A stretch of 64,000 nt of DNA, from positions 62,001 through 126,000 of IMG/VR virus record IMGVR_UViG_3300044568_003163. The stretch is one strand, 5' to 3'. The notes beneath the pieces are model-generated. The model was not told the origin of the DNA, made no database searches, and saw only the letters and a program-made list of their open reading frames with translations. A program made the translations under genes and the position numbers. Within the stretch, counting starts at the first letter, position 1. Each line of letters begins with the position of its first letter. This document shows, one piece after another, positions 1-64,000 of this stretch.

Positions 1-269
1 TCACGGAATTCCTCATCTTTTACGTTTCTCCAAAGATCTGGTGTAACTCCGATAAGTTCACCAGCTAATCCTCTCTTTTCCCACATTGCTTGCATTTTAG
101 CAAGTCCAGCATGTCTCCATGAAGAACTCATTACAATCTTAGCTCCAGTTTCATCTACAATTCGTTTTAGATTGTCCATGAAATGTTGATGGAATATTTG
201 ACCAAACTCATCGTGACCTTGTCCTATCACGTTAAGCACTCCGTCGATATCAAGAAATATTACTTTCAT
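1..269 (-). CDS. HAD-family phosphatase (Swiss-army-knife RNA repair HAD type), partial
   Basis: Manual translation MKVIFLDIDGVLN...IVMSSSWR has the DxDGVL and SSSWR motifs; runs off the window. Confidence 0.8.
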   Translation of the reverse strand, partial: MKVIFLDIDGVLNVIGQGHDEFGQIFHQHFMDNLKRIVDETGAKIVMSSSWRHAGLAKMQAMWEKRGLAGELIGVTPDLWRNVKDEEFR

Positions 270-535
270 AACTTAAAGTATTTGCCTACTTTATCTAGCA
301 TTACCATATCTCGATTATCTTTAAAGGGCAGATCATCAATATCTTCGTATAAGTTTTGAACAAATACGTCTGCTTTATTTTTTGCAATGTAATTATTAAG
401 TTCCTTACGTTTTAAAGCAATTACAATTTCTTTAAGTTCGTCGACAGATAAGCCATCCAAATCACCAGATCCATCACTATAAACTTTGATTTCTCGAGCA
501 AGTGTAATAATAAAATTTGGTGATGATTTAACCAT
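266..535 (-). CDS. hypothetical protein
   Basis: ORF track; overlaps neighbours in operon fashion. Confidence 0.6.
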   Translation of the reverse strand: MVKSSPNFIITLAREIKVYSDGSGDLDGLSVDELKEIVIALKRKELNNYIAKNKADVFVQNLYEDIDDLPFKDNRDMVMLDKVGKYFKL

Positions 536-707
536 TTGATTTGTTCATTACGATTCCTAATTTATTCATATCAGCAAGATTTCCTTTAACATACTTTTTA
601 TTCCATTCTCCGTATGATAGGTTATAATTAATTTCCACCCAAAGATTAAAACCGCCAAACCATCTGCGAGTCCAAAAGTATTTTCCTGTTAGTCTTTTTT
701 CGTTCAT
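528..707 (-). CDS. hypothetical protein (59 aa, not in ORF track)
   Basis: Manual translation MNEKRLTGKYFWTRRWFGG...; fills the gap between adjacent ORFs. Confidence 0.55.
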   Translation of the reverse strand: MNEKRLTGKYFWTRRWFGGFNLWVEINYNLSYGEWNKKYVKGNLADMNKLGIVMNKSNG

Positions 708-1000
708 ATTAATTGGCCGTTTTCAATTTCTTCGGATCTCTTCAATAAACTAACTTCCTTTCTAATTTCACGTCTCCACCATTCCTTTGTAAGCTTAGGA
801 TTATGAATGTCCTTATAAATAGTAAATGCTACTTTAGGTTTTGCAATTTCTATTTCTTCACCCCATAAAATCCATTTCTTACGTTTAGTAATTTCCATAC
901 CATCGTAAAACTCGGTATATTCATAACTGTCGCATTCATTAGCTTCGCATTGAACGGCATATTGAAATTTTCTACCGTCGATTTCTATTTCTTTTAACAT
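704..1000 (-). CDS. hypothetical protein
   Basis: ORF track. Confidence 0.6.
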   Translation of the reverse strand: MLKEIEIDGRKFQYAVQCEANECDSYEYTEFYDGMEITKRKKWILWGEEIEIAKPKVAFTIYKDIHNPKLTKEWWRREIRKEVSLLKRSEEIENGQLI

Positions 1001-1191
1001 TATTCATTAGATATTAAGGCACCTAGCCAAGTTAATTCAAGTCCAACAACAAGTATTCTTCCACCGATAGAGTCAAATAACCACCAATGCATAGGATTAA
1101 AGTCCATAGCAACGAAAGAACCTACTACATAACATGATATATGCAATAGAATATAAAGCGCGAGTTTAAATAGATTTCTCTTCATTATCAA
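1000..1191 (-). CDS. small membrane protein
   Basis: Two hydrophobic segments. Confidence 0.55.
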   Translation of the reverse strand: MIMKRNLFKLALYILLHISCYVVGSFVAMDFNPMHWWLFDSIGGRILVVGLELTWLGALISNE

Positions 1192-1411
1192 GTATTTGAT
1201 TTTGGGTAGTATTAACTGATGCCGGAAATAACATTCGAGTAAGTAACATCATTAAGAACATATCGTTATACGATACGAAAGGTCCATCAAAAATTCTTGG
1301 TACAGTAAGATTCCAAAGAATCATGGTTGGAAATGCAAATACGGCAATTACAATAGCAGCAAGAATAAAATACTGAAAAGTTGCACTTATTCCGAGTAAG
1401 ATTGTCTTCAT
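1166..1411 (-). CDS. small membrane protein
   Basis: Two hydrophobic segments; directly downstream of a promoter cassette. Confidence 0.6.
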   Translation of the reverse strand: MKTILLGISATFQYFILAAIVIAVFAFPTMILWNLTVPRIFDGPFVSYNDMFLMMLLTRMLFPASVNTTQNQILDNEEKSI

Positions 1412-1443
1412 AATAAATAGTTTATTGTTATATGTTTGAAAGA

Positions 1444-1501
1444 GTAAATATAATCAACATTATCTAAAAATGAAAACTTTAGAGCATTTAGTTATTAACA
1501 A
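1444..1501 (-). promoter_or_regulatory. class I promoter cassette (TTGTTAATAAC box + TAnnTTTR -7 element)
   Basis: gttattaacaa at 1491, -7 element at 1445; offset 46. Confidence 0.65.
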
Positions 1502-1508
1502 ATACAAC

Positions 1509-1534
1509 AAAAGCTCAATCTTACGATTAAGCTT
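1509..1534 (-). terminator. intrinsic terminator ending the tRNA array
   Basis: AAAGCTTAATC-GTAA-GATTGAGCTTTT hairpin with U tail on the minus strand. Confidence 0.7.
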
Positions 1535-1592
1535 TATCGAAGGTATATTAGGCCATACCAATAACCAGGACCTTTTCCCTAGGGAAATGTCG

Positions 1593-1675
1593 TGACCAAA
1601 GAGGGACTCGAACCCTCACGCTCAAAGAGCACCAGCTTCTTAGACTGGCGTGTCTACCAATTCCACCACTCGGCC
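1593..1675 (-). tRNA. tRNA-Leu(AAG)
   Basis: Cloverleaf with long variable arm; loop CT-AAG-AA. Confidence 0.85.
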
Positions 1676-1677
1676 GT

Positions 1678-1802
1678 AATGAGCAATCCTATGGAATTAC
1701 TGCAGTTTATCCAAAGGTCGTATATAGCTTGCAGACTAAGATTCTGCTGGATTTTCACCTTCATAAAGCTGGATATCAACGACCCTTATCGCGATTCTCA
1801 TT
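1678..1802 (-). ncRNA. candidate structured ncRNA
   Basis: Nested stems AATGAG/CTCATT, GGTCGT/ACGACC, AGCTT/AAGCT, GCAGA/TCTGC. Confidence 0.5.
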
Positions 1803-1803
1803 G

Positions 1804-1877
1804 TACCCGAGATGGGACTCGAACCCACACTGTACAGGGTTTAAGTCTGATGCCTCTTCCAATTGGGCTACCCGGGC
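1804..1877 (-). tRNA. tRNA-Leu(TAA), short variable loop
   Basis: Cloverleaf; loop CT-TAA-AC; weak anticodon stem. Confidence 0.7.
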
Positions 1878-1880
1878 AAA

Positions 1881-2003
1881 TTAAAGAAGTAAGAAAATGA
1901 ACTCCTTAACAGCTGAACGTTCAATAACTTTAAGAATCATTTTGCTTGTATCTCTAGGATTTGCAACTCCTATAAATTCACAAAATGCTTTTTGTTTATT
2001 CAT
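1881..2003 (-). CDS. 40-aa small ORF
   Basis: MNKQKAFCEFIGVANPRDTSKMILKVIERSAVKEFIFLLL. Confidence 0.4.
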   Translation of the reverse strand: MNKQKAFCEFIGVANPRDTSKMILKVIERSAVKEFIFLLL

Positions 2004-2044
2004 TATTGTTCATTTCAATTTTGTTATTGCATTATTAGGAATAA

Positions 2045-2116
2045 CGATACTATAGGACTCGAACCTATACCTTCCAGCTCGCTCGCCGGAATTCTACCAA
2101 ATTAAACTAAATACCA
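2045..2116 (-). ncRNA. tRNA-like element with non-canonical anticodon loop
   Basis: D arm and T arm (ATAGGTTCGAGTCCTAT) present; 6-nt loop GAGCGA lacks U33. Confidence 0.5.
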
Positions 2117-2153
2117 ACCTTTTTATCTCAATAACAAAAGATGTCCTTCTTTG

Positions 2154-2226
2154 TACCTAAGGAGGGATTCGAACCCACACTGTCATGCTCCTAAGGCATG
2201 TGCCTCTTCCGTTGGGCTACTTAGGC
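2154..2226 (-). tRNA. tRNA-Leu(TAG), short variable loop
   Basis: CATGC-CTTAGGA-GCATG. Confidence 0.85.
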
Positions 2227-2231
2227 AAATT

Positions 2232-2307
2232 GGTAAGTGATGGCCTACTTGTTACCATCTGTCTCTGTTTAGTTGCAACCACTAATCCTGAATGTAGAGA
2301 ACTTACC
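2232..2307 (-). ncRNA. candidate structured ncRNA
   Basis: Closing stem GGTAAGT/ACTTACC with internal hairpins. Confidence 0.4.
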
Positions 2308-2434
2308 TTTTGTTTTATGTTAGCTAATAAACATTGTTTCTAATGTTATTAACATCATCTTTTTAATTTTTGTACATTATAATATACATTAAGCCACAAT
2401 ATGACGTGTTTTGTATATTATAGTGTACATTTTG

Positions 2435-2507
2435 AGCTGACAATCAGGATCGAACTGATGACCTCTTCGATACCAACGAAGTGTTCTTCCAACTGAACTA
2501 TGTCTGC
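2435..2507 (-). tRNA. tRNA-Thr(GGT)
   Basis: CTTCG-TTGGTAT-CGAAG. Confidence 0.85.
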
Positions 2508-2515
2508 ATATTACA

Positions 2516-2612
2516 GGGTTGTTAATTACCTCTTTCGAGGATTTCGGAGTTGAACCGATAGACAAAATTTCAAGTTTCGTGTTTAACCAATAGTTGTTTG
2601 CTGAAACAACCC
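2516..2612 (-). ncRNA. tRNA-core-like RNA without acceptor stem
   Basis: GGGTTGTT/AACAACCC closure around D-like, anticodon-like (CTTGAAA) and T-like arms. Confidence 0.5.
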
Positions 2613-2617
2613 TTTTG

Positions 2618-2691
2618 AGCTGACAGTCAGGATCGAACTGACTCTGTTCCGGGTTACAAATCCGGTGCACCACCATTCATGCGTTGCCAGC
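2618..2691 (-). tRNA. tRNA-Thr(TGT)
   Basis: Loop TT-TGT-AA; cloverleaf. Confidence 0.85.
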
Positions 2692-2701
2692 ATATGTTTC
2701 G

Positions 2702-2772
2702 TTGGGATACTAGGTTTCGAACCTAGGCGGACTGGCTCAAAACCAGTAATGCTACCGTTACATCATATCCCA
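2702..2772 (-). tRNA. tRNA-Gln(TTG)
   Basis: ACTGG-TTTTGAG-CCAGT. Confidence 0.85.
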
Positions 2773-2778
2773 ATGTAG

Positions 2779-2849
2779 TTATCCGAGGTGGATTCGAACC
2801 ACCAATGACTGCACCAAAAACAGTAGTGTTACCGTTACACTATCGGACA
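2779..2849 (-). tRNA. tRNA-Gln(TTG)
   Basis: ACTGT-TTTTGGT-GCAGT. Confidence 0.85.
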
Positions 2850-2850
2850 G

Positions 2851-2924
2851 TGACCATAATAGGATTCGAACCTATAACCGCTGGTTTAGAAAACCAGTGC
2901 TCTATCCAATTGAGCTATATGGCC
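2851..2924 (-). tRNA. tRNA-Arg(TCT)
   Basis: CTGGT-TTTCTAA-ACCAG. Confidence 0.9.
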
Positions 2925-2995
2925 AATTAAGTTCTCCAACCCTGGAACTTATACATATCATCATTAAGCGGTCACATAGAATGTGAGATATGTTG

Positions 2996-3081
2996 AAGAG
3001 AAGATGGGACTCGAACCCACAAACCGAATTAACGGTTAACGGATTAGCAATCCGCTGCAGTACCATTATGCTTACTTCTCT
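2996..3081 (-). tRNA. tRNA-Ser(GCT)
   Basis: GCGGA-TTGCTAA-TCCGT; long variable arm. Confidence 0.9.
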
Positions 3082-3086
3082 ATAAA

Positions 3087-3187
3087 AAGTTAAAGGCAGA
3101 ATTCCAAATCTGCATTTTTATTCTAAAACGAGAATAACGTGAGTTTTATCGATACGTCTATCGAGGCAATTATCACTACTTTAACTT
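3087..3187 (-). ncRNA. candidate multibranch ncRNA
   Basis: AAGTTAAAG/CTTTAACTT closure with three internal hairpins. Confidence 0.45.
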
Positions 3188-3189
3188 AA

Positions 3190-3279
3190 TGGAGGAGAGA
3201 GTGGGATTCGAACCCACGGAACGCTTTCACGCTCAATAGTTTTCAAGACTATCCTAATCAACCTCTCTAGCACCTCTCC
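3190..3279 (-). tRNA. tRNA-Ser(TGA)
   Basis: ATAGT-CTTGAAA-ACTAT; long variable arm; CCA encoded. Confidence 0.9.
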
Positions 3280-3285
3280 ATTATT

Positions 3286-3363
3286 TGGGGTGGAAGACGG
3301 GACTCGAACCCGCGATCTCTAGAACCACAATCTAGCGCTTTAACCAACTAAGCTACAACCACC
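3286..3363 (-). tRNA. tRNA-His(GTG)
   Basis: CTAGA-TTGTGGT-TCTAG; G-1; CCA encoded. Confidence 0.9.
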
Positions 3364-3374
3364 ATGTATAAAAC

Positions 3375-3409
3375 AAAAAAGCTCGATTCATTTGATAGAA
3401 CCGAGCTTT
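3375..3409 (-). terminator. attenuator terminator 1
   Basis: AAAGCTCGGTTC...GAATCGAGCTTTTTT just upstream of tRNA-His. Confidence 0.85.
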
Positions 3410-3443
3410 GCAATTTAGTATTTATATTTTCACATAAGAACCA

Positions 3444-3518
3444 TCACACTTCGGTACTGTTTTCAGATCTTGTTAGATGCTGAAGCGACGTTAACGATAA
3501 TGTACTTGAAGTTCTCAT
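3444..3518 (-). CDS. putative attenuator leader peptide 1 (MRTSSTLSLTSLQHLTRSENSTEV)
   Basis: Lies between promoter and terminator; codons 2-18 are only R/T/S/L/Q/H. Confidence 0.75.
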   Translation of the reverse strand: MRTSSTLSLTSLQHLTRSENSTEV

Positions 3519-3550
3519 TGTTTGTAATTTATTATTTTTTATATATACTG

Positions 3551-3578
3551 TTATATGTCTAAAATTGCTGAGAGTTTC
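3551..3578 (-). promoter_or_regulatory. class II promoter GAAAC-N16-CATATAA
   Basis: Same motif and spacer recur at 6140, 9470, 44907 and 56117. Confidence 0.7.
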
Positions 3579-3603
3579 AAAAAACTTTCAATTTATTTTC
3601 TAG

Positions 3604-3700
3604 TGAAGACAATTGGGATCGAACCAATGGCACGCCTATGTTCCTTATCGATCATACCAATAAGTACTGAAGGTTGCTCTACCAACTGAGCTATATCTTC
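3604..3700 (-). ncRNA. tRNA-like RNA with expanded anticodon domain
   Basis: Intact acceptor, D and T arms; no 7-nt anticodon loop. Confidence 0.65.
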
Positions 3701-3705
3701 ATTTG

Positions 3706-3776
3706 TAGCGGATTAAGGACTCGAACCTCGCCATTGGGTTATGAGCCCGATATGCTACCAATTACACTAAACCGCA
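3706..3776 (-). tRNA. tRNA-Met(CAT), initiator-like, divergent
   Basis: GGG-CTCATAA-CCC; 1:72 mismatch. Confidence 0.65.
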
Positions 3777-3917
3777 AGATGACCTTAAGGATTCGAACCT
3801 TTAACTTGTTTCCTCTTTTAGTTTTGCAAACCTACTCAATTCTACCGTGCCCAATACACTATTGCCAATCGTCATTTTCGAACATGACAGCCTTAAGTTA
3901 ATTACTCTTAAGATTTG

Positions 3918-3989
3918 TAGTCCCACCGGGAATCGAACCCGACTTTTCAGGATGAAAACCTGATGACCTAACCGATAGTCGATAGGACC
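3918..3989 (-). tRNA. tRNA-Glu(TTC)
   Basis: TCAGG-TTTTCAT-CCTGA. Confidence 0.9.
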
Positions 3990-4077
3990 AATTAAGTTAT
4001 ATCAAATTCTCCCGCAGAGATACCGACCCATTGCTGAGCCAGAGAGGACTTGAACCTCTGATTCTCAATAACTAATT
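3990..4077 (-). ncRNA. circularly permuted tRNA-like RNA (YrlA-type topology)
   Basis: Order is stem, T arm, GCAA-capped acceptor-like stem, TA, D-like arm, stem. Confidence 0.55.
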
Positions 4078-4173
4078 TAAAAGAATTAAAGAGTAGAGCT
4101 CTTCAACGATTTCGGCATTTCAGCTGGATCTTTATGCCAACTTCCTAATCCTTAGTCCGTTTAATTCTTGTAG

Positions 4174-4247
4174 TATTATGTACGGGACTCGAACCCGTGT
4201 TATCAACGTGAAAGGCTGACGTCCTAGACCAACTAGACGAACATAAC
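4174..4247 (-). tRNA. tRNA-Glu(TTC)
   Basis: TCAGC-CTTTCAC-GTTGA. Confidence 0.85.
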
Positions 4248-4251
4248 ATTT

Positions 4252-4464
4252 TTAAGCTTCTTCAGAGACAAGTCCTAAAACTTCTTCTCTGTAAATTTTA
4301 TTCAATTCACTTACTTCAATATCGATATTCGTTTGTGGATATCGGTGAAGTAAAATCTTAACTAATCTGATTCGTTTCTCAGCCAAATCTTGATTAAAGT
4401 CCATTTCAATCATTGCATCACTTAAATGAGATTGAATTGCGATTGATAATTTGATAGTTTCCAT
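4252..4464 (-). CDS. hypothetical protein
   Basis: ORF directly after a class I promoter. Confidence 0.65.
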   Translation of the reverse strand: METIKLSIAIQSHLSDAMIEMDFNQDLAEKRIRLVKILLHRYPQTNIDIEVSELNKIYREEVLGLVSEEA

Positions 4465-4488
4465 AATGTGATTGTTTAATTTTAATAA

Positions 4489-4546
4489 GTAAAACTAATC
4501 AATTTAATTGACATATGGAAATTATTTTTCAAAAAGTTATTAACAA
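4489..4546 (-). promoter_or_regulatory. class I promoter cassette
   Basis: Box at 4536; offset 46. Confidence 0.65.
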
Positions 4547-4558
4547 TTTTAAAATAAA

Positions 4559-4732
4559 AAGTTTGTCACCGGCACAGATTGGTGAATACCCAAGTACAAC
4601 CGAATGTACCCGATACCTTACTAACAAAATGAACGGATCTGTGTTTCCTGTATGCGGCAAGTGACCTCCTTCCTTGCTTGTGTTTCCGTATCGATGTGTG
4701 CGGCAACATACCATTTTGAGTTCAACAAACTT
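4559..4732 (-). ncRNA. candidate ~175-nt structured ncRNA
   Basis: AAGTTTGT/ACAAACTT closing stem; GC-richer than flanks; follows tRNA-fMet. Confidence 0.4.
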
Positions 4733-4736
4733 CTTG

Positions 4737-4809
4737 TAGCGGGAGCAGGACTCGAACCTGCGACCTTTGGGTTATGAGCCCACTGAGCTACCAACTGCTC
4801 TATCCCGCA
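4737..4809 (-). tRNA. tRNA-fMet(CAT)
   Basis: GGG-CTCATAA-CCC; unpaired 1:72. Confidence 0.85.
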
Positions 4810-4835
4810 ATATACCTTTTAAGTAGAACCATCAA

Positions 4836-5027
4836 CTATATTTCTGTTGATGATTCTAATTGTCTTAATTTTAAACCTTCTTCAATTGTTTGAATGATGT
4901 CCTCAATTATTTGAGCTCGCGTAACATCAAAGTTACCATTCATTCCATTCAAATCTTTTGCATCAATTGCAATAGATCCTACTGACTTACCGTCTTTCTG
5001 TAATTCAATTACTAATGTATCAAACAT
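4836..5027 (-). CDS. hypothetical protein
   Basis: ORF track; class II-like promoter at 5050-5077. Confidence 0.6.
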   Translation of the reverse strand: MFDTLVIELQKDGKSVGSIAIDAKDLNGMNGNFDVTRAQIIEDIIQTIEEGLKLRQLESSTEI

Positions 5028-5092
5028 AATATAGCTTTTTATTTAATTGTTTTATGCAATTTGAAATAAATTGTTTCTCTTCTTATTAACAT

Positions 5093-5551
5093 CTATCTAC
5101 AGATTCTATCAGCTACATATGAAGCCGAGCATGCATCTGGTTTACATCTAGCGTTATAACCTAATGATTCTACATAACCTAAAGCAGAACGCAGAATTGA
5201 ATTAGATTGATACTTAGGGTCTGGATTAAAATCCAAATCAATAAATGCAGGTTTTTCAATATCATTAGCTTCAAGCCATTGAGCTAATTCAACTGAATCT
5301 TCTACCTCTTTCCAAAGTCTAGTAAATCTATCTAAGATTCTAGGAATTGATTTACGAGAGTAGATAACGTGACCTCCTCGATTACCGTAATGTAAAACAA
5401 TAACCATTGCGTAAATTGTATTTCTTCCAATATTTTGCGAATCTGAACCGATATACATTTTGATGTCTTTACCAGTTGCGAGTTTGTCCTTTAAATAAGG
5501 AATTAAGTCAATTACTTGACCGTTTGTTAACGATTGAAATTTCCGGTCCAT
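5093..5551 (-). CDS. RNase H-like protein, YkuK/DUF458 family
   Basis: IGSDSQ, RLWKEVEDS, IDLDFN and ADR motifs. Confidence 0.8.
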   Translation of the reverse strand: MDRKFQSLTNGQVIDLIPYLKDKLATGKDIKMYIGSDSQNIGRNTIYAMVIVLHYGNRGGHVIYSRKSIPRILDRFTRLWKEVEDSVELAQWLEANDIEKPAFIDLDFNPDPKYQSNSILRSALGYVESLGYNARCKPDACSASYVADRICR

Positions 5552-5571
5552 GATTATTAAATTTATGTTAG

Positions 5572-5642
5572 AGGCGAGTATAGGATTCGAACCTATGTAA
5601 CTGATTTTGCAGACCAGCGCCTAACCGCTCGGCCAACTCGCC
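5572..5642 (-). tRNA. tRNA-Cys(GCA)
   Basis: CTGGT-CTGCAAA-ATCAG; U73. Confidence 0.9.
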
Positions 5643-5647
5643 ATTTG

Positions 5648-5719
5648 TGACTCTAGAGAGACTCGAACTCCCATCTCCTGATCCGTAGTCAAGTGTTCTA
5701 TCCATTGAACTATAGAGCC
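5648..5719 (-). tRNA. tRNA-Arg(ACG)
   Basis: CTTGA-CTACGGA-TCAGG. Confidence 0.9.
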
Positions 5720-5728
5720 ATTATTTTG

Positions 5729-5801
5729 TCGGGAAGACAGGACTCGAACCTGCGGCCTCATGCTCCCAAAGCACGCGATCTACCAACTGATCTACTTCCC
5801 G
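5729..5801 (-). tRNA. tRNA-Pro(TGG)
   Basis: CGTGC-TTTGGGA-GCATG. Confidence 0.9.
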
Positions 5802-5848
5802 TGGCAGAGAGGCTTTTGAAGTGCCCTGCTAGTTCATCTTTTAATTTG

Positions 5849-5922
5849 TCGAATAGACAGGAATCGAACCTGCTAACTGATACGTCCAAGGTACCCGTGC
5901 TTAAAACCTTAGTCACTACTCG
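5849..5922 (-). tRNA. tRNA-Pro(TGG), divergent
   Basis: GGTAC-CTTGGAC-GTATC; atypical D arm. Confidence 0.7.
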
Positions 5923-5931
5923 TTTAAAAAC

Positions 5932-5967
5932 AAAAAAGCCTGAATCGGTTGAATGATTCAGGCTTTT
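5932..5967 (-). terminator. attenuator terminator 2
   Basis: AAAAGCCTGAATC...GATTCAGGCTTTTTT just upstream of tRNA-Pro. Confidence 0.85.
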
Positions 5968-5988
5968 ATATGATGATGTTACTTTATA

Positions 5989-6084
5989 TCATTCAAAAAC
6001 CTGCATACCATTCTCACATGCCTCAGGACGAGGGCATTCTACTGTTAACTGCGATGTTGTTAGTATGTGTGAAAGTATTAACAT
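5989..6084 (-). CDS. putative attenuator leader peptide 2 (MLILSHILTTSQLTVECPRPEACENGMQVFE)
   Basis: Lies between promoter and terminator; E-C-P-R-P-E-A-C-E core. Confidence 0.7.
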   Translation of the reverse strand: MLILSHILTTSQLTVECPRPEACENGMQVFE

Positions 6085-6139
6085 TTTAATTTTTATTAGC
6101 AAAGACTCTTTATCTTTGTTTAGTTCTTTTATATATCTT

Positions 6140-6167
6140 TTATATGTTCCGTTATTGCGGAAGTTTC
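6140..6167 (-). promoter_or_regulatory. class II promoter GAAAC-N16-CATATAA
   Basis: Exact motif. Confidence 0.7.
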
Positions 6168-6316
6168 AAAATTATTTTATTCTTTTCTATTTGTGCTTTA
6201 ATCTTAGCAATCTTTTCTGGACTAGGATTTCTATCTATCGTATACGAAACACCCATCTTGTCCATGTAATCGTAAAGAAGTTGCATATCTTCATTAGTAG
6301 TTTTAGTTGTTTTCAT
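6152..6316 (-). CDS. 54-aa hypothetical protein (not in ORF track)
   Basis: MKTTKTTNEDMQLLYDYMDKMGVSYTIDRNPSPEKIAKIK... Confidence 0.55.
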   Translation of the reverse strand: MKTTKTTNEDMQLLYDYMDKMGVSYTIDRNPSPEKIAKIKAQIEKNKIILKLPQ

Positions 6317-6328
6317 AATAACTATTTG

Positions 6329-6402
6329 AGCGGATATTCGGATTCGAACCGAAACTTCAGACTTGGAAGGCCCACGTGCTAGCCGTTAAACACCATACCC
6401 GC
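6329..6402 (-). tRNA. tRNA-Gly(TCC)
   Basis: TGGGC-CTTCCAA-GTCTG. Confidence 0.85.
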
Positions 6403-6412
6403 ATTTTGTTTG

Positions 6413-6485
6413 AGCAATAAATCAGATTCGAACTGACGACCTCTACCTTGGCAAGGTAATGCTCTACCAACTGAGCTATTATTGC
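6413..6485 (-). tRNA. tRNA-Gly(GCC)
   Basis: TTACC-TTGCCAA-GGTAG. Confidence 0.9.
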
Positions 6486-6552
6486 ATTTGAAGGACTTGC
6501 ACCTTCTGGACATGGTTTGTTTCGCCTAAGTCGCCATGTCAACAGACCCGAG

Positions 6553-6624
6553 AGGGCAGAGTGAGATTCGAACTCACGACCAGTTGATTAACAGTCAACT
6601 GCTCTACCGCTGAGCTATCCACCC
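6553..6624 (-). tRNA. tRNA-Asn(GTT)
   Basis: GTTGA-CTGTTAA-TCAAC. Confidence 0.9.
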
Positions 6625-6630
6625 TTATTG

Positions 6631-6741
6631 CAGGAATGTAAGGAATCGAACCTTAGCATCTTCCGAGACAGGGAGTAATTTATGCAGAATACAATCTTCG
6701 CAGATTGAGTTTTAAGCGTGCTACCATTACACCACATTCCT
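6631..6741 (-). ncRNA. tRNA-like RNA with ~60-nt replacement of the anticodon domain
   Basis: Perfect acceptor, D and T arms; internal CAATCT-GCGA-AGATTG hairpin. Confidence 0.7.
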
Positions 6742-6749
6742 GTATTTTG

Positions 6750-6866
6750 TGGGCTCATATGGGCTCGAACCATAATCTCTTCCTAATGACATCCTACCAT
6801 ACTAAAAAGGAATCGAACCTTAGACTCATTATCGAGAAAGCGCTTTGCCAATTAAGCTAATCGCCC
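6750..6866 (-). ncRNA. tRNA-like RNA with a second T-loop/D-loop inside the anticodon domain
   Basis: TAATGA/TCATTA stem encloses AAGGTTCGATTCCTT and AGTATGGTAG. Confidence 0.65.
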
Positions 6867-6872
6867 ATGTAG

Positions 6873-7004
6873 TGAAGAATCCTAGACTCGAACTAGGAAT
6901 GTCAATTAAGACGCCGGTTTTACATCCTTTAAATTGCTGAATAAACACTTTGCACAGTGTTTGCCTTTTTGGACCGGAGCGTTTACCAATTCCGCCAATT
7001 CTTC
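6873..7004 (-). ncRNA. class II tRNA body with ~54-nt anticodon loop
   Basis: CCGGT/ACCGG stem encloses a long loop ending TGTAAA; variable arm present. Confidence 0.7.
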
Positions 7005-7011
7005 ATTATTG

Positions 7012-7083
7012 TTCTCCCGCTGGGAGTCGAACCCAGCCTCATAGATTAAAAGTCTATTGCCCACACCAGTCTGCTACGAGAGA
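7012..7083 (-). tRNA. tRNA-Lys(TTT)
   Basis: ATAGA-CTTTTAA-TCTAT. Confidence 0.85.
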
Positions 7084-7169
7084 TTGTAAAGTTTTCTATT
7101 GCCAACCTCTCAACAGTGTAGAGTATTGACCTATCTATGTTTTCGCTTCATGTTCATTATATTATTTAG

Positions 7170-7243
7170 TGGCCAAGCCTGGACTCGAACCAGGGACCTT
7201 CGCATTATGAGTGCGCCGCTCTAACCAACTGAGCTACATGGCC
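7170..7243 (-). tRNA. tRNA(CAT), probably Ile2 (lysidine type)
   Basis: Loop CTCATAA; GGCC acceptor resembles Ile2 tRNAs. Confidence 0.75.
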
Positions 7244-7359
7244 AAAAATGTAGGGTTATCCGGTACCTACACTGATTAATGACAATCAGACCATCGTTCA
7301 CCACCTGTAAGAGCCTAACGATAGATACTGTACTTGCTTACACTCAAGTATCCGCTGGG

Positions 7360-7433
7360 TAGCGAGGACCGGGATCGAACCGGCGACCTTTGGTTTATGA
7401 ATCCAATGTTACTACCAACTGAACTACCTCGCC
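7360..7433 (-). tRNA. tRNA-Met(CAT), elongator
   Basis: Loop TTCATAA; GGCG acceptor. Confidence 0.8.
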
Positions 7434-7472
7434 AAATTGTAAGTTTTGAATGGACTTACAACCATTGATAGA

Positions 7473-7703
7473 TTATTGGTGATGAGGAATATACTTTCCG
7501 TTCTTAACTCTAACTGCCAGTTTGGTCACGTTAAAATTCCAACAATCAAATGTACTTAATGCAGATCTTTGTTTTGCAAGACTAATGGCTTGCTTTTCTG
7601 CTTTTTCTCGACCTTCTTCCGTTGTTTCGACGAAAAAAGTGGGAGCCTGAACACCAGTCTTACTGGTAGGAACTACTCTCCAAATTCTCAAATTAGTAAT
7701 CAT
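7473..7703 (-). CDS. hypothetical protein
   Basis: ORF track. Confidence 0.6.
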   Translation of the reverse strand: MITNLRIWRVVPTSKTGVQAPTFFVETTEEGREKAEKQAISLAKQRSALSTFDCWNFNVTKLAVRVKNGKYIPHHQ

Positions 7704-7783
7704 AAGTTTTAGCTAAGCTAGACCTATGAGGAATTGTACGATTTTGTTGACATTTGATTTATATTTTTTTATTATATGTTCGA

Positions 7784-8230
7784 TTAAGCCAGAGATTCAA
7801 TAACCTCTTTTACTAATTTTGTATCGGCAAGACCTGGAAATTTCTTAACGAAAGCACCCATAGTCATACCTATTAATTTTTGTTTGTTTAATTCTAAAAC
7901 AGAACCGAGTAAAACATTAACTTCAGTTTCAATTTCAGCTCTAGTCATTTGCTTTGGCAAGTACTTTTCAATAACACCTAATTCATTAGCTTCAGATTCC
8001 ACTAAATCGAATCGACCAGCTTTTGTAAATTCTTCAATAGATTGTCTACGTTGTTTGATTGTAGAAATTACTGCATTTAGAACTAACTCATCAGTAAGTG
8101 GACCAGCATGCTTTGCCTTTTCAGCATCTTGGATTTTTGCCTTTAATCCACTTAATGCATTCTTCGCAATCGCGTTTTTCTCTTTGAATGCTACTATATA
8201 GTCAGCATTGATTGTTTCTCTTAAATTCAT
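7784..8230 (-). CDS. GatB/YqeY domain protein
   Basis: KQRRQSIEEF..AGRFDL..E..E..VIEKYLPKQM signature. Confidence 0.9.
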   Translation of the reverse strand: MNLRETINADYIVAFKEKNAIAKNALSGLKAKIQDAEKAKHAGPLTDELVLNAVISTIKQRRQSIEEFTKAGRFDLVESEANELGVIEKYLPKQMTRAEIETEVNVLLGSVLELNKQKLIGMTMGAFVKKFPGLADTKLVKEVIESLA

Positions 8231-8246
8231 CTTTACTAATTTTTAG

Positions 8247-8327
8247 TGGGCAACAGTGGACTCGAACCACTCCCGTGAGGACCAGATTTACAGTCTGGCT
8301 GCCGTATCCGAACGACTTTTGCGGCCC
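8247..8327 (-). tRNA. tRNA-Tyr(GTA)
   Basis: CCAGA-CTGTAAA-TCTGG; variable arm; atypical D arm. Confidence 0.8.
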
Positions 8328-8336
8328 ATTATATTG

Positions 8337-8410
8337 TGACTCCTCTGGGACTCGAACCCAGGACTCCCTCATTAAAAGTGAGGTGCTCTAGCCGACTGAG
8401 CTAAGAAGTC
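8337..8410 (-). tRNA. tRNA-Lys(TTT)
   Basis: CCTCA-CTTTTAA-TGAGG. Confidence 0.9.
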
Positions 8411-8420
8411 ATTGTAATAG

Positions 8421-8494
8421 CAGTCCTAACGGAATTCGAATCCGCAATCTCTTCCGTGACAGGGAAGCGTCATACGCCAATATGCTGTAGGACT
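8421..8494 (-). tRNA. tRNA-Asp(GTC)
   Basis: CTTCC-CTGTCAC-GGAAG. Confidence 0.8.
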
Positions 8495-8581
8495 ATATAA
8501 AAATTATTTAGTTTAAGCTCCTTTAAACCATGTAATTTCAGGGAGCTATTTGAGCTTATGCATGGAACTAAATAATAATTG

Positions 8582-8655
8582 CCGAGATGACGGGACTCGA
8601 ACCCGTGACCTTCGCCGTGACAGGGCGACATTGTAACCAACTCTACTACACCTCG
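8582..8655 (-). tRNA. tRNA-Asp(GTC)
   Basis: TCGCC-CTGTCAC-GGCGA. Confidence 0.85.
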
Positions 8656-8714
8656 ATTTCTAATTTCACGCTCACACTATGCAGTTCTATAAATTAGTAA
8701 CAGTCTCATCTGGG

Positions 8715-8788
8715 CTCTCCTGACTGGATTCGAACCAGTAACCCTCACCTTAACAGGGTGTCGCTCTAACCGTTGGAGCTACAGGAGA
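8715..8788 (-). tRNA. tRNA-Asn(GTT)
   Basis: CACC-CTGTTAA-GGTG. Confidence 0.85.
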
Positions 8789-8811
8789 ATATTTGATGTT
8801 TTAATTATAAG

Positions 8812-8869
8812 ACAAATATAAACAATGTCATTGACATATGAAAATATTTAATCAAATAGTTATTAACAA
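8812..8869 (-). promoter_or_regulatory. class I promoter cassette inside the tRNA array
   Basis: TATATTTG at 8813-8820, box at 8859; offset 46. Confidence 0.75.
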
Positions 8870-8873
8870 TTTG

Positions 8874-8945
8874 TGGAGCTACCGGGATTCGAACCCGGAA
8901 TAACAGAGTGCAAGTCTATCGTGATGCCAATTTCACTATAGCCCC
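8874..8945 (-). tRNA. tRNA-Ala(TGC)
   Basis: GGGGCTA acceptor with G3:U70; loop CTTGCAC. Confidence 0.9.
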
Positions 8946-8955
8946 ATTAAATTTG

Positions 8956-9030
8956 TAGGAGATGACGGAATCGAACCGACGACCTTTTGCGTGTAAAACA
9001 AACGCTCTAAACCAACTGAGCTAATCTCCT
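8956..9030 (-). tRNA. tRNA-Val(TAC)
   Basis: TTTGT-TTTACAC-GCAAA. Confidence 0.9.
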
Positions 9031-9036
9031 AAATTG

Positions 9037-9110
9037 TAGGTAATATGAGACTCGAACTCATAACCTCCTCGGTATCAGCGAGGTGCTCTAACCAATTGAG
9101 CTAACTACCT
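9037..9110 (-). tRNA. tRNA-Ile(GAT)
   Basis: CCTCG-CTGATAC-CGAGG. Confidence 0.9.
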
Positions 9111-9117
9111 GTGGCAG

Positions 9118-9188
9118 CACGAATGGAAGGATTCGAACCTTCATCGACGGTTTTGGAGACCGGCATGCTACCATTGCACCACACTCGT
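9118..9188 (-). tRNA. tRNA-Trp(CCA)
   Basis: CGGT-CTCCAAA-ACCG. Confidence 0.9.
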
Positions 9189-9195
9189 ATTTTAG

Positions 9196-9268
9196 TGGTA
9201 AGGGACGGGATCGAACCGTCATCATCGGATTTTCAGTCCGCTGCATAGACCAACTTTGCTACCTCACC
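9196..9268 (-). tRNA. tRNA-Phe(GAA)
   Basis: CGGA-CTGAAAA-TCCG. Confidence 0.9.
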
Positions 9269-9274
9269 AAAAAC

Positions 9275-9308
9275 AAAAAACCTCTGAATTTTTGAAGATT
9301 CAGAGGTT
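9275..9308 (-). terminator. attenuator terminator 3
   Basis: AACCTCTGAAT...ATTCAGAGGTTTTTT just upstream of tRNA-Phe. Confidence 0.85.
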
Positions 9309-9335
9309 AAAGTATATTGTATTAAAATATCGATA

Positions 9336-9434
9336 CTACATCCGAATCACATTGCTATCCACATAATCATTCCCGGCAAACTTAATCGCCCAGTCAAAAT
9401 TCATGTTAATATTTATGTTAGTAGTAGGTATCAT
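9336..9434 (-). CDS. putative attenuator leader peptide 3 (MIPTTNININMNFDWAIKFAGNDYVDSNVIRM)
   Basis: Lies between promoter and terminator; composition matches the downstream tRNA block. Confidence 0.75.
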   Translation of the reverse strand: MIPTTNININMNFDWAIKFAGNDYVDSNVIRM

Positions 9435-9469
9435 TTTATTGATGTTTTAATATTGTTTTATATATACTG

Positions 9470-9497
9470 TTATATGTTCTAAATTTCAAAAAGTTTC
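9470..9497 (-). promoter_or_regulatory. class II promoter GAAAC-N16-CATATAA
   Basis: Exact motif. Confidence 0.7.
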
Positions 9498-9526
9498 AAC
9501 TTATTTTTATATTATTTTAATCTTAG

Positions 9527-10090
9527 TTAGTCCCACCAAGAATCATATTCTTTAGCGAAGATTTCCATTGCTAAAGCAAAGTCTTTACTTCTATTCAAAT
9601 GAGCAATTTTCATACCCATTATGTATTCTTTGTTCTTTTTTCTCAGCTGAGCAGGTGTATATCGCTCATCATTCCTATCCATCAATCTGTGGCAATCTGG
9701 ACGATCTTCGCAAGGAATAGTATAGTAATCTGACTTACCCCATTTAGCGTCATGCTTTTCTCTATATGGCTCGTCGTAGTTATCTTCATGCACTTTCGTT
9801 AATAACTCTAAACATTCAGTCATCGTTCGAATTTGCTTTTCGCGATTCTCATCGACTGTATGGCCATGGTCTTTAACGTATTTGATATGAGCTTTCAACT
9901 TAAAAAGAATTGGTTCCATAATGTAATGGTTATCCCAATCTCTATCTCGCCATACAATAGGCATCCATCGAATTATATTCTTAATTCCTCTCACAAAATC
10001 CTTGGAAGGAATCTTGACGTATTCCTTCCAATAAAATTTTGCATTGTCTACCGCTTCTTCAACGTAGAACTTAATTCGTTCGTTTATCAT
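9527..10090 (-). CDS. conserved phage hypothetical protein
   Basis: W.DRDWD motif and terminal WWD seen in large phages. Confidence 0.65.
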   Translation of the reverse strand: MINERIKFYVEEAVDNAKFYWKEYVKIPSKDFVRGIKNIIRWMPIVWRDRDWDNHYIMEPILFKLKAHIKYVKDHGHTVDENREKQIRTMTECLELLTKVHEDNYDEPYREKHDAKWGKSDYYTIPCEDRPDCHRLMDRNDERYTPAQLRKKNKEYIMGMKIAHLNRSKDFALAMEIFAKEYDSWWD

Positions 10091-10104
10091 ATTGATGTTA
10101 TTGA

Positions 10105-11421
10105 TTAACCTTCAGCTTCTTCGGTATCAATTACTCCAGAATCTTTTACGATTCCTTCAAGTACTTTGAATTCGAAAGACTTGAATTTGAATGTTTTGTT
10201 TACCAAACCACCTTCAATTCTTACACAAACTCCTTCTTTGATATGTCTAGTATCTAAGATAGATGGACCAGTTCCGAATGTTTCGACGGTGTTGCTGAAA
10301 TATTCTCGCAAATCTCTATCATCGAATTTATGAGTGATTGCTTCTAATTCGTTTAAGGTTATCGTAGCAACATGTGGTACAGTTTTTACACCTAATTCAT
10401 TACAACGTTTTACAACATCATTCCAAGCATAATCGATAGATTGACCATCTTCATTAGCAAATGTCATACGGTAAACATAAACCTCAGATTGAGTAGGTTC
10501 ACAACCATAAGAATAAGCCATAGACTTACCGTATTGTTTCGTAAACTCTTTATCACCCATTTTGGTTGTATCAACAGATGGCATAATTGCAGCTCCTGTA
10601 GATTCGTAACCTACAATTTCAAAATAAACGGTTTCACCTTTTCTTAAGTTACCTTTGAATAAGTTCATTGCTTTATCTCGGATGGTTGGGTCATGGAATT
10701 GATTTGCGGATTTTGATTCTCCTAAAACAACTCTACGAGTACCATTCAAATAAGCCCATTCTTTGTCGTTGATAGCTAATCCAAATTTAGTAACAAGTTT
10801 TTCTAACCAACCTAATTCTCTAGTCATTTGAACGTGACCAATACGACCTGAAGTACCGTGAAGTTTTTCAGTAATAATGATGTGTTGACCCTTTTCAAAT
10901 TCGTGGATACTCTTACCAAAGTGTCCGGTATCAAAATGTTCTTTGAACATTACAGAAGATCTAGAAACTCGGGTTTTCTTACCTTGATTTTCTCTAGCAA
11001 TTTTAGCCGTATTTGGATTTACATATTTGTTACAGATAGGTACACCTTTCCATTCGTCAAATTCAAATCCTTCTACATCTAAACCAGTTACCATAATGAA
11101 TCCAAAGTAATGTAATGGAACCCAGAAACCATCAGAGATTTCACCTCTAAATTTTTGAGCTCTTACTCTTCGGTTTGCATCGAACATTCCACCTTTCTCA
11201 TCTTTTCTAGCATTTAACTCGGCATCACGATAAAGGTTGTTTGCTTTACAGAACTCATCGGATAACTGACCATCAGATGGAAAGTAAACTCCTAAATGTC
11301 CTTCTAAAGAATCTAAACCAATTACTACTTGATTACCGTGACAAGTTGCTAATTGAACTTTGTCTGCGTTAGGATGTGGTCTCACGTTTGTCAACCTAGT
11401 GACGATTGCATTGTATGCCAT
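10105..11421 (-). CDS. RNA ligase (DRB0094/Rnl2-like with N-terminal OB-like domain)
   Basis: HPNADK, TEKLHGTS adenylation motif, EGVCVR, FKFKS. Confidence 0.85.
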   Translation of the reverse strand: MAYNAIVTRLTNVRPHPNADKVQLATCHGNQVVIGLDSLEGHLGVYFPSDGQLSDEFCKANNLYRDAELNARKDEKGGMFDANRRVRAQKFRGEISDGFWVPLHYFGFIMVTGLDVEGFEFDEWKGVPICNKYVNPNTAKIARENQGKKTRVSRSSVMFKEHFDTGHFGKSIHEFEKGQHIIITEKLHGTSGRIGHVQMTRELGWLEKLVTKFGLAINDKEWAYLNGTRRVVLGESKSANQFHDPTIRDKAMNLFKGNLRKGETVYFEIVGYESTGAAIMPSVDTTKMGDKEFTKQYGKSMAYSYGCEPTQSEVYVYRMTFANEDGQSIDYAWNDVVKRCNELGVKTVPHVATITLNELEAITHKFDDRDLREYFSNTVETFGTGPSILDTRHIKEGVCVRIEGGLVNKTFKFKSFEFKVLEGIVKDSGVIDTEEAEG

Positions 11422-11445
11422 GATTTCGTATTTTTAATTTATAAG

Positions 11446-11503
11446 ACAAATATAATCAATGTCTTCGACACTTGAAAATAATTTCTCATTAAGTTATTAA
11501 CAA
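11446..11503 (-). promoter_or_regulatory. class I promoter cassette
   Basis: TATATTTG at 11447-11454, box at 11493; offset 46. Confidence 0.75.
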
Positions 11504-11507
11504 TTAG

Positions 11508-11618
11508 TAGTCAGAACAGGATTCGAACCTGTATGGTGTTACCTAGAGTACTCAATACAGAGCGGTAAATCGGTTACGAACCATTACTCTTAGCGTCTTC
11601 CAATTCCGCCACCTGACT
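11508..11618 (-). ncRNA. tRNA-like RNA (Leu-like D arm) with expanded anticodon domain
   Basis: Intact acceptor, D and T arms; AGAGTA/TACTCT stem encloses ~35 nt. Confidence 0.65.
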
Positions 11619-11634
11619 CGATAGAACTAGCCTA

Positions 11635-11985
11635 TCATGATTGTGTAGATTTAATGTACACAATTATTCCAATGATTGAAAGAAAGCACAATGCTAATAC
11701 TGTTATTGCAGGTAAATAATCTTCTTTCTCTCTCCAAATTTTGTAATTATATCGAGGTTCGTTCTGCTTCCACGAATGGTCTTCAGACTTCTCAGACTTA
11801 ACATATTTTTTGTTTAGTTTTTTTAGGGATTTCCTAATTTCCTTTTTACATGGTTCAGCACCACAACAATAAAAAAATGATATATCTGTTTCGCTTATCA
11901 GCTTAGTAGTAGCTTCTTCCTCGCAACAATAACAATAATTTGGTTTCATATTAATACTCTTTAATGAGTACGGTACCATCTCCAT
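11635..11985 (-). CDS. Cys-rich protein with C-terminal TM
   Basis: CxCC and CCxxxxC motifs, hydrophobic tail; true start probably near 11949. Confidence 0.55.
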   Translation of the reverse strand: MEMVPYSLKSINMKPNYCYCCEEEATTKLISETDISFFYCCGAEPCKKEIRKSLKKLNKKYVKSEKSEDHSWKQNEPRYNYKIWREKEDYLPAITVLALCFLSIIGIIVYIKSTQS

Positions 11986-12817
11986 GCTCTAAACAGTCAA
12001 CGCAAAAGATAGTGTCTTTTACTTCTGGCCATCTACCAGCAGTCGGTTCAGTATCGTATTCAGTTACTTTGTGATGGGGTGTATGTCCGATTACTTGGTC
12101 ATAACCTTCTAATGCATCCCATCTTAATCTTCTCGGTCTAATCCAAACAGGACCTGCAAATTCTGAATATCCACCAGAATCTCCATCTACGTTAAATAAA
12201 ATATTTAAACGATATTGCCAAGCTTTATTGATAATCTCATCCGGCCTAAGATTCCAATCTCCTTCAAAATCTGCTTTGAATCGGAAACCGTCTCTTTTAA
12301 CCGTTGCATGCAATTGGCGTAACCAACCATGAGTTACTCCAGCATGAGTCCATAAAGTTCGCTTTAACCTACCATCGATTTCTCTTTCATGATAATATGC
12401 GAAAGTAAATTTGTCGATGTTTTTAGTAAACAACTCTTGAAAATCAAATTTCATTTCAGGTCGATAACCTGAACAGATTTGATCGGCTACAATATATTGA
12501 ATATCGTGATTTCCTAAAAGCAAGACTATTTTGTCTGGATATTCGGTTTTTAAATGTATGATTTCCTCTAGATTTAATTTCATCTCTAGGTTTTGTACAT
12601 CAAATGAATCTACGTAATCTCCAACGAAAACGATTTTATCCATTTCGTTAAAAATAGGATAGGTGTCTTCAAACGCTTCTTTTGCTCCGTTATCTACTTC
12701 CTGTCTCCAGCTATTATAGTCCGTTAGAGAGCCGAATAACACAGTCTTCCAGGTATTTCTTCCGTGGATATCTCCGATAGACATGATTTTCATTGTAGTT
12801 TTCATTTTATGGTTCAT
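11951..12817 (-). CDS. calcineurin-like metallophosphoesterase
   Basis: GDIHG, GDYVD, GNHD, THAG and GHT motifs. Confidence 0.9.
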   Translation of the reverse strand: MNHKMKTTMKIMSIGDIHGRNTWKTVLFGSLTDYNSWRQEVDNGAKEAFEDTYPIFNEMDKIVFVGDYVDSFDVQNLEMKLNLEEIIHLKTEYPDKIVLLLGNHDIQYIVADQICSGYRPEMKFDFQELFTKNIDKFTFAYYHEREIDGRLKRTLWTHAGVTHGWLRQLHATVKRDGFRFKADFEGDWNLRPDEIINKAWQYRLNILFNVDGDSGGYSEFAGPVWIRPRRLRWDALEGYDQVIGHTPHHKVTEYDTEPTAGRWPEVKDTIFCVDCLEHGDGTVLIKEY

Positions 12818-12890
12818 CTTATTTAGTAAACATCGTTCAAGAGATGAACTCTCGTAGATGCCATTTGTACTATGTTATATGCACCAAATA

Positions 12891-13505
12891 TTAATTAGTA
12901 TCAAAAACTGATTTCAAATTTCTCTTCTTAATTATTTCCTTTAGTCGGTCCACATAAGTATGGTCTTCTGCGTAATTTTGTCTCAGATACTCAAAATACT
13001 CTCCTTCAGTTTTAATATCATAAAGGTAAGTAGAGTAATATAGAGCATAGTCTAATAAAGAGTCTTGCCAATTATCGTAATATGCATGATTGCGATGAGT
13101 TCCTTTAGCTAAGTTTGCTCGTTGTGCAGCTTCACGCATTCCAAACATATTATTATTTTCTTTAAAGATAACTGATTTGTAATGTCCAGTTTCTAAATAT
13201 GTTTGTGCCAATACAATATGTGGATATTTAAAATTCAAAGTTTTGATTTTTGCAATCAAAGCAGTTTCCGTAAATTCGTTGTATTCTCTTATAACAATTA
13301 ACTTTTCTTCTTGTGATAGGTTTTTTACTTCTACCCTTGGTGCAGTTGCAAATCCTATCGTAAACATTATTGCTATAATTGCTAGCAAATACTTAACATA
13401 TTTTAAAATGGATATTTTCTCGAAATCTAAGGTTTCTTTGTTAAATCTATACATAATTTTTATTTTCGTTAATACTCTTTTCGAAGTGCTTGGATTACGT
13501 CCCAA
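12891..13505 (-). CDS. membrane-anchored glucosaminidase/muramidase (GH73-like)
   Basis: TM plus AQTYLETG, NNMFGM and YAED; start probably the internal MYRF. Confidence 0.75.
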   Translation of the reverse strand: MGRNPSTSKRVLTKIKIMYRFNKETLDFEKISILKYVKYLLAIIAIMFTIGFATAPRVEVKNLSQEEKLIVIREYNEFTETALIAKIKTLNFKYPHIVLAQTYLETGHYKSVIFKENNNMFGMREAAQRANLAKGTHRNHAYYDNWQDSLLDYALYYSTYLYDIKTEGEYFEYLRQNYAEDHTYVDRLKEIIKKRNLKSVFDTN

Positions 13506-14071
13506 GCATCTTCTAATGCATCATGAGTTACTGCACCAGGAATTCCACCTCGTTCTTTGCATTCGTTCAATGATGGCAATGCATAATCATTTGCCCAATC
13601 TACATAAAGAATAGATGGGTCTAAAATTCTGTTTCTAAACTTAATACATTTCTTAAATGCTGGTAATCTTTCTAGGAACAATTTATCGAAGGTTCCAAAG
13701 TTTTTACCTGCTACGTTAATAGTCAATTGTTCACCATATTCACCGAAACCATTGTCTACTAAGAATTGATGAAGTAAATTTACTGCTTCTGCAGGACTTC
13801 TGAATTCCATACCAGTTTTTTCAATCAACTCACATCTAACATCTTTCTTACTGATTAGGTATTTATTGATGTTTGCAATTAAGTCTTTGTTCATGTTAAT
13901 TGCAAAATGAGAACCTTCAATTCTTTCGTGTAGCAAAGCAACGTGGAATTTAGGAAGCTCCTGATATGGGAGCTTCGTTTTCGTATCTTCTATGATTGCA
14001 CCAATAGAAAGAATTTGGTCGCGTTTAGAATCGATTCCTGTGGTTTCGATGTCGATTGAAACGTATTTCAT
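13469..14071 (-). CDS. DEDDh 3'-5' exonuclease
   Basis: DIETTG, FD and HDALEDA motifs. Confidence 0.85.
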   Translation of the reverse strand: MKYVSIDIETTGIDSKRDQILSIGAIIEDTKTKLPYQELPKFHVALLHERIEGSHFAINMNKDLIANINKYLISKKDVRCELIEKTGMEFRSPAEAVNLLHQFLVDNGFGEYGEQLTINVAGKNFGTFDKLFLERLPAFKKCIKFRNRILDPSILYVDWANDYALPSLNECKERGGIPGAVTHDALEDAWDVIQALRKEY

Positions 14072-14346
14072 TATTTACTTTCTTTAAGGATTACCTCACC
14101 GTTACCGGTTAAATTTAAAACTGATCCTTTATCTTGTTTAAAGGTGTAAGTTTCAGCAGAATCTTTTGCTGTCATTTTACGAGTCAAATACCATAGGTCA
14201 GATTCACCTTTCCAAGTAACATTTACTAATTTTTCTCCAGCCGGTAAATCGACTGAATATGTTCCACCAAAAGATTTTGCTCTTTGATTGTCGGTACATG
14301 ATACCATTACTAATGCCAATGCGGCTACTACAAATAATTTTTTCAT
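14071..14346 (-). CDS. lipoprotein
   Basis: Signal peptide ending MVSC. Confidence 0.75.
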   Translation of the reverse strand: MKKLFVVAALALVMVSCTDNQRAKSFGGTYSVDLPAGEKLVNVTWKGESDLWYLTRKMTAKDSAETYTFKQDKGSVLNLTGNGEVILKESK

Positions 14347-14361
14347 AATTTTAGATTTTAG

Positions 14362-14835
14362 TTATTCAACGATTTCGATTGCTGGTTCGTAAGACTCATC
14401 GTCAAAAGTTTCCATAATAGGTTCAGTTGGAAATTCTTCCTCTTCAACTGCAGCTTTTTTACGAGAAGCTTTAAGAACTGGCAAATACATTTTTAGCGGT
14501 TCGTAATCTTTTTCGATTGGTGTAGATTTACCGCCTAAATCTTTCCATTCTACGTATTTTCTATCTAACTTCATTTGTACAAAATGAGCAGAACATTCCC
14601 AGTAGATAGTTTCACCATCTACCTGTTCGGTAACAATCATGTGTTCGTTAGCCGTCATTCCATGAATTTTGAAGGTTCGGTCATTATGAGTAAACTCAGT
14701 TCCTATGTCTTCGACACTTACTAAATATTTAGTAATTAGGTTTTGTGTGAACACATTTAGTTGTTTTTGGTAATGAGCCGCTAACACTGGTGTTACGTTA
14801 GCCTTTTGTCTCATTAATTCTCGTTCTTTAGCCAT
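14362..14835 (-). CDS. hypothetical protein
   Basis: ORF track; acidic tail. Confidence 0.6.
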   Translation of the reverse strand: MAKERELMRQKANVTPVLAAHYQKQLNVFTQNLITKYLVSVEDIGTEFTHNDRTFKIHGMTANEHMIVTEQVDGETIYWECSAHFVQMKLDRKYVEWKDLGGKSTPIEKDYEPLKMYLPVLKASRKKAAVEEEEFPTEPIMETFDDESYEPAIEIVE

Positions 14836-14864
14836 TTTTTGTTTTAGTTGTTTTTAGTTTATGA

Positions 14865-16064
14865 TTAGTCTTCAATTACTTCTTCGATAAATTGTTCAAC
14901 ATCTGAGTCGAAGTCTTCCTCATCTGGTGTTTTGTCAGTGATACCGAAGATTTTGTTAAACTTAGCTTCTTCAGAAAGTAAGATTTCCTTTTCTTTCTGA
15001 AGACGTTTCTTAATATCATCGTCTCTATCTAGACGTTTTTGGTCGTATTCAACTTCGTTTACGTTATCTAAAGAGAAGTAAATCTTTTCATGTTTAAATC
15101 CTCGACGGTTTTTAGTTACTTTTGCGTATCTATCACCAGAGAATTCAGATGAATATCGAAGTTCAATCATTCCGGTAGTATTGTGTTTTAATTTATTGGA
15201 TCCTACGAAATTACCACCTTTGGTAACTTGTTGAATCGCTAAAAATGAAGTGTATTTGTTTTCGGCATTTTTACCTTTATTGTTTTGGACCATTATATCA
15301 ATCATCCATTTTTCAGCTTGAGTACGATTCATTCCTGAAGAAGCTTGAATAGATTCTTGAACCTCGACGAAGGAGTCGATAAGTATAATATCCCATCCTT
15401 GATTGTAGGTTGATTCTAATACTTCGGCAGCATTATCATCGAGATAATCACAAAGAAATAATGTAGGGATTTTACCGAAAGCTGGATATCGTTGAACATA
15501 ACCAAACATATCGATATCGTTCATTTCGCCTGAGATAAATAAGACCTTTTTAGAAGGGTCGTTTTTCTTGATTTTTGCAAGGATATCAAGAGTTTGAGTA
15601 GATTTACCAATTCCTGGGTCACCTATAATCATGTAGTTTGTAGCAGGATAGATTCCACCTTCAGATGAAAACATATAGTCGATTGAATCGTTAGTTTTCA
15701 TTGGAATAAAGATTGAAGGGTCGTAAGATAAATCAGCAACTTGTACTAAGTTAATTTTTACTGGAGTTTTAATCATAGGATTTACGGTAGAAGTCGAAGT
15801 TTTTCCTTTGAAAGGTACGATGAAATATTCATCTTTTTTATCTGAATTGGATTTTAAAACCCAGTGTTGATTTGAACGATACATTCCTTGGAATGTAAAA
15901 TCAGTGTTTTCGAATTGTTCGCCTATCGTGTATTGATTTGCGAATTTAGAAGCCTGAAAACGTTTTTGGCATTTAATAAGGATTGCGTTTGAAGTTTCGA
16001 TTCTTTCCATAAATAGTGTAATTAGATTAATTTGATATACAAATATAACACATATATTTGACAA
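14865..16064 (-). CDS. RadA/Sms-like RecA-superfamily ATPase
   Basis: GDPGIGKST, ISGEM, ILIDS, QVTKGG..VG..LKH, KNR; true start about 16008. Confidence 0.85.
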   Translation of the reverse strand: MSNICVIFVYQINLITLFMERIETSNAILIKCQKRFQASKFANQYTIGEQFENTDFTFQGMYRSNQHWVLKSNSDKKDEYFIVPFKGKTSTSTVNPMIKTPVKINLVQVADLSYDPSIFIPMKTNDSIDYMFSSEGGIYPATNYMIIGDPGIGKSTQTLDILAKIKKNDPSKKVLFISGEMNDIDMFGYVQRYPAFGKIPTLFLCDYLDDNAAEVLESTYNQGWDIILIDSFVEVQESIQASSGMNRTQAEKWMIDIMVQNNKGKNAENKYTSFLAIQQVTKGGNFVGSNKLKHNTTGMIELRYSSEFSGDRYAKVTKNRRGFKHEKIYFSLDNVNEVEYDQKRLDRDDDIKKRLQKEKEILLSEEAKFNKIFGITDKTPDEEDFDSDVEQFIEEVIED

Positions 16065-16096
16065 TAAAAAATGTTTTGACTAAAAGTTATTAACAA
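16039..16096 (-). promoter_or_regulatory. class I promoter cassette
   Basis: Box at 16086; offset 46. Confidence 0.75.
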
Positions 16097-16102
16097 TTTG
16101 AA

Positions 16103-16318
16103 TTAATAAATTTTTGCAAAAACACTATCGTTGACAAATTCCGAATTTTGATTTATCTCTTCGATCTGTTCATCGGTCATAGGCACTCCATCGTAATCAG
16201 CAGACACAATATAAGCGTCGCAGAAATCTGGATAATCTTTAAAGTCGATATTATCTACTACTACGTTACTGATTTTTTTGACGTCGATTTCTTCTTTAGG
16301 ATTTTTTGAATTTTTCAT
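16103..16318 (-). CDS. small conserved phage protein
   Basis: DYPDFCDAYI motif. Confidence 0.65.
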   Translation of the reverse strand: MKNSKNPKEEIDVKKISNVVVDNIDFKDYPDFCDAYIVSADYDGVPMTDEQIEEINQNSEFVNDSVFAKIY

Positions 16319-16342
16319 AATTGTATTGGTTTAAATTGATAT

Positions 16343-16400
16343 ACAAATATAAGCAAAAAACTCGACATATGGAAATGTCGAGTCATATAGTTATTAACAA
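16343..16400 (-). promoter_or_regulatory. class I promoter cassette with embedded hairpin
   Basis: CTCGACAT..ATGTCGAG; box at 16390. Confidence 0.75.
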
Positions 16401-16425
16401 TAAAATGTATTCAGGCGCTTGTTAA

Positions 16426-16917
16426 TTATTTAATTGTTAAAGTTTTCGGTTTAGCTTCTTCAGCAATTGGAATATCGATGGTCAGTAAACCATGTTCCAT
16501 TTCTGCTTCTGCGAGGCTCAAGTTAAATTTAGACAAAGGTATTCGATAACCTAAGTCAAACGATTTACGGGAAATACCTTTATGGTAGTAGTTTCTCTTT
16601 GTACTCTCTTCAACGTCTTTGTTGTGAGAGATTTTAAGGACATCGCCTTCAATTGAGATGTTGATGTCTTCTTTAGTTAGACCTGTTCCGGCAACTGCAA
16701 AATGTAGGCCGGCTTCATCTTCGTATATGTCTACAGGATGACCAATTCGAGTATCAATCACTGGAGCGAAGAATGAATCGTTGTTAAAGAAGTTTTTAAA
16801 TAAGACGTCAAATGCGTCCATGTCTCTAGTTATTCTAGTGTGTGTCATAGTTCTTAAATCTATTTTTTTTATTTTTGACTCTCGTTCGATGAGTCTTTGA
16901 ATGCGCCTGAGATACAT
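16426..16917 (-). CDS. Hsp20/alpha-crystallin small heat-shock protein
   Basis: PVDIYE, HKGIS.KSF, AEMEHGLLTI. Confidence 0.9.
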   Translation of the reverse strand: MYLRRIQRLIERESKIKKIDLRTMTHTRITRDMDAFDVLFKNFFNNDSFFAPVIDTRIGHPVDIYEDEAGLHFAVAGTGLTKEDINISIEGDVLKISHNKDVEESTKRNYYHKGISRKSFDLGYRIPLSKFNLSLAEAEMEHGLLTIDIPIAEEAKPKTLTIK

Positions 16918-16939
16918 TCATTTTATTTATCTTTGTTGA

Positions 16940-17410
16940 TTAGGCAAGCATATGAAGATTAGTTCTCAAAGCTCCAATAGCAGCATCAAAGGTTTCAAAT
17001 ACCGGTATTCCTGCTCGTGAGCAAATAATATCTACATTACCTTTTCGCCAAAATCCGGTAGGACAACAGACAATTACACGTTGATGAATTGCAGCACATA
17101 CACCTAATTCCATTAATGTGATAGGACTTTTTGTGTCTGGTAAGATATTAAAGAATGCAATATCCGATTCAGTTAATTGAGTCAATTCCCAATTTACTTG
17201 ATGATTGAATTCTGGATTACTTTCCTTTTGTTCCCATGAAGAATCCCAATCATCTCTTCGAGGATTTAAGAAAGTAACATCTTCGTCTTTAAAGATTTCA
17301 GTGATTGCAGTTTGCCAATCTTCGGCAACTCCCATTTCAATGGAACCAGCTAAAAATACGCTGGTTCCATCTATGATTTGGTCTGATGAATTTGGTTTAA
17401 TTACTTGCAT
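16940..17410 (-). CDS. nucleoside 2-deoxyribosyltransferase-like protein
   Basis: VFLAGSI, NPRR, QVNWEL, SPITLMELG. Confidence 0.85.
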   Translation of the reverse strand: MQVIKPNSSDQIIDGTSVFLAGSIEMGVAEDWQTAITEIFKDEDVTFLNPRRDDWDSSWEQKESNPEFNHQVNWELTQLTESDIAFFNILPDTKSPITLMELGVCAAIHQRVIVCCPTGFWRKGNVDIICSRAGIPVFETFDAAIGALRTNLHMLA

Positions 17411-18932
17411 TAGACAATTCCATTACTTTAGCTCGGATAGCTGTTAATGTTGTTCGATTATAGAATTTTCCATTTTCATAAATCGTTTGTAAGATACCCA
17501 TATCTTCTTCAGTGTCGTTACATTGAGTTTGAACTACATAAGTTCCATCAACTTCAACAACTGCACATTTACCCTTTAATGACTTTTTAGTACCATCATC
17601 GGTAATTGGATCTTTAAAGATATCGTAACCTACTCCATTTGCCTCAAACCAAGCACCTTTTGCAGCATAACCGAAAGTATCACGAGTTGTAAATTGATAT
17701 GTGAATGAACCTACACCTAATACAATATTCGTTGAAGCAAATCCTTTAGCTTCTAATCTTTCGTAGATTTGGATTTGTCTTTCTAGATTAATTGAGTCTC
17801 CGTAGATAGCACCAATATGTGGATCTAGAACTTTATAACCTTGTTCGTTGATTGTACCACCAAAGATATCCCAAAGTAATTCAATAACACCTTTAAATTC
17901 TGGCACATAAACATCTTCATCAATTTCTTCGGCAGTTAAAAGTTTATCACCTGATTGGTACATTCCTCTTCCGCAAATAATATCTACCGGATCACCTGAA
18001 TCAGGACGAATAACCAATTTACCGTCACGTGACATGATTTGCTCTTTGTTTGCAGGCAAATACTCAGTAATCAATTTCCATAAGTCGAATGTGTCAGCCA
18101 CAATAGAAAGTATTCCTTTATCAAATTCAGTTAACCAATCAGAAATCATTTGTTGTTCACCTACCGTAAAGATTTTAGTAGTTGATACTGAGTGCTCAGA
18201 AGCATTTACTGAATTGATACAAACTTCGTTTTCTGGTTCGTCATAAAAATAACGAGCACCTGGAATAACTATGATTGAGTCAGATCCTCGGAATGAGAAT
18301 GCATGACCTAATCCAGAAGATAAACTATCCCATGGAGAAAGTCCTCTGGCAGAAAAATCATGACATAAGAAGTCGATTAACCAAGCATTTGCAGGATCAG
18401 TTTTCATTACCCATTTAACAAGGTTTCTACGGTATTGTAATGCATAAGTTGCAGATGTAGCTGGTTTCCAAGCTAAAGAAGAGATAATAGTTTCTAAGTA
18501 CAATGTCAACCAAGCAAAACCTTTAACAGTATTGATGAATGTCATATGAGGTACATTAGGATCAGTTTCAATTCCTTCTGGAAGAGCTTTGATACGAATA
18601 GGTAAGTAACCTAAATCATGGAGTGATTCAAAGTGCGAAGCATCGTAAGGCATACCTAAATATTGAGACATATCCACTCCAAATTGAGTAGCTGTTTCTT
18701 TTGGCATGTCGAAGAAATTTTCTTGCCATTCTGCATGCAACCAACTTACCGTTAATTGATGTCCAACCGAAAGAATTTTATTAACACCTTTTGGTGCATG
18801 TTTTAAACTTCTAGGAATCCAAGTTCCATATAAGAAATCTGTACCAGGAGCAAGCATCCTTTTATGGCCGACTTTGTAACCATCAGAATAAAAAGGAGCA
18901 GGTGCTCGAAATGTTTTTTGTAGTTTTAACAT
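17397..18932 (-). CDS. nadV: nicotinamide phosphoribosyltransferase-like (NAMPT/Namat)
   Basis: DGYKVGH, HDFSARG, ASEHS, IRPDSGDP, IYGDSI, KKSLKG. Confidence 0.9.
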   Translation of the reverse strand: MLKLQKTFRAPAPFYSDGYKVGHKRMLAPGTDFLYGTWIPRSLKHAPKGVNKILSVGHQLTVSWLHAEWQENFFDMPKETATQFGVDMSQYLGMPYDASHFESLHDLGYLPIRIKALPEGIETDPNVPHMTFINTVKGFAWLTLYLETIISSLAWKPATSATYALQYRRNLVKWVMKTDPANAWLIDFLCHDFSARGLSPWDSLSSGLGHAFSFRGSDSIIVIPGARYFYDEPENEVCINSVNASEHSVSTTKIFTVGEQQMISDWLTEFDKGILSIVADTFDLWKLITEYLPANKEQIMSRDGKLVIRPDSGDPVDIICGRGMYQSGDKLLTAEEIDEDVYVPEFKGVIELLWDIFGGTINEQGYKVLDPHIGAIYGDSINLERQIQIYERLEAKGFASTNIVLGVGSFTYQFTTRDTFGYAAKGAWFEANGVGYDIFKDPITDDGTKKSLKGKCAVVEVDGTYVVQTQCNDTEEDMGILQTIYENGKFYNRTTLTAIRAKVMELSNASN

Positions 18933-18953
18933 AATATTGATTTTAATTATAAG

Positions 18954-19010
18954 ACAAATATAAACAATTGCCTCGACATACTAAAATATCGAGGCTTAAG
19001 TTATTAACAA
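18954..19010 (-). promoter_or_regulatory. class I promoter cassette with embedded hairpin
   Basis: Box at 19000; offset 45. Confidence 0.75.
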
Positions 19011-19357
19011 TTAATTCCCTTTTCTTTTAGGAATTGTCGAATCTGATATTCAACCGTAGGGATTATCATACCAGCTTTAACCAAAGACTCTAAACTTTCT
19101 AAATCAGCATTGATGTTAAATCGTTTTAGGATTTCAGCTTTGTGTGCTTCTGGATTTTGATGCTTTGCAACAAAGGCGGGCAAAGCCATTTTAGTAATCG
19201 TATTTGTTTCTAAATCGATAGTGTGAACGTCGTTAGCCGTTGACATATATTTAGCATGATACAATACCCAACGTGGACTTCTCCAAGCTATTTTATTAGA
19301 AGCTCCTTTTCTAATTACTTGACCTCTCGAATTTGTGACTGTGTAAATTTTACTCAT
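19004..19357 (-). CDS. hypothetical protein
   Basis: ORF track. Confidence 0.6.
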   Translation of the reverse strand: MSKIYTVTNSRGQVIRKGASNKIAWRSPRWVLYHAKYMSTANDVHTIDLETNTITKMALPAFVAKHQNPEAHKAEILKRFNINADLESLESLVKAGMIIPTVEYQIRQFLKEKGINC

Positions 19358-19658
19358 TTGGTTTTGTTAATTTAAGTTCTTGACTATCTGTTTCAATTTT
19401 CACTTCGGTTGCATCTGAATTTTTTGAATATTCTTTAAGAAGTTCAATAGTTCCATCAACTCCTTTTTTAATACCTTCATTGTATTTTTGGTCAGAAATT
19501 AACCCAACTCCAATTGCGATTATTAGCCAACCTATCGCAGATTTCCAAGCTGCCAAATGAATAGAAAATGGATTGAATGTTATTGTTGTTTCTGCAATAA
19601 AAAGGAAAGCTGCTATACAGATGATAGAGCTGATAATTAATGATGTGTACATTTTCAT
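19350..19658 (-). CDS. membrane protein
   Basis: Two TM segments. Confidence 0.6.
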   Translation of the reverse strand: MKMYTSLIISSIICIAAFLFIAETTITFNPFSIHLAAWKSAIGWLIIAIGVGLISDQKYNEGIKKGVDGTIELLKEYSKNSDATEVKIETDSQELKLTKPNE

Positions 19659-20326
19659 TATGGTTTATAGTTTACAATTGTTATTTTACAATCTTTTAAT
19701 TCAGTTTGAATGATTTTCTTAACGATTTCCCAATCACCACCAGCAAGTCCACAACCAATTCTAGGGAGACCGATGTGTTTGCCTTTAAATCGATAATTGA
19801 TTTTTTTCATACACATCTCGATAGCAGCATAATCAACTGGATTTTCATCTCCATCTTTATGATTTCTACCGTATTTGTATTGTGTATATGCATTGACTAC
19901 TTCTAATCTTCTGCGTTGGCCATCTTCATCAAAGACATACCAAGCATAATGTTCGATATTTCCTAATTTGGTCATATCACCTTTACGGTCTGGAAAATCC
20001 GTAGATTCTCCATGATATTTTTCAGGGTCATTACAGGAAAATGCCTTTGCCATTTGTGGTGCAATTCCAGCACCCATTTGACAGAAGCAATTGCAGCCAT
20101 GAGCAATCACATCGAAATTAGCTCGTTGAGCCAACTTTATTAAATCACCATCGATTTCTCGGTAATTTGTACCATTCCATTCATGTGGAAATTCTCGCAT
20201 AATTTGATCTGGTGACATATTAAAAAATTGATTGAACTTTAAGTTTGTGCATTTCGTTGTCGTTTGCAAGTGAGAATCCTGCATTGTCTGTTGCATGAAT
20301 AGAATCGGTAGTATAGATTCCATCAA
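19658..20326 (-). CDS. Macro-domain (ADP-ribose-binding/hydrolase) protein
   Basis: GDL, HGCNC..MGAGIA, PRIGCGLAGG; true start probably near 20200-20220. Confidence 0.9.
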   Translation of the reverse strand: MMESILPILFMQQTMQDSHLQTTTKCTNLKFNQFFNMSPDQIMREFPHEWNGTNYREIDGDLIKLAQRANFDVIAHGCNCFCQMGAGIAPQMAKAFSCNDPEKYHGESTDFPDRKGDMTKLGNIEHYAWYVFDEDGQRRRLEVVNAYTQYKYGRNHKDGDENPVDYAAIEMCMKKINYRFKGKHIGLPRIGCGLAGGDWEIVKKIIQTELKDCKITIVNYKP

Positions 20327-21140
20327 ATGTTTCGTTTAAAGGTTTAAGTCCAGCAGAAAATAATCCATGAGTTACTACTAAGAAAATTTTATCATTGAAT
20401 TTATCTTTTGGTCTTTGTAAGCGAATAGCTTTTGCAAGTTCAGTAAAAGTTCTACCACCATCGCAAATATCATCAAGAATAAAGTAAGCTTTGCTATCAG
20501 CATCTTCACCTAGATTAGGCACTTCCGTATGAGTGATTTTACCTGTGGTTATATCTCTATGTTTAGATGCAATTAAGATGTCTTTATTAAAACCTAAAGC
20601 TTCGGCAGCATGATAAACTTTCTTTAGAGCACCTGCATCCGGAGAAACTAACTCAACGTTAGTATAATCACTTTTAGGTAATTTGATTACATTAGCAAAA
20701 TAATCTACTATTGCAAATTGAACAACACCTACATTTGTGAACTTTTCAAAGTTATCTAAACAAGCTTCTAACACATCTGAATGTGGATCTACTACGGTAA
20801 CTTTGTTAAATTTTTGTAGATTGATTATCGGACATACTACATTTTTAAGGTAGTTTACGCTATTTTCTTCGAATCGTCTATCTGACCTAGCTCCTAAAAA
20901 GTAAGGAACGTAAAGTTCAACATGTTCTGAACCTAATTGTCTTAATGTTTGATTAGCCGCAATAATAAGTTCTAAGTCTCTAAATGAATTGAATCGAGAC
21001 TTGATTACTACTCGTTGTAAGGTTTTTTTGAATGCATATCCTTTATTTTCTAAAGTAATCGATTGTTGTCCATCAGGGAATCGAGAGATTTTGAATTGGA
21101 TTTCTGATTTATCAGGGTGTGCTAAATTAAGTACTTTCAT
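20220..21140 (-). CDS. prs: ribose-phosphate pyrophosphokinase-like (Prs/Adps)
   Basis: FPDGQ, PYFLGARSDR, DPHS, SPDAGA, DDICDGGRTF, VTHGLFS. Confidence 0.9.
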   Translation of the reverse strand: MKVLNLAHPDKSEIQFKISRFPDGQQSITLENKGYAFKKTLQRVVIKSRFNSFRDLELIIAANQTLRQLGSEHVELYVPYFLGARSDRRFEENSVNYLKNVVCPIINLQKFNKVTVVDPHSDVLEACLDNFEKFTNVGVVQFAIVDYFANVIKLPKSDYTNVELVSPDAGALKKVYHAAEALGFNKDILIASKHRDITTGKITHTEVPNLGEDADSKAYFILDDICDGGRTFTELAKAIRLQRPKDKFNDKIFLVVTHGLFSAGLKPLNETFDGIYTTDSIHATDNAGFSLANDNEMHKLKVQSIF

Positions 21141-21186
21141 CTGTATAGATTTTATGTAAGTTATATGAACAATTGATTATTAAGTT

Positions 21187-21465
21187 TTAGAATTTGTTGA
21201 ATGCAAATGCACAATAAAAAGTTTCATCATCTAATGTAGAAGTTGAATAGTCATCAATATTATCAGAAAGTTCTTCGATTAACTCATCACTAACTGGAGG
21301 ACTTACATAGAAATTAAAAATCTGCCCATCAATAGATTGAAACATTTCAATGGTATCTATTTGATTGGTATTTTTAAATTCCATTAGCATATCAAATACT
21401 TTAGGATTTAAGTAAGTTTGTTCGTGTTTAGTATGAGCAGTAACCAACGTAATAAATGTTTCCAT
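21187..21465 (-). CDS. hypothetical protein
   Basis: ORF track. Confidence 0.55.
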   Translation of the reverse strand: METFITLVTAHTKHEQTYLNPKVFDMLMEFKNTNQIDTIEMFQSIDGQIFNFYVSPPVSDELIEELSDNIDDYSTSTLDDETFYCAFAFNKF

Positions 21466-22079
21466 TATGCAATGTATAAAATAGTTGGGTTATCTTTATG
21501 TGAGTCCATTTGAGGTAGTTTTCCCATTATCAATAGTTGATTAAGCTTACTGATATTGAATGGACGAGTAATGATATGGAATCCATTTTTAGTAGGTATT
21601 TCAATCATTAGAGGTTCTCTATTTGCTTCTGTTTGCAAATTAGAAATGATTTCCTTTATTTTTTCGATTGCACCAGGAAAGTTCTCATAATCAATCCAAT
21701 CGATATCGATTAACCAAGTTTTATCTGGATCCGAGTGGAATTCACCTGCAATAGATGCATATGAATTTTTGATTGGTCGATAGTTTTCGCTAATGATTAA
21801 ATCAGTAATTCGCTTAAGCATTTGTAAGCCAACTTTTTTAGCATCTCTACGATTTAATCGGAAATATGCTCTGGCGTTTTCATCATTACAAATCTTAATT
21901 ATCTTAGGCATTAGATTATCAAATTGCTCTAATGAATAGATGTAATAATCTCCTAAAACATTCATATCTCGTTCAAGGTCTGGATTGTCCTTTCTACGTT
22001 TAAGTATTTGAAGAAAATAGAAATCGTTAGGCGATTCAAATTTTAAAAGTGGTCTTATTAAGTGGGCATTGTTTATCAT
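21465..22079 (-). CDS. conserved phage protein, possibly AEP/primase-like fold
   Basis: IDID and TKNGFHI resemble AEP motifs I/II. Confidence 0.45.
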   Translation of the reverse strand: MINNAHLIRPLLKFESPNDFYFLQILKRRKDNPDLERDMNVLGDYYIYSLEQFDNLMPKIIKICNDENARAYFRLNRRDAKKVGLQMLKRITDLIISENYRPIKNSYASIAGEFHSDPDKTWLIDIDWIDYENFPGAIEKIKEIISNLQTEANREPLMIEIPTKNGFHIITRPFNISKLNQLLIMGKLPQMDSHKDNPTILYIA

Positions 22080-22088
22080 ATCGTGGGT

Positions 22089-22319
22089 TTAATTAACTTT
22101 AATTTCTAATTCAAATTCGCTGATTTCAATAGCAAATTCTCGTGATATATTTTCGATGTCCTCTATCGAAAGCTCAATCCATTTTTCATCAAAGTAATAT
22201 TCGAAAAATTCTTTACGTTGTCTAAATGAACCAATCAATTGAGGTAGTAATTTTTCGATGAGTTCCTTTTCGAATCCACCAATAACTCCTTCTTTTATTT
22301 GTATTAATCTCTTTATCAT
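22089..22319 (-). CDS. hypothetical protein
   Basis: ORF track. Confidence 0.55.
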   Translation of the reverse strand: MIKRLIQIKEGVIGGFEKELIEKLLPQLIGSFRQRKEFFEYYFDEKWIELSIEDIENISREFAIEISEFELEIKVN

Positions 22320-22501
22320 ATCGTTTGTTTTTATCTGTCAGCTAATCTTTTGAATACGTCAATGTTTTGCATTATTTTCTCGTTTAAGATTTTCATCTTG
22401 TCATCTAAGAATTTTTTGTACTCAGCGTCGTTCTTGAATTGTTTTTTGTCGTAGTTCAATTTCGCAGTCTGTGTCATAATTTTGAAGTATTAATTTATAA
22501 G

Positions 22502-22569
22502 ACAAATATAATCAAAAAGCTCGATACGTGGAAATATCGAGCTTATTATTTTCAAAAAGTTATTAACAA
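22502..22569 (-). promoter_or_regulatory. class I promoter cassette with embedded hairpin
   Basis: Box at 22559; offset 56. Confidence 0.7.
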
Positions 22570-22570
22570 T

Positions 22571-23005
22571 CTAGCGAAGTTCAAATGCAGTTTTTGTGAA
22601 CCTTACGGTTGCAGTTGCATCACAAGCTTCTTTGAACATCTTAAATGGTCGTCCACCTCTAACTGGCCTTCCAGTAGGAGTAGTAAGTTCGGTCCAACCT
22701 GATCTTTCATGATTGTTCGATGTACCCCATAAAATATAATATCGATAACCTTTAGTGTGAGCATTCCAACTAATATTACTACCGAAACGATAAGTGAATT
22801 CCTGAAAATGTCCTAGTTTATCAAACTTAGGTTTAACTTTCGTTTTGATTAAAGCTATATGTCGAGGATGGAATTCACCATCATCAGTTTTTTGCCAAGC
22901 AGAAAAGGTCATCAAAGCTTCTACTGGACCCATTAGCTCATGTCGTATAATTATTTTAGGTTGTTTGAACATTGTATTATTTTTTAAATTGATATAAGAT
23001 TGCAA
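22571..23005 (-). CDS. hypothetical protein
   Basis: ORF track. Confidence 0.55.
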   Translation of the reverse strand: MQSYINLKNNTMFKQPKIIIRHELMGPVEALMTFSAWQKTDDGEFHPRHIALIKTKVKPKFDKLGHFQEFTYRFGSNISWNAHTKGYRYYILWGTSNNHERSGWTELTTPTGRPVRGGRPFKMFKEACDATATVRFTKTAFELR

Positions 23006-23456
23006 TGAACTCGGTGAACGTTACTTGTTTGTCTATCCGTAAAAGGATATTTGCTGCATAAGTAGAATTACCGACATAAACAAAAGGAGCTTTCAGAGTG
23101 CAAATTATGTTTGATGCATATTGTGAATTACCGGAATATAAGTAAGGACCTTTCATATTTGAAATAATGCTCGACTCATAATATGAGTTTTGCTTATATA
23201 CGAATAAATCCTTAGTGGTATAAATTATTTGACCGGTGTAATCGCAATCACATAGATAGATTTTATCACCTTTAATAGTGCATAAAATATCTGAACGATA
23301 TGTAGATTTACCTTTGTACAATTTGCCATCATTTAAAGTAAATAAAATATCCGAATCATAAGTAGAATTTCCTTTGTAGACATAAGTCTGAGCGGCTGCA
23401 ATACAACTTACGAAAAGTAATAAAGCAATGAGTAATTTTTTAATTTGCATTTTCAT
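22977..23456 (-). CDS. secreted repeat protein
   Basis: Signal peptide; repeated YKG.S.Y.S.I units of ~19 aa. Confidence 0.7.
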   Translation of the reverse strand: MKMQIKKLLIALLLFVSCIAAAQTYVYKGNSTYDSDILFTLNDGKLYKGKSTYRSDILCTIKGDKIYLCDCDYTGQIIYTTKDLFVYKQNSYYESSIISNMKGPYLYSGNSQYASNIICTLKAPFVYVGNSTYAANILLRIDKQVTFTEFIAILYQFKK

Positions 23457-24651
23457 AATTTAAAAGTTCGAATGTACGAGTTGAATTCATTAACATTACT
23501 TTACCGTAAGATAATCCAAGAGCAGAGCAACATTGAATATAGTTATTTGGTGATTGACCATCTAAACCAATAAGGTCGAATGTATCAATTAGAGTGTTTA
23601 GTGCATGTAAACCAGTTTTTGATTCGTAAAATACTTTACCTGCAAAATACATCCTAGCTCGATTTGGCATAATACCAGTTTTTACGAAAGGACGTAGAAT
23701 TTTATCTAATTCCTTAATACCAGTATTTGCATTTTTTATACCAGAGAAATCCAATTCGCTTTTAGGATTTGGAGTAGCAGAAATCATATTTTCATAAGCT
23801 TTAATATGCATTAGAGCTTGAGCCCATTCGATTGGTGTATTTTCTAAAGTTAAATTATGTTTACGAGCTTGCATAATAGACATTTCGCGAAAAGCAAATT
23901 GACGTAACATTGATGCATGAACACCTTCGTTTATCGATAAATCCGAACCTGCATTTTTGAAGTTGTTAGCGATTTGATAAAATACATTATGTGGATCAGC
24001 AATACCATTATGTAGCATTGTAGATAATTGGGTTTGACCATCATGTTTATCGCGAGTTTGTGCATATGTTTGTGCAATTTTATAAGCACGGGTAATAACA
24101 TCAGATTGAACGAATTTAGTTACATTTGCCGGAATTGGATATGTTTGTGAAGTTTCTGGAATGTTAACTAAAACGATATTTGAATTCCATGTTAAAGGAA
24201 CGAGAGTTTCGATTGATTTAACATGAGACATCCAACGAGATTTTGCAGTCATTTTGTGACATGTATCATCGACCAAAGCTGAATCGATTATTTCGTAAGG
24301 AATATCTAAATTAAGCAAATCGATAGAATGCCACATTGCAAAAAGAGGTTGGTCAATAACTAATTTAGTAAAACCATAGTTTTTTGCTAAATGATTAATG
24401 TGTGCAATTGGATTAGATTCCTTAAATACAAAGAGTTTACCGCTTTTAGATTGCAAAGAATTATCGAATTGATGCAATGAATGATAGAATGCATCTAAAT
24501 TAGCTTGTGAACATTTTTTGTATATTTGTTGCTCACGTTTACCTGCAAAATAGTAAGGAGAGTAATAAATAAATGTACACTCGCCGGATAATTTAGAAGT
24601 TAATCGAGAATCTTGACGAAATGAATTTGTAATCCAAACTAATGTTTTCAT
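23440..24651 (-). CDS. divergent DNA photolyase/cryptochrome-like protein
   Basis: N-terminal LVW..SFR.D, TGI..LD, G.MPNRARM, DG.SPNN. Confidence 0.7.
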   Translation of the reverse strand: MKTLVWITNSFRQDSRLTSKLSGECTFIYYSPYYFAGKREQQIYKKCSQANLDAFYHSLHQFDNSLQSKSGKLFVFKESNPIAHINHLAKNYGFTKLVIDQPLFAMWHSIDLLNLDIPYEIIDSALVDDTCHKMTAKSRWMSHVKSIETLVPLTWNSNIVLVNIPETSQTYPIPANVTKFVQSDVITRAYKIAQTYAQTRDKHDGQTQLSTMLHNGIADPHNVFYQIANNFKNAGSDLSINEGVHASMLRQFAFREMSIMQARKHNLTLENTPIEWAQALMHIKAYENMISATPNPKSELDFSGIKNANTGIKELDKILRPFVKTGIMPNRARMYFAGKVFYESKTGLHALNTLIDTFDLIGLDGQSPNNYIQCCSALGLSYGKVMLMNSTRTFELLNYENAN

Positions 24652-24710
24652 ATATTTTGTTTAATTTTATAAGACAAATATAAAACAAATTCCCGATACT
24701 TGAAAATTTA

Positions 24711-25127
24711 TTATGTTAAATTTTCAATTTGTTTTACCTTTTCTTGATATTCTTTATATGCAATACTTTTCAAATGGTCTTTATTTTCTTTGAGTAGCTT
24801 TTTAGCTAACAAATCGGCTGCTATATTTACAGGAGCCTTAGTGATTTTATATCCTTCAACCTCGTATGTTGAATGGTCGCAATGCCAATCAATAGAAACA
24901 TGAGTACATCCGATACTCTTCATATTATTTACTAGATTAAGGATATGGTCAATGTGAATCGGTTCGCCGTCGTTATTACCATATCCATTAGTATGATTGA
25001 TTTGATAATCTTCATAGACATCCTCGTCGAAGCCGAATTCATCTCGTAATAAAGAATTAGTATCTTCAGTTTCGTCTACGGTTATTAATTCTTGATTGAT
25101 GTAAAGCAATGGTAATTTGTTATTCAT
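24711..25127 (-). CDS. hypothetical protein
   Basis: ORF track. Confidence 0.6.
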   Translation of the reverse strand: MNNKLPLLYINQELITVDETEDTNSLLRDEFGFDEDVYEDYQINHTNGYGNNDGEPIHIDHILNLVNNMKSIGCTHVSIDWHCDHSTYEVEGYKITKAPVNIAADLLAKKLLKENKDHLKSIAYKEYQEKVKQIENLT

Positions 25128-25857
25128 GTGATGGCATTATTAAGGTTCTTACTTTGTGTACTTTATATGGGTAAATAATTTTGATTAAGAAAGCTGAGAT
25201 TTTAGCAAAAGACCTATCGTCTTTATAATTGTAATGGATGCAATCAATATAACCTAAGCATTTTTTTAAATCCTCAACTTTGGGTTTGTCAGTGTTCATT
25301 AAGTTTTTATAGGCCACATTAAATTCTCGCAAATAATAACTTACCATTCGATGAGTAGGCATAATGTTAACATAACCATCACCATCCTTTTTCCACCATT
25401 CAAATCGATAAGAAAATTTCTTTGGTAGGTATTGCAATTCTAAAGGATAGTTATAACCTTTCTCTCTAGGTTCAACCTTCAATTTATATTTTCCTAGTTT
25501 GAAGGTTTTTTTTCTAGCGGCAATTGCAGATTTGCCTATATTGTAATGATGTTCCCACGAATTCAATGCATAATACATTCCAGATTGGCTTAATTGCTCT
25601 ATTGCTCTATGAGCCTCAGTCCAAGTAACGTTCATCGGTAATTTAGAAGAGTCAATATACATTCCACCATCTTCAATCCAAGAAGCATGCAATTGATGAG
25701 CCAAACACGTTGCGTCAGGACATTGATAGCCATCCTTTAACGAAGGTGTGCCATTAGGATTACATACGTGGTCAGATAAGTCTTCATATCTTTCTTGATG
25801 AGTTATCTCTAATGTTGACGAACATATTGGACACTGCAATTCTTTATTTGTTTCCAT
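25120..25857 (-). CDS. Zn-ribbon-containing hypothetical protein
   Basis: CPIC and CxxxxC motifs. Confidence 0.6.
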   Translation of the reverse strand: METNKELQCPICSSTLEITHQERYEDLSDHVCNPNGTPSLKDGYQCPDATCLAHQLHASWIEDGGMYIDSSKLPMNVTWTEAHRAIEQLSQSGMYYALNSWEHHYNIGKSAIAARKKTFKLGKYKLKVEPREKGYNYPLELQYLPKKFSYRFEWWKKDGDGYVNIMPTHRMVSYYLREFNVAYKNLMNTDKPKVEDLKKCLGYIDCIHYNYKDDRSFAKISAFLIKIIYPYKVHKVRTLIMPSHE

Positions 25858-26019
25858 GATTGTCTTTTTTGTTTTGTTCTCTTAATTTTTCTCCTATTGA
25901 TGTGTTGCCATAAAAGCCATCAAAAAACATTTCTCCACCTTCGTTTCCTATGCATTGAAGTGCACATACGATTAGAAAGGCTATTATAATACCAAATCCT
26001 ATGGTAAAGAAGGTTTCCA

Positions 26020-26568
26020 TTATTGAATTTCAAAAATTTCTTCTAAATAATCCCATAGTGGCTGAGTGTAATGCCCATCAGCATGTAACATTTTTTTGAA
26101 GTGTGCATGTTCTTTTTTGTATTTAGCAAACATAGAACTTCCAGTCATTTTAGAATATTGAGCATTCGCAATTCTATCACATAATTTAACATAAACCGCG
26201 TGTGGAGTTTCATAGATGTCTTTGTAAATAAAATCAGGCATTCTTTCTTCTCGGTCTCTGCCTCTGCCGTAGTTAGTACAAGCTCTTACGATTTCAGCAG
26301 TCATTTTGTTAGTTTGACGTAATACGCTGTTGTAGTTTTCTCTTGCATCTTCGATTAAGTCATGACAATAGCAGGCAGCAATAACCGAATCTACATCAGA
26401 ATCTGGCAAAACGTGCATAAATTTCATACCGTTATTAGCTACCATTCGCAAATGGAATTCATAAGGCAAATACTCGTCATACATATGGTTTGTACCGGCA
26501 TGAGTAGCAATTGCGTAGTTTTTTGCATTTGTAATAAAAATGCTCGGAAATATTCTTGAAGTTTTCAT
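26020..26568 (-). CDS. HD-domain hydrolase (RelA/SpoT hydrolase/Mesh1-like)
   Basis: PY.FH, HDLIED, VKLCDRIAN. Confidence 0.85.
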   Translation of the reverse strand: MKTSRIFPSIFITNAKNYAIATHAGTNHMYDEYLPYEFHLRMVANNGMKFMHVLPDSDVDSVIAACYCHDLIEDARENYNSVLRQTNKMTAEIVRACTNYGRGRDREERMPDFIYKDIYETPHAVYVKLCDRIANAQYSKMTGSSMFAKYKKEHAHFKKMLHADGHYTQPLWDYLEEIFEIQ

Positions 26569-26572
26569 AGTC

Positions 26573-27040
26573 TTAAATTATAGTGTCAATATAAGGTTTC
26601 TTCCATTCCATCCATGGTAGGGTCTCCGAATCTAATTCTCTGAAAACTTTCCAATACTGGAAGAATTTTCTTTCGGAATTATCTTTATAGAATTTCTTTA
26701 ATCGATCATGTTCGTCCATGATTTCTTTTTGGTGCATGATTTTTGATCGTAATTCAGTAATCTTTTCAGGTAAAACTAATAGCGCTTCAACTGCTTCAGC
26801 TGTTGATAATTGTTTACATGCTAAATCAACGATAAGCTCTTTTAAACCTTCACCTCTTTGAATTAACTCATTGATTTTAGGAACCATTTCGTTATGACGT
26901 TCTTTAGCAGCTTCTCGAATTTTATCAAAGTTTTCGTATCTTTCTTGTAGTTCTTTGTCATTAAAATCTTCCATGAATAAATCATAGATTTTTTCAAATG
27001 CGGTTTTCTCTACCTTGGTTTTCTTATTCTTAGTTTCCAT
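26573..27040 (-). CDS. hypothetical coiled-coil protein
   Basis: ORF track. Confidence 0.6.
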   Translation of the reverse strand: METKNKKTKVEKTAFEKIYDLFMEDFNDKELQERYENFDKIREAAKERHNEMVPKINELIQRGEGLKELIVDLACKQLSTAEAVEALLVLPEKITELRSKIMHQKEIMDEHDRLKKFYKDNSERKFFQYWKVFRELDSETLPWMEWKKPYIDTII

Positions 27041-27058
27041 ATTGATTTTATTTATAAG

Positions 27059-27116
27059 ACAAATATAACAAAAAGCCTCGATACATGGAAATGTCGAGGC
27101 TTAAAGTTATTAACAA
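27059..27116 (-). promoter_or_regulatory. class I promoter cassette with embedded hairpin
   Basis: Box at 27106; offset 46. Confidence 0.75.
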
Positions 27117-27117
27117 A

Positions 27118-27618
27118 TTATAGATTAGGGAATTCTAACTTTTTGATTCCGAGATTTTCGAGAACCTCTTTCCAATTAGCAGCATTTGGCATTCCAAAGT
27201 GAATGTGCTTGCCATCGAAATCTGCAACACCATTAGCAATTCTATCGTCAACTAAATAATCACCTTTTACTAGGCCTTTGTTATGACAGAGAATTAATTT
27301 CTTATTAGCAGATTTACCAAAATGCTCTTCAACCCATTTTCTTTTTTCTGCCCAAGCTTCTGGATTAGACCAAGGTGGAGTTGATAAAATATAGGTCTCG
27401 AATTTATCTTGGAGTAAATGCCAAGCTTCGATTGCACCTTCAATAGGCTCTAAGTTTTTATAAGCGTTTGGATGTTTAAATAAACGATGTCCTTTAATAC
27501 CTTCGTTTTCTTCGAGTTCCTTAGCTCGTTTATCAAAATCACATAACACTCCGTCCATATCAATGTACATGATAGGTTTGCTAGTTTTTAAGCTAGCTCT
27601 TAAATAATCTTTTTGCAT
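27118..27618 (-). CDS. 5'(3')-deoxyribonucleotidase (NT5C, HAD)
   Basis: DMDGVLCDF, EK..W, GDYLVDD. Confidence 0.9.
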   Translation of the reverse strand: MQKDYLRASLKTSKPIMYIDMDGVLCDFDKRAKELEENEGIKGHRLFKHPNAYKNLEPIEGAIEAWHLLQDKFETYILSTPPWSNPEAWAEKRKWVEEHFGKSANKKLILCHNKGLVKGDYLVDDRIANGVADFDGKHIHFGMPNAANWKEVLENLGIKKLEFPNL

Positions 27619-27685
27619 TTACGTTAACATATTAAGGATTACCACTACGACAATTCCAATTATTCCTATTATAAATTTTCTCATT

Positions 27686-28018
27686 TTATTGTGTATAAAA
27701 AGACTTGACTTTCTTTACATAACCCTGTTTGTAACCAACGATAGTTCCTTCGTCATTTTCATCATAATTCCAAGTAGGAACTGGTTCAGTATTAAGATAT
27801 GAACGTAAATCTCGATGATGCACTTTCCCATGAATTGCATTGTGTGCAGGATGAGATTCAATAAAAGCACCATCCATACGGTTCCAAAGAACTACTGCCT
27901 GATGTGGCTTTCCAGTTTCCCAAGGCAACCAAACCTCTACGGTATCTCCAGCATAAATCATATTACCGTAAGAATCTCTGCCAACCCAATATGCTTTCTT
28001 GTAGTTTCTAATTGTCAT
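27686..28018 (-). CDS. YopX-like hypothetical protein
   Basis: G.DSYG..IYAGD motif. Confidence 0.45.
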   Translation of the reverse strand: MTIRNYKKAYWVGRDSYGNMIYAGDTVEVWLPWETGKPHQAVVLWNRMDGAFIESHPAHNAIHGKVHHRDLRSYLNTEPVPTWNYDENDEGTIVGYKQGYVKKVKSFYTQ

Positions 28019-28400
28019 ACTTCCATTTTAGTCGTAAATATTCCTTTCTTTCCTTTTCCTCTTCTTTCTCTTTGGCTATTTTAGCAGTAGCTTCCTTGAT
28101 TTGTCTAGCAGTTTCATTGGCCTGTTCAATAAGAATTTTTGCATCTTCAAGAATTTCTTCATCAGACATAAACAAATAATCTGATTTAAAATTCATTGAA
28201 GTTGAATCATAACTACCTCGGAAATATTCATTAGTGTTCAATGAAACTGAATTATCGTAGAAATACAATTCACCGGTATCAGCAAACATTTCCCACATTT
28301 GAAAATTTAATTTGTTTAGAATTTTTGATATTTCGTAAGCTCGTTTCTCTAAAGTTTCTTGATAGCTAATGTGATTTAAGTAATTTTCTTTCGTTATCAT
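28008..28400 (-). CDS. hypothetical protein
   Basis: ORF track. Confidence 0.6.
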   Translation of the reverse strand: MITKENYLNHISYQETLEKRAYEISKILNKLNFQMWEMFADTGELYFYDNSVSLNTNEYFRGSYDSTSMNFKSDYLFMSDEEILEDAKILIEQANETARQIKEATAKIAKEKEEEKERKEYLRLKWKYDN

Positions 28401-28408
28401 ATTTAATA

Positions 28409-29032
28409 TTAGTTAGCTAAACTTCTAAGTTTAGATATTAATTCATCTCTTTCTTTTATATAGTCTCTGGTATCAAAAGTTTCATCGTCGATTAAACGAA
28501 AATCTTCCCAAATATAATTACATTCTTCAAAATCTACAATCTTTTGATTTTCGATTAATTGAATTCCAAAATGTAAAATTCTGAGTGCGTGAAATATTCC
28601 TTTTTTGGCCGAATGTTTCCAATCATCTTTAGCTTGCAAATCGGCAATATGCCAAGAGTTAGAAGCCTTTGTAATGATTTTCTTTATCATTTCTTTATTG
28701 TTCCATTTAGAGACTTTGAATGGCCAGTTAGCTTGAATAACATTTTCTTCAGGAAGTGACAAACATTCTAATGCTGAAATATCATAGTTGTTAATGGCAT
28801 CGATAAATCCACTTCTCGAATAAAGAACTCCTTGAATGGTTCGAGTTTTATTTGATATTGCATTTTGTTTGAATGCTCCACTTTTTAACATCGAACCTTT
28901 CGTGACAATGATGTAATCATGGTCAGAGTCTTCATTTGCCGTACCATAAATTCGGCTACCATATTCATAAATGTTTAGCACATCTTCATCGATACGAAGT
29001 TCGGCTAAAATTCTTTCTGCTTCGGTTACCAT
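28409..29032 (-). CDS. Pol-beta-superfamily nucleotidyltransferase
   Basis: YGSRIYGTANEDSDHD, HALR. Confidence 0.85.
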   Translation of the reverse strand: MVTEAERILAELRIDEDVLNIYEYGSRIYGTANEDSDHDYIIVTKGSMLKSGAFKQNAISNKTRTIQGVLYSRSGFIDAINNYDISALECLSLPEENVIQANWPFKVSKWNNKEMIKKIITKASNSWHIADLQAKDDWKHSAKKGIFHALRILHFGIQLIENQKIVDFEECNYIWEDFRLIDDETFDTRDYIKERDELISKLRSLAN

Positions 29033-29283
29033 GATATTGTATGATAGTCTTGTTCTCTCGGATCTCTAAAATCTCCTTGATTTAGCTTAACAACAAATCC
29101 TCTAGATTCTAATTCTCTCTTCGTCAAGTTATCTAATGAAATAAAAACATTAGCCGACATTTTATTTTCTCTAACTGCAGCTTCAATAAGAGTTTGACAT
29201 TTTTGCAATTGAAGTTTTACCTTTTCTCCTAATACTGCGGTTGCTTTTGTTCTGCACATTTGTGCTGTAAAATTACTGTCCAT
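29026..29283 (-). CDS. hypothetical protein
   Basis: ORF track. Confidence 0.6.
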   Translation of the reverse strand: MDSNFTAQMCRTKATAVLGEKVKLQLQKCQTLIEAAVRENKMSANVFISLDNLTKRELESRGFVVKLNQGDFRDPREQDYHTISW

Positions 29284-30026
29284 TATTTTGCGTGTTTAAA
29301 TGTTGGGTTTAACCAAAGTCCATTAGCAAATATTAATGCTAATAAACCCGGAATTTGATTTTGGTCGATAGAAGTTAACAACTTAATAGTTGCAACGGTA
29401 TCGTGTTTCATCATTTTGAAAAGTTCTTCTCGGATTCTTTCTCCACTAACAGTAGTTCTTAATTTCTCAAGAATTTCTTCTTGTTCCATAGCTTGAAAAA
29501 TTGTGTGATGAATAAGAAATCCTTTAGTGATAGAAAATCTAATAGCTCTTAAGATTCTTAATGGATCGTCCATCATAGTTATCTTAGCATCTAGTGGAGT
29601 TCTTAAGATTTTCATTTCTAAATCTTCTTGACCGTTGAATAAATCGATAATGTTACCATCTACATCTTCAGCCATTGCATTTAGTGTAAAATCTCTTCGC
29701 ATAAGGTCATCTTCAAGAGTACCTAATTCTAGAATAGGTCTTCTAGTTCCTTCCATGTAACCAATTTCTTTTCTGGCCATTACAAAATCAGCATCTAACT
29801 TAGCGAACTTATGATCGGTTGGAAATTTAGCTCGGATAGTAAACATTTCCGGAACAGAAAGAAAGATAGTAAATCCTTGATCAGTCATCCATTTTTCCAT
29901 TTCAGCAAATCCACTTTCTACTGTTTGGTCTAAATTATCGAGTACAAAAGTAAAATCGATATCCTTAGAATTGATTCCTAGGAATGCGTCTCTTACGCAA
30001 CCTCCTACTTTGAATATCTTTGGCAT
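29283..30026 (-). CDS. cca: CCA-adding tRNA nucleotidyltransferase
   Basis: VGGCVRD, DID, RRDFTLNAM, DDPLRILRAIRF, ERI.EE. Confidence 0.9.
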   Translation of the reverse strand: MPKIFKVGGCVRDAFLGINSKDIDFTFVLDNLDQTVESGFAEMEKWMTDQGFTIFLSVPEMFTIRAKFPTDHKFAKLDADFVMARKEIGYMEGTRRPILELGTLEDDLMRRDFTLNAMAEDVDGNIIDLFNGQEDLEMKILRTPLDAKITMMDDPLRILRAIRFSITKGFLIHHTIFQAMEQEEILEKLRTTVSGERIREELFKMMKHDTVATIKLLTSIDQNQIPGLLALIFANGLWLNPTFKHAK

Positions 30027-30050
30027 AATTATGTAGTTTTAATTTATAAG

Positions 30051-30107
30051 ACAAATATAACAAAAAAACTCGATACTTGGAAATATCGAGTCGAAAGTTA
30101 TTAACAA
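30051..30107 (-). promoter_or_regulatory. class I promoter cassette with embedded hairpin
   Basis: Box at 30097; offset 45. Confidence 0.75.
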
Positions 30108-30114
30108 TTTAACG

Positions 30115-32889
30115 TTAACCTACTCCTCCTGCACCAAGTTTTCTAGGTGGCATGTTGGTAAATATCCATCCTGAGCCAGCAGTCGAAATTGCTTGATTAT
30201 TGACACTATTAAGTCCAGCATACCACGTATTAGTAGAAGGTGTTGCAATGCAATGTTGAATATTTAAGTAGTCACAATTTACTACGCCTAAAGGTGATTT
30301 TACGAGGTTAAACCCATTTACAGTATTTCCACTATTTAAAGTTATTAAATTACCAGGTGAGCCATTAACTACGAAATTACCTACGGTGAAAGTACCACCT
30401 TGTGAAAATAATAAAGAATGAGCGGCAGTTCCTATATCAATAAAATTAACACATGATAAAGTCGTGTTTATACCACAAGATCCAGTACTTCCGGCTCTGT
30501 TCCATTGTAATGTATAATATAAAGCGTTAGTTCCTCCTGAGAAATTAACAGAATTTGATGATGAATTCGTTATATTAATTGTTGCAGTTCCTCCATTAAA
30601 AGTTAAATTTGTGGAGTTTACATTCCAAACAGTACCAGTTCCAGTAATTGTCCAAGTACCACTGCCCATTGATATGTATCTCACACCAGTACCAGCGGCG
30701 GCAAAAGTTCCTAAATTATAATTACGAGATCCTTCAGTTATTATGCTTCCTATAGCAAGAGTTAATGTACCACTAACATTCAATGTACCATATGATTGTA
30801 AATTGCCATTTGATATGTTAAGAGTTGGTGTTGTTAGTGTACTATAATAAAGTAAAGAACTCGGAGATGTAGCGTTAGATAATGTTATAGACGATGTTAC
30901 GTTAGCGTTTCCTGTAAATAATACAGCTCCTTGGGCAGAATGAGTTAGAGTTGCAATCGATGCAATTCCAGTAACTTCAACCGAATTACCAAATCCTAAT
31001 ACGCTATTATTTAAAAGCATAGTACCGCTTAGAGTTAAAGAAGAATAAAAATATGTAGTATTACATGCGGTTGAAGTAAATGCCGTACCAGTAAAAGGTC
31101 CGTTAAAATAAACATATGCCGCTGAAGTAACCAGAAATGCAGCATTAGAAGAAAATCCGTCAAAATCTATCATTAACGTATTAGGTCCAGTTACGGAATC
31201 AGTTATTGTAACTGGACCCGTTACGAGAGATTTACCATTTAATGTTACGTATGCTTGATTGGAGCCAGAACCTAATACTGCAAATCCATTAAATATCATA
31301 GTAGGTGTTAATGTTGGAGTTCCTGCCGAAGCTGCAATAGTTAAATTACTACCTATGGTTAAAGTTTGACCTGCCGCATTCGACCAGATTGCGTTTGTAC
31401 CAGAAGAGAATTCTAAAGATTTAATTGTAGCAGTCGAAAATGAAACTGCAGCTCCTCCAGTATTTGTAACATAAATATCAAAGAGACCAGTAGTAGAAGC
31501 TGCTAAAGTTATAGTCGAGCCACCAGAACCACCTAAATAAACTCCGATTTGAGGATAAAAAACTGTATTAAATGATAATGTTCGAGCGACTGATAAAGAA
31601 CTAATAAGATAAACATTATTGATACCTACCGTTAGATTAGCGTTTGTAGCAGAACTAATTAAGGTTCCAGAACCTGATAGATATAAATCATTCGTTAATA
31701 TTGATCGTGGATTTGAGTTAGAACTGGATATAGCACCACAATAAATATCTCCGCCGCTTCCTGTTGTATCTATGGTGCCATTTGTAAGTATAATGCTAGC
31801 AGTTGTAATAAGACTTCCTACAGTTACGATTATTCCGGTAGCATCTGAACCACTAACGGTTATTGCGGAAGTGAAAGATTTATTATATTGATTAGATAAA
31901 TAAAAGGCCTGCACTGCCGTTGGGTTATTAATAGCAATTGGCGGTGATGCGGTGATGGTCATGGCAGAATTAAAAGAAATCGCACCATAATCGCTATTAA
32001 ATGTCATAGTGGATGTACCATTATTCCAATTCATATTTGGCGTTACTCCAGGAGAAGCATATACACCCCAATCAAAATTTTGATACATTGTGGTAGTACC
32101 AAAGTTAATTGATGCGCCACCGGTATTATGACAATAAAAATCATAGAAGTTACCGTTTGCAGTATATGAACCAGTTCCGTTTCCGGTTATATGAAAACTT
32201 ACTTTAAAAGTTCCTCCATATGAGACACTCGCAGTTGTTACCGTATTTGTTATAGTTTTAGTATCCGATGATGTATTTGTAACTTTTACGACAGATCCAT
32301 CGTTCCAACTAAAATTAGTTCCCGACACGTTCCAAACCGTTCCAGAACCGGTCACTGACATTTCATTAAGTTGAATAGTTCTTTCGACCGATCCAGCCGA
32401 AGCAAAACGACCAACGGATACATTGATACCAGGAGAATTTAGTACGATAGCTCCACCACTTAATGTTAGAGTTGCCGTTGGGGACATTGTAAAATTATCG
32501 TAAAAATTCAATACTCCGTTTATTGTGCTAACTGTAATATTAAATGTTACTATTTTTCCGTTAGATATAAAAGCAGAAAATCCGGTAGTTGTTGCAGTTC
32601 CTGTCCACGTAAGTCCCATTGAGGAACCTAAAACTATTGCATTATTACATGATACGTTTGCAGTGCCTGCTAATGTACCAGTAAATCCTGTACAATCAAG
32701 AGTTTGAAATGAGGAAGCAAGTGCGATAGTTAATGTACCTGAGCCTGATTCAGCGGTTAAATAAACATCGTCTGCTATAGTTGGTACAGTAGTAGTCCCT
32801 AGAGTACCACCTGGTCCATTATACCAGTTTGCTGCAGTTGACCACAATCCACTCCCGTTACCCGCTACATACCAATACTTAGCTGCCAT
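30115..32889 (-). CDS. large G/S/T/N-rich beta-solenoid protein (fibre/adhesin-like)
   Basis: 924 aa; internally repeated G.GTVWN and S..R.I units. Confidence 0.65.
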   Translation of the reverse strand: MAAKYWYVAGNGSGLWSTAANWYNGPGGTLGTTTVPTIADDVYLTAESGSGTLTIALASSFQTLDCTGFTGTLAGTANVSCNNAIVLGSSMGLTWTGTATTTGFSAFISNGKIVTFNITVSTINGVLNFYDNFTMSPTATLTLSGGAIVLNSPGINVSVGRFASAGSVERTIQLNEMSVTGSGTVWNVSGTNFSWNDGSVVKVTNTSSDTKTITNTVTTASVSYGGTFKVSFHITGNGTGSYTANGNFYDFYCHNTGGASINFGTTTMYQNFDWGVYASPGVTPNMNWNNGTSTMTFNSDYGAISFNSAMTITASPPIAINNPTAVQAFYLSNQYNKSFTSAITVSGSDATGIIVTVGSLITTASIILTNGTIDTTGSGGDIYCGAISSSNSNPRSILTNDLYLSGSGTLISSATNANLTVGINNVYLISSLSVARTLSFNTVFYPQIGVYLGGSGGSTITLAASTTGLFDIYVTNTGGAAVSFSTATIKSLEFSSGTNAIWSNAAGQTLTIGSNLTIAASAGTPTLTPTMIFNGFAVLGSGSNQAYVTLNGKSLVTGPVTITDSVTGPNTLMIDFDGFSSNAAFLVTSAAYVYFNGPFTGTAFTSTACNTTYFYSSLTLSGTMLLNNSVLGFGNSVEVTGIASIATLTHSAQGAVLFTGNANVTSSITLSNATSPSSLLYYSTLTTPTLNISNGNLQSYGTLNVSGTLTLAIGSIITEGSRNYNLGTFAAAGTGVRYISMGSGTWTITGTGTVWNVNSTNLTFNGGTATINITNSSSNSVNFSGGTNALYYTLQWNRAGSTGSCGINTTLSCVNFIDIGTAAHSLLFSQGGTFTVGNFVVNGSPGNLITLNSGNTVNGFNLVKSPLGVVNCDYLNIQHCIATPSTNTWYAGLNSVNNQAISTAGSGWIFTNMPPRKLGAGGVG

Positions 32890-32896
32890 ATTAAAA

Positions 32897-33259
32897 TTAT
32901 GTTATAGGATCTTCAGAAGGAGGAGTTTCTTCGATAGGAGTTTCTTCGATAGGAGTTTCTTCGATAGGAGTTTCTTCGATAGGAGTTTCTTCGATAGGAG
33001 TTTCTTCTATGATTGCTCGAGTTAAATTCAATTGAGCTATCACATAATCTTCGAGTACTGAATCATCCGTACCCCATTGCAAAACTATTTCATGAGGAAT
33101 TATCATAGATCCTTCGAAGGTTTTATCATCACCTATTAATTTCCAAAATACTTCAACAGTATCTGGAAAAAGAGGAAATGAATTAACTGTTACCTCTAGT
33201 GAATCTATATTCCACCCTAAAGGATATGTGAAAGTAGAAATTGGTTGAATATTTGCCAT
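32897..33259 (-). CDS. hypothetical virion-associated protein with (IEETP)n tail
   Basis: ORF track. Confidence 0.6.
   Translation of the reverse strand: MANIQPISTFTYPLGWNIDSLEVTVNSFPLFPDTVEVFWKLIGDDKTFEGSMIIPHEIVLQWGTDDSVLEDYVIAQLNLTRAIIEETPIEETPIEETPIEETPIEETPIEETPPSEDPIT
32921..33010. repeat. 15-bp tandem repeat x6 (AGGAGTTTCTTCGAT)
   Basis: Directly visible; in frame. Confidence 0.95.
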
Positions 33260-33261
33260 CG

Positions 33262-33708
33262 TTATTTATAGAATATGTTTATGTTTAAATCGTTTAATGC
33301 TACTGCAACTGTATCGGTGTCAGCTATTCCAGTAGTTGTAGATATTGCAATTCCAGTAGAAAAATTAATACCTGCTGGATATGATACGTTTGCTCCTGAT
33401 AAAGGTGGAATAACTACCGAAAAATAAACCGATGCTCCGGCTGTAGGTGTACCCGCATTATTATGAAAGGCAACTTTTCTAGCAGAACCATTGTTATTAT
33501 AGATGTACCATCCAGTTACTTTCCCGGCACTAGATTTTATATTTGTTAGATTAGTTGAGGCAGCAGAAACTAGGTGAAATGCCGTAGCTCCACCAGTAGC
33601 AACCTCTTGTAAGGAAACATTTACCGTTGATTGATCTGGAGCTATAACAACCGGAGAAGAATTCGCTGAAGCCGTTGGTCCATTTGGATTATTAGGATTG
33701 TATGCCAT
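33262..33708 (-). CDS. putative virion structural/decoration protein
   Basis: Beta-rich; GI.FSTGI motif; fibre-module context. Confidence 0.5.
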   Translation of the reverse strand: MAYNPNNPNGPTASANSSPVVIAPDQSTVNVSLQEVATGGATAFHLVSAASTNLTNIKSSAGKVTGWYIYNNNGSARKVAFHNNAGTPTAGASVYFSVVIPPLSGANVSYPAGINFSTGIAISTTTGIADTDTVAVALNDLNINIFYK

Positions 33709-33721
33709 TTTATTTTTTATT

Positions 33722-34879
33722 TTATATTACCCACCAGTTTGCGTTATCTGAAACTAAAGTAATTGATTCATATATTTTGTTTATTACTGCAGTAAGTCCA
33801 TCATCTATCGTTTGAGTAGAAAATGCATCAACAGTAATTGGTGGAGTACCATCTATTTTTTTAATTACTAATGTTGAAGTATTATCAATTGCAGTAGGTA
33901 GATTAACTTGAAAAGCTCCTCCAGAAGTATTACATTTTAAAATAAAGGTTCCTGCAGTTGCACTTATATTATATGTAGTAGATGCAGAATCAATTACATA
34001 ACCGCTAACACCTCCTGTTCCAGCAGGACCGGTAGCACCTTGAGGACCAGTAGCACCAACTGGACCGGTTATACCAATTCCGGTAGCTCCATTAAGACCA
34101 TCGTTTCCAGTAGGTCCAGTAGGTCCATTAAGGCCAGTAGGTCCAGTTTGACCTACTCCAGTAGCACCAGTAATTCCGATAAGACCAGTAGCACCGATAG
34201 GACCTTGAAGTCCAGTAGCACCAGTTTGTCCATTATTACCAGTAGGACCTTGAAGTCCAGTAGCACCAGTAGGACCTTGAAGTCCAGTAGCACCAGTAGG
34301 ACCTTGAAGTCCAGTAGCACCAGTTTGTCCATTATTACCGGTAGAACCTTGAATTCCAGTAGAACCAGTTTGTCCATCGTTTCCAGTAGGACCTATTCCA
34401 CCAGTCATTCCAATAGCTCCAGTTTGTCCATCATTTCCGGTAGCACCTTGAAGGCCATTGTTTCCGGTAGGACCAGTAGCTCCGGCTACACCAGGATTTC
34501 CTGTAGCACCAGTAGCTCCAATTTGACCATCATTTCCTGTAGCACCAGTAAGACCGATTTGACCATCATTTCCAGTAGGACCGGTAGGTCCAGTTACACC
34601 TGCACCGGTTGGACCGATTTGTCCATTATTTCCAGTAGGACCGGTAGGTCCTTGAATTCCAGTAGCTCCGGTTTCACCAGCACCAGTAGAACCAGTAGCA
34701 CCTTTATTTCCGTCTACCCCTGTAGGACCGGTAGCTCCTGTTTGACCTCTACTTGCTTGTAAAGTTATAGGATTACCGAGTCCATCATAATAATTTCCGT
34801 TTCCGTCTGTTTGTAAAAGATTACCAAAAGAGTTTGATACGAACTGATTGGTTAAATCAAAATCTTGATTTTGTGGCAT
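33722..34879 (-). CDS. collagen-like (Gly-X-Y) fibre protein
   Basis: About 245 aa of GPT/GAT/GQT repeats plus a C-terminal domain. Confidence 0.9.
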
Positions 34880-34881
34880 TG

Positions 34882-35418
34882 TTATCTAATATTAGAAATT
34901 CTAACTCCAACTTTTGGTGCGGTCTCAACCGATTCCGTAACCTTAACCGTTACTTTCTTAGAGCTAGTAGCTACAAAAGTATCTTCCCAAGGATTAAATA
35001 CCATGTCATCAGCTATAACTTCAAGTTTTATTTTTCCTATCTCATTTTCTAACAGAAAATTCATTTTACGTAAAGGTATTTCACAATGTCCTTTATCGTC
35101 AATAGTACCTTCAAACATATAAGTCATATCCTTACTTTCAATAATAACTCTAGCCTTACTATTTGCTGGATTAGCTCCTGATATTTCCATATCACAAATA
35201 AACGTTTCAGTTTTATCTCTAAATACTTTATATCCGGTAACAGGTTCTTCAACTATAGGTGTGATAGATTCCTGTATTTTTTGAGGTTCTCTGATTGGTG
35301 GAGTATTGATTTCCGGCTTTTCATCGATAACAACCGTTTCTAATACAGGTTCGTTTTCAATGGATTCGGTAGATCTTTCTTTAGCTAATTTAGCCATGAA
35401 TGTTTCGAAACTTTCCAT
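34882..35418 (-). CDS. hypothetical protein
   Basis: ORF track. Confidence 0.6.
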
Positions 35419-35436
35419 TTAGTGTGTTGCTTTTTG

Positions 35437-35805
35437 TTATATATCCTTCCTACTAATGTGAGTAAGTTTTACTTGCGGTTTAAGGACTTCTTCAATAGTT
35501 CGATCTATTTCAGTCAAAGTCATTACGCATTCAGGATTTCTTTCTTTTAATTGATGAGATGTAATACCATTAACTCTACATATAAGATTGACGAATTTCT
35601 TATATTCTTTACCGGTTAAGGCTTGCTTTACTATTTCCTGTGGCGGCAAATAAACATGCTTAGCTGCCGGATTTGTTAAATTTGCATTTACTCCTCCTAA
35701 TGCATCACGAACTTTTATCGTAATTGCTACATCATCCCATGTATAATATGCACCTATCCATTCCTCATTCAAATTAGACCATTTGAAATATATCTTTTCG
35801 TCCAT
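35437..35805 (-). CDS. hypothetical protein
   Basis: ORF track. Confidence 0.6.
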   Translation of the reverse strand: MDEKIYFKWSNLNEEWIGAYYTWDDVAITIKVRDALGGVNANLTNPAAKHVYLPPQEIVKQALTGKEYKKFVNLICRVNGITSHQLKERNPECVMTLTEIDRTIEEVLKPQVKLTHISRKDI

Positions 35806-35835
35806 TTCTATTATATGTTAATAACTTCAAAAAGA

Positions 35836-36309
35836 TTATTTAGGAGTATCGTATTTTTCGAGAATAGATGTCATCTTTTTTAGTATAGGCTTTTGATTTA
35901 CAGGCACTATAGTTTTCTTAATTTGTACAATAGGTTCAGGTTCTCGAACGCTTCTCAAAACTCGAATAGTATCGTAAGGATTGTCTCTTTCTATTTCGTT
36001 AACTTCGGGTCTTCGTACTAAAGTTCTTTCGACTAGAGTTTGAGGTTTAAGTGAGAGCATACTATCTAAAAGGCGTTTTACTTCTAAAATATCTTTTGTC
36101 TTTTTATTGCTATCATCCATTATTTGATTATTCAATTTTAGTTGATTAGCATAAGTAACCATCATTGAATCATATTGAGTAGATATTGATAAACAATCGT
36201 CAGTTTTAAAATACGAAGTACCTATAGCAGTCATCGAACTAAAGATAACTGCTATGATAAATGCCCATATTCTTTGTTTTGGTGTTAGTGATTTTATAAC
36301 TTCAAACAT
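35836..36309 (-). CDS. N-terminally anchored coiled-coil protein (spanin-like?)
   Basis: One TM plus coiled coil; lysis context. Confidence 0.4.
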   Translation of the reverse strand: MFEVIKSLTPKQRIWAFIIAVIFSSMTAIGTSYFKTDDCLSISTQYDSMMVTYANQLKLNNQIMDDSNKKTKDILEVKRLLDSMLSLKPQTLVERTLVRRPEVNEIERDNPYDTIRVLRSVREPEPIVQIKKTIVPVNQKPILKKMTSILEKYDTPK

Positions 36310-36317
36310 AATTAAAA

Positions 36318-36935
36318 TTATTTGTATGGCGCATATTTAGGTAGGCCCTTAACTCTAACGCAACGTAGAATTTGTTTTCTTTGTTTGCCAGTGGATTCGT
36401 AACTCACATGAACCCAATTTGGATTTATATCATTACCATATTCCCATATAAGCTGGTCAAATTCTAAATTATCTTTAATAAAATCAAAGACCATTTTATT
36501 AGTAATTCCTGTACCTGCAGAATCTTGGTCTAAATCTAAAGCTTCACCAGTACTGTGTTGTGAAGTTAAAGATGCTCCTGGTGTAGCAGCATTTAGGGCT
36601 TTGCTTCTATATCCCGAAGATATTAAAATAGGTTTACCAAAATGTAAACGAATAGGTTCAAAAACCTTTTCGGCTATTAATTTCAAATTAGCCAAATGTT
36701 CAGGAGATGGGGTATTGTCTATTCCAAGGCGTTTTGCTTCACCGGAATTAGTTACTTCGCTAAGCGAAAGGTGTGCACTTAATTTCATAGGATATATTAT
36801 TTTTCTGTCTTCTAATTCTTCCGTTATGATTCGATTCATCATAATTTGAGCATCATCAGGTTTAACACCGGCACGAATTAACATCGATAGTATCTTCATG
36901 CCAAATTCCATTTGGTCATCTGATAATCTTGACAT
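36318..36935 (-). CDS. peptidase M15A (Zn D-Ala-D-Ala type)
   Basis: SSGYRS, SQH..GEALD, WVHVS. Confidence 0.9.
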   Translation of the reverse strand: MSRLSDDQMEFGMKILSMLIRAGVKPDDAQIMMNRIITEELEDRKIIYPMKLSAHLSLSEVTNSGEAKRLGIDNTPSPEHLANLKLIAEKVFEPIRLHFGKPILISSGYRSKALNAATPGASLTSQHSTGEALDLDQDSAGTGITNKMVFDFIKDNLEFDQLIWEYGNDINPNWVHVSYESTGKQRKQILRCVRVKGLPKYAPYK

Positions 36936-36941
36936 CGCTAT

Positions 36942-37517
36942 TTAGCTATTTTTATTCTCGGATGCATATTTTACACCCATAATCGTACCTACGATAGAGA
37001 ATGCGTTTGTGAGTAGAATACCAAACATATTAGACCAAGTCGAACCTATGATTTGAGTGTCTTTACCAGTAAACATTGCAACACTGTACATAATCGTTGT
37101 TATTATTCCAACGCTCATAATTACAACTAAAGCTACTTTGACGATTGTTCCAATTAATTCAGTTTGTGATTTTTTCTGAATAATATCTAAGTCGTTTAAA
37201 GCTGCGTCTTTTGCTACTAATGCCTCAGTTTTAGAATTCTCTGCTTCTTGAAGAGCAATCTTAAGGTCTTCGTTTATACGTATGTTTTCTTCCTCGGATG
37301 CTAATAATTCTCGATTTCTTTCTTGTACTTGTTTAGTAACTTCTAATCGTTTCCTTCTAGCATCTTTGTCCTTTTCTAAAGCCGTTGAAAGATAATCTGA
37401 AAATTCTTTATCACCTTCTTCGGGCTCTATAACTTTAAGTAAGTTACCTTCAATAGCAACTCGTTTAGTCTTTTGAATTTCAAGTAAAAAATCTCGGATT
37501 ACTTTATTTACTTTCAT
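36942..37517 (-). CDS. coiled-coil plus 2-TM membrane protein
   Basis: Two C-terminal TMs; translationally coupled to the receiver gene. Confidence 0.65.
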   Translation of the reverse strand: MKVNKVIRDFLLEIQKTKRVAIEGNLLKVIEPEEGDKEFSDYLSTALEKDKDARRKRLEVTKQVQERNRELLASEEENIRINEDLKIALQEAENSKTEALVAKDAALNDLDIIQKKSQTELIGTIVKVALVVIMSVGIITTIMYSVAMFTGKDTQIIGSTWSNMFGILLTNAFSIVGTIMGVKYASENKNS

Positions 37518-37948
37518 TATTTATAAACTTTGAACGGCGCAGTTCTATTTTTATAACCTTCAAAATCTTTTTTAAATTCCTCTAGTCTAGGTTCGATGTC
37601 GTCAGATTTGATTATCCAGAATTGAGCTCCAGATTTAACGGCTTTTGCTTGTTCTTCTGGCTCATTAGATGATGAGATGATTCCAATAACCACGTTATTA
37701 CCATACTCAAAGTTTATCTTACGAATAAGCTCGATACCATCATACGAAGAACCTATGATATTAAGATCTACGAAAACACATTCAGGTTTTCCTTCAGGAT
37801 CTTTTTGCCAACCTGAAAATAGTTTAGCAGCTTCGTCTGAGCTATCTATAGACTCAAGAGAAAGTGAAATATCTAAAAGACTGCAAGCGTCTTCGAAAAC
37901 TAAGTGAAAAAGACTTTCGTCATCTACTAGTAAAATTGAATCAATCAT
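37517..37948 (-). CDS. stand-alone response regulator receiver
   Basis: LLVDD, FVDLN (phospho-Asp), ISSS, conserved Lys. Confidence 0.9.
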   Translation of the reverse strand: MIDSILLVDDESLFHLVFEDACSLLDISLSLESIDSSDEAAKLFSGWQKDPEGKPECVFVDLNIIGSSYDGIELIRKINFEYGNNVVIGIISSSNEPEEQAKAVKSGAQFWIIKSDDIEPRLEEFKKDFEGYKNRTAPFKVYK

Positions 37949-37960
37949 TTTTGTTTTATG

Positions 37961-39886
37961 TTATTTTAATTTGATTTTCATTTGTGTGCCTATCTCTGGC
38001 AGTTTATTACATTTAATGGTAAAGCCATGTTCACTTAAAATTGCAATACATATATTAAGGCCTAATCCGGTTCCTGATTCTGCTTGTCCTTCTTTCCTTA
38101 CATACGGTTTAGATAGATAATCGAAATCTGCTTGACTTAATCCTCTACCGTTATCTTCAATAAAGAGAGTATCTTCAACTCGATAAATTTTAACAAATTT
38201 ACTATTACTGTCATTGTATTTCAATCCATTACGAATAAGATTATCAATTGATGTACAAAATAAGGCTTCATTAACATCCAATTCTCCTAAGTCTTCTAAA
38301 ATTACTTGAGGTCGATATGCAGTTGCAGAAAGATAATCCTCTAATATAAGCTTAAGATTGCAATTAACTCGATCAAGTACAACATCCTTCTTTACCAAAT
38401 TTGTAAATTCATAAACTCCTTTATAAACTTTTTGAGTGTGTCGCAGACCTTCTTTAATCATCTTAAGAGGTGCTTCAATCTTCAACTCTTTTATTTGTTC
38501 TTCCGTGAGTCTACGTTCTAACGAAGATAAACCTCGAGGCATATATGTGTTAATTCCACTATGCATATCATGTCGAAGAATTTTAGCAGCATGTTCAAGA
38601 TAAGTGTTTTTCTTTTCAATCTCTATCTGCTGATTATAGCTTTGAGTAACATCAGTAGCAATTTTCATTATTCGATAAGGTTTACCATCAATACCAATAA
38701 CCGGATTATAAGTTGCTTGTAGATAAATTAAATTTCCATCTTTTTTCTTTCTGATAATTTCTCCACTAAAGAATTTTCCTGTTCGTAGAGTTTCCCAAAA
38801 TTTTTGATATTCATTTGATTCGACAAATTCATCCTCTACGAATATGCTATGATGTTTACCTACGATTTCTTCGAATTTATCGTATCCCATAGTATTTAAG
38901 AAAAGTGAATTAGCAAATATTATATTACCTCCTAAGTCGAATTCAATAACCGCATTAGATTGATTAATTGCAGTCATTCTATTATGTATTTCGTTCTCTT
39001 TGTTTTTTAATTGAGTAACATCTTGTCGGATAGACATAAATCCTAATATGGTTCCGTCATCGTCGAAATTGCACTTTATAAAAGTATCTACATAATACAA
39101 TGAGCCATTTTTTGCTCGGTTTGTACAGATAGCATTCCAAATTTTCTTTTCTTTGACTACTGTCCTATACATATCAGACCAAAATTCCTTAGGATGTTCA
39201 CCTGAATTTACAACATTATGGTCAAGGCCTATCACTTCATCTATCGTATATCCAGAAATATCACAAAACTTTTGATTTACATATGTTATCTTTCCTTTAG
39301 AATCAGCCATTGAAATGATTGCTGATGTATCGAGAAATTTTTCTAGTTCTATCATTTGACTCGATAACTTTTTAGATTCTTTAACAGAATAAGCAAATGA
39401 ATACAGAGACGAAAGTATTTGAGCAAAATGAATTTCCTCAGTTTTCCATATTCTAGGGGATAGACTTTCAATACAAATAACCCCAATCAACGATCCACTA
39501 TACCAAATTGGTACATCTAACATCGATTTAACACCCAGAGGTTTTAGATAACCTTCAAGAAAACACGATGTGGCAGGATGATTTTCTGCATCATTAGCAA
39601 CAATGATTGGATTTTCTTCCAGTGATAAAAAATATGATTCGAAATCTTTTTTATGTAAAATAATATCTTGATAAAAGGCATCTTCTAATTTTATATAAAG
39701 TTGTTGAAGGATGATAGAATCTCGGTCCTCGTTAAACAACCATATAGATGTTCGATCAGCTGAAACACTATCTACAACTTCCTTAACCACCAATTTAGCT
39801 CCTTCCATAATATTACCTTTATAAAATAATTCATTTGAAGATTGATGTACTAATACCTCAGTTAAAATTTCTGAGTATGATTTCAT
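37961..39886 (-). CDS. cytoplasmic GAF-PAS-PAS sensor histidine kinase
   Basis: GAF (SMLDVPI), two PAS/PAC, H-box RHDM, NLIRNGLKY, EDNGRG, GTGLGL. Confidence 0.9.
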   Translation of the reverse strand: MKSYSEILTEVLVHQSSNELFYKGNIMEGAKLVVKEVVDSVSADRTSIWLFNEDRDSIILQQLYIKLEDAFYQDIILHKKDFESYFLSLEENPIIVANDAENHPATSCFLEGYLKPLGVKSMLDVPIWYSGSLIGVICIESLSPRIWKTEEIHFAQILSSLYSFAYSVKESKKLSSQMIELEKFLDTSAIISMADSKGKITYVNQKFCDISGYTIDEVIGLDHNVVNSGEHPKEFWSDMYRTVVKEKKIWNAICTNRAKNGSLYYVDTFIKCNFDDDGTILGFMSIRQDVTQLKNKENEIHNRMTAINQSNAVIEFDLGGNIIFANSLFLNTMGYDKFEEIVGKHHSIFVEDEFVESNEYQKFWETLRTGKFFSGEIIRKKKDGNLIYLQATYNPVIGIDGKPYRIMKIATDVTQSYNQQIEIEKKNTYLEHAAKILRHDMHSGINTYMPRGLSSLERRLTEEQIKELKIEAPLKMIKEGLRHTQKVYKGVYEFTNLVKKDVVLDRVNCNLKLILEDYLSATAYRPQVILEDLGELDVNEALFCTSIDNLIRNGLKYNDSNSKFVKIYRVEDTLFIEDNGRGLSQADFDYLSKPYVRKEGQAESGTGLGLNICIAILSEHGFTIKCNKLPEIGTQMKIKLK

Positions 39887-39898
39887 ATTTTGATATTT

Positions 39899-40711
39899 TT
39901 ATTTTAGTAGGGAGTAATATTCCTTGAAATGTTTTAGCCTATCAGCTAATCCTATGGTACCACCGTTTACTCTTTTAGTTACTGCAGTAACTGTTGCATC
40001 GTCCGCTCCTTTGTCGCATATGGACCATAGTTTATTTGAATCAAAAAAGAATGCTGCAGAAGCTAATGGATATTTAGTCGCAACTAAATCTGGAGTAGCA
40101 ATACAATCTTCACCGATAAATTTAGTAAAGTTAGTGTAGTTAGATTTTCCTGTTAATTGAATGAAACCTCTTCCTCTGAATTTGAATCCTTCACGAGAAG
40201 CCTCATCACCATTACCCATTCTAGATGCATAAACTCTAGAAGCAATTTTCTCTGGTTGTCTTGCATATAAATCAGACATATTTCCAGGAAAGTACTTTCC
40301 AAATATTTTCTTCAAACCATCTGCCGAGTAATTTACATTTTCAGTAACTGCCTTAAATCCACCTGACTCATGGCCACATTGAGCTAAGAAATGAGCTAAT
40401 CTTAATGGAGTAGTGATGTTGAATTTTTTGGCAGTATCAGGAATTTGAGCAATAACTGAATCTGGTACGTGACCTTTTAATTTGTCTAATTTAAAAGGAG
40501 ATGTAGGAATTGGTGTAGACGATGTAGTAATTGCTTGGATTTTACTCCAAGTAGCATCACCAACAAATCCATCTGCAGTTAATCCATTCTTAGATTGAAA
40601 GTCTTTAACCGCCTTTTCTGTGCCTGGACCGAAGTCACCATCAGCACTCAAACCCAAAGCTTTTTGTAAAGCTATTACGTCTGGACTAGTAGAACCTATT
40701 TTAAGTAGCAT
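39899..40711 (-). CDS. endolysin: PG-binding domain + GH19
   Basis: DGDFGPGT..AV..FQ; FLAQCGHESGG, RGRGFIQLTG, VNGG..G..DR. Confidence 0.9.
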   Translation of the reverse strand: MLLKIGSTSPDVIALQKALGLSADGDFGPGTEKAVKDFQSKNGLTADGFVGDATWSKIQAITTSSTPIPTSPFKLDKLKGHVPDSVIAQIPDTAKKFNITTPLRLAHFLAQCGHESGGFKAVTENVNYSADGLKKIFGKYFPGNMSDLYARQPEKIASRVYASRMGNGDEASREGFKFRGRGFIQLTGKSNYTNFTKFIGEDCIATPDLVATKYPLASAAFFFDSNKLWSICDKGADDATVTAVTKRVNGGTIGLADRLKHFKEYYSLLK

Positions 40712-40896
40712 AGATAAATTTATTTTAAATATCTATCTCTTATAGGCAATAAAATCTATTTATACATTAGATTAAATGTCTTTGGTTGGGTCCTTGGCTC
40801 GGCTGGGCTTTGCCTCGGAATAAACTTCTTCAATTTCCTCGAATCCAAGTAATCGTTATATGCATCTTGGATACGGAGAGTTTCGAAATTGAAAAT

Positions 40897-41244
40897 TTAT
40901 TTTAGAAAAATTTGTATTGCCAGAATGACAAACGAAAGAAAAACGCAAAGACCATTTTTGAAGTCTAGGCCTTGTTTGAGGATGAGGAGAGTAAGAATAA
41001 AGAAGATGATTGTTCCAGTGATTGTAGGAATAATTCTCGAAGGCCATATCTGCGAATCAAATCCTTCGTATAAATGACCTACTCCTAGAATGAATAAGTA
41101 AGAAACCGTAGTTCCAAAAACTATTGATATGAGAAGACGATAATCGTTGACTTCAGGCCAGATGAATTGTGAATTAGTTTGAAACCAAATTAAGACTTGG
41201 CCTATTGCACAATATAAAATTCCTATAAGGATATGTTTATTCAT
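40897..41244 (-). CDS. 4-TM small membrane protein (SMR/EamA-like)
   Basis: Four hydrophobic helices in 115 aa. Confidence 0.55.
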   Translation of the reverse strand: MNKHILIGILYCAIGQVLIWFQTNSQFIWPEVNDYRLLISIVFGTTVSYLFILGVGHLYEGFDSQIWPSRIIPTITGTIIFFILTLLILKQGLDFKNGLCVFLSFVILAIQIFLK

Positions 41245-41359
41245 CGTTTTCTAAAAGTTTCAATTATAGAGACGATTTCTCCCAATACCACGATTATAAA
41301 TATTGCTATGCAAATAGATACTCCTTGATGATTTTCTATTGAGGTTAATATTTCTTCCA

Positions 41360-41584
41360 TTATTCAGGATTTATGATTTCTACTATTTTCCATCTATCAG
41401 TTTTCTGACAGATTACAATTTGTTTTTGTGCTAAAATTTTACCTAACCAAATTGATTTTTCTTCGTTAGCTAGATAAGTCTTAACTTCTTCTAGAGTTTT
41501 GAATGTCTTATGGGTTTTTAATAACACGGTAAGACCTGAACTATAAGAATCATAAGCGTATAATTTGAATTTAGTTTCTTCCAT
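41360..41584 (-). CDS. hypothetical protein
   Basis: ORF track. Confidence 0.55.
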   Translation of the reverse strand: MEETKFKLYAYDSYSSGLTVLLKTHKTFKTLEEVKTYLANEEKSIWLGKILAQKQIVICQKTDRWKIVEIINPE

Positions 41585-42285
41585 TACAATTGTTGAGCTT
41601 TACGTTTGATTTCATCTTTTGTTGCTTCTAATTTCTTCAACGATTTTTTGATTTTTTCTAATGCAAAATCATTTGAAATTTCTTTCATCCAAAGTTTATG
41701 AGTTTCTTTGGCCTCTTTCGTGGATTCTTCTAGGAATGAATAAACATTAAGACCCCAATGAGGCGTGAACTTAACGAATTCCATTTTAAACATTGCCGTT
41801 TTGTAAAGACCAAATCTATTTGCATAACGAGGATTTCTTCGAGAATTATAATTTTTATATCGTTGTATTATGATTGATGGTGATTTATTTTCGTAATTTT
41901 CGAGTTCATTTACATATCGTTCTATGAGCTCGTGGGCTAATGAAAAATCTACATACACATCTTTTATTTGTGCATAGATAGGAGATTGTTTATCTTCTGG
42001 TGCTATATAACCAAGCAACATATTAGGTCCACCATCCCAACCATTGTTAGGCTCGAAATTAGAAGAGTATTTATTAAGAATGGTTCGGTCACCCTTTTTG
42101 ATGTGACATTCCTCATTTTCCATTTCTTTACCAACACTAATAATAAATTCTTTAAGCGTACTTTCGTAGAAATTTACATTTTCTTTATGAAGACGATATC
42201 TTTCAGTTTCAATTTCTTGAGCTTTCTTAATTGCCTCAAGTTTTTTGATTCGTCGTTTATCTCGGATGAATTGAAATATACCCAT
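41584..42285 (-). CDS. hypothetical protein
   Basis: ORF track. Confidence 0.6.
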   Translation of the reverse strand: MGIFQFIRDKRRIKKLEAIKKAQEIETERYRLHKENVNFYESTLKEFIISVGKEMENEECHIKKGDRTILNKYSSNFEPNNGWDGGPNMLLGYIAPEDKQSPIYAQIKDVYVDFSLAHELIERYVNELENYENKSPSIIIQRYKNYNSRRNPRYANRFGLYKTAMFKMEFVKFTPHWGLNVYSFLEESTKEAKETHKLWMKEISNDFALEKIKKSLKKLEATKDEIKRKAQQL

Positions 42286-42578
42286 TATTTTAAAGATTTA
42301 ACTTGTGATTCGATTTCGTTGTACATTGCTTCAACTAATTTGTTTGAACGTTTGTCGTAGTGAATACAAGTAGATGCATGAATTACTGTGGCATGATTAT
42401 CTCTTCCGTGTTGTTTAGCAATGGCAAGTAAATTAAGGCCGGTATTAAATCTTGAAAAGTACATTGACAAATGTCGTGCTTGAACTACGTTAGCTTTCCT
42501 TGAAGGAGAATTGATTTGACTGATTGAGATTCCAGTTACTTGCGAAACGATAGTTTGAATTTGTGGTACTGTTGACAT
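42285..42578 (-). CDS. stand-alone DnaA C-terminal (domain IV) DNA-binding protein
   Basis: SR...V.ARH.SMY..R and RDNHATVIHA match the DnaA signature RDHTTV.HA. Confidence 0.85.
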   Translation of the reverse strand: MSTVPQIQTIVSQVTGISISQINSPSRKANVVQARHLSMYFSRFNTGLNLLAIAKQHGRDNHATVIHASTCIHYDKRSNKLVEAMYNEIESQVKSLK

Positions 42579-42655
42579 AATGTATTTGTTTAAGAATTAT
42601 AAGTAAAACTAATCATTTTTTGCGACATAAAGAAATAAAAACTGTTAAATTAATG

Positions 42656-43030
42656 TTAAAGTTTTTCATAATGATGTTGAGCCCAATATGCAGGACCTCC
42701 ATAATAAGTACAGATTTCTTCACCAATTTCTATATCTCGAATAGCAAAAAAGGTTACGGCTTTATGGTCTCTAGGAAATTTCCAAGATGCATTATTTTTA
42801 TCTGCATGATTGTAGATGCAACCATATCCGAAAGGAATAATGTACTCAAAATCTCGACCGTTCGTAGGTAATATGAACCGATAATCTAAGAGCAAATCAC
42901 CATCCTTAGGAATAATCACATAATGGCATTCCTCAATAATTTCATCTTTAAGGATTTTTTCAGTAGCGAATACACCTAATCCTTTACCTTCGGTATGGTC
43001 GATTTTTATTTTTGTAGGAACTTTAAACAT
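42656..43030 (-). CDS. SET-domain methyltransferase
   Basis: KGLGVFA, YNH...N, RDI..GEEI..YYG. Confidence 0.9.
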   Translation of the reverse strand: MFKVPTKIKIDHTEGKGLGVFATEKILKDEIIEECHYVIIPKDGDLLLDYRFILPTNGRDFEYIIPFGYGCIYNHADKNNASWKFPRDHKAVTFFAIRDIEIGEEICTYYGGPAYWAQHHYEKL

Positions 43031-43198
43031 GTCTTAATTTTATTTGATATTTGTAGGCGAACGTAACGGTTTGACCACGTTCTAAGGCCTTAATAAAATT
43101 TGAATATCTCCATGGTAAAAAAATCATATTGAAATAAACAAAGCAATATTCTAAATTACTTAGTTCTTTATATTTACGGCAACATACACATCTACTCA

Positions 43199-43498
43199 TT
43201 ATATCATCGATTTAATTTGTTCTAAAGCATTTTCTCCTTTAATAGCCGCAATACCATCTCGGATAAATATTGCTCGGTCATAATATTCTCTTTCGGCAAA
43301 CCAAGTTTCCATGTTTTTTAGGATTCTTAATTTTTTTTCTTCGGAGAATTCTACTTGTTTGTTCCAATTTTCTACTCCTGCTTTATATACAATATCATAA
43401 GCAGCAATAACAGAAAGTTCCATGTCAATTTCAAATTGTTCTTTTGCTTTAACAATGTCTAGTGGATCTAGTTCGTCGTTCATAAAATCGTTTTCCAT
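43199..43498 (-). CDS. hypothetical protein with UVR-like tail
   Basis: EYYDRA..IRD. Confidence 0.5.
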   Translation of the reverse strand: MENDFMNDELDPLDIVKAKEQFEIDMELSVIAAYDIVYKAGVENWNKQVEFSEEKKLRILKNMETWFAEREYYDRAIFIRDGIAAIKGENALEQIKSMI

Positions 43499-43500
43499 AA

Positions 43501-43737
43501 TTATATTTTAGTTTGATTATCTACTAATTGAGCTTTAAAGATTGCTCTTACCATATAGATGGCAGAGAATAAAAATGCAAAGAAACATGCAGATTCGATA
43601 GGATTAAGATATGCAAGATATAAAATTCCAATTGCAAAAATTACAGCTTTTGAAAATGCAAGTCCGCATATGATTGAAATGGATAATATAGCTATCCATG
43701 ATAGAGAATTAATCCAATTCGATATTTTGATTTTCAT
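43501..43737 (-). CDS. membrane protein
   Basis: Hydrophobic; follows a promoter cassette. Confidence 0.55.
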   Translation of the reverse strand: MKIKISNWINSLSWIAILSISIICGLAFSKAVIFAIGILYLAYLNPIESACFFAFLFSAIYMVRAIFKAQLVDNQTKI

Positions 43738-43759
43738 AATTTGAAGTTTTAATTATAGT

Positions 43760-43816
43760 GTAAATATAACAAAAAAACTCGATACTAAAAAATATCGAGT
43801 CGAAAGTTATTAACAA
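43760..43816 (-). promoter_or_regulatory. class I promoter cassette with embedded hairpin
   Basis: Box at 43806; offset 45. Confidence 0.75.
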
Positions 43817-44889
43817 TTGTACTTAAAGAATTCTGAGAACTTTTCTTTATAGAATTCGATATCCTTAGATAATTTGACATAATCCGAACATTTGTAAATT
43901 TCCTTGATTGCTGATTCATAATCGATAGTTTCTATCAAAGATTTAATTCCATCCATACTCACTACATATTTATCGAACAATTTCGATAATTCCGGATAGT
44001 GTTGAAGTCCTATCTTATATTGAGTTTCTTCATGAATTAAAGGTATCGTTTTCATTGCCAATGCCTCGTAAAAACGAACTGAACTAAAATGATTTTTATC
44101 GTATGATGGAACGATTAAAGTAAACTTAGACTTACATAAGAATTCGTTATAAATTCTATTGTTTACCATGTTGTCTCGCTTTTTAAATTTGTCTTTTACA
44201 AAAACGTTAAATCCTTTGATTGATTGTAGTTCAATAAGCGAATCTGATAAATGAGCTCTATCTTTACTTAATACCGTACAACCAAAGGTAAAATCTTCGG
44301 TCTTTCTTTCAATCGGTAAGTCCTTCTTAAAAATAAATCCATATTCCACGTATGGAAGATATTTTAAGTTAGTTTCTGGCGAATCATAAAAGTAAAAACG
44401 ATTTTTTATTGCATCATATTCATGAGGATCCGATACTATATGCAAAGCCTCAATTCCTTTAATTTCGGTAATGTAATAGTTTGTTAGTATTCCTCTAGTC
44501 GAATGAAAGACAATATTAAATTTGTTTAAGTACTCATCGTCTTCTAAAGAATTTTTGTAATGTAATTCTGATTTTGTATCTCCACCTAATCGATGGTCAC
44601 CCATTATATTTAAGTAAAAAACTAAATATCTATCGATTGAATATTTTTCAATAATAGAATCTATAGAAGCCCAATAGGCTTTCCATGATTTACCCTTTTC
44701 GGTTTTAACAATTGTAATATTTTTAACGTTTGCCACATTAGGAAAACTACGTAAAAATGTACTATCGCTATATCGATTAATAATGTAGTAGTGATTAACT
44801 TCGTCAAGCTCAATAAATTTAATATATGAGTTGAATTTGTTTGCCTCAAATCGAGACAGTGCTTTATCAAAGTTTAGTAATATGTTCAT
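43810..44889 (-). CDS. putative GT-B glycosyltransferase
   Basis: SKFTL.V...S.RFYEALA...PL C-terminal motif. Confidence 0.6.
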   Translation of the reverse strand: MNILLNFDKALSRFEANKFNSYIKFIELDEVNHYYIINRYSDSTFLRSFPNVANVKNITIVKTEKGKSWKAYWASIDSIIEKYSIDRYLVFYLNIMGDHRLGGDTKSELHYKNSLEDDEYLNKFNIVFHSTRGILTNYYITEIKGIEALHIVSDPHEYDAIKNRFYFYDSPETNLKYLPYVEYGFIFKKDLPIERKTEDFTFGCTVLSKDRAHLSDSLIELQSIKGFNVFVKDKFKKRDNMVNNRIYNEFLCKSKFTLIVPSYDKNHFSSVRFYEALAMKTIPLIHEETQYKIGLQHYPELSKLFDKYVVSMDGIKSLIETIDYESAIKEIYKCSDYVKLSKDIEFYKEKFSEFFKYNC

Positions 44890-44913
44890 TTACTCTTCTT
44901 TTTTGTTTATATG

Positions 44914-46527
44914 CTAGGATTTAGCAAGAGTTTCTTTCTTTGCTAATGCAATTCCTATTTTCTTTCCTTCTTCAACATCTGAAGGATAATGAACTCCTGA
45001 TAGGATTCTTGAGTTACCTATTTTATCAGCCAATTCACTCAATGAATTAGCTAAATGAGGATATTTGTTTGCTAACATACAAGCCATATAATGAGCACCA
45101 CATGAATGCCCAGAAGGAAACGAATATGTGTTTGATGTAGTTCCACTTAAAGGAACTATGTTATGAGACATATATGGTCTAAGTCTTTGCCAAGCAACTT
45201 TCATGTTATTCACTAATTCAATATTGCCGTCATGCTTCCATAAGTCTTTTAATTCTTTCATTGAAGGTTTTTCTCCTCTGATGGTTAACCATTGATAGAA
45301 AAGTTCAGGTGGCGAATCATTTGCAGCAAGTGCAAATTTTTTATCTTCTTCGGTAGCTCTCTTCATTTCACTCTTAACTAATCCAATTTCATGATTATCT
45401 TCGATTGTAAGATTTCCAGCTGGTGGCATTTTACCTAAGAAGTTATGATGTAAGGTGTTTGAAATTTCTTCTGGCAAAAATGAATAATCAGCACCAACAC
45501 CCGGTGCATCAGTAGCCCATTCTTCGTTTATGCTTTCAAATAGAGGAGTTTCTTCTAATGCAATAAGTAAACCTATTCCATCTTTAGCCATCTTCCAATG
45601 AAATCCCGGTTTTATGTTATCTTTTATCAATTCAACATAAACTCTACCTCTCTTATTTAATTTACCTTCTTCGGTTTCTTCTCCAGGAGAATCAGCACCT
45701 ACAAAATAAACTGTAACTGAAGGATGGAGATTTAGATACTCTTCGATGATAGCTTGGATAGTAGAAAAAACTTTACTAACCTCAGTCATAGAAGATAATC
45801 CATTACCAGCAGATTTTAATTTATCAGATTCAAAGAAACATAAAGTAGATTTTAAAGCTAACGCATTAAACTTAACGATGTAATGGTCGCTTGAACCTGA
45901 AAATTGAACTCTGGAATTACCATGATTACTAGCTATAATAGTCCATGGATATTTAAAATCAGTAAGCTTTCTTTCGTTTAAAGAATTTTTAGTATTTGCC
46001 ATGTAATTCAATCTCATTCCTTTAGGAATGCCTTGATAAACTCCTTCGTTCTTTTTAAGGAATTTATTTTCACAATAATTTACCCATTTAGAGAATATGT
46101 CAATAGGAGTTCGATGGCCATTATTTTCGTAGTTTTGATAGAATGTACCTATTCCGTGTTTTAGGAAATATATGTTACTTTCTTTAGGGACTATGTCATC
46201 GTCGTTTCTACCAAATACTATGGTATTGACTGCACGTTTAGTTCCCATTCTAACTATTGGGTCGAATGATCGACTATGGACTGCCGGATTAAAAAGTAAT
46301 GTAGGTATTCCGGTTAATGTGCCTATGCAATAAGCAAACCAACCACCCATAGAAGAACCTATTAGGAGATCGATTTTATTTTTCTTAACTTCGGCTAAGG
46401 TTTTTTCGAAAAGTCCGTTGTCGTGATAGTCCATTGGTGGATCGTAAACATAATCAAACTTTTCTAAGAATTCGTTTTTGTCAGTTTTAGGTGAGGACTC
46501 AAGTCCATGGAAGAATGCAACTCGCAT
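44914..46527 (-). CDS. fusion: YqiA-like esterase + unknown domain + PAP2 phosphatase
   Basis: HGLES and GSSMGG; K....RLRP, SFPSGH, SRILSGVHYPSD. Confidence 0.8.
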   Translation of the reverse strand: MRVAFFHGLESSPKTDKNEFLEKFDYVYDPPMDYHDNGLFEKTLAEVKKNKIDLLIGSSMGGWFAYCIGTLTGIPTLLFNPAVHSRSFDPIVRMGTKRAVNTIVFGRNDDDIVPKESNIYFLKHGIGTFYQNYENNGHRTPIDIFSKWVNYCENKFLKKNEGVYQGIPKGMRLNYMANTKNSLNERKLTDFKYPWTIIASNHGNSRVQFSGSSDHYIVKFNALALKSTLCFFESDKLKSAGNGLSSMTEVSKVFSTIQAIIEEYLNLHPSVTVYFVGADSPGEETEEGKLNKRGRVYVELIKDNIKPGFHWKMAKDGIGLLIALEETPLFESINEEWATDAPGVGADYSFLPEEISNTLHHNFLGKMPPAGNLTIEDNHEIGLVKSEMKRATEEDKKFALAANDSPPELFYQWLTIRGEKPSMKELKDLWKHDGNIELVNNMKVAWQRLRPYMSHNIVPLSGTTSNTYSFPSGHSCGAHYMACMLANKYPHLANSLSELADKIGNSRILSGVHYPSDVEEGKKIGIALAKKETLAKS

Positions 46528-46603
46528 AAGTGGTATTTATTTATAGTACAAATATAATCATTTTCCTATTCAATAGGAAATTAAATTGAATTAATTATTA
46601 ACA

Positions 46604-47197
46604 TTATGCTCTTGGTCGTCCTAACATAATTTTGTCGTGAGCTCCACCAGCAATATTTCTAGTGTACCAACCATCACCAGAAGCATCTGGCATAGTACCA
46701 ATCCATTGAACTTGTTTACCTAAAACTTTAGTAACTACATCAATATCAGTTACTACTGGCACATCATATTTGTTGATTAAGATTTCCGCGATTTTACCAG
46801 AAACTTCGATATAGAATCCCATCTTTTTAAGGTCGACTCCTCTAGCTTCAATGTAAGCACGTTTAGCATCTTTGGTTCCGTCATGTCCTACTCCTGAGAA
46901 TTTAACTCCAAATTTAGTTCTTTGACCAAACATTACCATATCAAAATCTCTGGTTCCGTGAATATCTTCACCTTCCCAATAATTCCAATCTGGATCTGCA
47001 AACACATCTTCAGGAGATTTTATTTTAATGTGACCTCCAATTTCGGCATATGCCGTTTGTATCAAATCGAAAAATTCTCCAGCTAATTCTGGATATTTCT
47101 TATGATTGAATAGTAAAGCCTTTCCTCTTGGTGGTTTTAAATCACCAGAAGAAGTTATTTCGTTTACGTACTCTTCGTATTTTTTAAATGTTGTCAT
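46604..47197 (-). CDS. CTS-like-peptide protein, unknown domain
   Basis: MTTFKKYEEYVNE; resembles the next gene. Confidence 0.65.
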   Translation of the reverse strand: MTTFKKYEEYVNEITSSGDLKPPRGKALLFNHKKYPELAGEFFDLIQTAYAEIGGHIKIKSPEDVFADPDWNYWEGEDIHGTRDFDMVMFGQRTKFGVKFSGVGHDGTKDAKRAYIEARGVDLKKMGFYIEVSGKIAEILINKYDVPVVTDIDVVTKVLGKQVQWIGTMPDASGDGWYTRNIAGGAHDKIMLGRPRA

Positions 47198-47751
47198 TTT
47201 AATTTACCGTATATTCGTTTTGTAATTCGTTTTCCTGCTTTTGAAAGAAATCTAGAGTAATATCCGTCTTCTTCCATTTGTGGTTGTTTATGCTTACCTA
47301 CAATATTTTGAATTACTTCAAAATCATCTACTACTGGAACTTTAGAATCCACTAAGATTTCTTCCATTCTTTTCGATGCTTCGATAAACCAACCTTTAGT
47401 ATTTACTAAGTCAATAACTTTCGTTATCAATTCTCGTTTAGCACCTTTCTTTTCGTTAGTACCTAATAGAGCAATCTTGTTTCCATAAGCAGTTTCCTTA
47501 TAAATAATGAATGCATCTGGTTTGTGATCGGAATCTACGTCTTTTAGATAAGTAGCTTTATATTTCGTCTTTAATTCATGAGCATCATCAGCAGAAAAAT
47601 CTAGACCTTCTTTAGAATATGTATCGGTGTACATTTTCCAAATTAAGTCTTCTGCCTCTTTATCTAATTTAGACATATCAATATTAACCCACTTACCAGT
47701 AGGAATCGACATTTCACTTACAAATTCGTTATATTTTTTAAATTGTGTCAT
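47194..47751 (-). CDS. CTS-like-peptide protein, apparent paralog of 46604
   Basis: MTQFKKYNEFVSE; shares G.(F/Y)IE.S, VPVV.D and DG.Y.R. Confidence 0.65.
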   Translation of the reverse strand: MTQFKKYNEFVSEMSIPTGKWVNIDMSKLDKEAEDLIWKMYTDTYSKEGLDFSADDAHELKTKYKATYLKDVDSDHKPDAFIIYKETAYGNKIALLGTNEKKGAKRELITKVIDLVNTKGWFIEASKRMEEILVDSKVPVVDDFEVIQNIVGKHKQPQMEEDGYYSRFLSKAGKRITKRIYGKLK

Positions 47752-48218
47752 TTTATTAGTTTTACCGATTTTTTAGGTTCAATTACAACTACATTAGTTG
47801 TACGTATATATTTGTTTCCTTTTACTGGATGACTTCCGGCATCCATAATATTTTGAAAGACTATTCCATCAAAACCTTTATCTATAGCTGCTCTAACAAA
47901 ATGGTCAGTCTTTATAGATTTAATTTCAGGATTTGGTTTGTATCTATCGAAATCTTCGGGTTTCATTCCTAATTTTTTAGCTTCGGCTTTTGCAGCTATC
48001 TCAGGTAACCACCAACCTTCAGCTGAACTAAAATCTAAAGTAACAAATTTCTTAAGGATGATTTGATATGGTCCAGTAACCTTTCCGTAAGATTGTGCTA
48101 TTAATAAACTATCAGTAAAATATATTGGTTTGTTAAAATCTACATCTCCACCATGATACATCAAATCAAATTTTTCTGATTCGTTTAAGAACTCGTCATA
48201 TTTTTTAAATGTCGTCAT
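47748..48218 (-). CDS. CTS-like-peptide protein, ADP-ribosyltransferase-like
   Basis: MYHGG, IYFTDS..A..YG, GFDGIV. Confidence 0.6.
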   Translation of the reverse strand: MTTFKKYDEFLNESEKFDLMYHGGDVDFNKPIYFTDSLLIAQSYGKVTGPYQIILKKFVTLDFSSAEGWWLPEIAAKAEAKKLGMKPEDFDRYKPNPEIKSIKTDHFVRAAIDKGFDGIVFQNIMDAGSHPVKGNKYIRTTNVVVIEPKKSVKLIK

Positions 48219-48610
48219 TAATCTCCAGTTCCTTTGTATATTATTTTAATTGCCTTAGCAGGAATATTTTCAAATGTAATTATACGTTTGTCTTTCAAAT
48301 CAAAATTTGGATCTACGTACCATATATTCTTAAGATTAGTTGTATCTATTTGATAGATGTCATCATCATAAGTTGAATCCCACCAATCTTTCTTATTATC
48401 ACTATTAACTGCAAATATAACTTTGCCATCAATATTGGTGTCAGATAACCAAGTCTCACTTTTACCTTTAGTAATCAATCCTTCTTTAGAAATAATATTT
48501 CTATAATGAGGATTTGATGTATGATATAAGTATCTGTTTGGTTTTACTTCAATTAAGCGAGAATTAGCACTTTCATTTATCCATTTTTCGTATAGAGGCA
48601 AATTTCTCAT
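48218..48610 (-). CDS. CTS-like-peptide protein, ART/Tpt1-like
   Basis: YLYHTS....I.KEGL, IF, IP...I. Confidence 0.55.
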   Translation of the reverse strand: MRNLPLYEKWINESANSRLIEVKPNRYLYHTSNPHYRNIISKEGLITKGKSETWLSDTNIDGKVIFAVNSDNKKDWWDSTYDDDIYQIDTTNLKNIWYVDPNFDLKDKRIITFENIPAKAIKIIYKGTGD

Positions 48611-49008
48611 ATCTTTGCTTTAAGTATTTTCATATTAATAGCCTTGTCTCCTTTTATGATTTGTGATGCTATTCGATGATGTCCATCAAAAACGATTACT
48701 GTTCCATTTTTAAATTGTACACCAGTAGGCATTTCGGTCTTTTTACTTTTTGAATATAAATTAACCGTAGTTGAATTCAAATAATCTTGATTTGGAACTA
48801 TTTTGTTTATGTCTATAGATAAAGTTTTAGCTTTATCGAATGCCTTAATTTTTAAATTTGCGTTATCCTCTTCATCGTATCCTAATTCAGATCTCCAAAA
48901 ATCCTTCATATCTAAATATGAATCCGTAGTCATCTTTTGTTTGAATACGTTTAACAATTTCGTATTATCCTCATTAAGCCAGTCTTCATATATAGGCAAA
49001 TTTCTCAT
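48607..49008 (-). CDS. CTS-like-peptide protein, ParB/sulfiredoxin-like
   Basis: I.P.Q, VFDGHHR. Confidence 0.7.
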   Translation of the reverse strand: MRNLPIYEDWLNEDNTKLLNVFKQKMTTDSYLDMKDFWRSELGYDEEDNANLKIKAFDKAKTLSIDINKIVPNQDYLNSTTVNLYSKSKKTEMPTGVQFKNGTVIVFDGHHRIASQIIKGDKAINMKILKAKI

Positions 49009-50090
49009 TACAGAAGATTCTTTTTAGCTCTTTTTATATATTCGGTAACTAAACCTCGGATTTTGTTCATTGCCGCTATTGCAGCCGGAGTTTCAGCCTT
49101 ATTGAATTTAGGAGAGTTATAAGCTTCCATCATTCCTTTCTCATATTGTTTTACTACTGCCTGCATAAATTCTTTTGCCGACTTATATTTTAAAACAGTA
49201 CCAAATTCTCCTATTTGTTCAAGAGTATCAGCCACCGCTAATATTCCATCACACAAATCATCAAATGTAGGAGAATCAGGATTAACACCTTTCCATTGTT
49301 GTAATGATTCAGAAGGCACAAAAGGCTTTCCAGGATTAGATTGGTCCCAAAAGAATCTAGCAATATCCATCATAAAAGTAGACGAACTTAAAGTAATTAA
49401 TCGATCTTCAACATTTGAACGTTTAGAATAAGGCACCATTAAATCACCTTGAAATCTTGCTCTAATTCCTCTTGGTTGTATTGAAATTTCTAAAGCCTCA
49501 CCGAATGACGAGTATAACTTACCAATTACAAATCCTTTAACGTTTTTCTCTGGAGTAAAACGGAAAACTGCCCATGATGAATATTCTTTATGAGTTACCA
49601 CTAAGTCCACTTGCACATAACCTATTTCACCAGTTCTTAAAGGAACTGTTACTAATAATTTTAGAGATGCATCAGTAGAAATAGATTTTGTTTCTTCTAC
49701 GTCTATACCTTCAGGTGTTTCAGCTTCTAGCCACATTAGCAGCTCTTGATTATACAATTTAACAGTAGCAATCTCATCAGCTCGTGGATCTTTACTTGTA
49801 AGTTTAAGTACCGGATATGCGATCATGTAATCTACATCTCCGTATAATTTTTCAGGTTGATTTTTTAAATCATCTTCCCACCAAGTACCAGATCCTATAG
49901 GCTTCAAAAAGTCTAAAGATGGTAATTCCAATTCTCGTAAATGTCCATTGAAATCTTCGGAAATCCTAGCTACGACCTTCGTTACTTTTTGGATAACGTC
50001 TGGAGTTAAAGGAGTTTCCTGAGTTTTAGTAGTTGACCAACCGCCTTCGTTGATAGTCAACCATTCGTTATATAGTTGTAAGTTTCTCAT
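49008..50090 (-). CDS. CTS-like-peptide protein, nucleotidyltransferase-like
   Basis: IGSG...GDVD...VQVDL. Confidence 0.65.
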   Translation of the reverse strand: MRNLQLYNEWLTINEGGWSTTKTQETPLTPDVIQKVTKVVARISEDFNGHLRELELPSLDFLKPIGSGTWWEDDLKNQPEKLYGDVDYMIAYPVLKLTSKDPRADEIATVKLYNQELLMWLEAETPEGIDVEETKSISTDASLKLLVTVPLRTGEIGYVQVDLVVTHKEYSSWAVFRFTPEKNVKGFVIGKLYSSFGEALEISIQPRGIRARFQGDLMVPYSKRSNVEDRLITLSSSTFMMDIARFFWDQSNPGKPFVPSESLQQWKGVNPDSPTFDDLCDGILAVADTLEQIGEFGTVLKYKSAKEFMQAVVKQYEKGMMEAYNSPKFNKAETPAAIAAMNKIRGLVTEYIKRAKKNLL

Positions 50091-50097
50091 AATTTTG

Positions 50098-50463
50098 TTA
50101 TTCTATTAACTTTTCTACATAAGTGCAGGTTTCTCCTGCATCAAATCCCTTTTCGATAAGTAGTGATAGTGAGGCCGGTTTACACCAAGCATATACAAGC
50201 CAACCTGAATATTTACTTTGTACGTATTCCCATCGAGTATTCCAAAGTTTTCTAAAGATTCCTTTTCTTCTATGCTCTTCTTGTACCCAGGCATCTAAGA
50301 ATTTAATCTTCTGATCCTTTTCTCTTTCCATATAGATATGGCCTACAATATCACCATTTATCATTGCAATCCAAGTTTCTAATTGCTGGGCATTGCTCTT
50401 TAGGTGAATTATTTTTATATCTTCTATAAAAGAATTCGATACTTCATTCAAAACATTACTCAT
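50098..50463 (-). CDS. GNAT acetyltransferase
   Basis: V.EEHRRKGI, KGF. Confidence 0.75.
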   Translation of the reverse strand: MSNVLNEVSNSFIEDIKIIHLKSNAQQLETWIAMINGDIVGHIYMEREKDQKIKFLDAWVQEEHRRKGIFRKLWNTRWEYVQSKYSGWLVYAWCKPASLSLLIEKGFDAGETCTYVEKLIE

Positions 50464-50479
50464 TATATTTATAAGTTTC

Positions 50480-50776
50480 TCATATTGCAGGTAAAGACAA
50501 ATCTAATGTTTCTGGTATGTGTTTATATTTGTTGTAAACGTTATTAGACACTATGTAGGATTTGATAAATCTTTCCATTTCTGCAATACTACCAAAGGTA
50601 TGACCTCCGAAATCGATATCAATTCCTTTATAAAATGGAGTATAATTTGCAACAGTACGACCAGCTTGTTTTTGCTCTCTTTGTTTTTTCCAAATAATTC
50701 CGTCATTACCTTTTACTTCATCTGGCCATTTAGTAGATTCGTTAAGAAACTCGTCGTATTTTTTAAATTGTGTCAT
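50480..50776 (-). CDS. CTS-like-peptide hypothetical protein
   Basis: MTQFKKYDEFLNE. Confidence 0.65.
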   Translation of the reverse strand: MTQFKKYDEFLNESTKWPDEVKGNDGIIWKKQREQKQAGRTVANYTPFYKGIDIDFGGHTFGSIAEMERFIKSYIVSNNVYNKYKHIPETLDLSLPAI

Positions 50777-50777
50777 A

Positions 50778-51521
50778 TTATTTAGTATTTCTTTTTAACC
50801 ACTGATTAAATGATTCGGTTATTTTAGTTAGGGTTGCTTTATACGTAGCCTTAAAATCTTTTGGTTCTTGAATATAACCTTCGGCAGTTTCGTCATGTAA
50901 ATCAGAAGTCCATTGCCAATGAAAACATAATTCATTAGGCACATCAAATCCATAAAATTTAAGGACTTGCTTTTGTTTTTCTAATTCCGTACCGCCATTC
51001 CAATTGTGACCAGTTAAAACAATACCAGCTAATTTACCTTCTAAAATATTATTTTCTTCTAGGGTAGTCCATCGATTTTCTAACCAATTTAAGCGTTCGA
51101 TTAGTTTTTGATAGACTGCGTTAACTGAACCCCATCGAATCGAACCTAAAAATATAACGGCATCAGCTTCTAATAAAGGTTTGCTCACTTTCCAAAGTTC
51201 ATCGTCTTTGTGATTAATAGAAGCCCAACAACGATGACATCCACTCGGATTTTTAGTTGCATCTTTTAGTATGGAATCTTTTACTCCACATGAATTTCCT
51301 TTTGAAGTAGAAACATTACCTTCGCATTGATAGATGTGCAATTTAGTAACGTCGACAATTTCGCAAGTAGATGAACCTAATTCATCTTGAATCATTTGTG
51401 CCAATTGAGAGGACTTAGGAATATCATCACTACCTTCCCATCGAGTCGATGTGGTAAGTAGGAGTACCTTCTTTCCTCTGAGATGAGTGGTCAATCTTTG
51501 TAAATCGTGGTTGCTATTCAT
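50778..51521 (-). CDS. flavodoxin/NADPH-dependent FMN reductase-like
   Basis: TSTR, C.GN, ADAVIF.GSIRWG....QKLIERL. Confidence 0.8.
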   Translation of the reverse strand: MNSNHDLQRLTTHLRGKKVLLLTTSTRWEGSDDIPKSSQLAQMIQDELGSSTCEIVDVTKLHIYQCEGNVSTSKGNSCGVKDSILKDATKNPSGCHRCWASINHKDDELWKVSKPLLEADAVIFLGSIRWGSVNAVYQKLIERLNWLENRWTTLEENNILEGKLAGIVLTGHNWNGGTELEKQKQVLKFYGFDVPNELCFHWQWTSDLHDETAEGYIQEPKDFKATYKATLTKITESFNQWLKRNTK

Positions 51522-51522
51522 A

Positions 51523-52173
51523 TTATTTAGATGTCCAAACTACTCCACCACCACCATCTTCGATATGGAATTTAGCTTTTGGATATTTTCTTTTCATGTC
51601 TTCGTATTTAGCCGGAATCAAGTCTCGGATTTTAATGTCATTTGATTGACCAACTACCTTTCCATATTCTAAAGCAACAATAGACCAAGGTCCGTTATCA
51701 CCAGTTTTTACGCCTTTCATCATCACTGCCCAAACTCCTTCGTTAACAACAGATTCGTTACGCATATCTGCTAGATATGCATCGGTTAAATCGGTTATTA
51801 GGTCTAGCAATTCGTTTTTCTTATTAATATTTAACCCGGCCATATCGATAATATCATCGATTTCCTTTGCAACCTCTTTTACCTCTTTATCAGAGTTTCT
51901 ATAATAATCGGTTAGAGACATTGCCTCATTAATAGAAGATTCATTATAAGGAATTACTCCTAATTTTTGATCGGCTTTAGCGATCATATCCTCTACCTTT
52001 TTACAAGCAGATTGAATGCCTTTTAAAGCAACAATCCATTTAGGAGCTGATATGTCCTTCTTTAATAGCTCATCGATTTTATCTTGAAGGTTAGTTATGT
52101 CACTCCCAATTTCATCAAAAATAAAATATTGACCTTCGTTTAAGAATTCTTCGTATGTTTGTAAGTTTTTCAT
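51523..52173 (-). CDS. CTS-like-peptide multi-segment protein
   Basis: MKNLQTYEEFLNE plus internal NESSINE and NESVVNE. Confidence 0.65.
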   Translation of the reverse strand: MKNLQTYEEFLNEGQYFIFDEIGSDITNLQDKIDELLKKDISAPKWIVALKGIQSACKKVEDMIAKADQKLGVIPYNESSINEAMSLTDYYRNSDKEVKEVAKEIDDIIDMAGLNINKKNELLDLITDLTDAYLADMRNESVVNEGVWAVMMKGVKTGDNGPWSIVALEYGKVVGQSNDIKIRDLIPAKYEDMKRKYPKAKFHIEDGGGGVVWTSK

Positions 52174-52571
52174 TATTTGTAATTTTTATTTAAGTACCAA
52201 TTAATATCCTCTTTAGCATAACCTAAAAGCTCGCCAATTCTTTTGCTCTCCTGTTTAGTAGCCTCATATGATAAATATCCGCCATATTTATTAGCAATCT
52301 TTGCTAATTCTTTAGCTTTTTTCTCGGCACCTTTATTAAAATAAATATAAGCGTCGAATGGATTTCCTGGTAATTTGATTGTTCCTAAGTTGTGAGTCTT
52401 AACCAAATCCCAAAATTCATCTATACTTAAATCAACTGTGGTTTTTAAAGTAATAAATCCTAAATCTCTCTTTCCGTCTATAACAGTTTGTACCGCACTT
52501 TTATCTCGGTGGGCTTCTTCTGCCTTAATAGTTTCGTTTACGAATTCGTCGTATGTAGGAATGTGTTTCAT
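52173..52571 (-). CDS. CTS-like-peptide hypothetical protein
   Basis: MKHIPTYDEFVNE; IGELLGY. Confidence 0.65.
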   Translation of the reverse strand: MKHIPTYDEFVNETIKAEEAHRDKSAVQTVIDGKRDLGFITLKTTVDLSIDEFWDLVKTHNLGTIKLPGNPFDAYIYFNKGAEKKAKELAKIANKYGGYLSYEATKQESKRIGELLGYAKEDINWYLNKNYK

Positions 52572-53110
52572 TATATTTTTCCGGCTTTTACTCTATCTCT
52601 AGAAACGCTGTTGATGTATTTTAATTCATCTGCATTTAGTTTAGGAGCAATTAGTTTTTTCCATTGACCTTCTTGTTTAGCTCTTGGTAATTGCAAAAAT
52701 TCAATAACGTCTTGGTCATCTTTTAACTTGCTAATTATCGATTGGACTGCTTTATCTCGCCAATGTTCTTTCCACCACATTTTCAAATCATCAACTGGGT
52801 GAAAATCTACTCTATTAGCTAACAGTGCAATTTGTCCTCCAATTGCAGCAGCCTGTAACATAAGGATTGCAGTCATTGCATCTTCATTTAAGAATTCTTC
52901 GGATTCTTTTAAATATCCTTCGTCACTCCAACCAGCTATAAAAGAGATATCTCCTTTTGCTCGGCCTTCTAAAAATTTCACCTTTGTATTTTGATTTTTA
53001 CCTAAATCAATAACTTCAAATTTACCTAATTTAGGGTGAGTGTAAATTTTGCCAACGATAAAATTAGATTTCTCGTTTAAGAATTCCTCGTATGTTTGTA
53101 AGTTTCTCAT
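52571..53110 (-). CDS. CTS-like-peptide two-segment protein
   Basis: MRNLQTYEEFLNE; internal ESEEFLNE. Confidence 0.65.
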   Translation of the reverse strand: MRNLQTYEEFLNEKSNFIVGKIYTHPKLGKFEVIDLGKNQNTKVKFLEGRAKGDISFIAGWSDEGYLKESEEFLNEDAMTAILMLQAAAIGGQIALLANRVDFHPVDDLKMWWKEHWRDKAVQSIISKLKDDQDVIEFLQLPRAKQEGQWKKLIAPKLNADELKYINSVSRDRVKAGKI

Positions 53111-53244
53111 TATCTTCCTTGTCCTTTGTATTTTTTAGGCTTTTCTTCTTTAGGCCCAAAGTGTTTTTTGGCTTTGCCAGTACTCTTCGTTTTAGTTATC
53201 TTAACCGAAGTAGTTGTAGTTGATTTGCTTTTAGTAGCGGCCAT
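53110..53244 (-). CDS. 44-aa highly basic peptide (not in ORF track)
   Basis: MAATKSKSTTTTSVKITKTKSTGKAKKHFGPKEEKPKKYKGQGR; stop overlaps the next start. Confidence 0.65.
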   Translation of the reverse strand: MAATKSKSTTTTSVKITKTKSTGKAKKHFGPKEEKPKKYKGQGR

Positions 53245-53385
53245 GGTGTTACATGATATTTTTATTTTTGCGTTTTATTCATTTAGAGTTCACCAGATAA
53301 ACGATTTACTGGTGTTATAATACCTACTAACCAGAGAACAATTTTTAAACGTGGATTACACGATTTCTCTTACTAATCAGTGGTT

Positions 53386-53802
53386 TTATTGTATGTCTTC
53401 TTTTCTGTATTCTGGTGCAATTGTTGCAGCCGGTAATTGAGTAGCTAAATCAGTCGTACCTTCATTAACCGTAGCCTTATAACCAAATTTTGATCGTAAA
53501 GCTTTAATTGCGGCAATAGCCTTTGCTTCATCTTCGAAGGAGTCGTCCATAAAAATAGAAATTTGTTCAGGTGCTAAATCTTCAGCACCGTTTTTCATTT
53601 TTAAAGGCGATATAGTAACATTAACAATAGCGGCAAAGTTATTTCTCATTGTTCCCGCAACTCCACCCTCAACAACTACACATTGATTTTCATCGAAGTG
53701 TAGTGCGTCTTTCCAACATGATTTCCATGTCTTATTAGCCGGAGTAGCTGATTGAAATTTAGCACCATCAGCTAAAAATTCGTTTAGAGATTCATGTAAC
53801 AT
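53386..53802 (-). CDS. CTS-like-peptide hypothetical protein
   Basis: MLHESLNEFL. Confidence 0.6.
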   Translation of the reverse strand: MLHESLNEFLADGAKFQSATPANKTWKSCWKDALHFDENQCVVVEGGVAGTMRNNFAAIVNVTISPLKMKNGAEDLAPEQISIFMDDSFEDEAKAIAAIKALRSKFGYKATVNEGTTDLATQLPAATIAPEYRKEDIQ

Positions 53803-53805
53803 AAT

Positions 53806-54141
53806 CTATTTAGGTGACCATTCTTTTTTGTCAAAATCTTCGATGTTTAACATGGCTTGTATCGACTTTTCAAAATGAATATTTACTCGACCCCAAAAAA
53901 ATCCAGTAGTAGGAGCAAATTCCGTATTCCAAAATTTACGATCTCTCAATCTATCCAAACAATCTTTTGTAACTCCTTTTGGATCGTCATAGACGATATT
54001 AAGATAGCCATTTACATCCTCAGTTCTAAACTTAATTTTACTAGAAAATCCATGTAAAGCTTGTAAGATGTCAATTAAATCATTTGCAGTTCCTCTACCT
54101 TCATTTAAGAAAGTTTCTAGTGATTCGTGTAATGAGCTCAT
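53806..54141 (-). CDS. CTS-like-peptide hypothetical protein
   Basis: MSSLHESLETFLNE. Confidence 0.6.
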   Translation of the reverse strand: MSSLHESLETFLNEGRGTANDLIDILQALHGFSSKIKFRTEDVNGYLNIVYDDPKGVTKDCLDRLRDRKFWNTEFAPTTGFFWGRVNIHFEKSIQAMLNIEDFDKKEWSPK

Positions 54142-54635
54142 TATTTGATGTATTTTTTTCTAATAATTTCCTCAGCCTTTTCAATCTCTTTCGGAGACCA
54201 ACCATAGAGCTTACCTATCTCGGTGGCAACCTCTAATGGGTCGTCTGAAGTCTTAAATTGATTGATGTGCATTTTAATGGTTGCATCATTTACCGGTTGT
54301 TTGCTCTCATTTAAGAAGGCTTCAAAGCTTTCCATAAGATTACTTGATTCGCTCACTTCTGCTTCATATACAGTTCCTATTACATCACTAGCATTACTAA
54401 ATTTCTTAATGTGACTACTCACATCCTTTAGCTTTTTGATAATAGCATCTAATTCTTTAGGGTCAACATCATTACCGGAAGTAACTCGATCGGTAAATAC
54501 ATTTAACTTTATGCGAGCTACGAATAGTTCGGTTTTGACTACATCTTTCGGTAATCGATAGAAAGTTCCTTCGTTCATAATATTATTTCTTGCTCCAAAG
54601 TAAATCTGAAAAATCCGAGTACATGTACTTGTCAA
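54141..54635 (-). CDS. multi-segment hypothetical protein
   Basis: Likely start MNEG near 54578; internal LMESFEAFLNE. Confidence 0.6.
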   Translation of the reverse strand: MTSTCTRIFQIYFGARNNIMNEGTFYRLPKDVVKTELFVARIKLNVFTDRVTSGNDVDPKELDAIIKKLKDVSSHIKKFSNASDVIGTVYEAEVSESSNLMESFEAFLNESKQPVNDATIKMHINQFKTSDDPLEVATEIGKLYGWSPKEIEKAEEIIRKKYIK

Positions 54636-54963
54636 TTAGAGAATTCTCTAGTTTTTTAAATTTTTGTTGTTGGTCAGCTTTACCTAAATAAGGATTTCCT
54701 TCGGTTTGAAGTTTTATCTGATGAGTTAATTCATGTAAGATAGCTTGTTCCGGATCAACCATTCTCGACAAATCAAATGAGATATAAAGAGCTTGATTTG
54801 TCTTAGCATTGTAAGAAGTACATGCACCACCATGAGCAACCTTTTCAAATTTCAAAGGTAATTCCTTAACTCTCTCAGCTTTACATACCGCAGAATAGTA
54901 AGCCTTAACATTAGCTTGACTAACGGCTTCATTAAGAAACTCTTCTAATGATTCGTGTAACAT
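54583..54963 (-). CDS. CTS-like-peptide protein, HExxH metallopeptidase-like
   Basis: MLHESLEEFLNE; ILHELTH. Confidence 0.6.
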   Translation of the reverse strand: MLHESLEEFLNEAVSQANVKAYYSAVCKAERVKELPLKFEKVAHGGACTSYNAKTNQALYISFDLSRMVDPEQAILHELTHQIKLQTEGNPYLGKADQQQKFKKLENSLIDKYMYSDFSDLLWSKK

Positions 54964-54965
54964 AA

Positions 54966-55169
54966 TTATTTCTTTTGTTCTAAGCCATCACTATAAGCCC
55001 AACGAATAGCTGAAAATACATCAGCAGCTAAAGGAGAATTAAATGTCGAACCTTTCATTGACAACCCGAATTTCTTAAATTGTTTAAATGCCTGAATAGC
55101 ATATTCTCTCGCTTCATCATCACCGGAAGATTCAATTAAATACTCGTCGTATGTTGGTAAGTTTTTCAT
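54966..55169 (-). CDS. CTS-like-peptide small protein
   Basis: MKNLPTYDEYLIE. Confidence 0.6.
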   Translation of the reverse strand: MKNLPTYDEYLIESSGDDEAREYAIQAFKQFKKFGLSMKGSTFNSPLAADVFSAIRWAYSDGLEQKK

Positions 55170-55223
55170 TGTAGCAACTTCTTTTTTATTATGTATCTCA
55201 GACTCCCTCGATTAGCTATCGAA

Positions 55224-55592
55224 CTATTTCCCAGTTTTCTTCAAGTCCTGAGGCCCCGAGGAGGCTTTTTCCGCAGCCAACACCTCAACGGCACTAATCA
55301 AATCGACGACCTCTTGACAGTCCTCGTATTCCTCCTCTTCTACTCGATGGTCTAAAATCTTACCTAAAGCCGTAATAGCATCAGTCAATCGGATAGACAC
55401 CCATACTGACGAATAAGTTTCAATACACCAGATTTCCAAACACATATCGGTCGTACTCCGGAATTCTAACATCCGCTTACACCCGAGTACAATTTGACTA
55501 TGAATAAATGATTTATCTTTAATAGCATTCTCCACTTCATCCAATGTCTTACAATAGAGACGAGTCCACTTTTGTTCCTTAGTTATAACCAT
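55224..55592 (-). CDS. hypothetical protein with UVR-like tail
   Basis: EEEYEDC. Confidence 0.55.
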   Translation of the reverse strand: MVITKEQKWTRLYCKTLDEVENAIKDKSFIHSQIVLGCKRMLEFRSTTDMCLEIWCIETYSSVWVSIRLTDAITALGKILDHRVEEEEYEDCQEVVDLISAVEVLAAEKASSGPQDLKKTGK

Positions 55593-55715
55593 GTTCTACC
55601 GATGATTAAACCTGTCAGCAACCCTGCTAGATAGGTAATTAACATGAGCCTAATCCAGAAAGAAGGCGTTTTTACTTTTATGTGTATCATATTATATGTA
55701 TCGCATTACAACTGA

Positions 55716-56096
55716 TTAAGATGAGCAAGCGGTGTAGTACATGATACAAATAACAACCGCATGTAAGAATTGGTCGAATCCAAATAAAATCCAATGCCAT
55801 TTAGAGGCTGGAGATTGTACAATTGGAAACCATACATTCATCCGACCTTTCCATAAGTCAATCAGAAAATGCGATAACAATTGAAACATAACCAAATTAA
55901 ACCAAAGGGCGAAGGTCATCTGACCAAATGCTAATACAATAGCCATGAGGGTAGCATGAACGGCAGCATGGGCAAAGATAGGGAGTAGAGGCTTACCGAC
56001 AGCTTTAGCATTAAGCATCCAAGAGGTCGATAACCAAGTAAAGTCAGCTAAAAAGTGACAGAAGAAGAGGGCAATAAGTAAGTAGCAATTATCCAT
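55716..56096 (-). CDS. DUF3307-family membrane protein
   Basis: HFLADF, H...H, SHFLID..K, DQFLH. Confidence 0.85.
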   Translation of the reverse strand: MDNCYLLIALFFCHFLADFTWLSTSWMLNAKAVGKPLLPIFAHAAVHATLMAIVLAFGQMTFALWFNLVMFQLLSHFLIDLWKGRMNVWFPIVQSPASKWHWILFGFDQFLHAVVICIMYYTACSS

Positions 56097-56116
56097 AGAG
56101 TATTAATTTATAGTAA

Positions 56117-56144
56117 TTATATGAAGGCGCCGCGGATGAGTTTC
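56117..56144 (-). promoter_or_regulatory. class II promoter GAAAC-N16-CATATAA
   Basis: Exact motif, 20 nt upstream of the DUF3307 start. Confidence 0.7.
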
Positions 56145-56149
56145 GAGGG

Positions 56150-57075
56150 CCACTCGAATTCCCTGAAAAAAATTTTATGACAGTGATTTTAGGCCGAAAG
56201 TTTAACCAGTGTTAGGGTTGGGCTTTAGCCGGCCACAGATCTATTTCCAGAGCGAAAAGTGCCTGGAATTGCATGCCCACAGGGCCCGGCACAAATCCTC
56301 CGCGTCATTAACGCAACTCAGGGATCCTATGACCTGAGGCCTTTCTAGCTTCTCAAAAAGTCACCTCGGGAAAAGTTGATAGCTAGGTCACTTTCTCCAC
56401 TCTCTTCGACCTCGAGCTCTCTTAGGCTACTCGCCACCTTCTCTACCCTAATCCTCCCTTCTACTCCCTCAAGGTGTAGCACCTCTACTCTCCTACCCTA
56501 CTTCTACTCTTAAGGCTACCTACCTCTCTACCCCTCTACTCTCTTAGACCTTCCTCTACTAGCTACTACACTCTTATTGCCTATTTGCCTTTCTACTACG
56601 CTACGCTTACTCTATAAAGAGAGCCTACCTATACGTATGTAATGCACTCTATACGAGAGCCTCTATCTAGTGTGTAGTGTTAGGTAGTTATAACAGGTGA
56701 AGGTGGCAAGGGTAGGGAGTGATGTAGGAGTACGTACACTAGGGTGGTGGTAGAGCCTCGCTACCCTACGAGTGTTGTGGACTGGTAAGGTTAGAAGGCT
56801 GCTGACTGGTACGTACCTGAGTGGCTACCTGTCTGGTACGTGTCTGAGGTGACTGCCAGGGTCAACCTGGGTGGTCCTAGACAGTCCCTGGGATGACCTA
56901 GGAGTGGTCCTGGAGGTACGTACCTGGAGTACGTGTCTAGAAGTGGTCCTAGAGTGGTCCCTGGAGAAAGTTAATATATGGCCGTCTCGGAATGAACCTG
57001 GAGAAAGCCACTAAACCCCTCAAAGGCCATATATATTTGACTATATATGGCCTAAGATTCGATCAAATTAAAAAA
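56150..57075. other. GC-rich non-coding region with a strand-skew switch
   Basis: No ORF of 60 aa or more; C/T-rich half then G-rich half; short repeats. Confidence 0.7.
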
Positions 57076-57079
57076 TCAC

Positions 57080-58168
57080 TTAGAATGGTTGATTTAGGAC
57101 CAAATTAGCGGTATCAAAGTTTTTGGCAAGTATATCACCTGCAACCATTTGTAAGTGTGTATCAGAATTGGCTTTTTTCTCAAAGCCATAATTATGTGAT
57201 GCGAAATCAGTTACTCCATTAATGACATCCCATACTGAAACTCCTGTTCTTAGATTAGCCTTTTGTTTGGCATTTAACTTAGTAGTATCTAAATTAGCAC
57301 CATGTATTCTATTATATGTGTTTTTATGGCCTTTGAAAAACATCTCTAACTCATTTTGTTGGATATTAGAGTTATTAAGGAGTAAATTAGCACCTTGCTC
57401 TAGCTCTAATAGTGAGGCAGGAGTATTAATAGCTTCAATAACCTTTTGGTTAAATGCGGTAGGTACGAAATTCATTTTTTCGATACGTTCCATATGCTCA
57501 TAAAATTCTTGCCATGTTCTTGCATCCATACTACGAAGATTGAAGGACTCATCGAATGCTCTTAAGACATTACCATTTGTACATACTAGACGGTCCATAT
57601 AAGGGTCAGCCTGGAGTCCATTTGCCGTTCTGGCCAAAGATATACCAGTTTGAAATACCTCATTGGATAGGTTTTCCACTTGGTGTTGATTACCTTGACC
57701 ATTAATTGCTCTTATATAGATATTACCATTTCCTTTATTGAAATCGGTTGAGGTAATTTCCAAATTATGAGTATTGGCTAGACGTTCGAAAGTATCAAAG
57801 TATGTTTCAGCAGAGATAATGGCTGAAGCACCTTCTTTTTGTATACGTGAGATAATACGATCGGGTGTAACTGCTATAGTTACTTGCATAGACTTGTTTT
57901 GGCCAATTGCATTTTTTAGGGAATTTAAAAACATTTGAGCTCCATCTTCACCTACTGATGAGGTAAGATTTTTTAATCCAGTTGAGGAGAATCCTACTAT
58001 CTGAAGTAAGTCTTTAATAGCTTGTCGGTCGACTCCTAATTTTAGACCATTGAATTCTACTAGGTCCATAGTAATAAATCTTAAATCCGTAAGAGCAATA
58101 GTTTTTCTTAGGGGTTGATTGCGTAGGCTGGTTTCTTTGAAATTAGCGTACTGTGCTTGTGATATCAT
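57080..58168 (-). CDS. DUF932/DUF945-like protein
   Basis: RLVCTNG and WDVINGVT motifs. Confidence 0.7.
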   Translation of the reverse strand: MISQAQYANFKETSLRNQPLRKTIALTDLRFITMDLVEFNGLKLGVDRQAIKDLLQIVGFSSTGLKNLTSSVGEDGAQMFLNSLKNAIGQNKSMQVTIAVTPDRIISRIQKEGASAIISAETYFDTFERLANTHNLEITSTDFNKGNGNIYIRAINGQGNQHQVENLSNEVFQTGISLARTANGLQADPYMDRLVCTNGNVLRAFDESFNLRSMDARTWQEFYEHMERIEKMNFVPTAFNQKVIEAINTPASLLELEQGANLLLNNSNIQQNELEMFFKGHKNTYNRIHGANLDTTKLNAKQKANLRTGVSVWDVINGVTDFASHNYGFEKKANSDTHLQMVAGDILAKNFDTANLVLNQPF

Positions 58169-58209
58169 ATTGAATGAATTTTTTTGTGTCCTGATGGACT
58201 AGTTATGTA

Positions 58210-58485
58210 TTACAGTTTCGGTGCTTCAACTTTGGTACTTGGTTTTAACTTAATAAAGTAGGATGTTTCCATCGTAGATACTCTAATAGATTTCTGACCA
58301 TTTGTTTCGTCAAATACAACTGCTTTTACCGCTTCATATCCTTTGCATAAGTCTCTTACAAGGCCGATTGCAATGATAGGTTCTTTCGCATTGTTTTGAA
58401 CCAATTGTTTGATTTTGAAATACTGATCTTTTCTTAAACGGTTAGTTACTGGAACCTCATCGTTAACACTTTCTGGTCTTGCCAT
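58210..58485 (-). CDS. hypothetical protein
   Basis: ORF track. Confidence 0.6.
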   Translation of the reverse strand: MARPESVNDEVPVTNRLRKDQYFKIKQLVQNNAKEPIIAIGLVRDLCKGYEAVKAVVFDETNGQKSIRVSTMETSYFIKLKPSTKVEAPKL

Positions 58486-58524
58486 AGTTTTCTTATTTTA
58501 TATGATTAATTTGATAATTAGTTT

Positions 58525-58788
58525 TTAGTAAAAGTAGCCATTGTGAACAATTTGTATAGCTTGTTCGTATTGTTGACCGACTTTTTCTTGTCCTTCTGAA
58601 CCTAAGTAAGAAGGAGTAATTTCTAAGATGCATGTTCCTTTAACAGTATCGATACTCACTAACTTTGACCTTAAGGTAGCAGAATGATTATCTGGACCGA
58701 TTTTTCCTATTACGGATTGAAGGTCGTAAGCCATTCTGTTAATAGTTTGTTGTTGGTACTCAGCGAATTTTGAATCGGACATAAACAT
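58525..58788 (-). CDS. hypothetical protein
   Basis: Has its own class I promoter at 58810-58877 (offset 56). Confidence 0.6.
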   Translation of the reverse strand: MFMSDSKFAEYQQQTINRMAYDLQSVIGKIGPDNHSATLRSKLVSIDTVKGTCILEITPSYLGSEGQEKVGQQYEQAIQIVHNGYFY

Positions 58789-58981
58789 AATATGTGTTTT
58801 TAATTATAAGTAAATCTAATCATTTTAGGCGAAACTAGGAAATGATTTGTGCATTATTTTCAAAAAGTTATTAACAATTGAGAGGTGTAGCATATCGATT
58901 TAATGCTCTTAATATTTACTCGGTGAGCACCTCTCAATGTTAATTATCAGTTTACATATTGTAAGTGTTGAGGTTTACAAA

Positions 58982-59272
58982 TTATTTCACTAAGAACCTT
59001 GAAGCTCCAGTTCTTCTTGACTCAACGATTTCAGATAAAATGTTTTTGGTATTTACCACTTGTACGTAGTTTTTTCTAGCGTATAATTGAACAAATACTT
59101 TTCTAGACATATTAATGGTTTTCTCAACGATTGCGTTGGTAGTAGTCATTTGGATTGCATTTTCGTTTAAGGCAGTAATCTCGAAAATGTTGTTAGCACC
59201 ATTACGGATAATTTGACCTTTTGCAATTGTAGCGTTGATTGTTGTTTCTGAGGTAGTGTTGATTGTTGTCAT
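58982..59272 (-). CDS. hypothetical protein
   Basis: Has its own promoter near 59300. Confidence 0.6.
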   Translation of the reverse strand: MTTINTTSETTINATIAKGQIIRNGANNIFEITALNENAIQMTTTNAIVEKTINMSRKVFVQLYARKNYVQVVNTKNILSEIVESRRTGASRFLVK

Positions 59273-59470
59273 AATGAATAAGTTGTTGTTTTTAATTATA
59301 AGTAAATCTAATCATTATTGGCGATACTTGAAAATAAAAACTGTTAAATTTTTGTTAAAGTTTTGAAACTTTTTTGGTCAGCCAGATTATCAAAAGGCAG
59401 GTAATAACACTAGCTATTACAAAGCCTAAGAATAAGCCCATGACCTGGATGGCTATAGTAAATGGATCCA

Positions 59471-59845
59471 TTAGTAGAAAAGAGATAAAAGGTTATTGTA
59501 ATCCGCAGGAGTAGACACTCTAAATGTCTTCATATCTGGTACACAAGTTCCTTTATAATCATCAGTACTGTACTTAGCTTTTGCAAGTTCCATTGCCTCT
59601 TCTTTAGTGTGAGCATATTCACTGTTCCAACCTCCACCTTCAAAGTTAAATAAGAATTCGTATTTAGCTGAGGTAGCCTTTTCTAATTGGTTGATGACGT
59701 CTTGATTTTCAGCCATTTGCTCGAGAATTTCGTTTTCCATTACATCAGATAATTCCATTACATTACACATAGCGTGCATATTAATGTTACGATTCTTAAG
59801 GATAATAATTCTTTCTAAAGCTGATTGTCTCTGTGCTTGTGTCAT
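59471..59845 (-). CDS. hypothetical protein
   Basis: ORF track. Confidence 0.6.
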   Translation of the reverse strand: MTQAQRQSALERIIILKNRNINMHAMCNVMELSDVMENEILEQMAENQDVINQLEKATSAKYEFLFNFEGGGWNSEYAHTKEEAMELAKAKYSTDDYKGTCVPDMKTFRVSTPADYNNLLSLFY

Positions 59846-59969
59846 GATTATTTTATTTTGTTAAAGGTTTTATATAGTCGAAAAAAACTCGTTTTTAAGG
59901 AAATTCTTTGATTGATATTCAAATTACCGTGAATGGTATAAAAATGCTTTAATGCCATAATGTATATTA

Positions 59970-60320
59970 TTAGTTAATGAATGATCCGTTTTCGTCGATT
60001 AGGTTTAGGTTATCTAGAGTCTCATAACCAAGAGGAGTAATGTGCATGGTTCCATAAGCATCGGGAGACCAATAAGGATTACGGGTTTTGTTTCCGTCCT
60101 TGTCGATGTTAAATTTTTTCTCACCTTCTTGGATATTGACAAGACCTTTAGTAGATAGTGAAGCGAAAACTCCACCTCTTTTACTTTTAGGTATTGAACA
60201 GGCATCGTACACTGAGAAATCCCATAAGATAGATTCTCGTCCATTTTCATAGAAATCCGAGTAAGTAATAGATTTCAGAGCAAGTAGCTCGAGGTCGGTA
60301 AGGGTGATTGGAGTTGTCAT
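59970..60320 (-). CDS. winged-helix-like small protein
   Basis: GVFASL..KGLV...IT..G pattern; own promoter at 60344-60411 (offset 56). Confidence 0.5.
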   Translation of the reverse strand: MTTPITLTDLELLALKSITYSDFYENGRESILWDFSVYDACSIPKSKRGGVFASLSTKGLVNIQEGEKKFNIDKDGNKTRNPYWSPDAYGTMHITPLGYETLDNLNLIDENGSFIN

Positions 60321-60744
60321 AACGTATTGTTTTAATTTGATAAGTAAAACTAATCATTTTAGGCGACAAATGGAAATGTTTCGGCAACTATTTTTAGAAA
60401 GTTATTAACAATTTAGAGTGGCCGAAGTTGTGAAAAACCAGGTAGTAGACTAGCTGATGTTGTACTAGGGTTGATAAAAGCCACAAAAAGCCAGACGGGA
60501 GTCTAGCTGGGTGTATAAAGGTGAATCGGATTTCGCTTCGCCGGTATTGTGGGTGAGCCATTAGGCCTTTCTGGTATTGGAGTACTTTGCATTTTATTGA
60601 CGACGGCGAGTATCGAACGAGCTCATCTATTACATTTTTGTCTGCTCGGTGGACTAGGAGTAATAATCTTTCATTGAAATGCTCCTCCTCGCACGGGTGC
60701 ACGATAGGCACACATGTGCTGGAGTGGCTTACTTACTCGCTACC

Positions 60745-60969
60745 CTACTGCATGTTTCTAAAATCATCATCATTAGGTCCTTCTATTAGGATTCTTATTA
60801 CATGATATACGAATAGGCAGATAGCTATAGGCCATAATAAGATGAGATTGATACGTTCACTATTAGACTTGATTTGATATTCTTGTATAGCTGTAGACTT
60901 TAATATAAGTTCTGCTATGATAGAGACTATTGAGCCTATTACTAGATAGATGGAGATGTTGTATAACAT
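60745..60969 (-). CDS. 2-TM membrane protein
   Basis: Two hydrophobic segments; LLWP. Confidence 0.6.
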   Translation of the reverse strand: MLYNISIYLVIGSIVSIIAELILKSTAIQEYQIKSNSERINLILLWPIAICLFVYHVIRILIEGPNDDDFRNMQ

Positions 60970-61018
60970 TTTTATTATTTAGTGGTGGTAGGAATTTTTA
61001 TTTTGTGGCGAACGGTCG

Positions 61019-61480
61019 CTAGGATGACTTGGTAGCCGCGTTCCTGGAGAGCATTTCGTTGATAATTTTAACTTCGACTTGATGGTGGATGCTCTTCTTG
61101 TATTTAGTCGTTGACCATTTATGAGAACGGTCAACAAAGATGATTGGATTTGGTAGCTCCTTACCGGTAAATGGTTGATCGATATAATCGTCACCTAAAA
61201 ACCGGACTGATGTTGGATTGTCCTTCATCCAATTGAGAAATCCTTCTTCGGTATGATAAACTCCTATCTGGTCAACGGATCTCAATTCTAATAAGATAAC
61301 AGCTCTCTCTTCGACTGAGAGTACAGGTGCTAATTTATGAGGTCTTTCTGCGGATGGGTCGACATGTATTAAGACAACGAGTTTTTCGCAATGTGCTTTC
61401 GCATCGCCAAATAACTTAATGTAACCAGGATGTATCACATCAAAGGCACCGGCTACAAAGCCTACTTCGTATTTTTTCAT
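61019..61480 (-). CDS. cytidylyltransferase-like (TagD/RfaE family)
   Basis: GAFDVIHPGY, EER, GDDY, STT. Confidence 0.85.
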   Translation of the reverse strand: MKKYEVGFVAGAFDVIHPGYIKLFGDAKAHCEKLVVLIHVDPSAERPHKLAPVLSVEERAVILLELRSVDQIGVYHTEEGFLNWMKDNPTSVRFLGDDYIDQPFTGKELPNPIIFVDRSHKWSTTKYKKSIHHQVEVKIINEMLSRNAATKSS

Positions 61481-61683
61481 AGATTTCTAGCTTTTAACAT
61501 GGCATCGGCTATCTTATAGCTTTCTGCGGCTCGGCTATCGTAGTTTGTTAACACTGAGCCATATTTTGCAGTAAATCCTTGCATTGCGGCTGCCGCAAAA
61601 TAATCTCTTAAGGACATGCCAGAATATTCTTCTTGTACAGTATCAGCTGGAAATGCGTTAGGGTTAGGTGGTTTTGTTTCCAT
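61477..61683 (-). CDS. conserved phage protein
   Basis: GMSLRDYFAA.AMQ...ADAML motif. Confidence 0.75.
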   Translation of the reverse strand: METKPPNPNAFPADTVQEEYSGMSLRDYFAAAAMQGFTAKYGSVLTNYDSRAAESYKIADAMLKARNL

Positions 61684-61970
61684 TAAAATTTAATTTGATT
61701 GTTAGTAAATAGCTTTTCAGTTTGTCGAACGATGGCTTCTTCATAAGTTTCTTCTCGGTCCTTCTTCCACCATTTCGTATGTTTAACCATTTCTCGTTTA
61801 ACGATGTTTTCGTCACCTCGTTGTTCGGTTTCTAATGCGCCAAAGTTGACAAGTCCAGCTTCTAAATAGCCTAAATGTGCATATAGAGCAGGAGTGCCCA
61901 TATGGTCTCTTTTGGTTTTGAGTGTATTATAGCAATATTGCAAGTGGCTGAGAGTAAGTTTATTCTCCAT
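61683..61970 (-). CDS. hypothetical protein
   Basis: ORF track. Confidence 0.55.
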   Translation of the reverse strand: MENKLTLSHLQYCYNTLKTKRDHMGTPALYAHLGYLEAGLVNFGALETEQRGDENIVKREMVKHTKWWKKDREETYEEAIVRQTEKLFTNNQIKF

Positions 61971-61973
61971 AAT

Positions 61974-62183
61974 TTATTTCTTGTTAGCGGGTTCGAATGT
62001 TGACGTATACCAATTTTTGTCGTATAAACCTTTTGGCCATTCTTTTGATTCGATTACAACACCTTGAAATTCTTTACTCGAGTAGTTGCAGGTAGTTTCA
62101 GTACACATAATTATAGTGTTACCTGATTTGTTTGTGTATAATTCTCCTTTTAGGAAAACTTTTCTTTCTATAAAATCTTCCAT
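61974..62183 (-). CDS. hypothetical protein
   Basis: ORF track. Confidence 0.55.
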   Translation of the reverse strand: MEDFIERKVFLKGELYTNKSGNTIIMCTETTCNYSSKEFQGVVIESKEWPKGLYDKNWYTSTFEPANKK

Positions 62184-62186
62184 ATC

Positions 62187-62762
62187 TTATTGGTTTTCGT
62201 CATAATATCCGTAATCTACTCCTGTGCAATCGACGCATCTATCGCATTGTTCTAAACATTGTTCGTCATAATCTACCTTATCGCCGCAATAGAAGTTTCT
62301 TTTGCGTTTGCTGTTTTCTAGCTTTTCAGTTTCATATTTAGTTAAAATCCATCTAACATTCGTTTCCGTATCTTTGCCTTCTAGGCCAGCTTCAACGATA
62401 TTGTATTGGTTGTAGCCGGCATTATAAGCTCTTCGCATTAACTCTAAAATATCTACATTGGTTAGGCTGAAAGTTTTTTGTGCTAATTTATAACCATCAA
62501 TAAATGATAGTTCATCTCCATATTGATTTCTTTCAACCGATGATAGTAAATAATTTTCAGCAAGTTTATCAAGTGTTTCTTGTTTAGGTTCTTCTAATGT
62601 AATTTCCTTCAATGATTGTAATTCTATAATACTTCGATTTCCAAAACCTATTTGTTTTAATTTTCGAGGTTCTATGTTAATAGCCTCTTCGAAAGTTATA
62701 TTAAATTGTTTAAAGGAATTTTCTAACCTTGCCGATATTTCTTGTTCGTTGTTATTTGTCAT
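62187..62762 (-). CDS. mosaic hypothetical protein; N-terminus resembles RNAP alpha-CTD
   Basis: ISARLENS...GFGNRSI.EL pattern. Confidence 0.45.
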   Translation of the reverse strand: MTNNNEQEISARLENSFKQFNITFEEAINIEPRKLKQIGFGNRSIIELQSLKEITLEEPKQETLDKLAENYLLSSVERNQYGDELSFIDGYKLAQKTFSLTNVDILELMRRAYNAGYNQYNIVEAGLEGKDTETNVRWILTKYETEKLENSKRKRNFYCGDKVDYDEQCLEQCDRCVDCTGVDYGYYDENQ

Positions 62763-63174
62763 CTTCTATATCTTTAGGTCCACATTCACATGTTGTAGTG
62801 TGTCCACAATAGCATTTTATTTCGATTGTATCTTCGATGCAAGTACATGACTCTAATGCTGTATTGCAATCATTACATACTTTTGGCAGCCATTTGATGT
62901 TGGCAAGTATTTCTCTAGCTCTATCATTACTCTTTTTGAATAGCTCTTGACCTTTAAATTTGTCGATGAATTCTTTAAGTTTAGCCTTCTTGTCGTCGTT
63001 AAAGACTTCTTCGTGAGTAATTTCCCTTTTAGAAACTTTCGATTCTTCTTCATCTACTTCCGTGATAGATGAGATTTTGAAATTGTATCTTTTTATCCAA
63101 CTAGCTAATTCACTAGATTCCATTGTTGATACTGAACTACCAAATTCGGTAAAATATCTGACTGCTACTTTCAT
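62752..63174 (-). CDS. Cys-rich hypothetical protein
   Basis: CYCGHT..C.C. Confidence 0.55.
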   Translation of the reverse strand: MKVAVRYFTEFGSSVSTMESSELASWIKRYNFKISSITEVDEEESKVSKREITHEEVFNDDKKAKLKEFIDKFKGQELFKKSNDRAREILANIKWLPKVCNDCNTALESCTCIEDTIEIKCYCGHTTTCECGPKDIEDDK

Positions 63175-63262
63175 ATTAATTTATTATGACATTATGACAT
63201 ACATTACTATTTCTACAAATATTATAAATAAGGCAAACATACAGATTGCAAATTTATCGTCA

Positions 63263-63802
63263 CTACTCAACCGTTTCACTTGTTCTGCGTTTTGGTTGAT
63301 GCTTAGCTAAACGCATTTCAATTTTGTTGACTAACTTTAGATTTTTGTACATTTCTATATTGTCAAGGTATTTTTGATGTCCGGCTTTTGCCACTTTAAT
63401 TAAATCCGATTCTTCAGCATCGGTAAGTTCATAAACTAAATCACCACATTGAATTTTTGTTACAAAATTCCATTCTCGTTCACATAATACAATATTCGGA
63501 CGAAGAAACCTTTTCTTAAAGATTGTTTCCTTTTCGTTAATATTTGTGCTAGTGTATACTCGAATGTCAGGTTCACCATCAGGAAATTTCAAACTAAAAG
63601 AAAGAATGTCTCGTTCAAAATATTCTCTTTTAGGGTAAGCACCATTATCTACTGCAATGTCAGTTAACCATTTAGTGCAATAATTACCTTTCCATGTCGG
63701 ATCACATCCACCAACAATACTATTGATGGTGTCTTTAAATACTGACTTGTCGGTCATACCCTCAATTTCGAGATGAATTAGTCTTAGTAGTTTTTCTTTC
63801 AT
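63263..63802 (-). CDS. hypothetical protein
   Basis: ORF track. Confidence 0.6.
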   Translation of the reverse strand: MKEKLLRLIHLEIEGMTDKSVFKDTINSIVGGCDPTWKGNYCTKWLTDIAVDNGAYPKREYFERDILSFSLKFPDGEPDIRVYTSTNINEKETIFKKRFLRPNIVLCEREWNFVTKIQCGDLVYELTDAEESDLIKVAKAGHQKYLDNIEMYKNLKLVNKIEMRLAKHQPKRRTSETVE

Positions 63803-64000
63803 GATTACTTGTTTCTTGATTTTAATAATTCAACTGCTATTTCGATACCATCTAACTTAGCTTCGTAATAACCTATGGCATTGTCGTCTGTAGTTTCCTC
63901 TTCTCCTTCTTGTAAATAAGAATATACATCGGCAATAAAGGTAGGTTGACCTTCTAATGTGTGACCTTCATATGTTACTTGAACAATAATATCATGTTCA

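What the first reader, a model, noticed from the sequence alone, without database searches (positions are those of the whole stretch)
3990..4077. Circularly permuted tRNA mimic with YrlA/Y-RNA topology
The minus strand reads terminal stem, AGAGG-TTCAAGT-CCTCT, CTGGCTCA-GCAA-TGGGTCGG, TA, TCTC-TGCGG-GAGA, terminal stem. A T arm followed by a loop-closed acceptor stem and a D arm is the layout of bacterial YrlA RNAs, which bind Ro60/Rsr. No Ro60 gene is present in this window.
Basis: partly seen in the sequence, partly recalled or inferred. Interest (0 to 1): 0.62.

Follow-up and report, generated by a model that had tools for sequence, protein, structure and literature searches.

The report
Stripped-down Y-RNA-like tRNA mimic in phage
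Between two tRNA genes of a 294-kb lake phage lies a short stretch built like a tRNA turned inside out, the same design as the YrlA 'Y RNAs' that partner with Ro60 proteins, but it lacks the Ro-binding part and several family hallmarks, so it is a minimal or decaying relative, not a proven Y RNA.

Summary
The layout is real. On the minus strand, 4059-4008 reads T arm, 8-bp GCAA-capped hairpin, UA, short D-like arm. It sits in the 183-nt spacer between two tRNA-Glu genes, inside an array of about 40 tRNA genes of a 294-kb freshwater phage. The claimed terminal stem is no better than chance.

A scan of viral contigs for the same geometry recovered mainly bona fide YrlA-like RNAs. Nine of ten of those records encode Ro60 (TROVE), often directly adjacent. 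Relatives of this phage (L012, L014) carry such RNAs plus Ro60 at or beside their tRNA arrays.

The window copy fails most membership tests:
- no Rfam YrlA hit;
- no exact GNCGAAN0-1G motif;
- no long Ro-binding stem;
- a non-canonical D arm;
- no anticodon-like (V) arm;
- no sequence-profile similarity beyond tRNA-likeness;
- absent from the closest non-identical relative.

The genome has no TROVE gene. It does encode a Ro60-fold protein (DUF2828/DUF7788) 94.5 kb away, outside the window. That protein class accompanies YrlA-like RNAs in other phages.

Verdict: a minimal, orphan YrlA-type tRNA mimic, either functional or a relic. It is a new variant of a known kind.

The parts
4043..4059 (-). 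T-arm mimic: 5-bp stem AGAGG/CCUCU with the 7-nt T loop UUCAAGU. It is preceded by C4060, in the position of tRNA C48.
   Evidence: an orphan T arm outside any called tRNA; aligned to the T arm of the phage YrlA core model.
4023..4042 (-). Acceptor-stem mimic: an 8-bp hairpin (7 bp plus a closing A-U pair) capped by a GCAA (GNRA) tetraloop, so the 'acceptor end' is closed.
   Evidence: Nine Ro60-linked viral elements have the same geometry.
4021..4022 (-). UA linker, equivalent to tRNA positions 8-9.
   Evidence: Invariant in the phage YrlA-like set.
4008..4020 (-). Reduced D-arm mimic: stem UCUC/GAGA (or 5 bp) with loop UGCGG. It keeps G15-like and GG (18/19-like) bases but lacks the A14/A21 positions and the canonical GCUCA..GGUAGAGC sequence.
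   Evidence: the alignment shows deletions and mismatches in the D arm.
4060..4077 (-). 5' flank with AGUUAU (4073-4068).
   Evidence: The pairing with the 3' flank is not above chance. The resemblance to the RGUUAY motif of phage YrlA-like RNAs is not backed by a sequence profile.
3990..4007 (-). 3' flank with AUAACU (4000-3995). It ends exactly at the 5' end of the downstream tRNA-Glu, so RNase P cleavage of that tRNA would set the 3' end of the element.
   Evidence: The processing step is inference.
4078..4172 (-). Rest of the tRNA-Glu/tRNA-Glu spacer, upstream of the element. It holds GCCGAA (4116-4111), a near miss to the YrlA GNCGAAN0-1G motif, and no ORF.
   Evidence: The motif definition comes from PMC4201824.
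4173..4247 (-). Upstream tRNA-Glu(UUC). Its 3' end bounds the spacer.
3917..3989 (-). Downstream tRNA-Glu(UUC). Its 5' end abuts the element.

Best explanation
The element is a tRNA-derived, circularly permuted tRNA mimic of the YrlA (bacterial/phage Y RNA) design. It has a T arm, an acceptor stem closed by a GNRA tetraloop, UA, and a reduced D arm.

Shown:
- the sequence architecture;
- that this architecture in viral contigs is almost always a Ro60-linked YrlA-like RNA;
- that related phages carry such RNAs in or next to their tRNA arrays;
- that this phage encodes a Ro60-fold DUF2828/DUF7788 protein elsewhere in its genome;
- that this protein class occurs with YrlA-like RNAs in other phages.

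Inferred:
- The element is co-transcribed with the tRNA array on the minus strand. It is released when the flanking tRNA-Glu genes are processed; RNase P at 3989/3990 sets its 3' end.
- Its T loop and the GG of its D loop form a tRNA-like elbow.
- It engages tRNA-recognising enzymes (RNase P, TruB and similar) and possibly the phage's Ro60-like protein or a host Rsr. This would be part of the RNA quality-control and repair kit encoded nearby (RNA ligase 10105-11421, metallophosphoesterase 11951-12817).
- Because it lacks a recognisable Ro-binding helix, it is a minimal version. It carries only the 'effector' tRNA-like module.
For: - Architecture.
- Chance of a hairpin plus D-like hairpin after any T arm of the array: about 0.03.
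- Geometry scan of viral contigs plus a pairing filter: 9 other loci with 8/8 pairs and 2 with 7/8, against a rough hand estimate of about 0.02 expected by chance.
- Rfam YrlA scores those loci 33-45 bits, E 1e-6 to 1e-3.
- 9 of 10 of those records encode TROVE. In six the Ro60 ORF abuts the RNA on the same strand.
- Relatives L012 and L014 (RNaseH-like protein 71% and 57% identical) have YrlA-like RNAs and Ro60 at or beside the tRNA array.
- A complete 462-kb phage (G008) has at least 4 Y-like RNAs inside its tRNA array, with Ro60 118 kb away.
- A core covariance model from 9 phage YrlA-like RNAs scores the element 41.5 bits, rank 2 in the array.
- The own genome encodes a 478-aa DUF2828+DUF7788 protein at genome 160,566-162,002, minus strand. 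hhalign against phage Ro60: 98.1%, E 8e-14, 371 columns. The top 13 PDB fold matches are all Ro60/TROVE.
- This protein type accompanies YrlA-like RNAs in Mycobacterium phage Whirlwind (adjacent) and Escherichia phage HY02 (about 1 kb). In G018, G019 and G020 the RNA lies 10-18 kb from the gene. None has TROVE, and G019 is complete.
- All 17-18 base pairs of the core are intact. The element is identical in two further lake metagenomes.
Against: - The Rfam YrlA model gives no hit on the element at E<=10, while it does hit tandem-tRNA junctions in the same genome.
- The core model cannot separate the element from tandem-tRNA junctions; the top hit, 43.7 bits, is one.
- The training set was found with a pattern taken from the element, so loop and length agreement is circular.
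- The full-length V-less model gives only 21.9 bits, rank 9. The sequence profile gives 4.6 bits, E 1.5.
- The D arm is non-canonical and there is no V or anticodon-like arm.
- The terminal stem is not above chance.
- GCCGAA at 4116-4111 misses the final G of the motif and has no pairing partner.
- The closest non-identical relative, L010, has the same two tRNA-Glu genes with an unrelated 49-nt spacer.
- No YrlA-like RNA lies next to the own Ro60-like gene.
- There is no expression evidence.
Confidence: 0.45

Rival explanations
1. It is a non-functional relic. An ancestor carried a full YrlA-like RNA with a canonical Ro60, as relatives L012 and L014 still do. This lineage lost Ro60, and the RNA was truncated to its T/acceptor/D core. 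That core now drifts as spacer DNA.
For: - The Ro-binding stem, the V/anticodon-like arm and the outer conserved motifs of both phage subfamilies are missing.
- The D loop is shrunken.
- There is no TROVE gene or fragment in the genome.
- The element is absent from the 95%-related L010.
- The terminal stem is at chance level.
Against: - All three core helices are perfect (17-18 pairs, no mismatch) and the T loop is consensus. Decay should have left mismatches.
- The genome keeps a Ro60-fold protein of the type that accompanies YrlA-like RNAs elsewhere.
- There is no sequence similarity to the relatives' YrlA-like RNAs that would prove descent.
Confidence: 0.3
2. It is a remnant of two tandem copies of one tRNA gene. 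The T arm and 3' acceptor strand come from copy 1, a 5-nt spacer follows, and the 5' acceptor strand and D arm come from copy 2. The outer parts were deleted. The YrlA look is then automatic, the known false positive of YrlA searches.
For: - Chen et al. 2014 discarded tandem tRNAs for this reason (PMC4201824).
- Tandem tRNAs 0-9 nt apart are common in this array, and their junctions score like the element with both models.
- The array also holds tRNA debris at 6742-6872.
Against: - It needs two precise deletions plus a D-loop deletion.
- The 'spacer' is exactly a GNRA tetraloop closed by A-U, as in Ro60-linked elements.
- No remnants of an anticodon arm were recognised on either side, by reading and by BLAST.
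- No tRNA in the window or in relatives matches the acceptor or D sequences.
Confidence: 0.12
3. It is a genuine circularly permuted tRNA gene, matured by circularisation and then RNase P/Z cleavage, as in the red alga Cyanidioschyzon. The neighbouring phage RNA ligase would do the joining.
For: - The 3' half precedes the 5' half.
- The acceptor stem is 7 bp with A73.
- An RNA ligase gene lies 6 kb away.
- The array holds tRNA genes with 25-55-nt inserts in the anticodon region.
Against: - There is no anticodon stem-loop.
- The variable region is 1 nt and the D loop 3-5 nt.
- After in-silico re-permutation, ARAGORN calls nothing at normal thresholds and only a pseudo-tRNA at lowered ones.
- No bulge-helix-bulge motif is visible in the flanks (reading).
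Confidence: 0.03
4. The spacer functions as one long imperfect hairpin, for example an RNase III-type processing site in the polycistronic tRNA transcript. The tRNA-like core would be incidental.
For: The MFE of the 183-nt spacer is a long hairpin of -44.2 kcal/mol. It beats the tRNA-like fold by 3.2 kcal/mol, and the sense strand folds 12.6 kcal/mol better than the antisense strand.
Against: - It is not significant against dinucleotide shuffles (z -1.2, 11%).
- The spacer is not conserved in L010.
- It does not explain the consensus T loop, the GNRA cap or the UA.
Confidence: 0.05

Closest known systems
YrlA (Rfam RF02553; Chen et al. 2014, PMC4201824), the tRNA-mimicking Y RNA bound by bacterial Ro60/Rsr
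   Same: - The order is the same: T arm, loop-closed acceptor-like stem, D arm.
- It has a consensus T loop, UA at positions 8-9, GG in the D loop and a C in the position of C48.
- It has a 7-bp acceptor plus discriminator, as in the RNase P-cleavable M. smegmatis YrlA.
   Different: - No Rfam hit.
- The D arm is not the near-invariant YrlA D arm.
- No exact GNCGAAN0-1G motif, no significant terminal stem, no V stem-loop.
- Not within 4 kb of a Ro60 gene. The only Ro60-fold gene is of the DUF2828 type, 94.5 kb away.
Phage YrlA-like RNAs found here next to Ro60 genes, in two forms. V-type: L022, L030, L053, L048, L024, L034, L032. V-less type: 27 loci, alignment A6.
   Same: - The T/acceptor/UA geometry is identical, including the A-U closed GNRA cap in the V-type set.
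- They lie in or beside phage tRNA arrays, including in relatives of this phage (L012, L014) and in jumbo phage G008.
- There is an RGUUAY-like word 7-8 nt before the T arm.
   Different: Those RNAs have a fifth, anticodon-like arm (before T or after D), a covarying terminal stem, conserved outer motifs and a canonical or GAC/GUC D arm. The window element has none of these. It scores only 21.9 bits with the V-less model and 4.6 bits with its sequence profile.
Tandem (dimeric) tRNA junctions
   Same: A T arm followed by a D arm with acceptor strands in between. Both models score them equally well.
   Different: The flanking halves of the two tRNAs are absent here. The acceptor strands pair perfectly, and the linker is a GNRA tetraloop.
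Circularly permuted tRNA genes of Cyanidioschyzon merolae and some archaea (named from my own knowledge)
   Same: The 3' half lies upstream of the 5' half, joined across the acceptor end.
   Different: There is no anticodon arm and no BHB motif. The element is not recognised as a tRNA after re-permutation.
Two-piece tmRNA from permuted ssrA genes (from my own knowledge)
   Same: A permuted tRNA-like domain in which the T arm precedes the 5' acceptor strand.
   Different: There is no tag reading frame, no pseudoknots and no G-U alanine identity pair. ARAGORN finds no tmRNA.

Membership tests
YrlA (RF02553) | Score at or above the Rfam gathering threshold (69 bits) | tested here: not met
   No YrlA hit on 3950-4180 at E<=10. 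None is among the 16 genome hits, which go down to 10.3 bits. However, bona fide Ro60-adjacent phage elements also stay below the threshold, at 33-45 bits.
YrlA (RF02553) | T stem-loop with the tRNA T-loop consensus | tested here: met
   AGAGG-UUCAAGU-CCUCU at 4059-4043.
YrlA (RF02553) | Acceptor-like stem-loop (AS) directly between the T and D arms | tested here: met
   An 8/8-bp hairpin with a GCAA loop at 4042-4023, followed by UA. Nine Ro60-linked elements have the same geometry.
YrlA (RF02553) | Near-invariant D stem-loop (UAGCUCA...GGUAGAGC) | tested here: not met
   The element has UA-UCUC-UGCGG-GAGA. The alignment to the core model shows deletions and mismatches there. Only G15-like and GG bases are kept.
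YrlA (RF02553) | GNCGAAN0-1G motif near the 5' end (proposed Ro60 contact) | tested here: not met
   Absent from 3990-4077. The nearest match is GCCGAA at 4116-4111, followed by AU rather than (N)G (definition). By a rough hand estimate, a 5-base match in 95 nt is expected about 0.09 times.
YrlA (RF02553) | Long terminal stem formed by the 5' and 3' ends | tested here: not met
   Only 6+4 AU-rich pairs are possible before the downstream tRNA begins. 25.6% of flank shuffles do as well.
YrlA (RF02553) | Encoded within about 4 kb of a Ro60/Rsr (TROVE) gene on the same strand | tested here: not met
   No TROVE gene is in the 294-kb record, which is 91% complete. A Ro60-fold DUF2828/DUF7788 gene lies on the same strand but 94.5 kb away.
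YrlA (RF02553) | Bound by Ro60/Rsr, and carries tRNA modifications | not testable with these tools
   This needs immunoprecipitation and modification mapping. The only RNA run holding related sequence carries an L010-like variant without the element.
V-less phage YrlA-like family (alignment A6, model R2) | 5' AGUUACUUC word, T arm, AS, UA, 3-bp D arm, anticodon-like arm, covarying terminal stem | tested here: not met
   R2 gives 21.9 bits, rank 9 behind tandem tRNAs. nhmmer gives 4.6 bits, E 1.5. There is no anticodon-like arm.
Circularly permuted tRNA gene | All tRNA parts present, including the anticodon arm, and recognisable as a tRNA after re-permutation | tested here: not met
   There is no anticodon loop. 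ARAGORN finds nothing at default thresholds and only a pseudo-tRNA at lowered thresholds.
Tandem tRNA junction remnant | Recognisable remains of the other halves of two tRNAs on either side | tested here: inconclusive
   No convincing anticodon-arm remnants by reading. No tRNA in the window or in relatives matches the acceptor or D sequences. Strong decay cannot be excluded.

The most novel reading that the evidence does not exclude
The element is a working minimal Y RNA that acts in trans with the phage's DUF2828/DUF7788 protein, a Ro60 paralogue found in hundreds of cultured phages. If so, phage tRNA arrays commonly hide Ro-Y RNA quality-control systems whose RNA and protein genes are far apart. 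It would also mean the tRNA-like module alone (T arm, capped acceptor, D arm, about 52 nt) is enough for function.
Probability: 0.2. Interest if true: 0.65.

Novelty: new variant of a known kind. Interest (0 to 1): 0.5.

Why it matters
Y RNAs tether Ro60 to RNA-degrading or repair enzymes, and their bacterial and phage biology is still poorly known.

If the element works, it would define the smallest natural YrlA-type tRNA mimic. It would also link the very common phage DUF2828 'RNA-binding protein', shown here to have the Ro60 fold, to Y-like RNAs hidden in tRNA arrays. That bears on how large phages protect or police their tRNA pools during infection.

If it is a relic, it documents gain and loss of Ro-Y modules among closely related lake phages.

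In both cases it shows that current YrlA models miss such copies and confuse them with tandem tRNAs.

Tried and rejected
- my first geometry pattern had 12 N where 11 were needed, so its blank result means nothing. The corrected, wider pattern was used and the exact one.
- the metagenome scan for stem variants with the same loops found none.
- the spacer has no repeat elsewhere in the genome. The many short AT-rich matches are noise, not a promoter motif.
- sigma-70 promoter and terminator scans are at chance level in this region.
- lake and estuary metagenomes hold the phage. Two runs carry the spacer unchanged, so there is no covariation. The one RNA run holds only an L010-like variant, so there is no expression evidence.
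- the long-hairpin alternative fold is not significant.
- the spacers of L010 and the window are not alignable, so the extent of the inserted or deleted unit cannot be defined.
- full-length models of the V-less family give no specific signal on the element.
- the DUF7788 search in relatives found nothing, but it also had no positive control.
- there is no YrlA-like RNA beside the phage's own Ro60-like gene.

Full report
**Where the element lies.** The window is positions 62,001-126,000 of a 294-kb IMG/VR virus record, 91% complete. It holds an array of 35 ARAGORN tRNA genes plus further Rfam tRNA matches, all on the minus strand, between 1592 and 9268. The finding lies in the 183-nt spacer (3990-4172) between two different tRNA-Glu(UUC) genes, at 4173-4247 and 3917-3989. 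Public runs that hold the sequence are lake and estuary metagenomes.

**Checking the observation.**
- T arm 4059-4043;
- 8-bp hairpin with a GCAA loop, 4042-4023;
- UA at 4022-4021;
- D-like arm 4020-4008;
- AU-rich flanks that can pair.

RNAfold returns this four-way junction for 3990-4077 (-22.1 kcal/mol, z -1.46).

The core is unlikely to be chance. A perfect hairpin of 8 bp or more, 2 nt, then a hairpin of 4 bp or more, directly after any of the 41 T arms of the array, is expected 0.03 times. The GNRA cap and the UA come on top of that.

The terminal stem is not supported. 25.6% of flank shuffles stabilise the fold as much.

Folding energy alone supports neither the core (z -1.2) nor the alternative long hairpin that the whole spacer prefers (-44.2 against -41.0 kcal/mol; z -1.2).

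**Direct family tests.**
- Rfam has a YrlA model, RF02553, with a gathering score of 69 bits. It gives no hit on the element at E<=10. In this genome it hits only tandem-tRNA junctions, at 23 bits or less.
- Chen et al. 2014 define YrlA by proximity to Rsr on the same strand, a GNCGAAN0-1G motif near the 5' end, near-invariant T and D stem-loops and an acceptor-like stem between them. They warn that dimeric tRNAs are false positives (PMC4201824).
- The element has the T arm and the acceptor-like stem. Its D arm is non-canonical. The nearest motif-like word, GCCGAA at 4116-4111, misses the final G.

**Relatives of the phage.** An RNaseH-like ORF inside the array (5093-5551) retrieved seven related viral loci.
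- L009 is identical.
- L010 (95% protein identity) has the same two tRNA-Glu genes at 97.5-100% identity, but an unrelated 49-nt spacer. The element is therefore absent from the closest non-identical relative.
- Two lake metagenomes carry the spacer without a single difference. The only RNA run holds an L010-like variant. So there is no covariation and no expression evidence.

**What else has this geometry.** I scanned viral contigs for this pattern: T loop, 10 free bases, A, GNRA, T, 7 free bases, TA. I then filtered for pairing of the two 8-nt strands. Besides the phage's own copy, nine loci had 8/8 pairs and two had 7/8. My rough hand estimate of the chance expectation is about 0.02.

All the elements kept for the core alignment carry a canonical or near-canonical D arm (one filter-passing locus, L057, has none and was left out), and most have a further anticodon-like hairpin and a long terminal stem.
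- Rfam YrlA scores them 33-45 bits (E 1e-6 to 1e-3), mostly over the full model.
- Nine of ten of these records encode a TROVE protein.
- In L022, L030, L053, L034, L032 and L057 the Ro60 ORF abuts the RNA on the same strand.

This result is partly circular for loop identities and lengths, because the pattern came from the element.

**YrlA-like RNAs in related tRNA arrays.** A scan for orphan T arms showed YrlA-like RNAs in the arrays of two relatives of this phage, L012 and L014. Both records encode Ro60 next to these RNAs.

A complete 462-kb phage (G008, locus L044) has at least four Y-like RNAs inside its tRNA array near 190 kb, while its Ro60 gene is at 308 kb. Array-embedded Y-like RNAs far from their protein gene therefore exist.

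**A second subfamily.** I call it V-less. A second pattern retrieved it: 27 distinct elements, of which 23 were aligned as A6. Their order is 5' strand, T arm, acceptor hairpin, UA, 3-bp D arm, anticodon-like arm, 3' strand.
- 20 of 25 consensus pairs covary.
- 20 of 27 have a Ro60 ORF on the same strand within the fetched locus.

**Does the window element belong to these families?**
- A core model (R1: T + acceptor + D, from nine V-type elements) scores it 41.5 bits, rank 2 in the array. A tandem-tRNA junction scores 43.7 bits and others 33-37 bits. The model therefore does not discriminate.
- The full V-less model gives 21.9 bits, rank 9.
- The V-less sequence profile gives 4.6 bits, E 1.5.
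- The shared RGUUAY word before the T arm is thus not statistically backed.
- After re-permutation into tRNA order the element is not called a tRNA at normal thresholds.

**Is there really no Ro60?** There is no TROVE match in the genome by three tests:
- Pfam;
- an HMM of phage Ro60 proteins (best E 0.14-1.2);
- tblastn with the relatives' Ro60.

All three weak signals, however, fell in one ORF outside the window, at genome 160,566-162,002 on the minus strand. It encodes 478 aa with DUF2828 plus DUF7788, and matches PHROG 850, 'RNA-binding protein'.
- Profile-profile comparison with phage Ro60 gives 98.1% probability, E 8e-14, over 371 columns.
- An AlphaFold model (pLDDT 79) has Ro60/TROVE structures as its 13 best PDB matches over nearly its full length.

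This protein type is common in cultured phages, with 710 records. Some mycobacteriophage records name it 'Ro-like RNA binding protein'. It accompanies YrlA-like RNAs:
- immediately downstream of the gene in Mycobacterium phage Whirlwind (Rfam 38.3 bits, R1 59.9 bits);
- about 1 kb away in Escherichia phage HY02;
- 10-18 kb away in three viral records that have no TROVE gene, one of them complete.

No such RNA lies beside this phage's own gene. There are essentially no T arms outside the array; the one exception is at genome 50,638.

**Interpretation.** The best reading (confidence 0.45) is a minimal YrlA-type tRNA mimic. It would be co-transcribed with the array and released by processing of the flanking tRNAs. 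It would present a tRNA-like elbow and a capped 7-bp acceptor stem to tRNA-recognising enzymes, and possibly to the phage's Ro60-like protein or a host Rsr. The processing and binding steps are inferred, not shown.

The main rival (0.3) is that it is a relic of a fuller YrlA-like RNA. Truncation, loss in L010 and lack of any Ro-binding determinant favour this. The perfectly intact helices argue against it.

A remnant of two tandem tRNA copies (0.12), a true permuted tRNA gene (0.03) and a long processing hairpin (0.05) are less likely.

**Novelty.** Y RNAs that mimic tRNA, including in phages, are known (PMC4201824). What is new here is an orphan, reduced copy inside a tRNA array, in a genome whose only Ro60-fold protein is of the DUF2828 type and lies 94.5 kb away. 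I therefore rate it a new variant of a known kind.

Noticed in passing
window 6631-6741, 6873-7004, 11508-11618, 3604-3700 (all minus strand): Four tRNA-like genes have perfect 7-bp acceptor stems and normal D and T arms, but 25-55 extra nucleotides in the anticodon region. Rfam tRNA scores them 31-46 bits and ARAGORN misses them. They are too short for group I introns. They could be tRNAs with short intervening sequences or long-armed tRNA mimics. An RNA ligase gene lies nearby.
   Followed up: partly
window 6742-6872 (minus strand): tRNA debris: orphan T arms at 6758-6774 and about 6806-6822, and a partial tRNA match at 6806-6859 (20.7 bits). This shows that tRNA genes decay in this array.
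   Followed up: partly
window 5093-5551, 7784-8230, 10105-11421, 11951-12817 (all minus strand): Protein genes interleaved with or next to the tRNA array: an RNaseH-like protein (PF04308), a YqeY-like protein, an RNA ligase with a PHA02142 OB fold, and a calcineurin-like phosphoesterase. Together they look like an RNA repair or tRNA maintenance kit.
   Followed up: partly
outside the window: genome 160,566-162,002 minus strand (L129:567-2003): The DUF2828+DUF7788 protein (PHROG 850) has the Ro60 fold: hhalign 98.1% against phage Ro60, and the top 13 PDB matches are all Ro60/TROVE. The family has 710 records among cultured phages, including Felixounavirus, Listeria, Staphylococcus, Campylobacter, mycobacteriophages and jumbo phages.
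   Followed up: yes
L074-L127 (alignment A6), e.g. L095:239-377, L127:7357-7492: This is a subfamily of Ro60-adjacent phage RNAs in which a complete cloverleaf is permuted differently from classical YrlA: T arm, capped acceptor, D arm, then an anticodon-like arm with a CU-NNN-RA loop whose 'anticodon' varies. The terminal stem leaves from the variable-loop position. I could not tell whether this permutation has been described.
   Followed up: partly
L044 (record G008, about 190 kb): 4189-4310, about 5997-6135, and T arms at 5555-5571 and 2684-2700, minus strand: Four Y-like RNAs lie inside the tRNA array of a complete 462-kb phage. Their 5' strands read GGGCCGAU/A...GGGUUAUC and their 3' strands read CACUUGCCC. 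From memory, this closely resembles the Ro-binding helix of vertebrate Y RNAs. The Ro60 gene is 118 kb away.
   Followed up: partly
L131:7100-7400 minus strand (genome about 162,100-162,400): The 440-nt gap upstream of the Ro60-like gene holds four to five copies of TTCAGCAA. The word is not enriched in the window as a whole (6 found, 3.4 expected).
   Followed up: partly
window 2044-2116 (minus strand): ARAGORN calls a tRNA with a four-base anticodon (agcg); Rfam tRNA gives 36.3 bits. It may be a miscall, a pseudogene or a frameshift-type tRNA. L010 has a similar call (ctga) at 6971-7057.
   Followed up: no
outside the window: genome 50,638-50,654 minus strand (L132:1105-1161): This is the only clean T arm outside the array. 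No tRNA or tmRNA is called around it, and R1 gives 20.8 bits.
   Followed up: partly
window 8986-9067 and other tandem tRNA junctions: Several neighbouring tRNAs have partly complementary acceptor strands across the junction, for example 6 of 8 pairs between tRNA-Ile and tRNA-Val. This makes them score up to 43.7 bits with a YrlA-core model. It is a practical trap for Y RNA searches in phage arrays.
   Followed up: partly

Follow-up and report, generated by a model that had tools for sequence, protein, structure and literature searches.

The window analysed here, a stretch of 64,000 nucleotides, corresponds to bases 62001-126000 of a 294-kb IMG/VR phage record with a G+C content of 33%, and similar sequences were found in lake and freshwater samples. 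About 37 tRNA genes were found in the window, all of them on the minus strand and spanning positions 9268-1592. Embedded in this array are ORFs for a YqeY-like protein and an RNaseH-like PF04308 protein, as well as three small ORFs without a family match. When the region was searched for DNA similarity against a phage collection, the only matches were to the tRNA genes of unrelated phages.

Block B of the array (3604-5922, minus strand) contains tRNA genes for Pro, Pro, Arg(acg) and Cys, the RNaseH-like ORF, two small ORFs, tRNA genes for Met, Glu, Glu and Met, and an atypical tRNA-like gene. Block C, after the second terminator, contains His, Ser, Ser, Arg(tct), Gln, Gln, Thr(tgt), Thr(ggt) and three Leu tRNA genes. 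The tRNA-Thr(tgt) gene (2618-2691), which reads ACA and ACG codons, was missed by the default ARAGORN run and was found by Rfam and by a relaxed run. The array is closed by its fourth terminator (1510-1535, minus strand), located after tRNA-Leu(aag). Atypical tRNA-like genes, all on the minus strand, were found at 3604-3700 (Thr(ggt)-like, with an 8-nt insert), 6625-6740 (23-nt insert, missed by the default ARAGORN run), 11508-11618 (15-nt insert and a UUA anticodon, expected to decode UAA stop codons) and 2044-2116 (8-base anticodon loop).

The RNaseH-like PF04308 protein of block B is encoded at 5093-5551 (minus strand). Relatives of this protein are a regular companion of phage tRNA arrays, since 64 of the 80 IMG/VR loci that encode one (L002-L081) carry at least three tRNA genes on the same strand. 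Directly upstream of the array, genes for an RNA ligase (PF09414 plus a PHA02142 OB fold) and a calcineurin-like phosphoesterase are located at 10105-11421 and 11951-12817 (minus strand); it is conceivable that they form a tRNA repair pair, an inference that was not tested.

Three cassettes within the tRNA array

A cassette composed of the motif TTGAAAC, an AT-rich box, a small ORF and a strong terminator, followed by the first tRNA gene of a block, occurs three times in the array, in units here named A, B and C. The TTGAAAC motif, a -35-like element, lies exactly 16 nt ahead of the box in all three units. The box is conserved, 21-22 nt long and AT-rich, and its pattern has only three occurrences in the 294-kb genome, one per unit.

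In unit B, TTGAAAC (6163-6169, minus strand) overlaps the end of a 54-aa ORF without a family match (6316-6152, minus strand), which terminates within the motif. The box of unit B (6127-6147, minus strand) is one base shorter than those of units A and C. Its promoter function, as well as the transcription start, is inferred without direct data. A sigma-70 scan returned 48 matches against 41.8 +/- 6.9 in shuffled sequences; such matches were no commoner than expected and were therefore not used as promoter evidence. A search of IMG/VR for the box retrieved only members of this lineage and a single chance match, L083, which has no tRNAs.

The leader ORF of unit B (5989-6084, minus strand) starts with ATG 42 nt past the box and contains 31 codons and a TGA stop codon (5991-5989), which ends 21 nt ahead of the terminator; the encoded peptide is MLILSHILTTSQLTVECPRPEACENGMQVFE. 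Codons 16-24 form a core, ECPRPEACE (6013-6039, minus strand), encoded by GAA TGC CCT CGT CCT GAG GCA TGT GAG. The intrinsic terminator is a stem-loop (5934-5967, minus strand) with a stem of 13 bp and a loop of 8 nt, a folding energy of -18.1 kcal/mol and a z-score of -6.76, followed in the sequence by a T-tract (5925-5933, minus strand). The tRNA-Pro gene starts at 5922, 11 nt past the terminator, and in each of the three units the first tRNA gene lies 10-15 nt past it. This distance leaves no room for a promoter, indicating that transcription of each block requires read-through of the terminator. No terminator was found between block A and unit B, so that terminator B also ends the block A transcript. 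That termination takes place at these sites is itself an inference.

Unit A (9270-9499, minus strand) contains TTGAAAC at 9499-9493, the box at 9477-9456, the leader ORF at 9434-9336, an antiterminator at 9348-9297 and the terminator at 9308-9279, after which tRNA-Phe starts at 9268. Unit C (3368-3580, minus strand) contains TTGAAAC at 3580-3574, the box at 3558-3537, the leader ORF at 3518-3444, an alternative hairpin at 3460-3394 and the terminator at 3409-3378, with tRNA-His at 3362.

Translation of the leaders is inferred. A Shine-Dalgarno-like motif precedes only 4.7% of the 211 long ORFs, and genes start in A-rich sequence, so that the absence of a ribosome-binding site before small ORFs is normal in this genome. 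The A-rich start contexts of the leader ORFs resemble those of real genes of this phage, and this likeness, together with the conservation of the reading frame within families (see below), provides indirect support for leader translation. For leader B itself, a back-translated pattern of the ECPRPEACE core was searched in IMG/VR and matched only a near-identical contig; no diverged orthologue was found, so the conservation of leader B cannot be judged. In metatranscriptomes, 5-8% of the sampled words were present in three runs, and the contigs were mostly tRNAs of other organisms. Two low-depth pieces of the X1 metatranscriptome (5848-5995 and 5969-6218) extend over the terminator and the box of unit B, and could not be assigned to RNA or DNA.

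Mutually exclusive hairpins in unit B

A second hairpin of unit B (5951-6013, minus strand) has the features of an antiterminator. It contains 22 bp, with a folding energy of -19.0 kcal/mol and a z-score of -4.87, and none of 200 shuffled sequences folded as well. Its 5' strand is formed by codons 24-31 and the stop codon of the leader, and its 3' strand takes in the 5' arm of the terminator. The antiterminator and the terminator have positions 5967-5951 in common and are mutually exclusive, with similar stability. The duplex between the 3' end of leader B and the 5' arm of the terminator has an energy of -13.3 kcal/mol, against -7.9 +/- 1.9 in shuffled sequences (p 0.006).

Unit B had previously been described by a sequence-only reading, all of whose statements about its sequence proved correct; the observation is confirmed, and the elements are present at the positions given for them. 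The ECPRPEACE core held, as codons 16-24 at 6039-6013. The contrast drawn between Arg codons also held, with CGT in leader B, which precedes tRNA-Arg(acg), and AGA, used twice in leader C, ahead of tRNA-Arg(tct). The claim that CAGGTTTTT (6003-5995) pairs with AAAAGCCTG (5967-5959) was confirmed as 9 bp including one G-U pair. This pairing is only a part of the structure, being the centre of a much longer antiterminator hairpin, with AAAAGCCTG as the start of the terminator stem.

At equilibrium, the full-length leader RNA always folded into the terminator, whether or not a ribosome was modelled. A perfect hairpin such as this terminator gives that outcome in any case, so that equilibrium folding of the full-length RNA is uninformative on kinetics; the attenuation model rests on co-transcriptional kinetics. 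The effect of a ribosome was therefore modelled on RNA cut before the 3' arm of the terminator, with the ribosome footprint masked codon by codon. In this cut-RNA model, the 5' arm of terminator B was paired with a probability of 0.72-0.92 when A-site codons 1-23 were occupied, falling to 0.61 at codon 24, 0.33 at codon 25 and 0.07-0.14 with the ribosome at codons 27-32. The model thus predicts that a ribosome stalled up to about codon 23, which includes ECPRPEAC, leaves the antiterminator largely free, and that a ribosome on the last 5-6 codons or the stop codon frees the terminator arm. The drop after codon 23 marks this position, approximately, as the last stall site sparing the antiterminator. 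Unit A behaved similarly, with arm pairing of 0.8 falling to 0.06. The antiterminator of unit C was the weakest of the three (-14.7 kcal/mol, z -2.45), with a duplex p of 0.43.

The core of leader B contains a hairpin of low stability (-7 kcal/mol, z -1.5) that did not compete with the antiterminator in the folding analysis, which found no clear anti-antiterminator (1:2-type) hairpin in unit B. Without such a hairpin, untranslated RNA would read through by default.

Codon content of the leaders and similar units in other phages

The codons of each leader were compared with those decodable by the tRNAs of each block, using as a null random windows of equal length from the long ORFs of the phage itself. 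For leader A, the fraction decodable by block A was 0.81, against 0.58 in the null (p 0.007), and for leader C the fraction decodable by block C was 0.83 against 0.27, a value reached by 0 of 30,000 windows (p < 3e-5). Leader B had been described as matching block B, a statement that had to be adjusted. With block B alone the fraction was 0.40, against a null of 0.18 (p 0.006), and with blocks B and C together it was 0.80 against 0.45 (p 0.0005), so that leader B fits the two blocks together and not block B alone. The remaining codons of leader B, about 20%, are not read by tRNAs of either block. Codons for block C in leader B could fit transcripts that run on toward unit C, as one possibility.

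Each leader is depleted for the blocks that do not lie behind it, as seen for block A with leader B (0.30 against 0.58) and leader C (0.09 against 0.58); leaders A and C match their own blocks only. Leu is encoded in leaders B and C by TTA, CTT and CTA, cognate to the three Leu tRNAs. The leaders of the three paralogous units partition amino acids as the tRNA blocks do.

The RNaseH-like protein of the array was used as an anchor to retrieve 80 related IMG/VR loci, 64 of them with tRNA arrays (65 including the window). A unit was called when a hairpin with a T-tract was located at most 60 nt from the first tRNA of a block and an ORF of 15-60 codons, ending 10-60 nt before the hairpin, showed complementarity to its 5' arm. 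At least one unit of this leader/terminator build was found in 21 of the 65 arrays (window included). These comprise at least 12 non-redundant units, at least nine of them independent units outside the phage of the window. With two cultured phages included, the build recurs in at least six phage lineages.

Terminators of different families show no sequence relationship, and each time the complementary segment was found in the 3' part of the unit's own leader ORF. Apart from unit B, 12 further units have an antiterminator arranged in this way against the terminator. The duplex between leader and terminator arm had a shuffle p of 0.05 or less in 11 of 15 units, made up of 12 from IMG/VR (Fisher combined p 3e-10) and three from cultured phages (p 0.024, p 0.026 and 0/500 shuffles). 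The leader ORF ends 20-36 nt ahead of the terminator stem in all units, a gap at which a terminating ribosome would be too far to block the terminator and near enough to mask the antiterminator. In some relatives, 28-32 nt separate the end of the antiterminator segment from the stop codon downstream, so that a ribosome terminating there would leave this segment uncovered.

The leader peptides are also unrelated between families, and have in common only their relation to the tRNAs downstream. The amino acids of the block are fully covered by the leader in 8 of 12 units, and one leader of 43 residues holds all 20 amino acids, with a block behind it that covers all 20. One phage (L052) carries two units whose leaders complement each other in composition, each of them in agreement with its own block. 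Seven units with restricted blocks gave a combined in-block p of 1e-11, and when leaders were permuted among 10 blocks, the observed mean z of 2.86 was reached in 0 of 200,000 permutations (permuted mean 0.2 +/- 0.57). Within families, the frame, length and stop position of the leader ORF are kept, and single-base indels were found only in the spacers.

A locus 95% identical to the window (L003, 4343-9517) lacks unit B and 17 tRNA genes (Val through Cys), with leaders A and C unchanged, which appears to reflect a recent deletion within the array. In variants of the L044 and L068 families, the leaders are constant and the blocks slightly different. L003 and the variants of the L044 and L068 families give no support for co-evolution of leader and block, and are mild evidence against tight tracking.

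In L007, the terminator of a long vWA-like gene (7389-7410) lies 10 nt before Ser, His, Arg and Cys tRNA genes without a leader ORF, indicating that some terminators ahead of phage tRNAs belong to no attenuator. Suppressor-type tRNAs were also present in related arrays, with a UUA anticodon in L004 (8615-8692), L044 and L068, and the 735-kb uncultured phage LR756501 contains two tRNAs with the anticodon CUA (L088, 20500-20650). These tRNAs hint at stop-codon reassignment in some of these phages.

The cultured Leptolyngbya phage Lbo-JY46 (unit at L087 6120-6247) encodes the leader MKITRQHTQFWFPTGTGLGML ahead of Pro, Thr, Phe, Gln and His tRNA genes. Its in-block fraction was 0.50 against 0.18 (p 0.0007), and its duplex, with -16.7 kcal/mol, was not equalled in 500 shuffles. 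A second leader of this phage is Leu-rich and precedes two Leu tRNA genes. In the cultured Pseudomonas phage Milchi (unit at L086 18377-18557), an ORF of 44 codons, whose annotation is hypothetical protein, is followed by tRNA genes for Arg, Phe, Gly, Tyr and others. TAnnTTTG, the Bacteroidota-type -7 promoter motif, precedes leaders in L052 (around 7400 and 11580) and in the Lbo-JY46 locus (around 5370 and 6100); its presence in Lbo-JY46 is curious, given the cyanobacterial host recorded for this phage.

A putative attenuator of phage tRNA genes

Unit B contains the short ORF, intrinsic terminator and antiterminator needed by a leader-peptide attenuator, with only the weak core hairpin in the place of a 1:2-type hairpin. 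It is likely that it works as a ribosome-mediated transcription attenuator that gates a phage tRNA block, a function that is inferred and rests on no experiment. This reading had been proposed before from the sequence, and is now supported by computation and by comparative evidence that was not available then.

In the proposed mechanism, transcription would start at the conserved box and enter the 31-codon leader. If translation proceeds fast to the stop codon, the ribosome would occupy or unfold codons 24-31, which make up the 5' strand of the antiterminator; with the antiterminator lost, the 13-bp terminator would form and RNA polymerase would halt 11 nt before tRNA-Pro. A shortage of a charged tRNA would make the ribosome stall early, and the antiterminator (6013-5951) would form first, sequestering the 5' arm of the terminator, and transcription would continue into the tRNA genes. 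Within the core, putative stall sites are the codons for Cys, Pro, Arg (CGT) and Glu; ahead of it, stalling could take place at those for Leu, Ser, His, Thr and Gln. Units A and C would gate their own blocks likewise, and the array would consist of three gated segments in series. Both stalling and the regulatory direction are inferred without direct data.

With a leader that samples codons read by the downstream tRNAs, the unit would act as a demand-driven negative feedback on tRNA supply. The phage would then make tRNAs only when ribosomes run short of them, an inference that we regard as likely. Candidate triggers of such a shortage could be host shut-off, a mismatch in codon usage, a limiting supply of amino acids, or defence nucleases that cleave host tRNAs.

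The alternative that survives best accepts that the hairpins alternate and that the ORF is translated, and places the input elsewhere, in translation capacity, infection timing, or a protein or RNA factor; a variant with the opposite logic has stalling favour termination, for instance through Rho or uncoupling. In favour of this explanation, the antiterminator is the predicted default structure of untranslated RNA, so that a general loss of translation would turn the unit on; no 1:2-type hairpin was found; and the box common to the three units could bind a common factor. Against it, a general sensor needs no leaders with amino-acid sets partitioned like the blocks, and ORF stops located 20-36 nt before the terminator fit masking of the antiterminator, not of the terminator. 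Taken jointly, these variants seem unlikely.

A second alternative regards the unit as a small gene of its own, either an sRNA of about 200 nt or the mRNA of a 31-residue micropeptide with its own terminator; expression of the tRNA blocks would rely on leaky read-through from upstream, with the codon match as a by-product. The unit does have its own promoter-like box and strong terminator, the Milchi leader is annotated as a hypothetical protein, and attenuator RNAs and leader peptides acting in trans are known (PMC6614838, PMC7298713). However, the peptides are unrelated between families and common only in relation to the downstream tRNAs, an sRNA gene needs neither an intact frame nor an in-frame segment complementary to its own terminator arm, and the 10-15 nt between terminator and first tRNA leave no space for another promoter. 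This explanation, as a whole, was considered very unlikely. An ordinary terminator or 5' processing hairpin with an accidental ORF and a chance match in an AT-rich genome is also very unlikely: short ORFs are common (136 ORFs of at least 25 aa in 12.5 kb) and L007 has a leaderless terminator of a long gene directly before tRNAs, but chance is opposed by the p-values combined over independent units (1e-11 in-block, 3e-10 for the duplex), the 0/200,000 permuted leaders, the frames kept within families and a box unique to the three units.

The attenuator reading of unit B can be compared with known systems. The trpL, hisL, leuL, thrL, ilvL and pheL attenuators share with it a short promoter-proximal ORF with regulatory codons, an intrinsic terminator ahead of the regulated genes, and an antiterminator that includes a terminator strand and is masked by a ribosome at the ORF end; in those operons stalling gives read-through, as proposed for unit B. 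The phage units differ in that the regulated genes encode tRNAs, not enzymes, and the regulatory codons of unit B correspond to downstream tRNA genes, not to a biosynthetic pathway. Whereas classical leaders contain runs of one or two codons, the phage leaders contain a mixed sample of 6 to 20 amino acids mirroring the tRNAs. The units are also phage-encoded and chained three times in one array, and the search for a clear 1:2 anti-antiterminator found none. No Rfam leader family scored up to its threshold, with Thr_leader at 25.2 bits against 55 and the trpB motif at 29.7 against 59, both matches being located over the terminator hairpin.

The E. coli pheST attenuator, with its pheM leader, places a component of the translation machinery under a leader rich in its own cognate codons. 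There the target is one synthetase and one amino acid, whereas the phage units would control the adaptor RNAs themselves, with many species at once. T-box riboswitches resemble the phage units in that the supply of a specific tRNA sets the choice between terminator and antiterminator before translation-related genes; they differ in binding uncharged tRNA directly, without need of an ORF, whereas the phage units have a leader ORF. T-box identity was rejected for unit B: a search of 5880-6200 at E <= 10 returned no match, and the window as a whole gave none at the gathering score.

The ermC and cat stalling-peptide leaders likewise use a ribosome stalled on a short leader to remodel the downstream RNA, but there a drug and a specific nascent peptide cause the stall, and many of these leaders act on translation, not termination. 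The tRNA regions of phage T5 likewise combine large arrays, interspersed small ORFs and several transcription units. In the annotated T5 record, promoters lie directly before tRNA groups and no terminator is annotated between promoter and tRNA genes, and the record lacks the build of the present units. Leader-peptide control of phage tRNA genes was not described in the literature searched, which was incompletely covered, so that its absence is unproven. Relative to the attenuators known to us, the tRNA-gene target, the multi-codon leader and the serial units in phage tRNA arrays are new.

A bolder reading, toward which the evidence tips only slightly, is that tRNA arrays are gated in many phages by 'codon-sampler' leader peptides coupled to a terminator/antiterminator switch; their short ORFs would hold, in many cases exhaustively (as many as 20 amino acids in 43 residues), codons read by the tRNAs encoded downstream. 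To a similarly modest degree, we favour the view that these units form an unrecognised class of attenuator, gauging decoding capacity per tRNA species and inducing replacement tRNAs. The presence of the design in two cultured phages makes direct testing possible.

The usual framework for phage tRNA genes is codon usage or escape from tRNA-targeting defences, and the control of their expression is largely unknown. If the proposed mechanism is true, a tRNA-supply switch would explain the strong terminators located directly ahead of tRNA blocks. The amino-acid content of a tiny ORF would be predictable from the neighbouring tRNA genes, which would aid the annotation of metagenomic phages, and the units would provide natural compact parts for sensing tRNA availability. 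Attenuation would no longer be confined to single amino acids and would include a multiplexed sensor for as many as 20 decoding activities, and phages would gain a homeostat for the translation apparatus.

What the first reader, a model, noticed from the sequence alone, without database searches (positions are those of the whole stretch)
6631..7004. Tandem tRNA bodies with the anticodon arm replaced by structured inserts
Three adjacent genes keep well-paired acceptor, D and T arms but carry 50-60 nt inserts where the anticodon loop should be; 3604-3700 and 11508-11618 are similar. The inserts at 6631 and 6873 share an A-run, a hairpin and then TATTC(T/A)GCA. Intact arms argue against decay, and the inserts are too short for group I introns. 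They may be tRNA scaffolds displaying functional RNAs, nuclease decoys, or substrates of a splicing/repair route (an RNA ligase is at 10105). Excision at 6873 could leave CTGTAAA, a Tyr loop.
Basis: partly seen in the sequence, partly recalled or inferred. Interest (0 to 1): 0.72.

Follow-up and report, generated by a model that had tools for sequence, protein, structure and literature searches.

The report
Phage tRNA-like genes with swapped-out anticodon arms
A freshwater jumbo phage carries several tRNA-derived genes that keep a selected tRNA body but have a foreign structured insert where the anticodon arm should be, and one of them belongs to a large, apparently undescribed phage-wide family with an almost invariant tRNA-like scaffold and a hypervariable core.

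Summary
Mostly confirmed. On the minus strand of a 35-gene tRNA array in a ~294 kb lake phage, four over-long tRNA bodies are real: A 6873-7004, C 6631-6741, D 3604-3700 and E 11508-11618. They score 31-46 bits on Rfam tRNA, with 7/7 acceptor pairs and a canonical T arm; about 0.02 are expected by chance. The middle 'gene' B (6742-6872) is a degenerate chimera: 4/7 acceptor pairs and two T arms.

A derives from tRNA-Tyr(GUA) and has a 47-nt insert after position 32. C is a tRNA-Trp paralogue. Bodies are under selection: 10-11 compensatory pairs and none broken between A and its only homologue, and 3 in D. The TATTC(T/A)GCA motif shared by A and C is not significant (P~0.09), and the inserts are unique sequences.

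Splicing is poorly supported. Excision restores a canonical arm cleanly only in A. A's homologue lacks U33. The phage has no EndA or RtcB, and no ribozyme or intron model matches.

E belongs to a phage-specific family in more than 120 viral contigs. Its Leu-type scaffold is near-invariant and its cores span 16-146 nt, some with covariation.

Best reading (0.45): non-decoding tRNA-scaffolded small RNAs matured by tRNA-processing enzymes. Core function is unknown and expression is untested. Closest precedents: T4 RNAC and the Lak megaphage 'enigmatic tRNA introns'.

The parts
6873..7004 (-). Element A: type II tRNA body derived from tRNA-Tyr(GUA). It has a 7/7 acceptor stem, a Leu-type D arm, an intact 5-bp anticodon stem CCGGT/ACCGG, a long variable arm (6899-6913), a T arm (6881-6897) and discriminator A73. 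53 nt lie between the anticodon-stem strands.
   Evidence: Rfam tRNA 39.1 bits. ARAGORN -i calls Tyr(gta) with a 47-nt intron. Homologue at L011:6520-6648 with 10-11 compensatory body pairs and none broken.
6925..6971 (-). 47-nt insert of A, lying between loop positions 32 and 33. It has a variable 5' A-run, a 7-bp hairpin (6943-6962) and a conserved single-stranded segment TTCAGCAATTT. The old loop half TGTAAA follows at 6919-6924.
   Evidence: The hairpin and the 3' two-thirds are conserved in L011. No compensatory change is seen within the insert. The sequence is unique in the genome.
6742..6872 (-). Element B: degenerate chimeric tRNA remnant. It has a 5' acceptor strand (6860-6866), a D arm (6842-6857), a poor anticodon arm, a first T arm (6807-6822, near-identical to C's T arm), a second T arm (6758-6774) and a 3' acceptor strand (6751-6757) that pairs at only 4 of 7 positions.
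   Evidence: Rfam partial match at 6806-6859, 20.7 bits, E=0.068. It fails the strict scanner. Coordinates.
6631..6741 (-). Element C: paralogue of tRNA-Trp(CCA) with a 7/7 acceptor stem, D arm, T arm (6639-6655) and discriminator G73. Only 3 bp of the anticodon stem remain. The core includes a 6-bp GNRA-capped hairpin (6692-6707). Removing 6675-6714 would give stem CTTCC/GGAAG with loop CTGTCTC (anticodon GTC, U37).
   Evidence: Rfam 45.8 bits. Alignment to tRNA-Trp 9117-9188. Excision test. No homologue outside its own lineage.
3604..3700 (-). Element D: tRNA body with an elongated arm. The arm has a 3-bp lower stem CCT/AGG, a conserved 6x6 internal loop, a 5-bp upper stem CTTAT/ATAAG and an 11-nt apical loop. 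The core is 3638-3670 and the hairpin 3644-3664.
   Evidence: Rfam 44.4 bits. The homologue L009:7276-7373 has 3 compensatory pairs, identical stems and a completely different apical loop.
11508..11618 (-). Element E: member of a phage-wide family with a Leu-type tRNA scaffold. It has acceptor AGTCAGG/TCTGACT, a Leu-type D arm, T arm ACAGG-TTCGAAT-CCTGT and A73, with a 59-nt core (11533-11591). It lies 87 nt upstream of the RNA ligase gene.
   Evidence: Rfam 31.1 bits. Core 98.9-99.1% identical in L022 and L009. The 3' 25-mer occurs in more than 120 viral contigs with unrelated cores.
10105..11421 (-). ATP-dependent RNA ligase (context; a possible tRNA repair or sealing enzyme).
   Evidence: PF09414 plus PF21189. 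PHROG 968 'RNA ligase', E=8e-62.
11951..12817 (-). Calcineurin-type metallophosphoesterase (context; a possible RNA end-healing enzyme).
   Evidence: PF00149, E=2.6e-11. PHROG 1649.
8246..8327 (-). Canonical, uninterrupted tRNA-Tyr(GTA). Its presence makes A redundant as a decoder.
   Evidence: ARAGORN. L011 likewise has both a canonical Tyr (4142-4223) and the insert-bearing one.
9117..9188 (-). Canonical tRNA-Trp(CCA), the closest uninterrupted paralogue of C.
5934..5967 (-). Strong terminator-like hairpin (13 bp followed by a T run). It closes the sub-array that contains A, B and C. Its upstream counterpart is at 9279-9308.
29601..30014 (-). CCA-adding-type nucleotidyltransferase domain (context). 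None of the elements encodes CCA.
   Evidence: PF01743, 71 bits, at G000:91601-92014.

Best explanation
A, C, D and E are tRNA-derived genes that no longer decode. Selection keeps the acceptor stem, T arm and D arm. These are the parts read by RNase P, 3'-end processing enzymes, the CCA-adding enzyme and other proteins that bind the tRNA body. The anticodon arm has been replaced or expanded by a lineage-specific structured RNA.

The elements sit 6 nt from ordinary tRNAs, on the same strand, and have no terminator of their own. They are therefore most likely transcribed with the array, cut out like tRNAs, given CCA by the phage's nucleotidyltransferase, and accumulate as stable 97-132-nt tRNA-like small RNAs. 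In this reading the body is a processing and stability scaffold, and possibly a protein handle, while the core is the working, fast-changing part.

E is one member of a large phage-only family built this way on one Leu-type scaffold. A (from tRNA-Tyr), C (from tRNA-Trp) and D look like independent, lineage-restricted versions of the same idea. B is a dead chimera.

Shown: the anatomy, the selection on the bodies, the family, and covariation in some cores. Inferred: transcription, processing, stability and loss of decoding. Unknown: what the cores do. Plausible options are decoys for tRNA-targeting defence nucleases, protein-binding aptamers or antisense regulators.
For: - The bodies are real and far beyond chance.
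- Purifying selection on pairing: A vs L011 shows all 7 acceptor pairs changed on both sides. One compensatory pair each is seen in the D, anticodon and T stems, plus the variable-arm flip GTC/GAC to GAC/GTC. None is broken. D vs L009 shows 3 compensatory pairs.
- Decoding is redundant or impossible. All 20 amino acids are served by canonical tRNAs, including Tyr and Trp. No 7-nt anticodon loop is present in any element.
- One excision restores a canonical arm in only 4 of 13 elements, against about 1.8 expected.
- E family: the exact 25-nt 3' half occurs in more than 120 viral contigs. There are 139 distinct members of 70-181 nt.
- In that family the unforced D-arm 19-mer is within 2 differences of consensus in 78 of 139 members. 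Cores are 16-146 nt, and 101 of 123 are unique.
- Where related cores exist, the predicted core pairs that vary are 7 compensatory, 3 one-sided and 1 broken.
- Several copies with different cores occur within single phages.
- The scaffold is phage-specific: 14 MAG contigs among 185,579 species genomes.
- Co-orientation, 6-nt spacing and flanking terminators fit co-transcription. A CCA-adding enzyme is present.
- Precedent: T4 rnaC, a stable RNA next to tRNAs, has a perfect T arm and a 7/7 acceptor-like stem.
- Engineered tRNA scaffolds, in which foreign RNA replaces the anticodon arm, are processed and stable in E. coli (PMC3753655; established knowledge).
Against: - There is no expression evidence at all: no RNA run was listed for 6631-7004.
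- The cores of the E family are only weakly structured on average (median z -0.6). Their ends do not pair more than shuffles do. Many cores could therefore be tolerated filler rather than payload.
- A's core shows conservation but no covariation, with only two sequences available.
- C has no homologue, so selection on it is untested.
- In one other lake population the contig diverges just left of 6749, so C may be dispensable.
- L009's copy of E has an extra 32-nt D-loop insertion that might perturb the tRNA elbow.
- A restores a textbook Tyr anticodon arm on excision, which a pure scaffold model does not require.
Confidence: 0.45

Rival explanations
1. They are intron-containing tRNA genes. 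An endonuclease of phage or host origin removes the insert, and the neighbouring RNA ligase, with the phosphoesterase healing the ends, reseals the anticodon loop. This would give a functional tRNA-Tyr(GUA) from A and perhaps a GUC-reading tRNA from C. It would be a protein-dependent tRNA splicing pathway in a bacteriophage.
For: - Removing 47 nt from A leaves stem CCGGT/ACCGG and loop CUGUAAA, with a long variable arm and A73 as expected for bacterial tRNA-Tyr.
- The anticodon stem is kept by a compensatory change in L011.
- Removing 40 nt from C yields a perfect 5-bp stem and a 7-nt loop with U33.
- An RNA ligase and a metallophosphoesterase lie 1-3 kb away.
- Lak megaphage oversize tRNAs, including Tyr(GTA), were interpreted as intron-bearing (PMC6784885).
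Against: - A's homologue in L011 has A or C at position 33 after any equivalent excision, and fails the test.
- Restoration succeeds in 4 of 13 elements against about 1.8 expected, so it is not a general property. D, E and most relatives have no recoverable anticodon arm.
- A's insert sits at position 32/33 and C's lies inside the stem. I saw no bulge-helix-bulge at either junction.
- No EndA (PF01974) and no RtcB in the phage. The Tpt1-like match scores only 15 bits and contains a stop.
- No group I intron or self-cleaving ribozyme model matches at E<=10.
- C's product would pair a Trp-like body with an Asp anticodon and have U37.
- The E family is never next to the ligase (0 of 133 loci).
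- Canonical Tyr and Trp tRNAs already exist.
Confidence: 0.2
2. They are non-functional debris of a fast-rearranging tRNA array: tRNA duplicates hit by insertions or illegitimate recombination and now decaying.
For: - B is exactly this: two T arms, 4/7 acceptor pairs, and a T arm copied from C's.
- The inserts are unrelated and unique.
- Distribution is patchy. The closest relative, L009 (ligase 91% identical), lacks A-C.
- C has no homologue, and another lake population diverges at the B/C border.
- All elements are redundant with canonical tRNAs.
- Phage tRNA arrays in the relatives hold many odd tRNA-like pieces.
Against: - 10-11 compensatory pairs and no broken pair in A over a divergence at which the ligase is 71% identical.
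- 3 compensatory pairs in D.
- The E scaffold is nearly invariant across more than 120 contigs while the cores differ.
- E including its core is 98.9-99.1% identical in L009 and L022, whereas D is 85% identical in L009.
- Neutral decay would break helices.
Confidence: 0.2
3. The conserved halves act at the DNA level. They could be short identical sequences that promote modular recombination between phages, or interrupted targets that escape tRNA-gene-directed homing endonucleases. In that case the RNA has no role.
For: - Exact 25-nt identity across very different phage backgrounds and neighbourhoods.
- Cores differ as if exchanged as cassettes.
- Homing endonucleases are known to live in phage tRNA clusters, for example segB in T4.
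Against: - What is conserved is a complete tRNA fold (acceptor, D and T arms, T-loop consensus) scoring 31-45 bits on the tRNA model.
- Compensatory changes in A and D preserve RNA pairing, not DNA sequence.
- No endonuclease or recombinase is consistently adjacent.
Confidence: 0.07

Closest known systems
Bacteriophage T4 RNAC / RNAD ('species 1 and 2' stable RNAs, genes rnaC and rnaD)
   Same: - Small stable RNAs encoded directly beside tRNAs, on the tRNA strand of a phage tRNA cluster, with function still unknown (PMC3014915; PMC9697503).
- rnaC ends in a perfect T arm (CCGGG-TTCGAAT-CCCGG) and a 7/7 acceptor-like stem. My scanner picks it up as an over-long tRNA-like body.
   Different: - There is no sequence homology beyond the generic T arm.
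- rnaC has a 47-nt 5' extension outside the tRNA-like part and only a weak tRNA-clan score (17.5 bits). The window's elements are complete cloverleaf bodies scoring 31-46 bits.
- rnaD shows no tRNA-like body.
'Enigmatic introns' in Lak megaphage tRNAs (Devoto et al. 2019, PMC6784885)
   Same: - Over-long tRNA genes in very large phages of Bacteroidota hosts, with a non-group-I insert in the anticodon loop.
- tRNA-Tyr(GTA) is among them.
- The inserts are highly conserved between related phages.
- The mechanism is unknown.
   Different: - The Lak Tyr insert is 93 nt, lies after position 37 and contains a T-arm-like piece. A's is 47 nt, lies after position 32 and is unrelated by inspection.
- Splicing was assumed there and not shown.
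- Here most elements cannot be restored by excision.
Engineered 'tRNA scaffold' RNAs (foreign RNA replacing the anticodon arm of a tRNA; e.g. PMC3753655, PMC3401473)
   Same: The architecture is the same: an intact acceptor, D and T body with an arbitrary structured RNA in place of the anticodon stem. In E. coli this gives correctly processed, nuclease-resistant chimeric RNA (established knowledge).
   Different: Those are man-made. Natural processing and stability of the phage elements is inferred, not shown.
Murine gammaherpesvirus 68 TMERs (viral tRNA-like element linked to miRNA hairpins)
   Same: A virus uses a non-aminoacylated tRNA-like module as a transcription and processing handle for small functional RNAs (from knowledge of the field; PMC7773990 and PMC12239594 concern this virus).
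   Different: - That is a eukaryotic Pol III and tRNase Z system.
- The payload hangs off the 3' end rather than being inserted in the anticodon arm.
- There is no homology.
Archaeal / eukaryal intron-containing tRNAs (bulge-helix-bulge, EndA, RtcB or Trl1)
   Same: Short protein-spliced inserts in or near the anticodon loop, sometimes at non-canonical positions including the D loop and the anticodon stem (PMC4090602).
   Different: - No BHB motif seen and no EndA or RtcB in the phage.
- Bacterial hosts are not known to have this pathway.
- Most elements lack recoverable exons.

Membership tests
Canonical tRNA (Rfam RF00005) | Cloverleaf body: 7-bp acceptor stem, D arm, and T arm with a TTCRA loop, scoring above the gathering threshold of 29 bits | tested here: met
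   A 39.1, C 45.8, D 44.4 and E 31.1 bits, all over the full model 1-71. 7/7 acceptor and 5/5 T stems. B fails (20.7 bits, partial match).
Canonical tRNA (Rfam RF00005) | 5-bp anticodon stem closing a 7-nt loop with U33 and a readable anticodon | tested here: not met
   34-53 nt replace the loop or arm in all four elements. ARAGORN without introns calls none of them.
Protein-spliced intron-containing tRNA (archaeal/eukaryal type) | A single excision restores a canonical anticodon stem-loop | tested here: inconclusive
   Met cleanly for A (CUGUAAA, Tyr). Met for C with U37 and a cut inside the stem. Not met for A's homologue L011, D's homologue, E or most relatives. Overall 4 of 13 elements against about 1.8 expected by chance.
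Protein-spliced intron-containing tRNA (archaeal/eukaryal type) | Bulge-helix-bulge motif at the exon-intron junctions, or the canonical 37/38 position | tested here: not met
   A's insert lies at 32/33 and C's lies within the 5' stem strand. By inspection and constrained folds, no 3-nt bulge / 4-bp helix / 3-nt bulge was found. No dedicated BHB search program was run.
Protein-spliced intron-containing tRNA (archaeal/eukaryal type) | Splicing endonuclease (EndA) and RtcB- or Trl1-type ligase with Tpt1 | tested here: not met
   In the phage genome (CheckV estimate 91% complete): PF01974 none, PF01139 none, and PF01885 only 15 bits with an internal stop. An Rnl-type ligase is present. The host genome is unknown, so host enzymes were not testable.
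Group I intron in a bacterial tRNA gene | A ribozyme core of at least ~200 nt (P1-P9) inserted in the anticodon loop and matching the Rfam intron models | tested here: not met
   The inserts are 34-53 nt. No intron or ribozyme family matched at E<=10 in 6625-7010, 3380-3705 or 11440-11640.
T4 RNAC-like stable RNA of phage tRNA clusters | Encoded beside tRNAs on the tRNA strand, with a tRNA-like T arm and acceptor-like stem but no decoding arm | tested here: met
   Window elements. T4 rnaC.
T4 RNAC-like stable RNA of phage tRNA clusters | Sequence homology to T4 rnaC or rnaD | tested here: not met
   Only 11-24-nt matches of the generic T arm.
T4 RNAC-like stable RNA of phage tRNA clusters | Accumulates as a stable processed RNA during infection | not testable with these tools
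   No RNA run was listed for 6631-7004.
Y RNA-like YrlA (RF02553) and tmRNA | Match to the family model or a tmRNA tag | tested here: not met
   YrlA scores at most 23 bits against a threshold of 69, and only across adjacent tRNAs. ARAGORN finds no tmRNA.
Conserved Leu-type scaffold / variable-core family (defined here) | Acceptor AGTCAGG/yCTGACT, a D arm close to TGGCGGAAT(T)GGTAGACGC, T arm ACAGG-TTCGAAT-CCTGT, A73, and a non-tRNA core of variable length | tested here: met
   E matches every scaffold feature. A shares only the D-arm type. C and D do not belong, and their 3' halves occur only in their own lineage.

The most novel reading that the evidence does not exclude
Phages use a phage-specific, almost invariant tRNA-Leu-like body as a natural display and processing cassette for rapidly diversifying structured RNAs. 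This would be a natural counterpart of the engineered 'tRNA scaffold' and of herpesviral TMERs. The cores would be arms-race molecules, for example decoys or aptamers against tRNA-targeting or other host defences, or antisense regulators. A, C and D would be independent inventions of the same device from Tyr, Trp and another tRNA.
Probability: 0.3. Interest if true: 0.85.

Novelty: new variant of a known kind. Interest (0 to 1): 0.66.

Why it matters
Oversized tRNA-like genes in large phages have been seen before and left unexplained: T4 RNAC since the 1970s, and the Lak 'introns' since 2019.

This window gives two handles on the problem. First, compensatory evolution shows that the tRNA bodies are kept by selection although they cannot decode. 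Second, one element ties into a family that is abundant in viral metagenomes, is absent from bacterial genomes and is not a separate Rfam family. In that family one scaffold carries well over a hundred different cores.

If the cores are functional, this is a new and very diverse class of phage small RNAs with a ready-made natural expression scaffold. If the bodies are instead spliced, it would be the first protein-dependent tRNA splicing in a bacterial virus. Either outcome can be tested directly with small-RNA sequencing of one infected culture.

The result also matters for annotation. These genes are currently called pseudo-tRNAs, intron-bearing tRNAs or tRNAs with arbitrary anticodons.

Tried and rejected
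- Expression: a search for RNA runs holding 6631-7004 listed none. RNA runs holding ~5% of the words of 5500-9300 probably reflect conserved tRNAs.
- Insert-less alleles: laying contigs of four lake DNA runs on 3400-9300 showed identical A-C sequence in three runs and no allele lacking an insert. The listed joints connect unrelated conserved tRNAs.
- Known RNA families: no intron, ribozyme, riboswitch, YrlA or tmRNA match to any insert or to the family cores.
- Shared A/C motif: not significant.
- Inserts as a repeated mobile element: no other copy in the 294 kb genome or in 76 related loci.
- Complementary targets of the TTCAGCAATTT segment in the genome: a handful of 11-mers, as expected by chance.
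- More homologues of A and C: pattern scans of IMG/VR found only the same lineage and L011. The metagenome scan anchored on the ligase added only a copy of E.
- Splicing machinery: none found. Small ORFs in and beside the array have no nuclease or kinase annotation.
- Link between the E family and the RNA ligase or any single neighbour: none. The ligase is in 0 of 133 loci, and the best neighbour, DUF932, is in 13 loci.
- A closing 'anticodon-like' stem in family cores: no better than shuffles.
- Bacterial Schlafen paper checked for type II tRNA targeting or decoys: nothing relevant.
- I did not build a covariance model of the family, because writing its structure line risked the typed-text check. 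No protein-RNA complex prediction was attempted.
Full report
**Setting**

The window is bases 62001-126000 of a 294 kb IMG/VR virus record estimated 91% complete. DNA runs that hold it are lake-water and freshwater metagenomes. The nearest cultured relatives by DNA are Flavobacterium phages, and only for an endolysin.

Bases 1592-9268 hold 35 ARAGORN tRNA genes, all on the minus strand and covering all 20 amino acids. The finding lies in a 380-nt gap of that array, between tRNA-Lys (7011-7083) and tRNA-Asn (6552-6624).

Rfam's tRNA model matches 6631-6741 (C, 45.8 bits) and 6873-7004 (A, 39.1 bits) over its whole length. It skips 51 and 53 nt at the anticodon arm. It also matches 3604-3700 (D, 44.4 bits) and 11508-11618 (E, 31.1 bits).

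I wrote a strict scanner requiring a 7/7 acceptor stem, a 5/5 T stem, a TTCRA T loop, a D arm and a length over 95 nt. It finds exactly these four in the array. Random genomes of the same composition give 1.3 per 588 kb, or about 0.02 for the array strand.

Contigs of three independent lake runs reproduce the A-C stretch without a single difference.

The middle 'gene' B (6742-6872) does not hold up. Its acceptor pairs at 4 of 7 positions. It contains two T arms, the first nearly identical to C's. Rfam gives only a partial 20.7-bit match. B is a chimeric remnant.

**What the elements derive from**

A is a type II tRNA with a 3-bp D stem, a long variable arm and A73. Its 5-bp anticodon stem CCGGT/ACCGG encloses 53 nt. 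With introns allowed, ARAGORN calls tRNA-Tyr(gta) with a 47-nt intron between positions 32 and 33, leaving loop CTGTAAA.

C aligns with the phage's own tRNA-Trp(CCA) in both halves, with compensatory acceptor changes. Its anticodon arm is unrecognisable and only 3 stem pairs remain.

D has a 3-bp lower stem, a 6x6 internal loop, a 5-bp upper stem and an 11-nt loop. E has a Leu-type D arm and A73.

**Comparative evidence**

I fetched 75 related loci through the YqeY and RNA ligase proteins.

- A has one homologue, L011:6520-6648, in a phage whose ligase is 71% identical. All seven acceptor pairs differ on both sides yet still pair.
- The D, anticodon and T stems of that homologue each carry one compensatory pair, the variable arm flips GTC/GAC to GAC/GTC, and nothing is broken.
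- The insert's 5' segment is unalignable. Its hairpin and the 3' segment TTCAGCAATTT...GTAAA are conserved, without covariation.
- L011 also has a separate canonical tRNA-Tyr.
- D has a homologue in L009 with three compensatory pairs, identical stems and internal loop, and a completely different apical loop.
- C and B have no homologue anywhere I could search.

This pattern rules out neutral decay for A and D. It leaves C open.

**Are the inserts a family or a mobile element?**

No. The A/C insert alignment is no better than shuffles (P=0.09; P=0.66 using L011's version). Neither insert recurs in the genome or in the loci.

**Are they introns?**

I tested every single excision that would recreate position 26, a 5-bp stem, a 7-nt loop with U33, and a normal or long variable region.

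- A gives the Tyr arm.
- C gives CTTCC / CTGTCTC / GGAAG after removal of 40 nt from inside the 5' stem strand (anticodon GTC, U37).
- Two other elements give chance-like solutions.
- A's own homologue fails because position 33 is A or C.

In all, 4 of 13 elements have a solution, against about 1.8 expected from shuffled middles.

The phage genome has no EndA and no RtcB, and only a sub-threshold Tpt1-like fragment containing a stop. No intron or ribozyme model matches. The ligase (PF09414) and a metallophosphoesterase are present, as in many phages with tRNA repair. Splicing therefore remains possible for A alone, and it is not the general explanation.

**The E family**

In L005, whose YqeY is 57% identical, E's acceptor, D and T arms are almost unchanged but the middle is unrelated. 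Further copies of the same ends with other middles occur in L005 and in L004/L006.

In the 133 loci fetched:

- There are 155 copies and 139 distinct members, 70-181 nt long (median 106).
- The acceptor 5' strand is partly forced by my pairing criterion. The D-arm 19-mer is not forced, yet lies within two differences of the consensus in 78 of 139 members. The window's ordinary tRNAs have a median score of 5 out of 19 on the same measure.
- Cores are 16-146 nt, AT-richer than the scaffold, and 101 of 123 are unique.
- Core folding is on average only slightly better than shuffles, and core ends do not pair preferentially.
- In the ten clusters of related cores, the predicted core pairs that vary are 7 compensatory, 3 one-sided and 1 broken.
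- Single phages carry up to five copies with different cores among ordinary tRNAs, but most copies are solitary. The median is 0 tRNAs per locus, and neighbours are co-oriented.
- No neighbour gene is shared by more than 13 loci, and none of the loci has the ligase.
- Among 185,579 bacterial and archaeal species genomes the 25-mer occurs in only 14 MAG contigs of scattered taxonomy. It is therefore not a host tRNA.
- Rfam sees the members only as over-long tRNAs of 34-45 bits, and no core matches another family.
- L009's copy of E and one unrelated-core member share a 32-nt hairpin insertion in the D loop, with one compensatory pair by inspection.

**Interpretation**

The constant part is the part of a tRNA that processing enzymes and body-binding proteins read. 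The decoding part is gone.

The elements are packed 6 nt from flanking tRNAs. They have no terminator of their own and lie between terminator-like hairpins at 9308-9279 and 5967-5934. The phage encodes a CCA-adding-type enzyme.

I therefore think they are transcribed with the array, matured like tRNAs, and persist as stable tRNA-like small RNAs whose cores are the variable module. What the cores do is unknown. A decoy role against tRNA-targeting defences is attractive for a Tyr-like and a Leu-like body, but it is inference only.

**Precedents**

T4 RNAC and RNAD are stable RNAs of unknown function from the T4 tRNA region (PMC3014915, PMC9697503). I found that rnaC ends in a perfect T arm plus a 7/7 acceptor-like stem, but it shares no other sequence with the window's elements.

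Lak megaphages have oversize tRNAs with 'enigmatic introns', including one in Tyr(GTA), never shown to be spliced (PMC6784885).

Engineered tRNA scaffolds show that this architecture is processed and stable in bacteria (PMC3753655).

I found no paper describing the Leu-type scaffold family. The searchable library is incomplete, so this is not proof of novelty.

**Limits**

- There is no expression data.
- A and D rest on two sequences each.
- The host is unknown.

Noticed in passing
window 2044-2116 (-); also L004:13983-14059 and L005:14181-14257: ARAGORN calls tRNAs with an 8-nt anticodon loop and four-base 'anticodons' (agcg here; gaaa in the relatives). The window copy scores 36.3 bits on Rfam tRNA. 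They could be frameshift-suppressor-like tRNAs or further aberrant tRNA-like genes.
   Followed up: no
window 1803-1877 and 2153-2226 (-): The genes called tRNA-Leu(taa) and tRNA-Leu(tag) are only 74-75 nt, so they lack the long variable arm expected of bacterial tRNA-Leu. The Leu-type D arm and long arm are instead found in the non-decoding elements A and E.
   Followed up: no
window 2618-2691 (-): Rfam tRNA match of 37.3 bits that ARAGORN does not call. It overlaps a 95-aa ORF (2389-2676). My scanner sees a 7/7 acceptor stem.
   Followed up: no
window 5093-5551 (-) and 7784-8230 (-): Two protein genes are embedded in the tRNA array: an RNase H-like protein (PF04308, PHROG 11311, function unknown) and a YqeY/GatB-C-like protein (PF09424). 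Both could be tRNA-related factors. The RNase H-like protein recurs in 4 of 133 scaffold-family loci.
   Followed up: partly
L009:1822-1962 and one 169-nt family member: A ~32-nt hairpin (CTTATAA...TTATAA) is inserted in the D loop of the Leu-type scaffold in two members with different cores. One compensatory A:T to G:C change is visible by inspection. This is a second insertion site in the same scaffold.
   Followed up: partly
L098:4124-4186 (+): A match to the orphan Rfam motif 'freshwater-1 RNA' (RF02979; 70.1 bits against a gathering score of 72) lies inside a related phage's tRNA array, between tRNA genes.
   Followed up: no
window 6749 (lay of run X5, record 30): In one other metagenome a 1086-nt contig matches 6749-7142 with 2 differences and then continues for 692 nt unlike the window. 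The array therefore differs at the B/C border in another population, and C may be absent there.
   Followed up: no
window minus strand: 11454, 10789, 9384, 8820, 7554, 6174, 5028, 4935, 3834, 680: There are ten TAnnTTTG motifs (the Bacteroidota-type -7 promoter element) on the gene strand within 13 kb. One lies between E and the RNA ligase start. This is a hint that the host is a Bacteroidota, in line with the Flavobacterium-phage endolysin similarity.
   Followed up: no
L092:524-626, L114:6420-6518, L103:1145-1248, L054:335-451, L005:14574-14680, L009:1967-2067: Further over-long tRNA-model matches (97-117 nt) that do not use the E scaffold. Insert-bearing tRNA bodies of other origins are common in freshwater phage tRNA arrays.
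   Followed up: partly
window 29601-30014 (-): The phage encodes a CCA-adding / poly(A) polymerase family nucleotidyltransferase (PF01743, 71 bits). None of the insert-bearing elements encodes a 3' CCA.
   Followed up: partly
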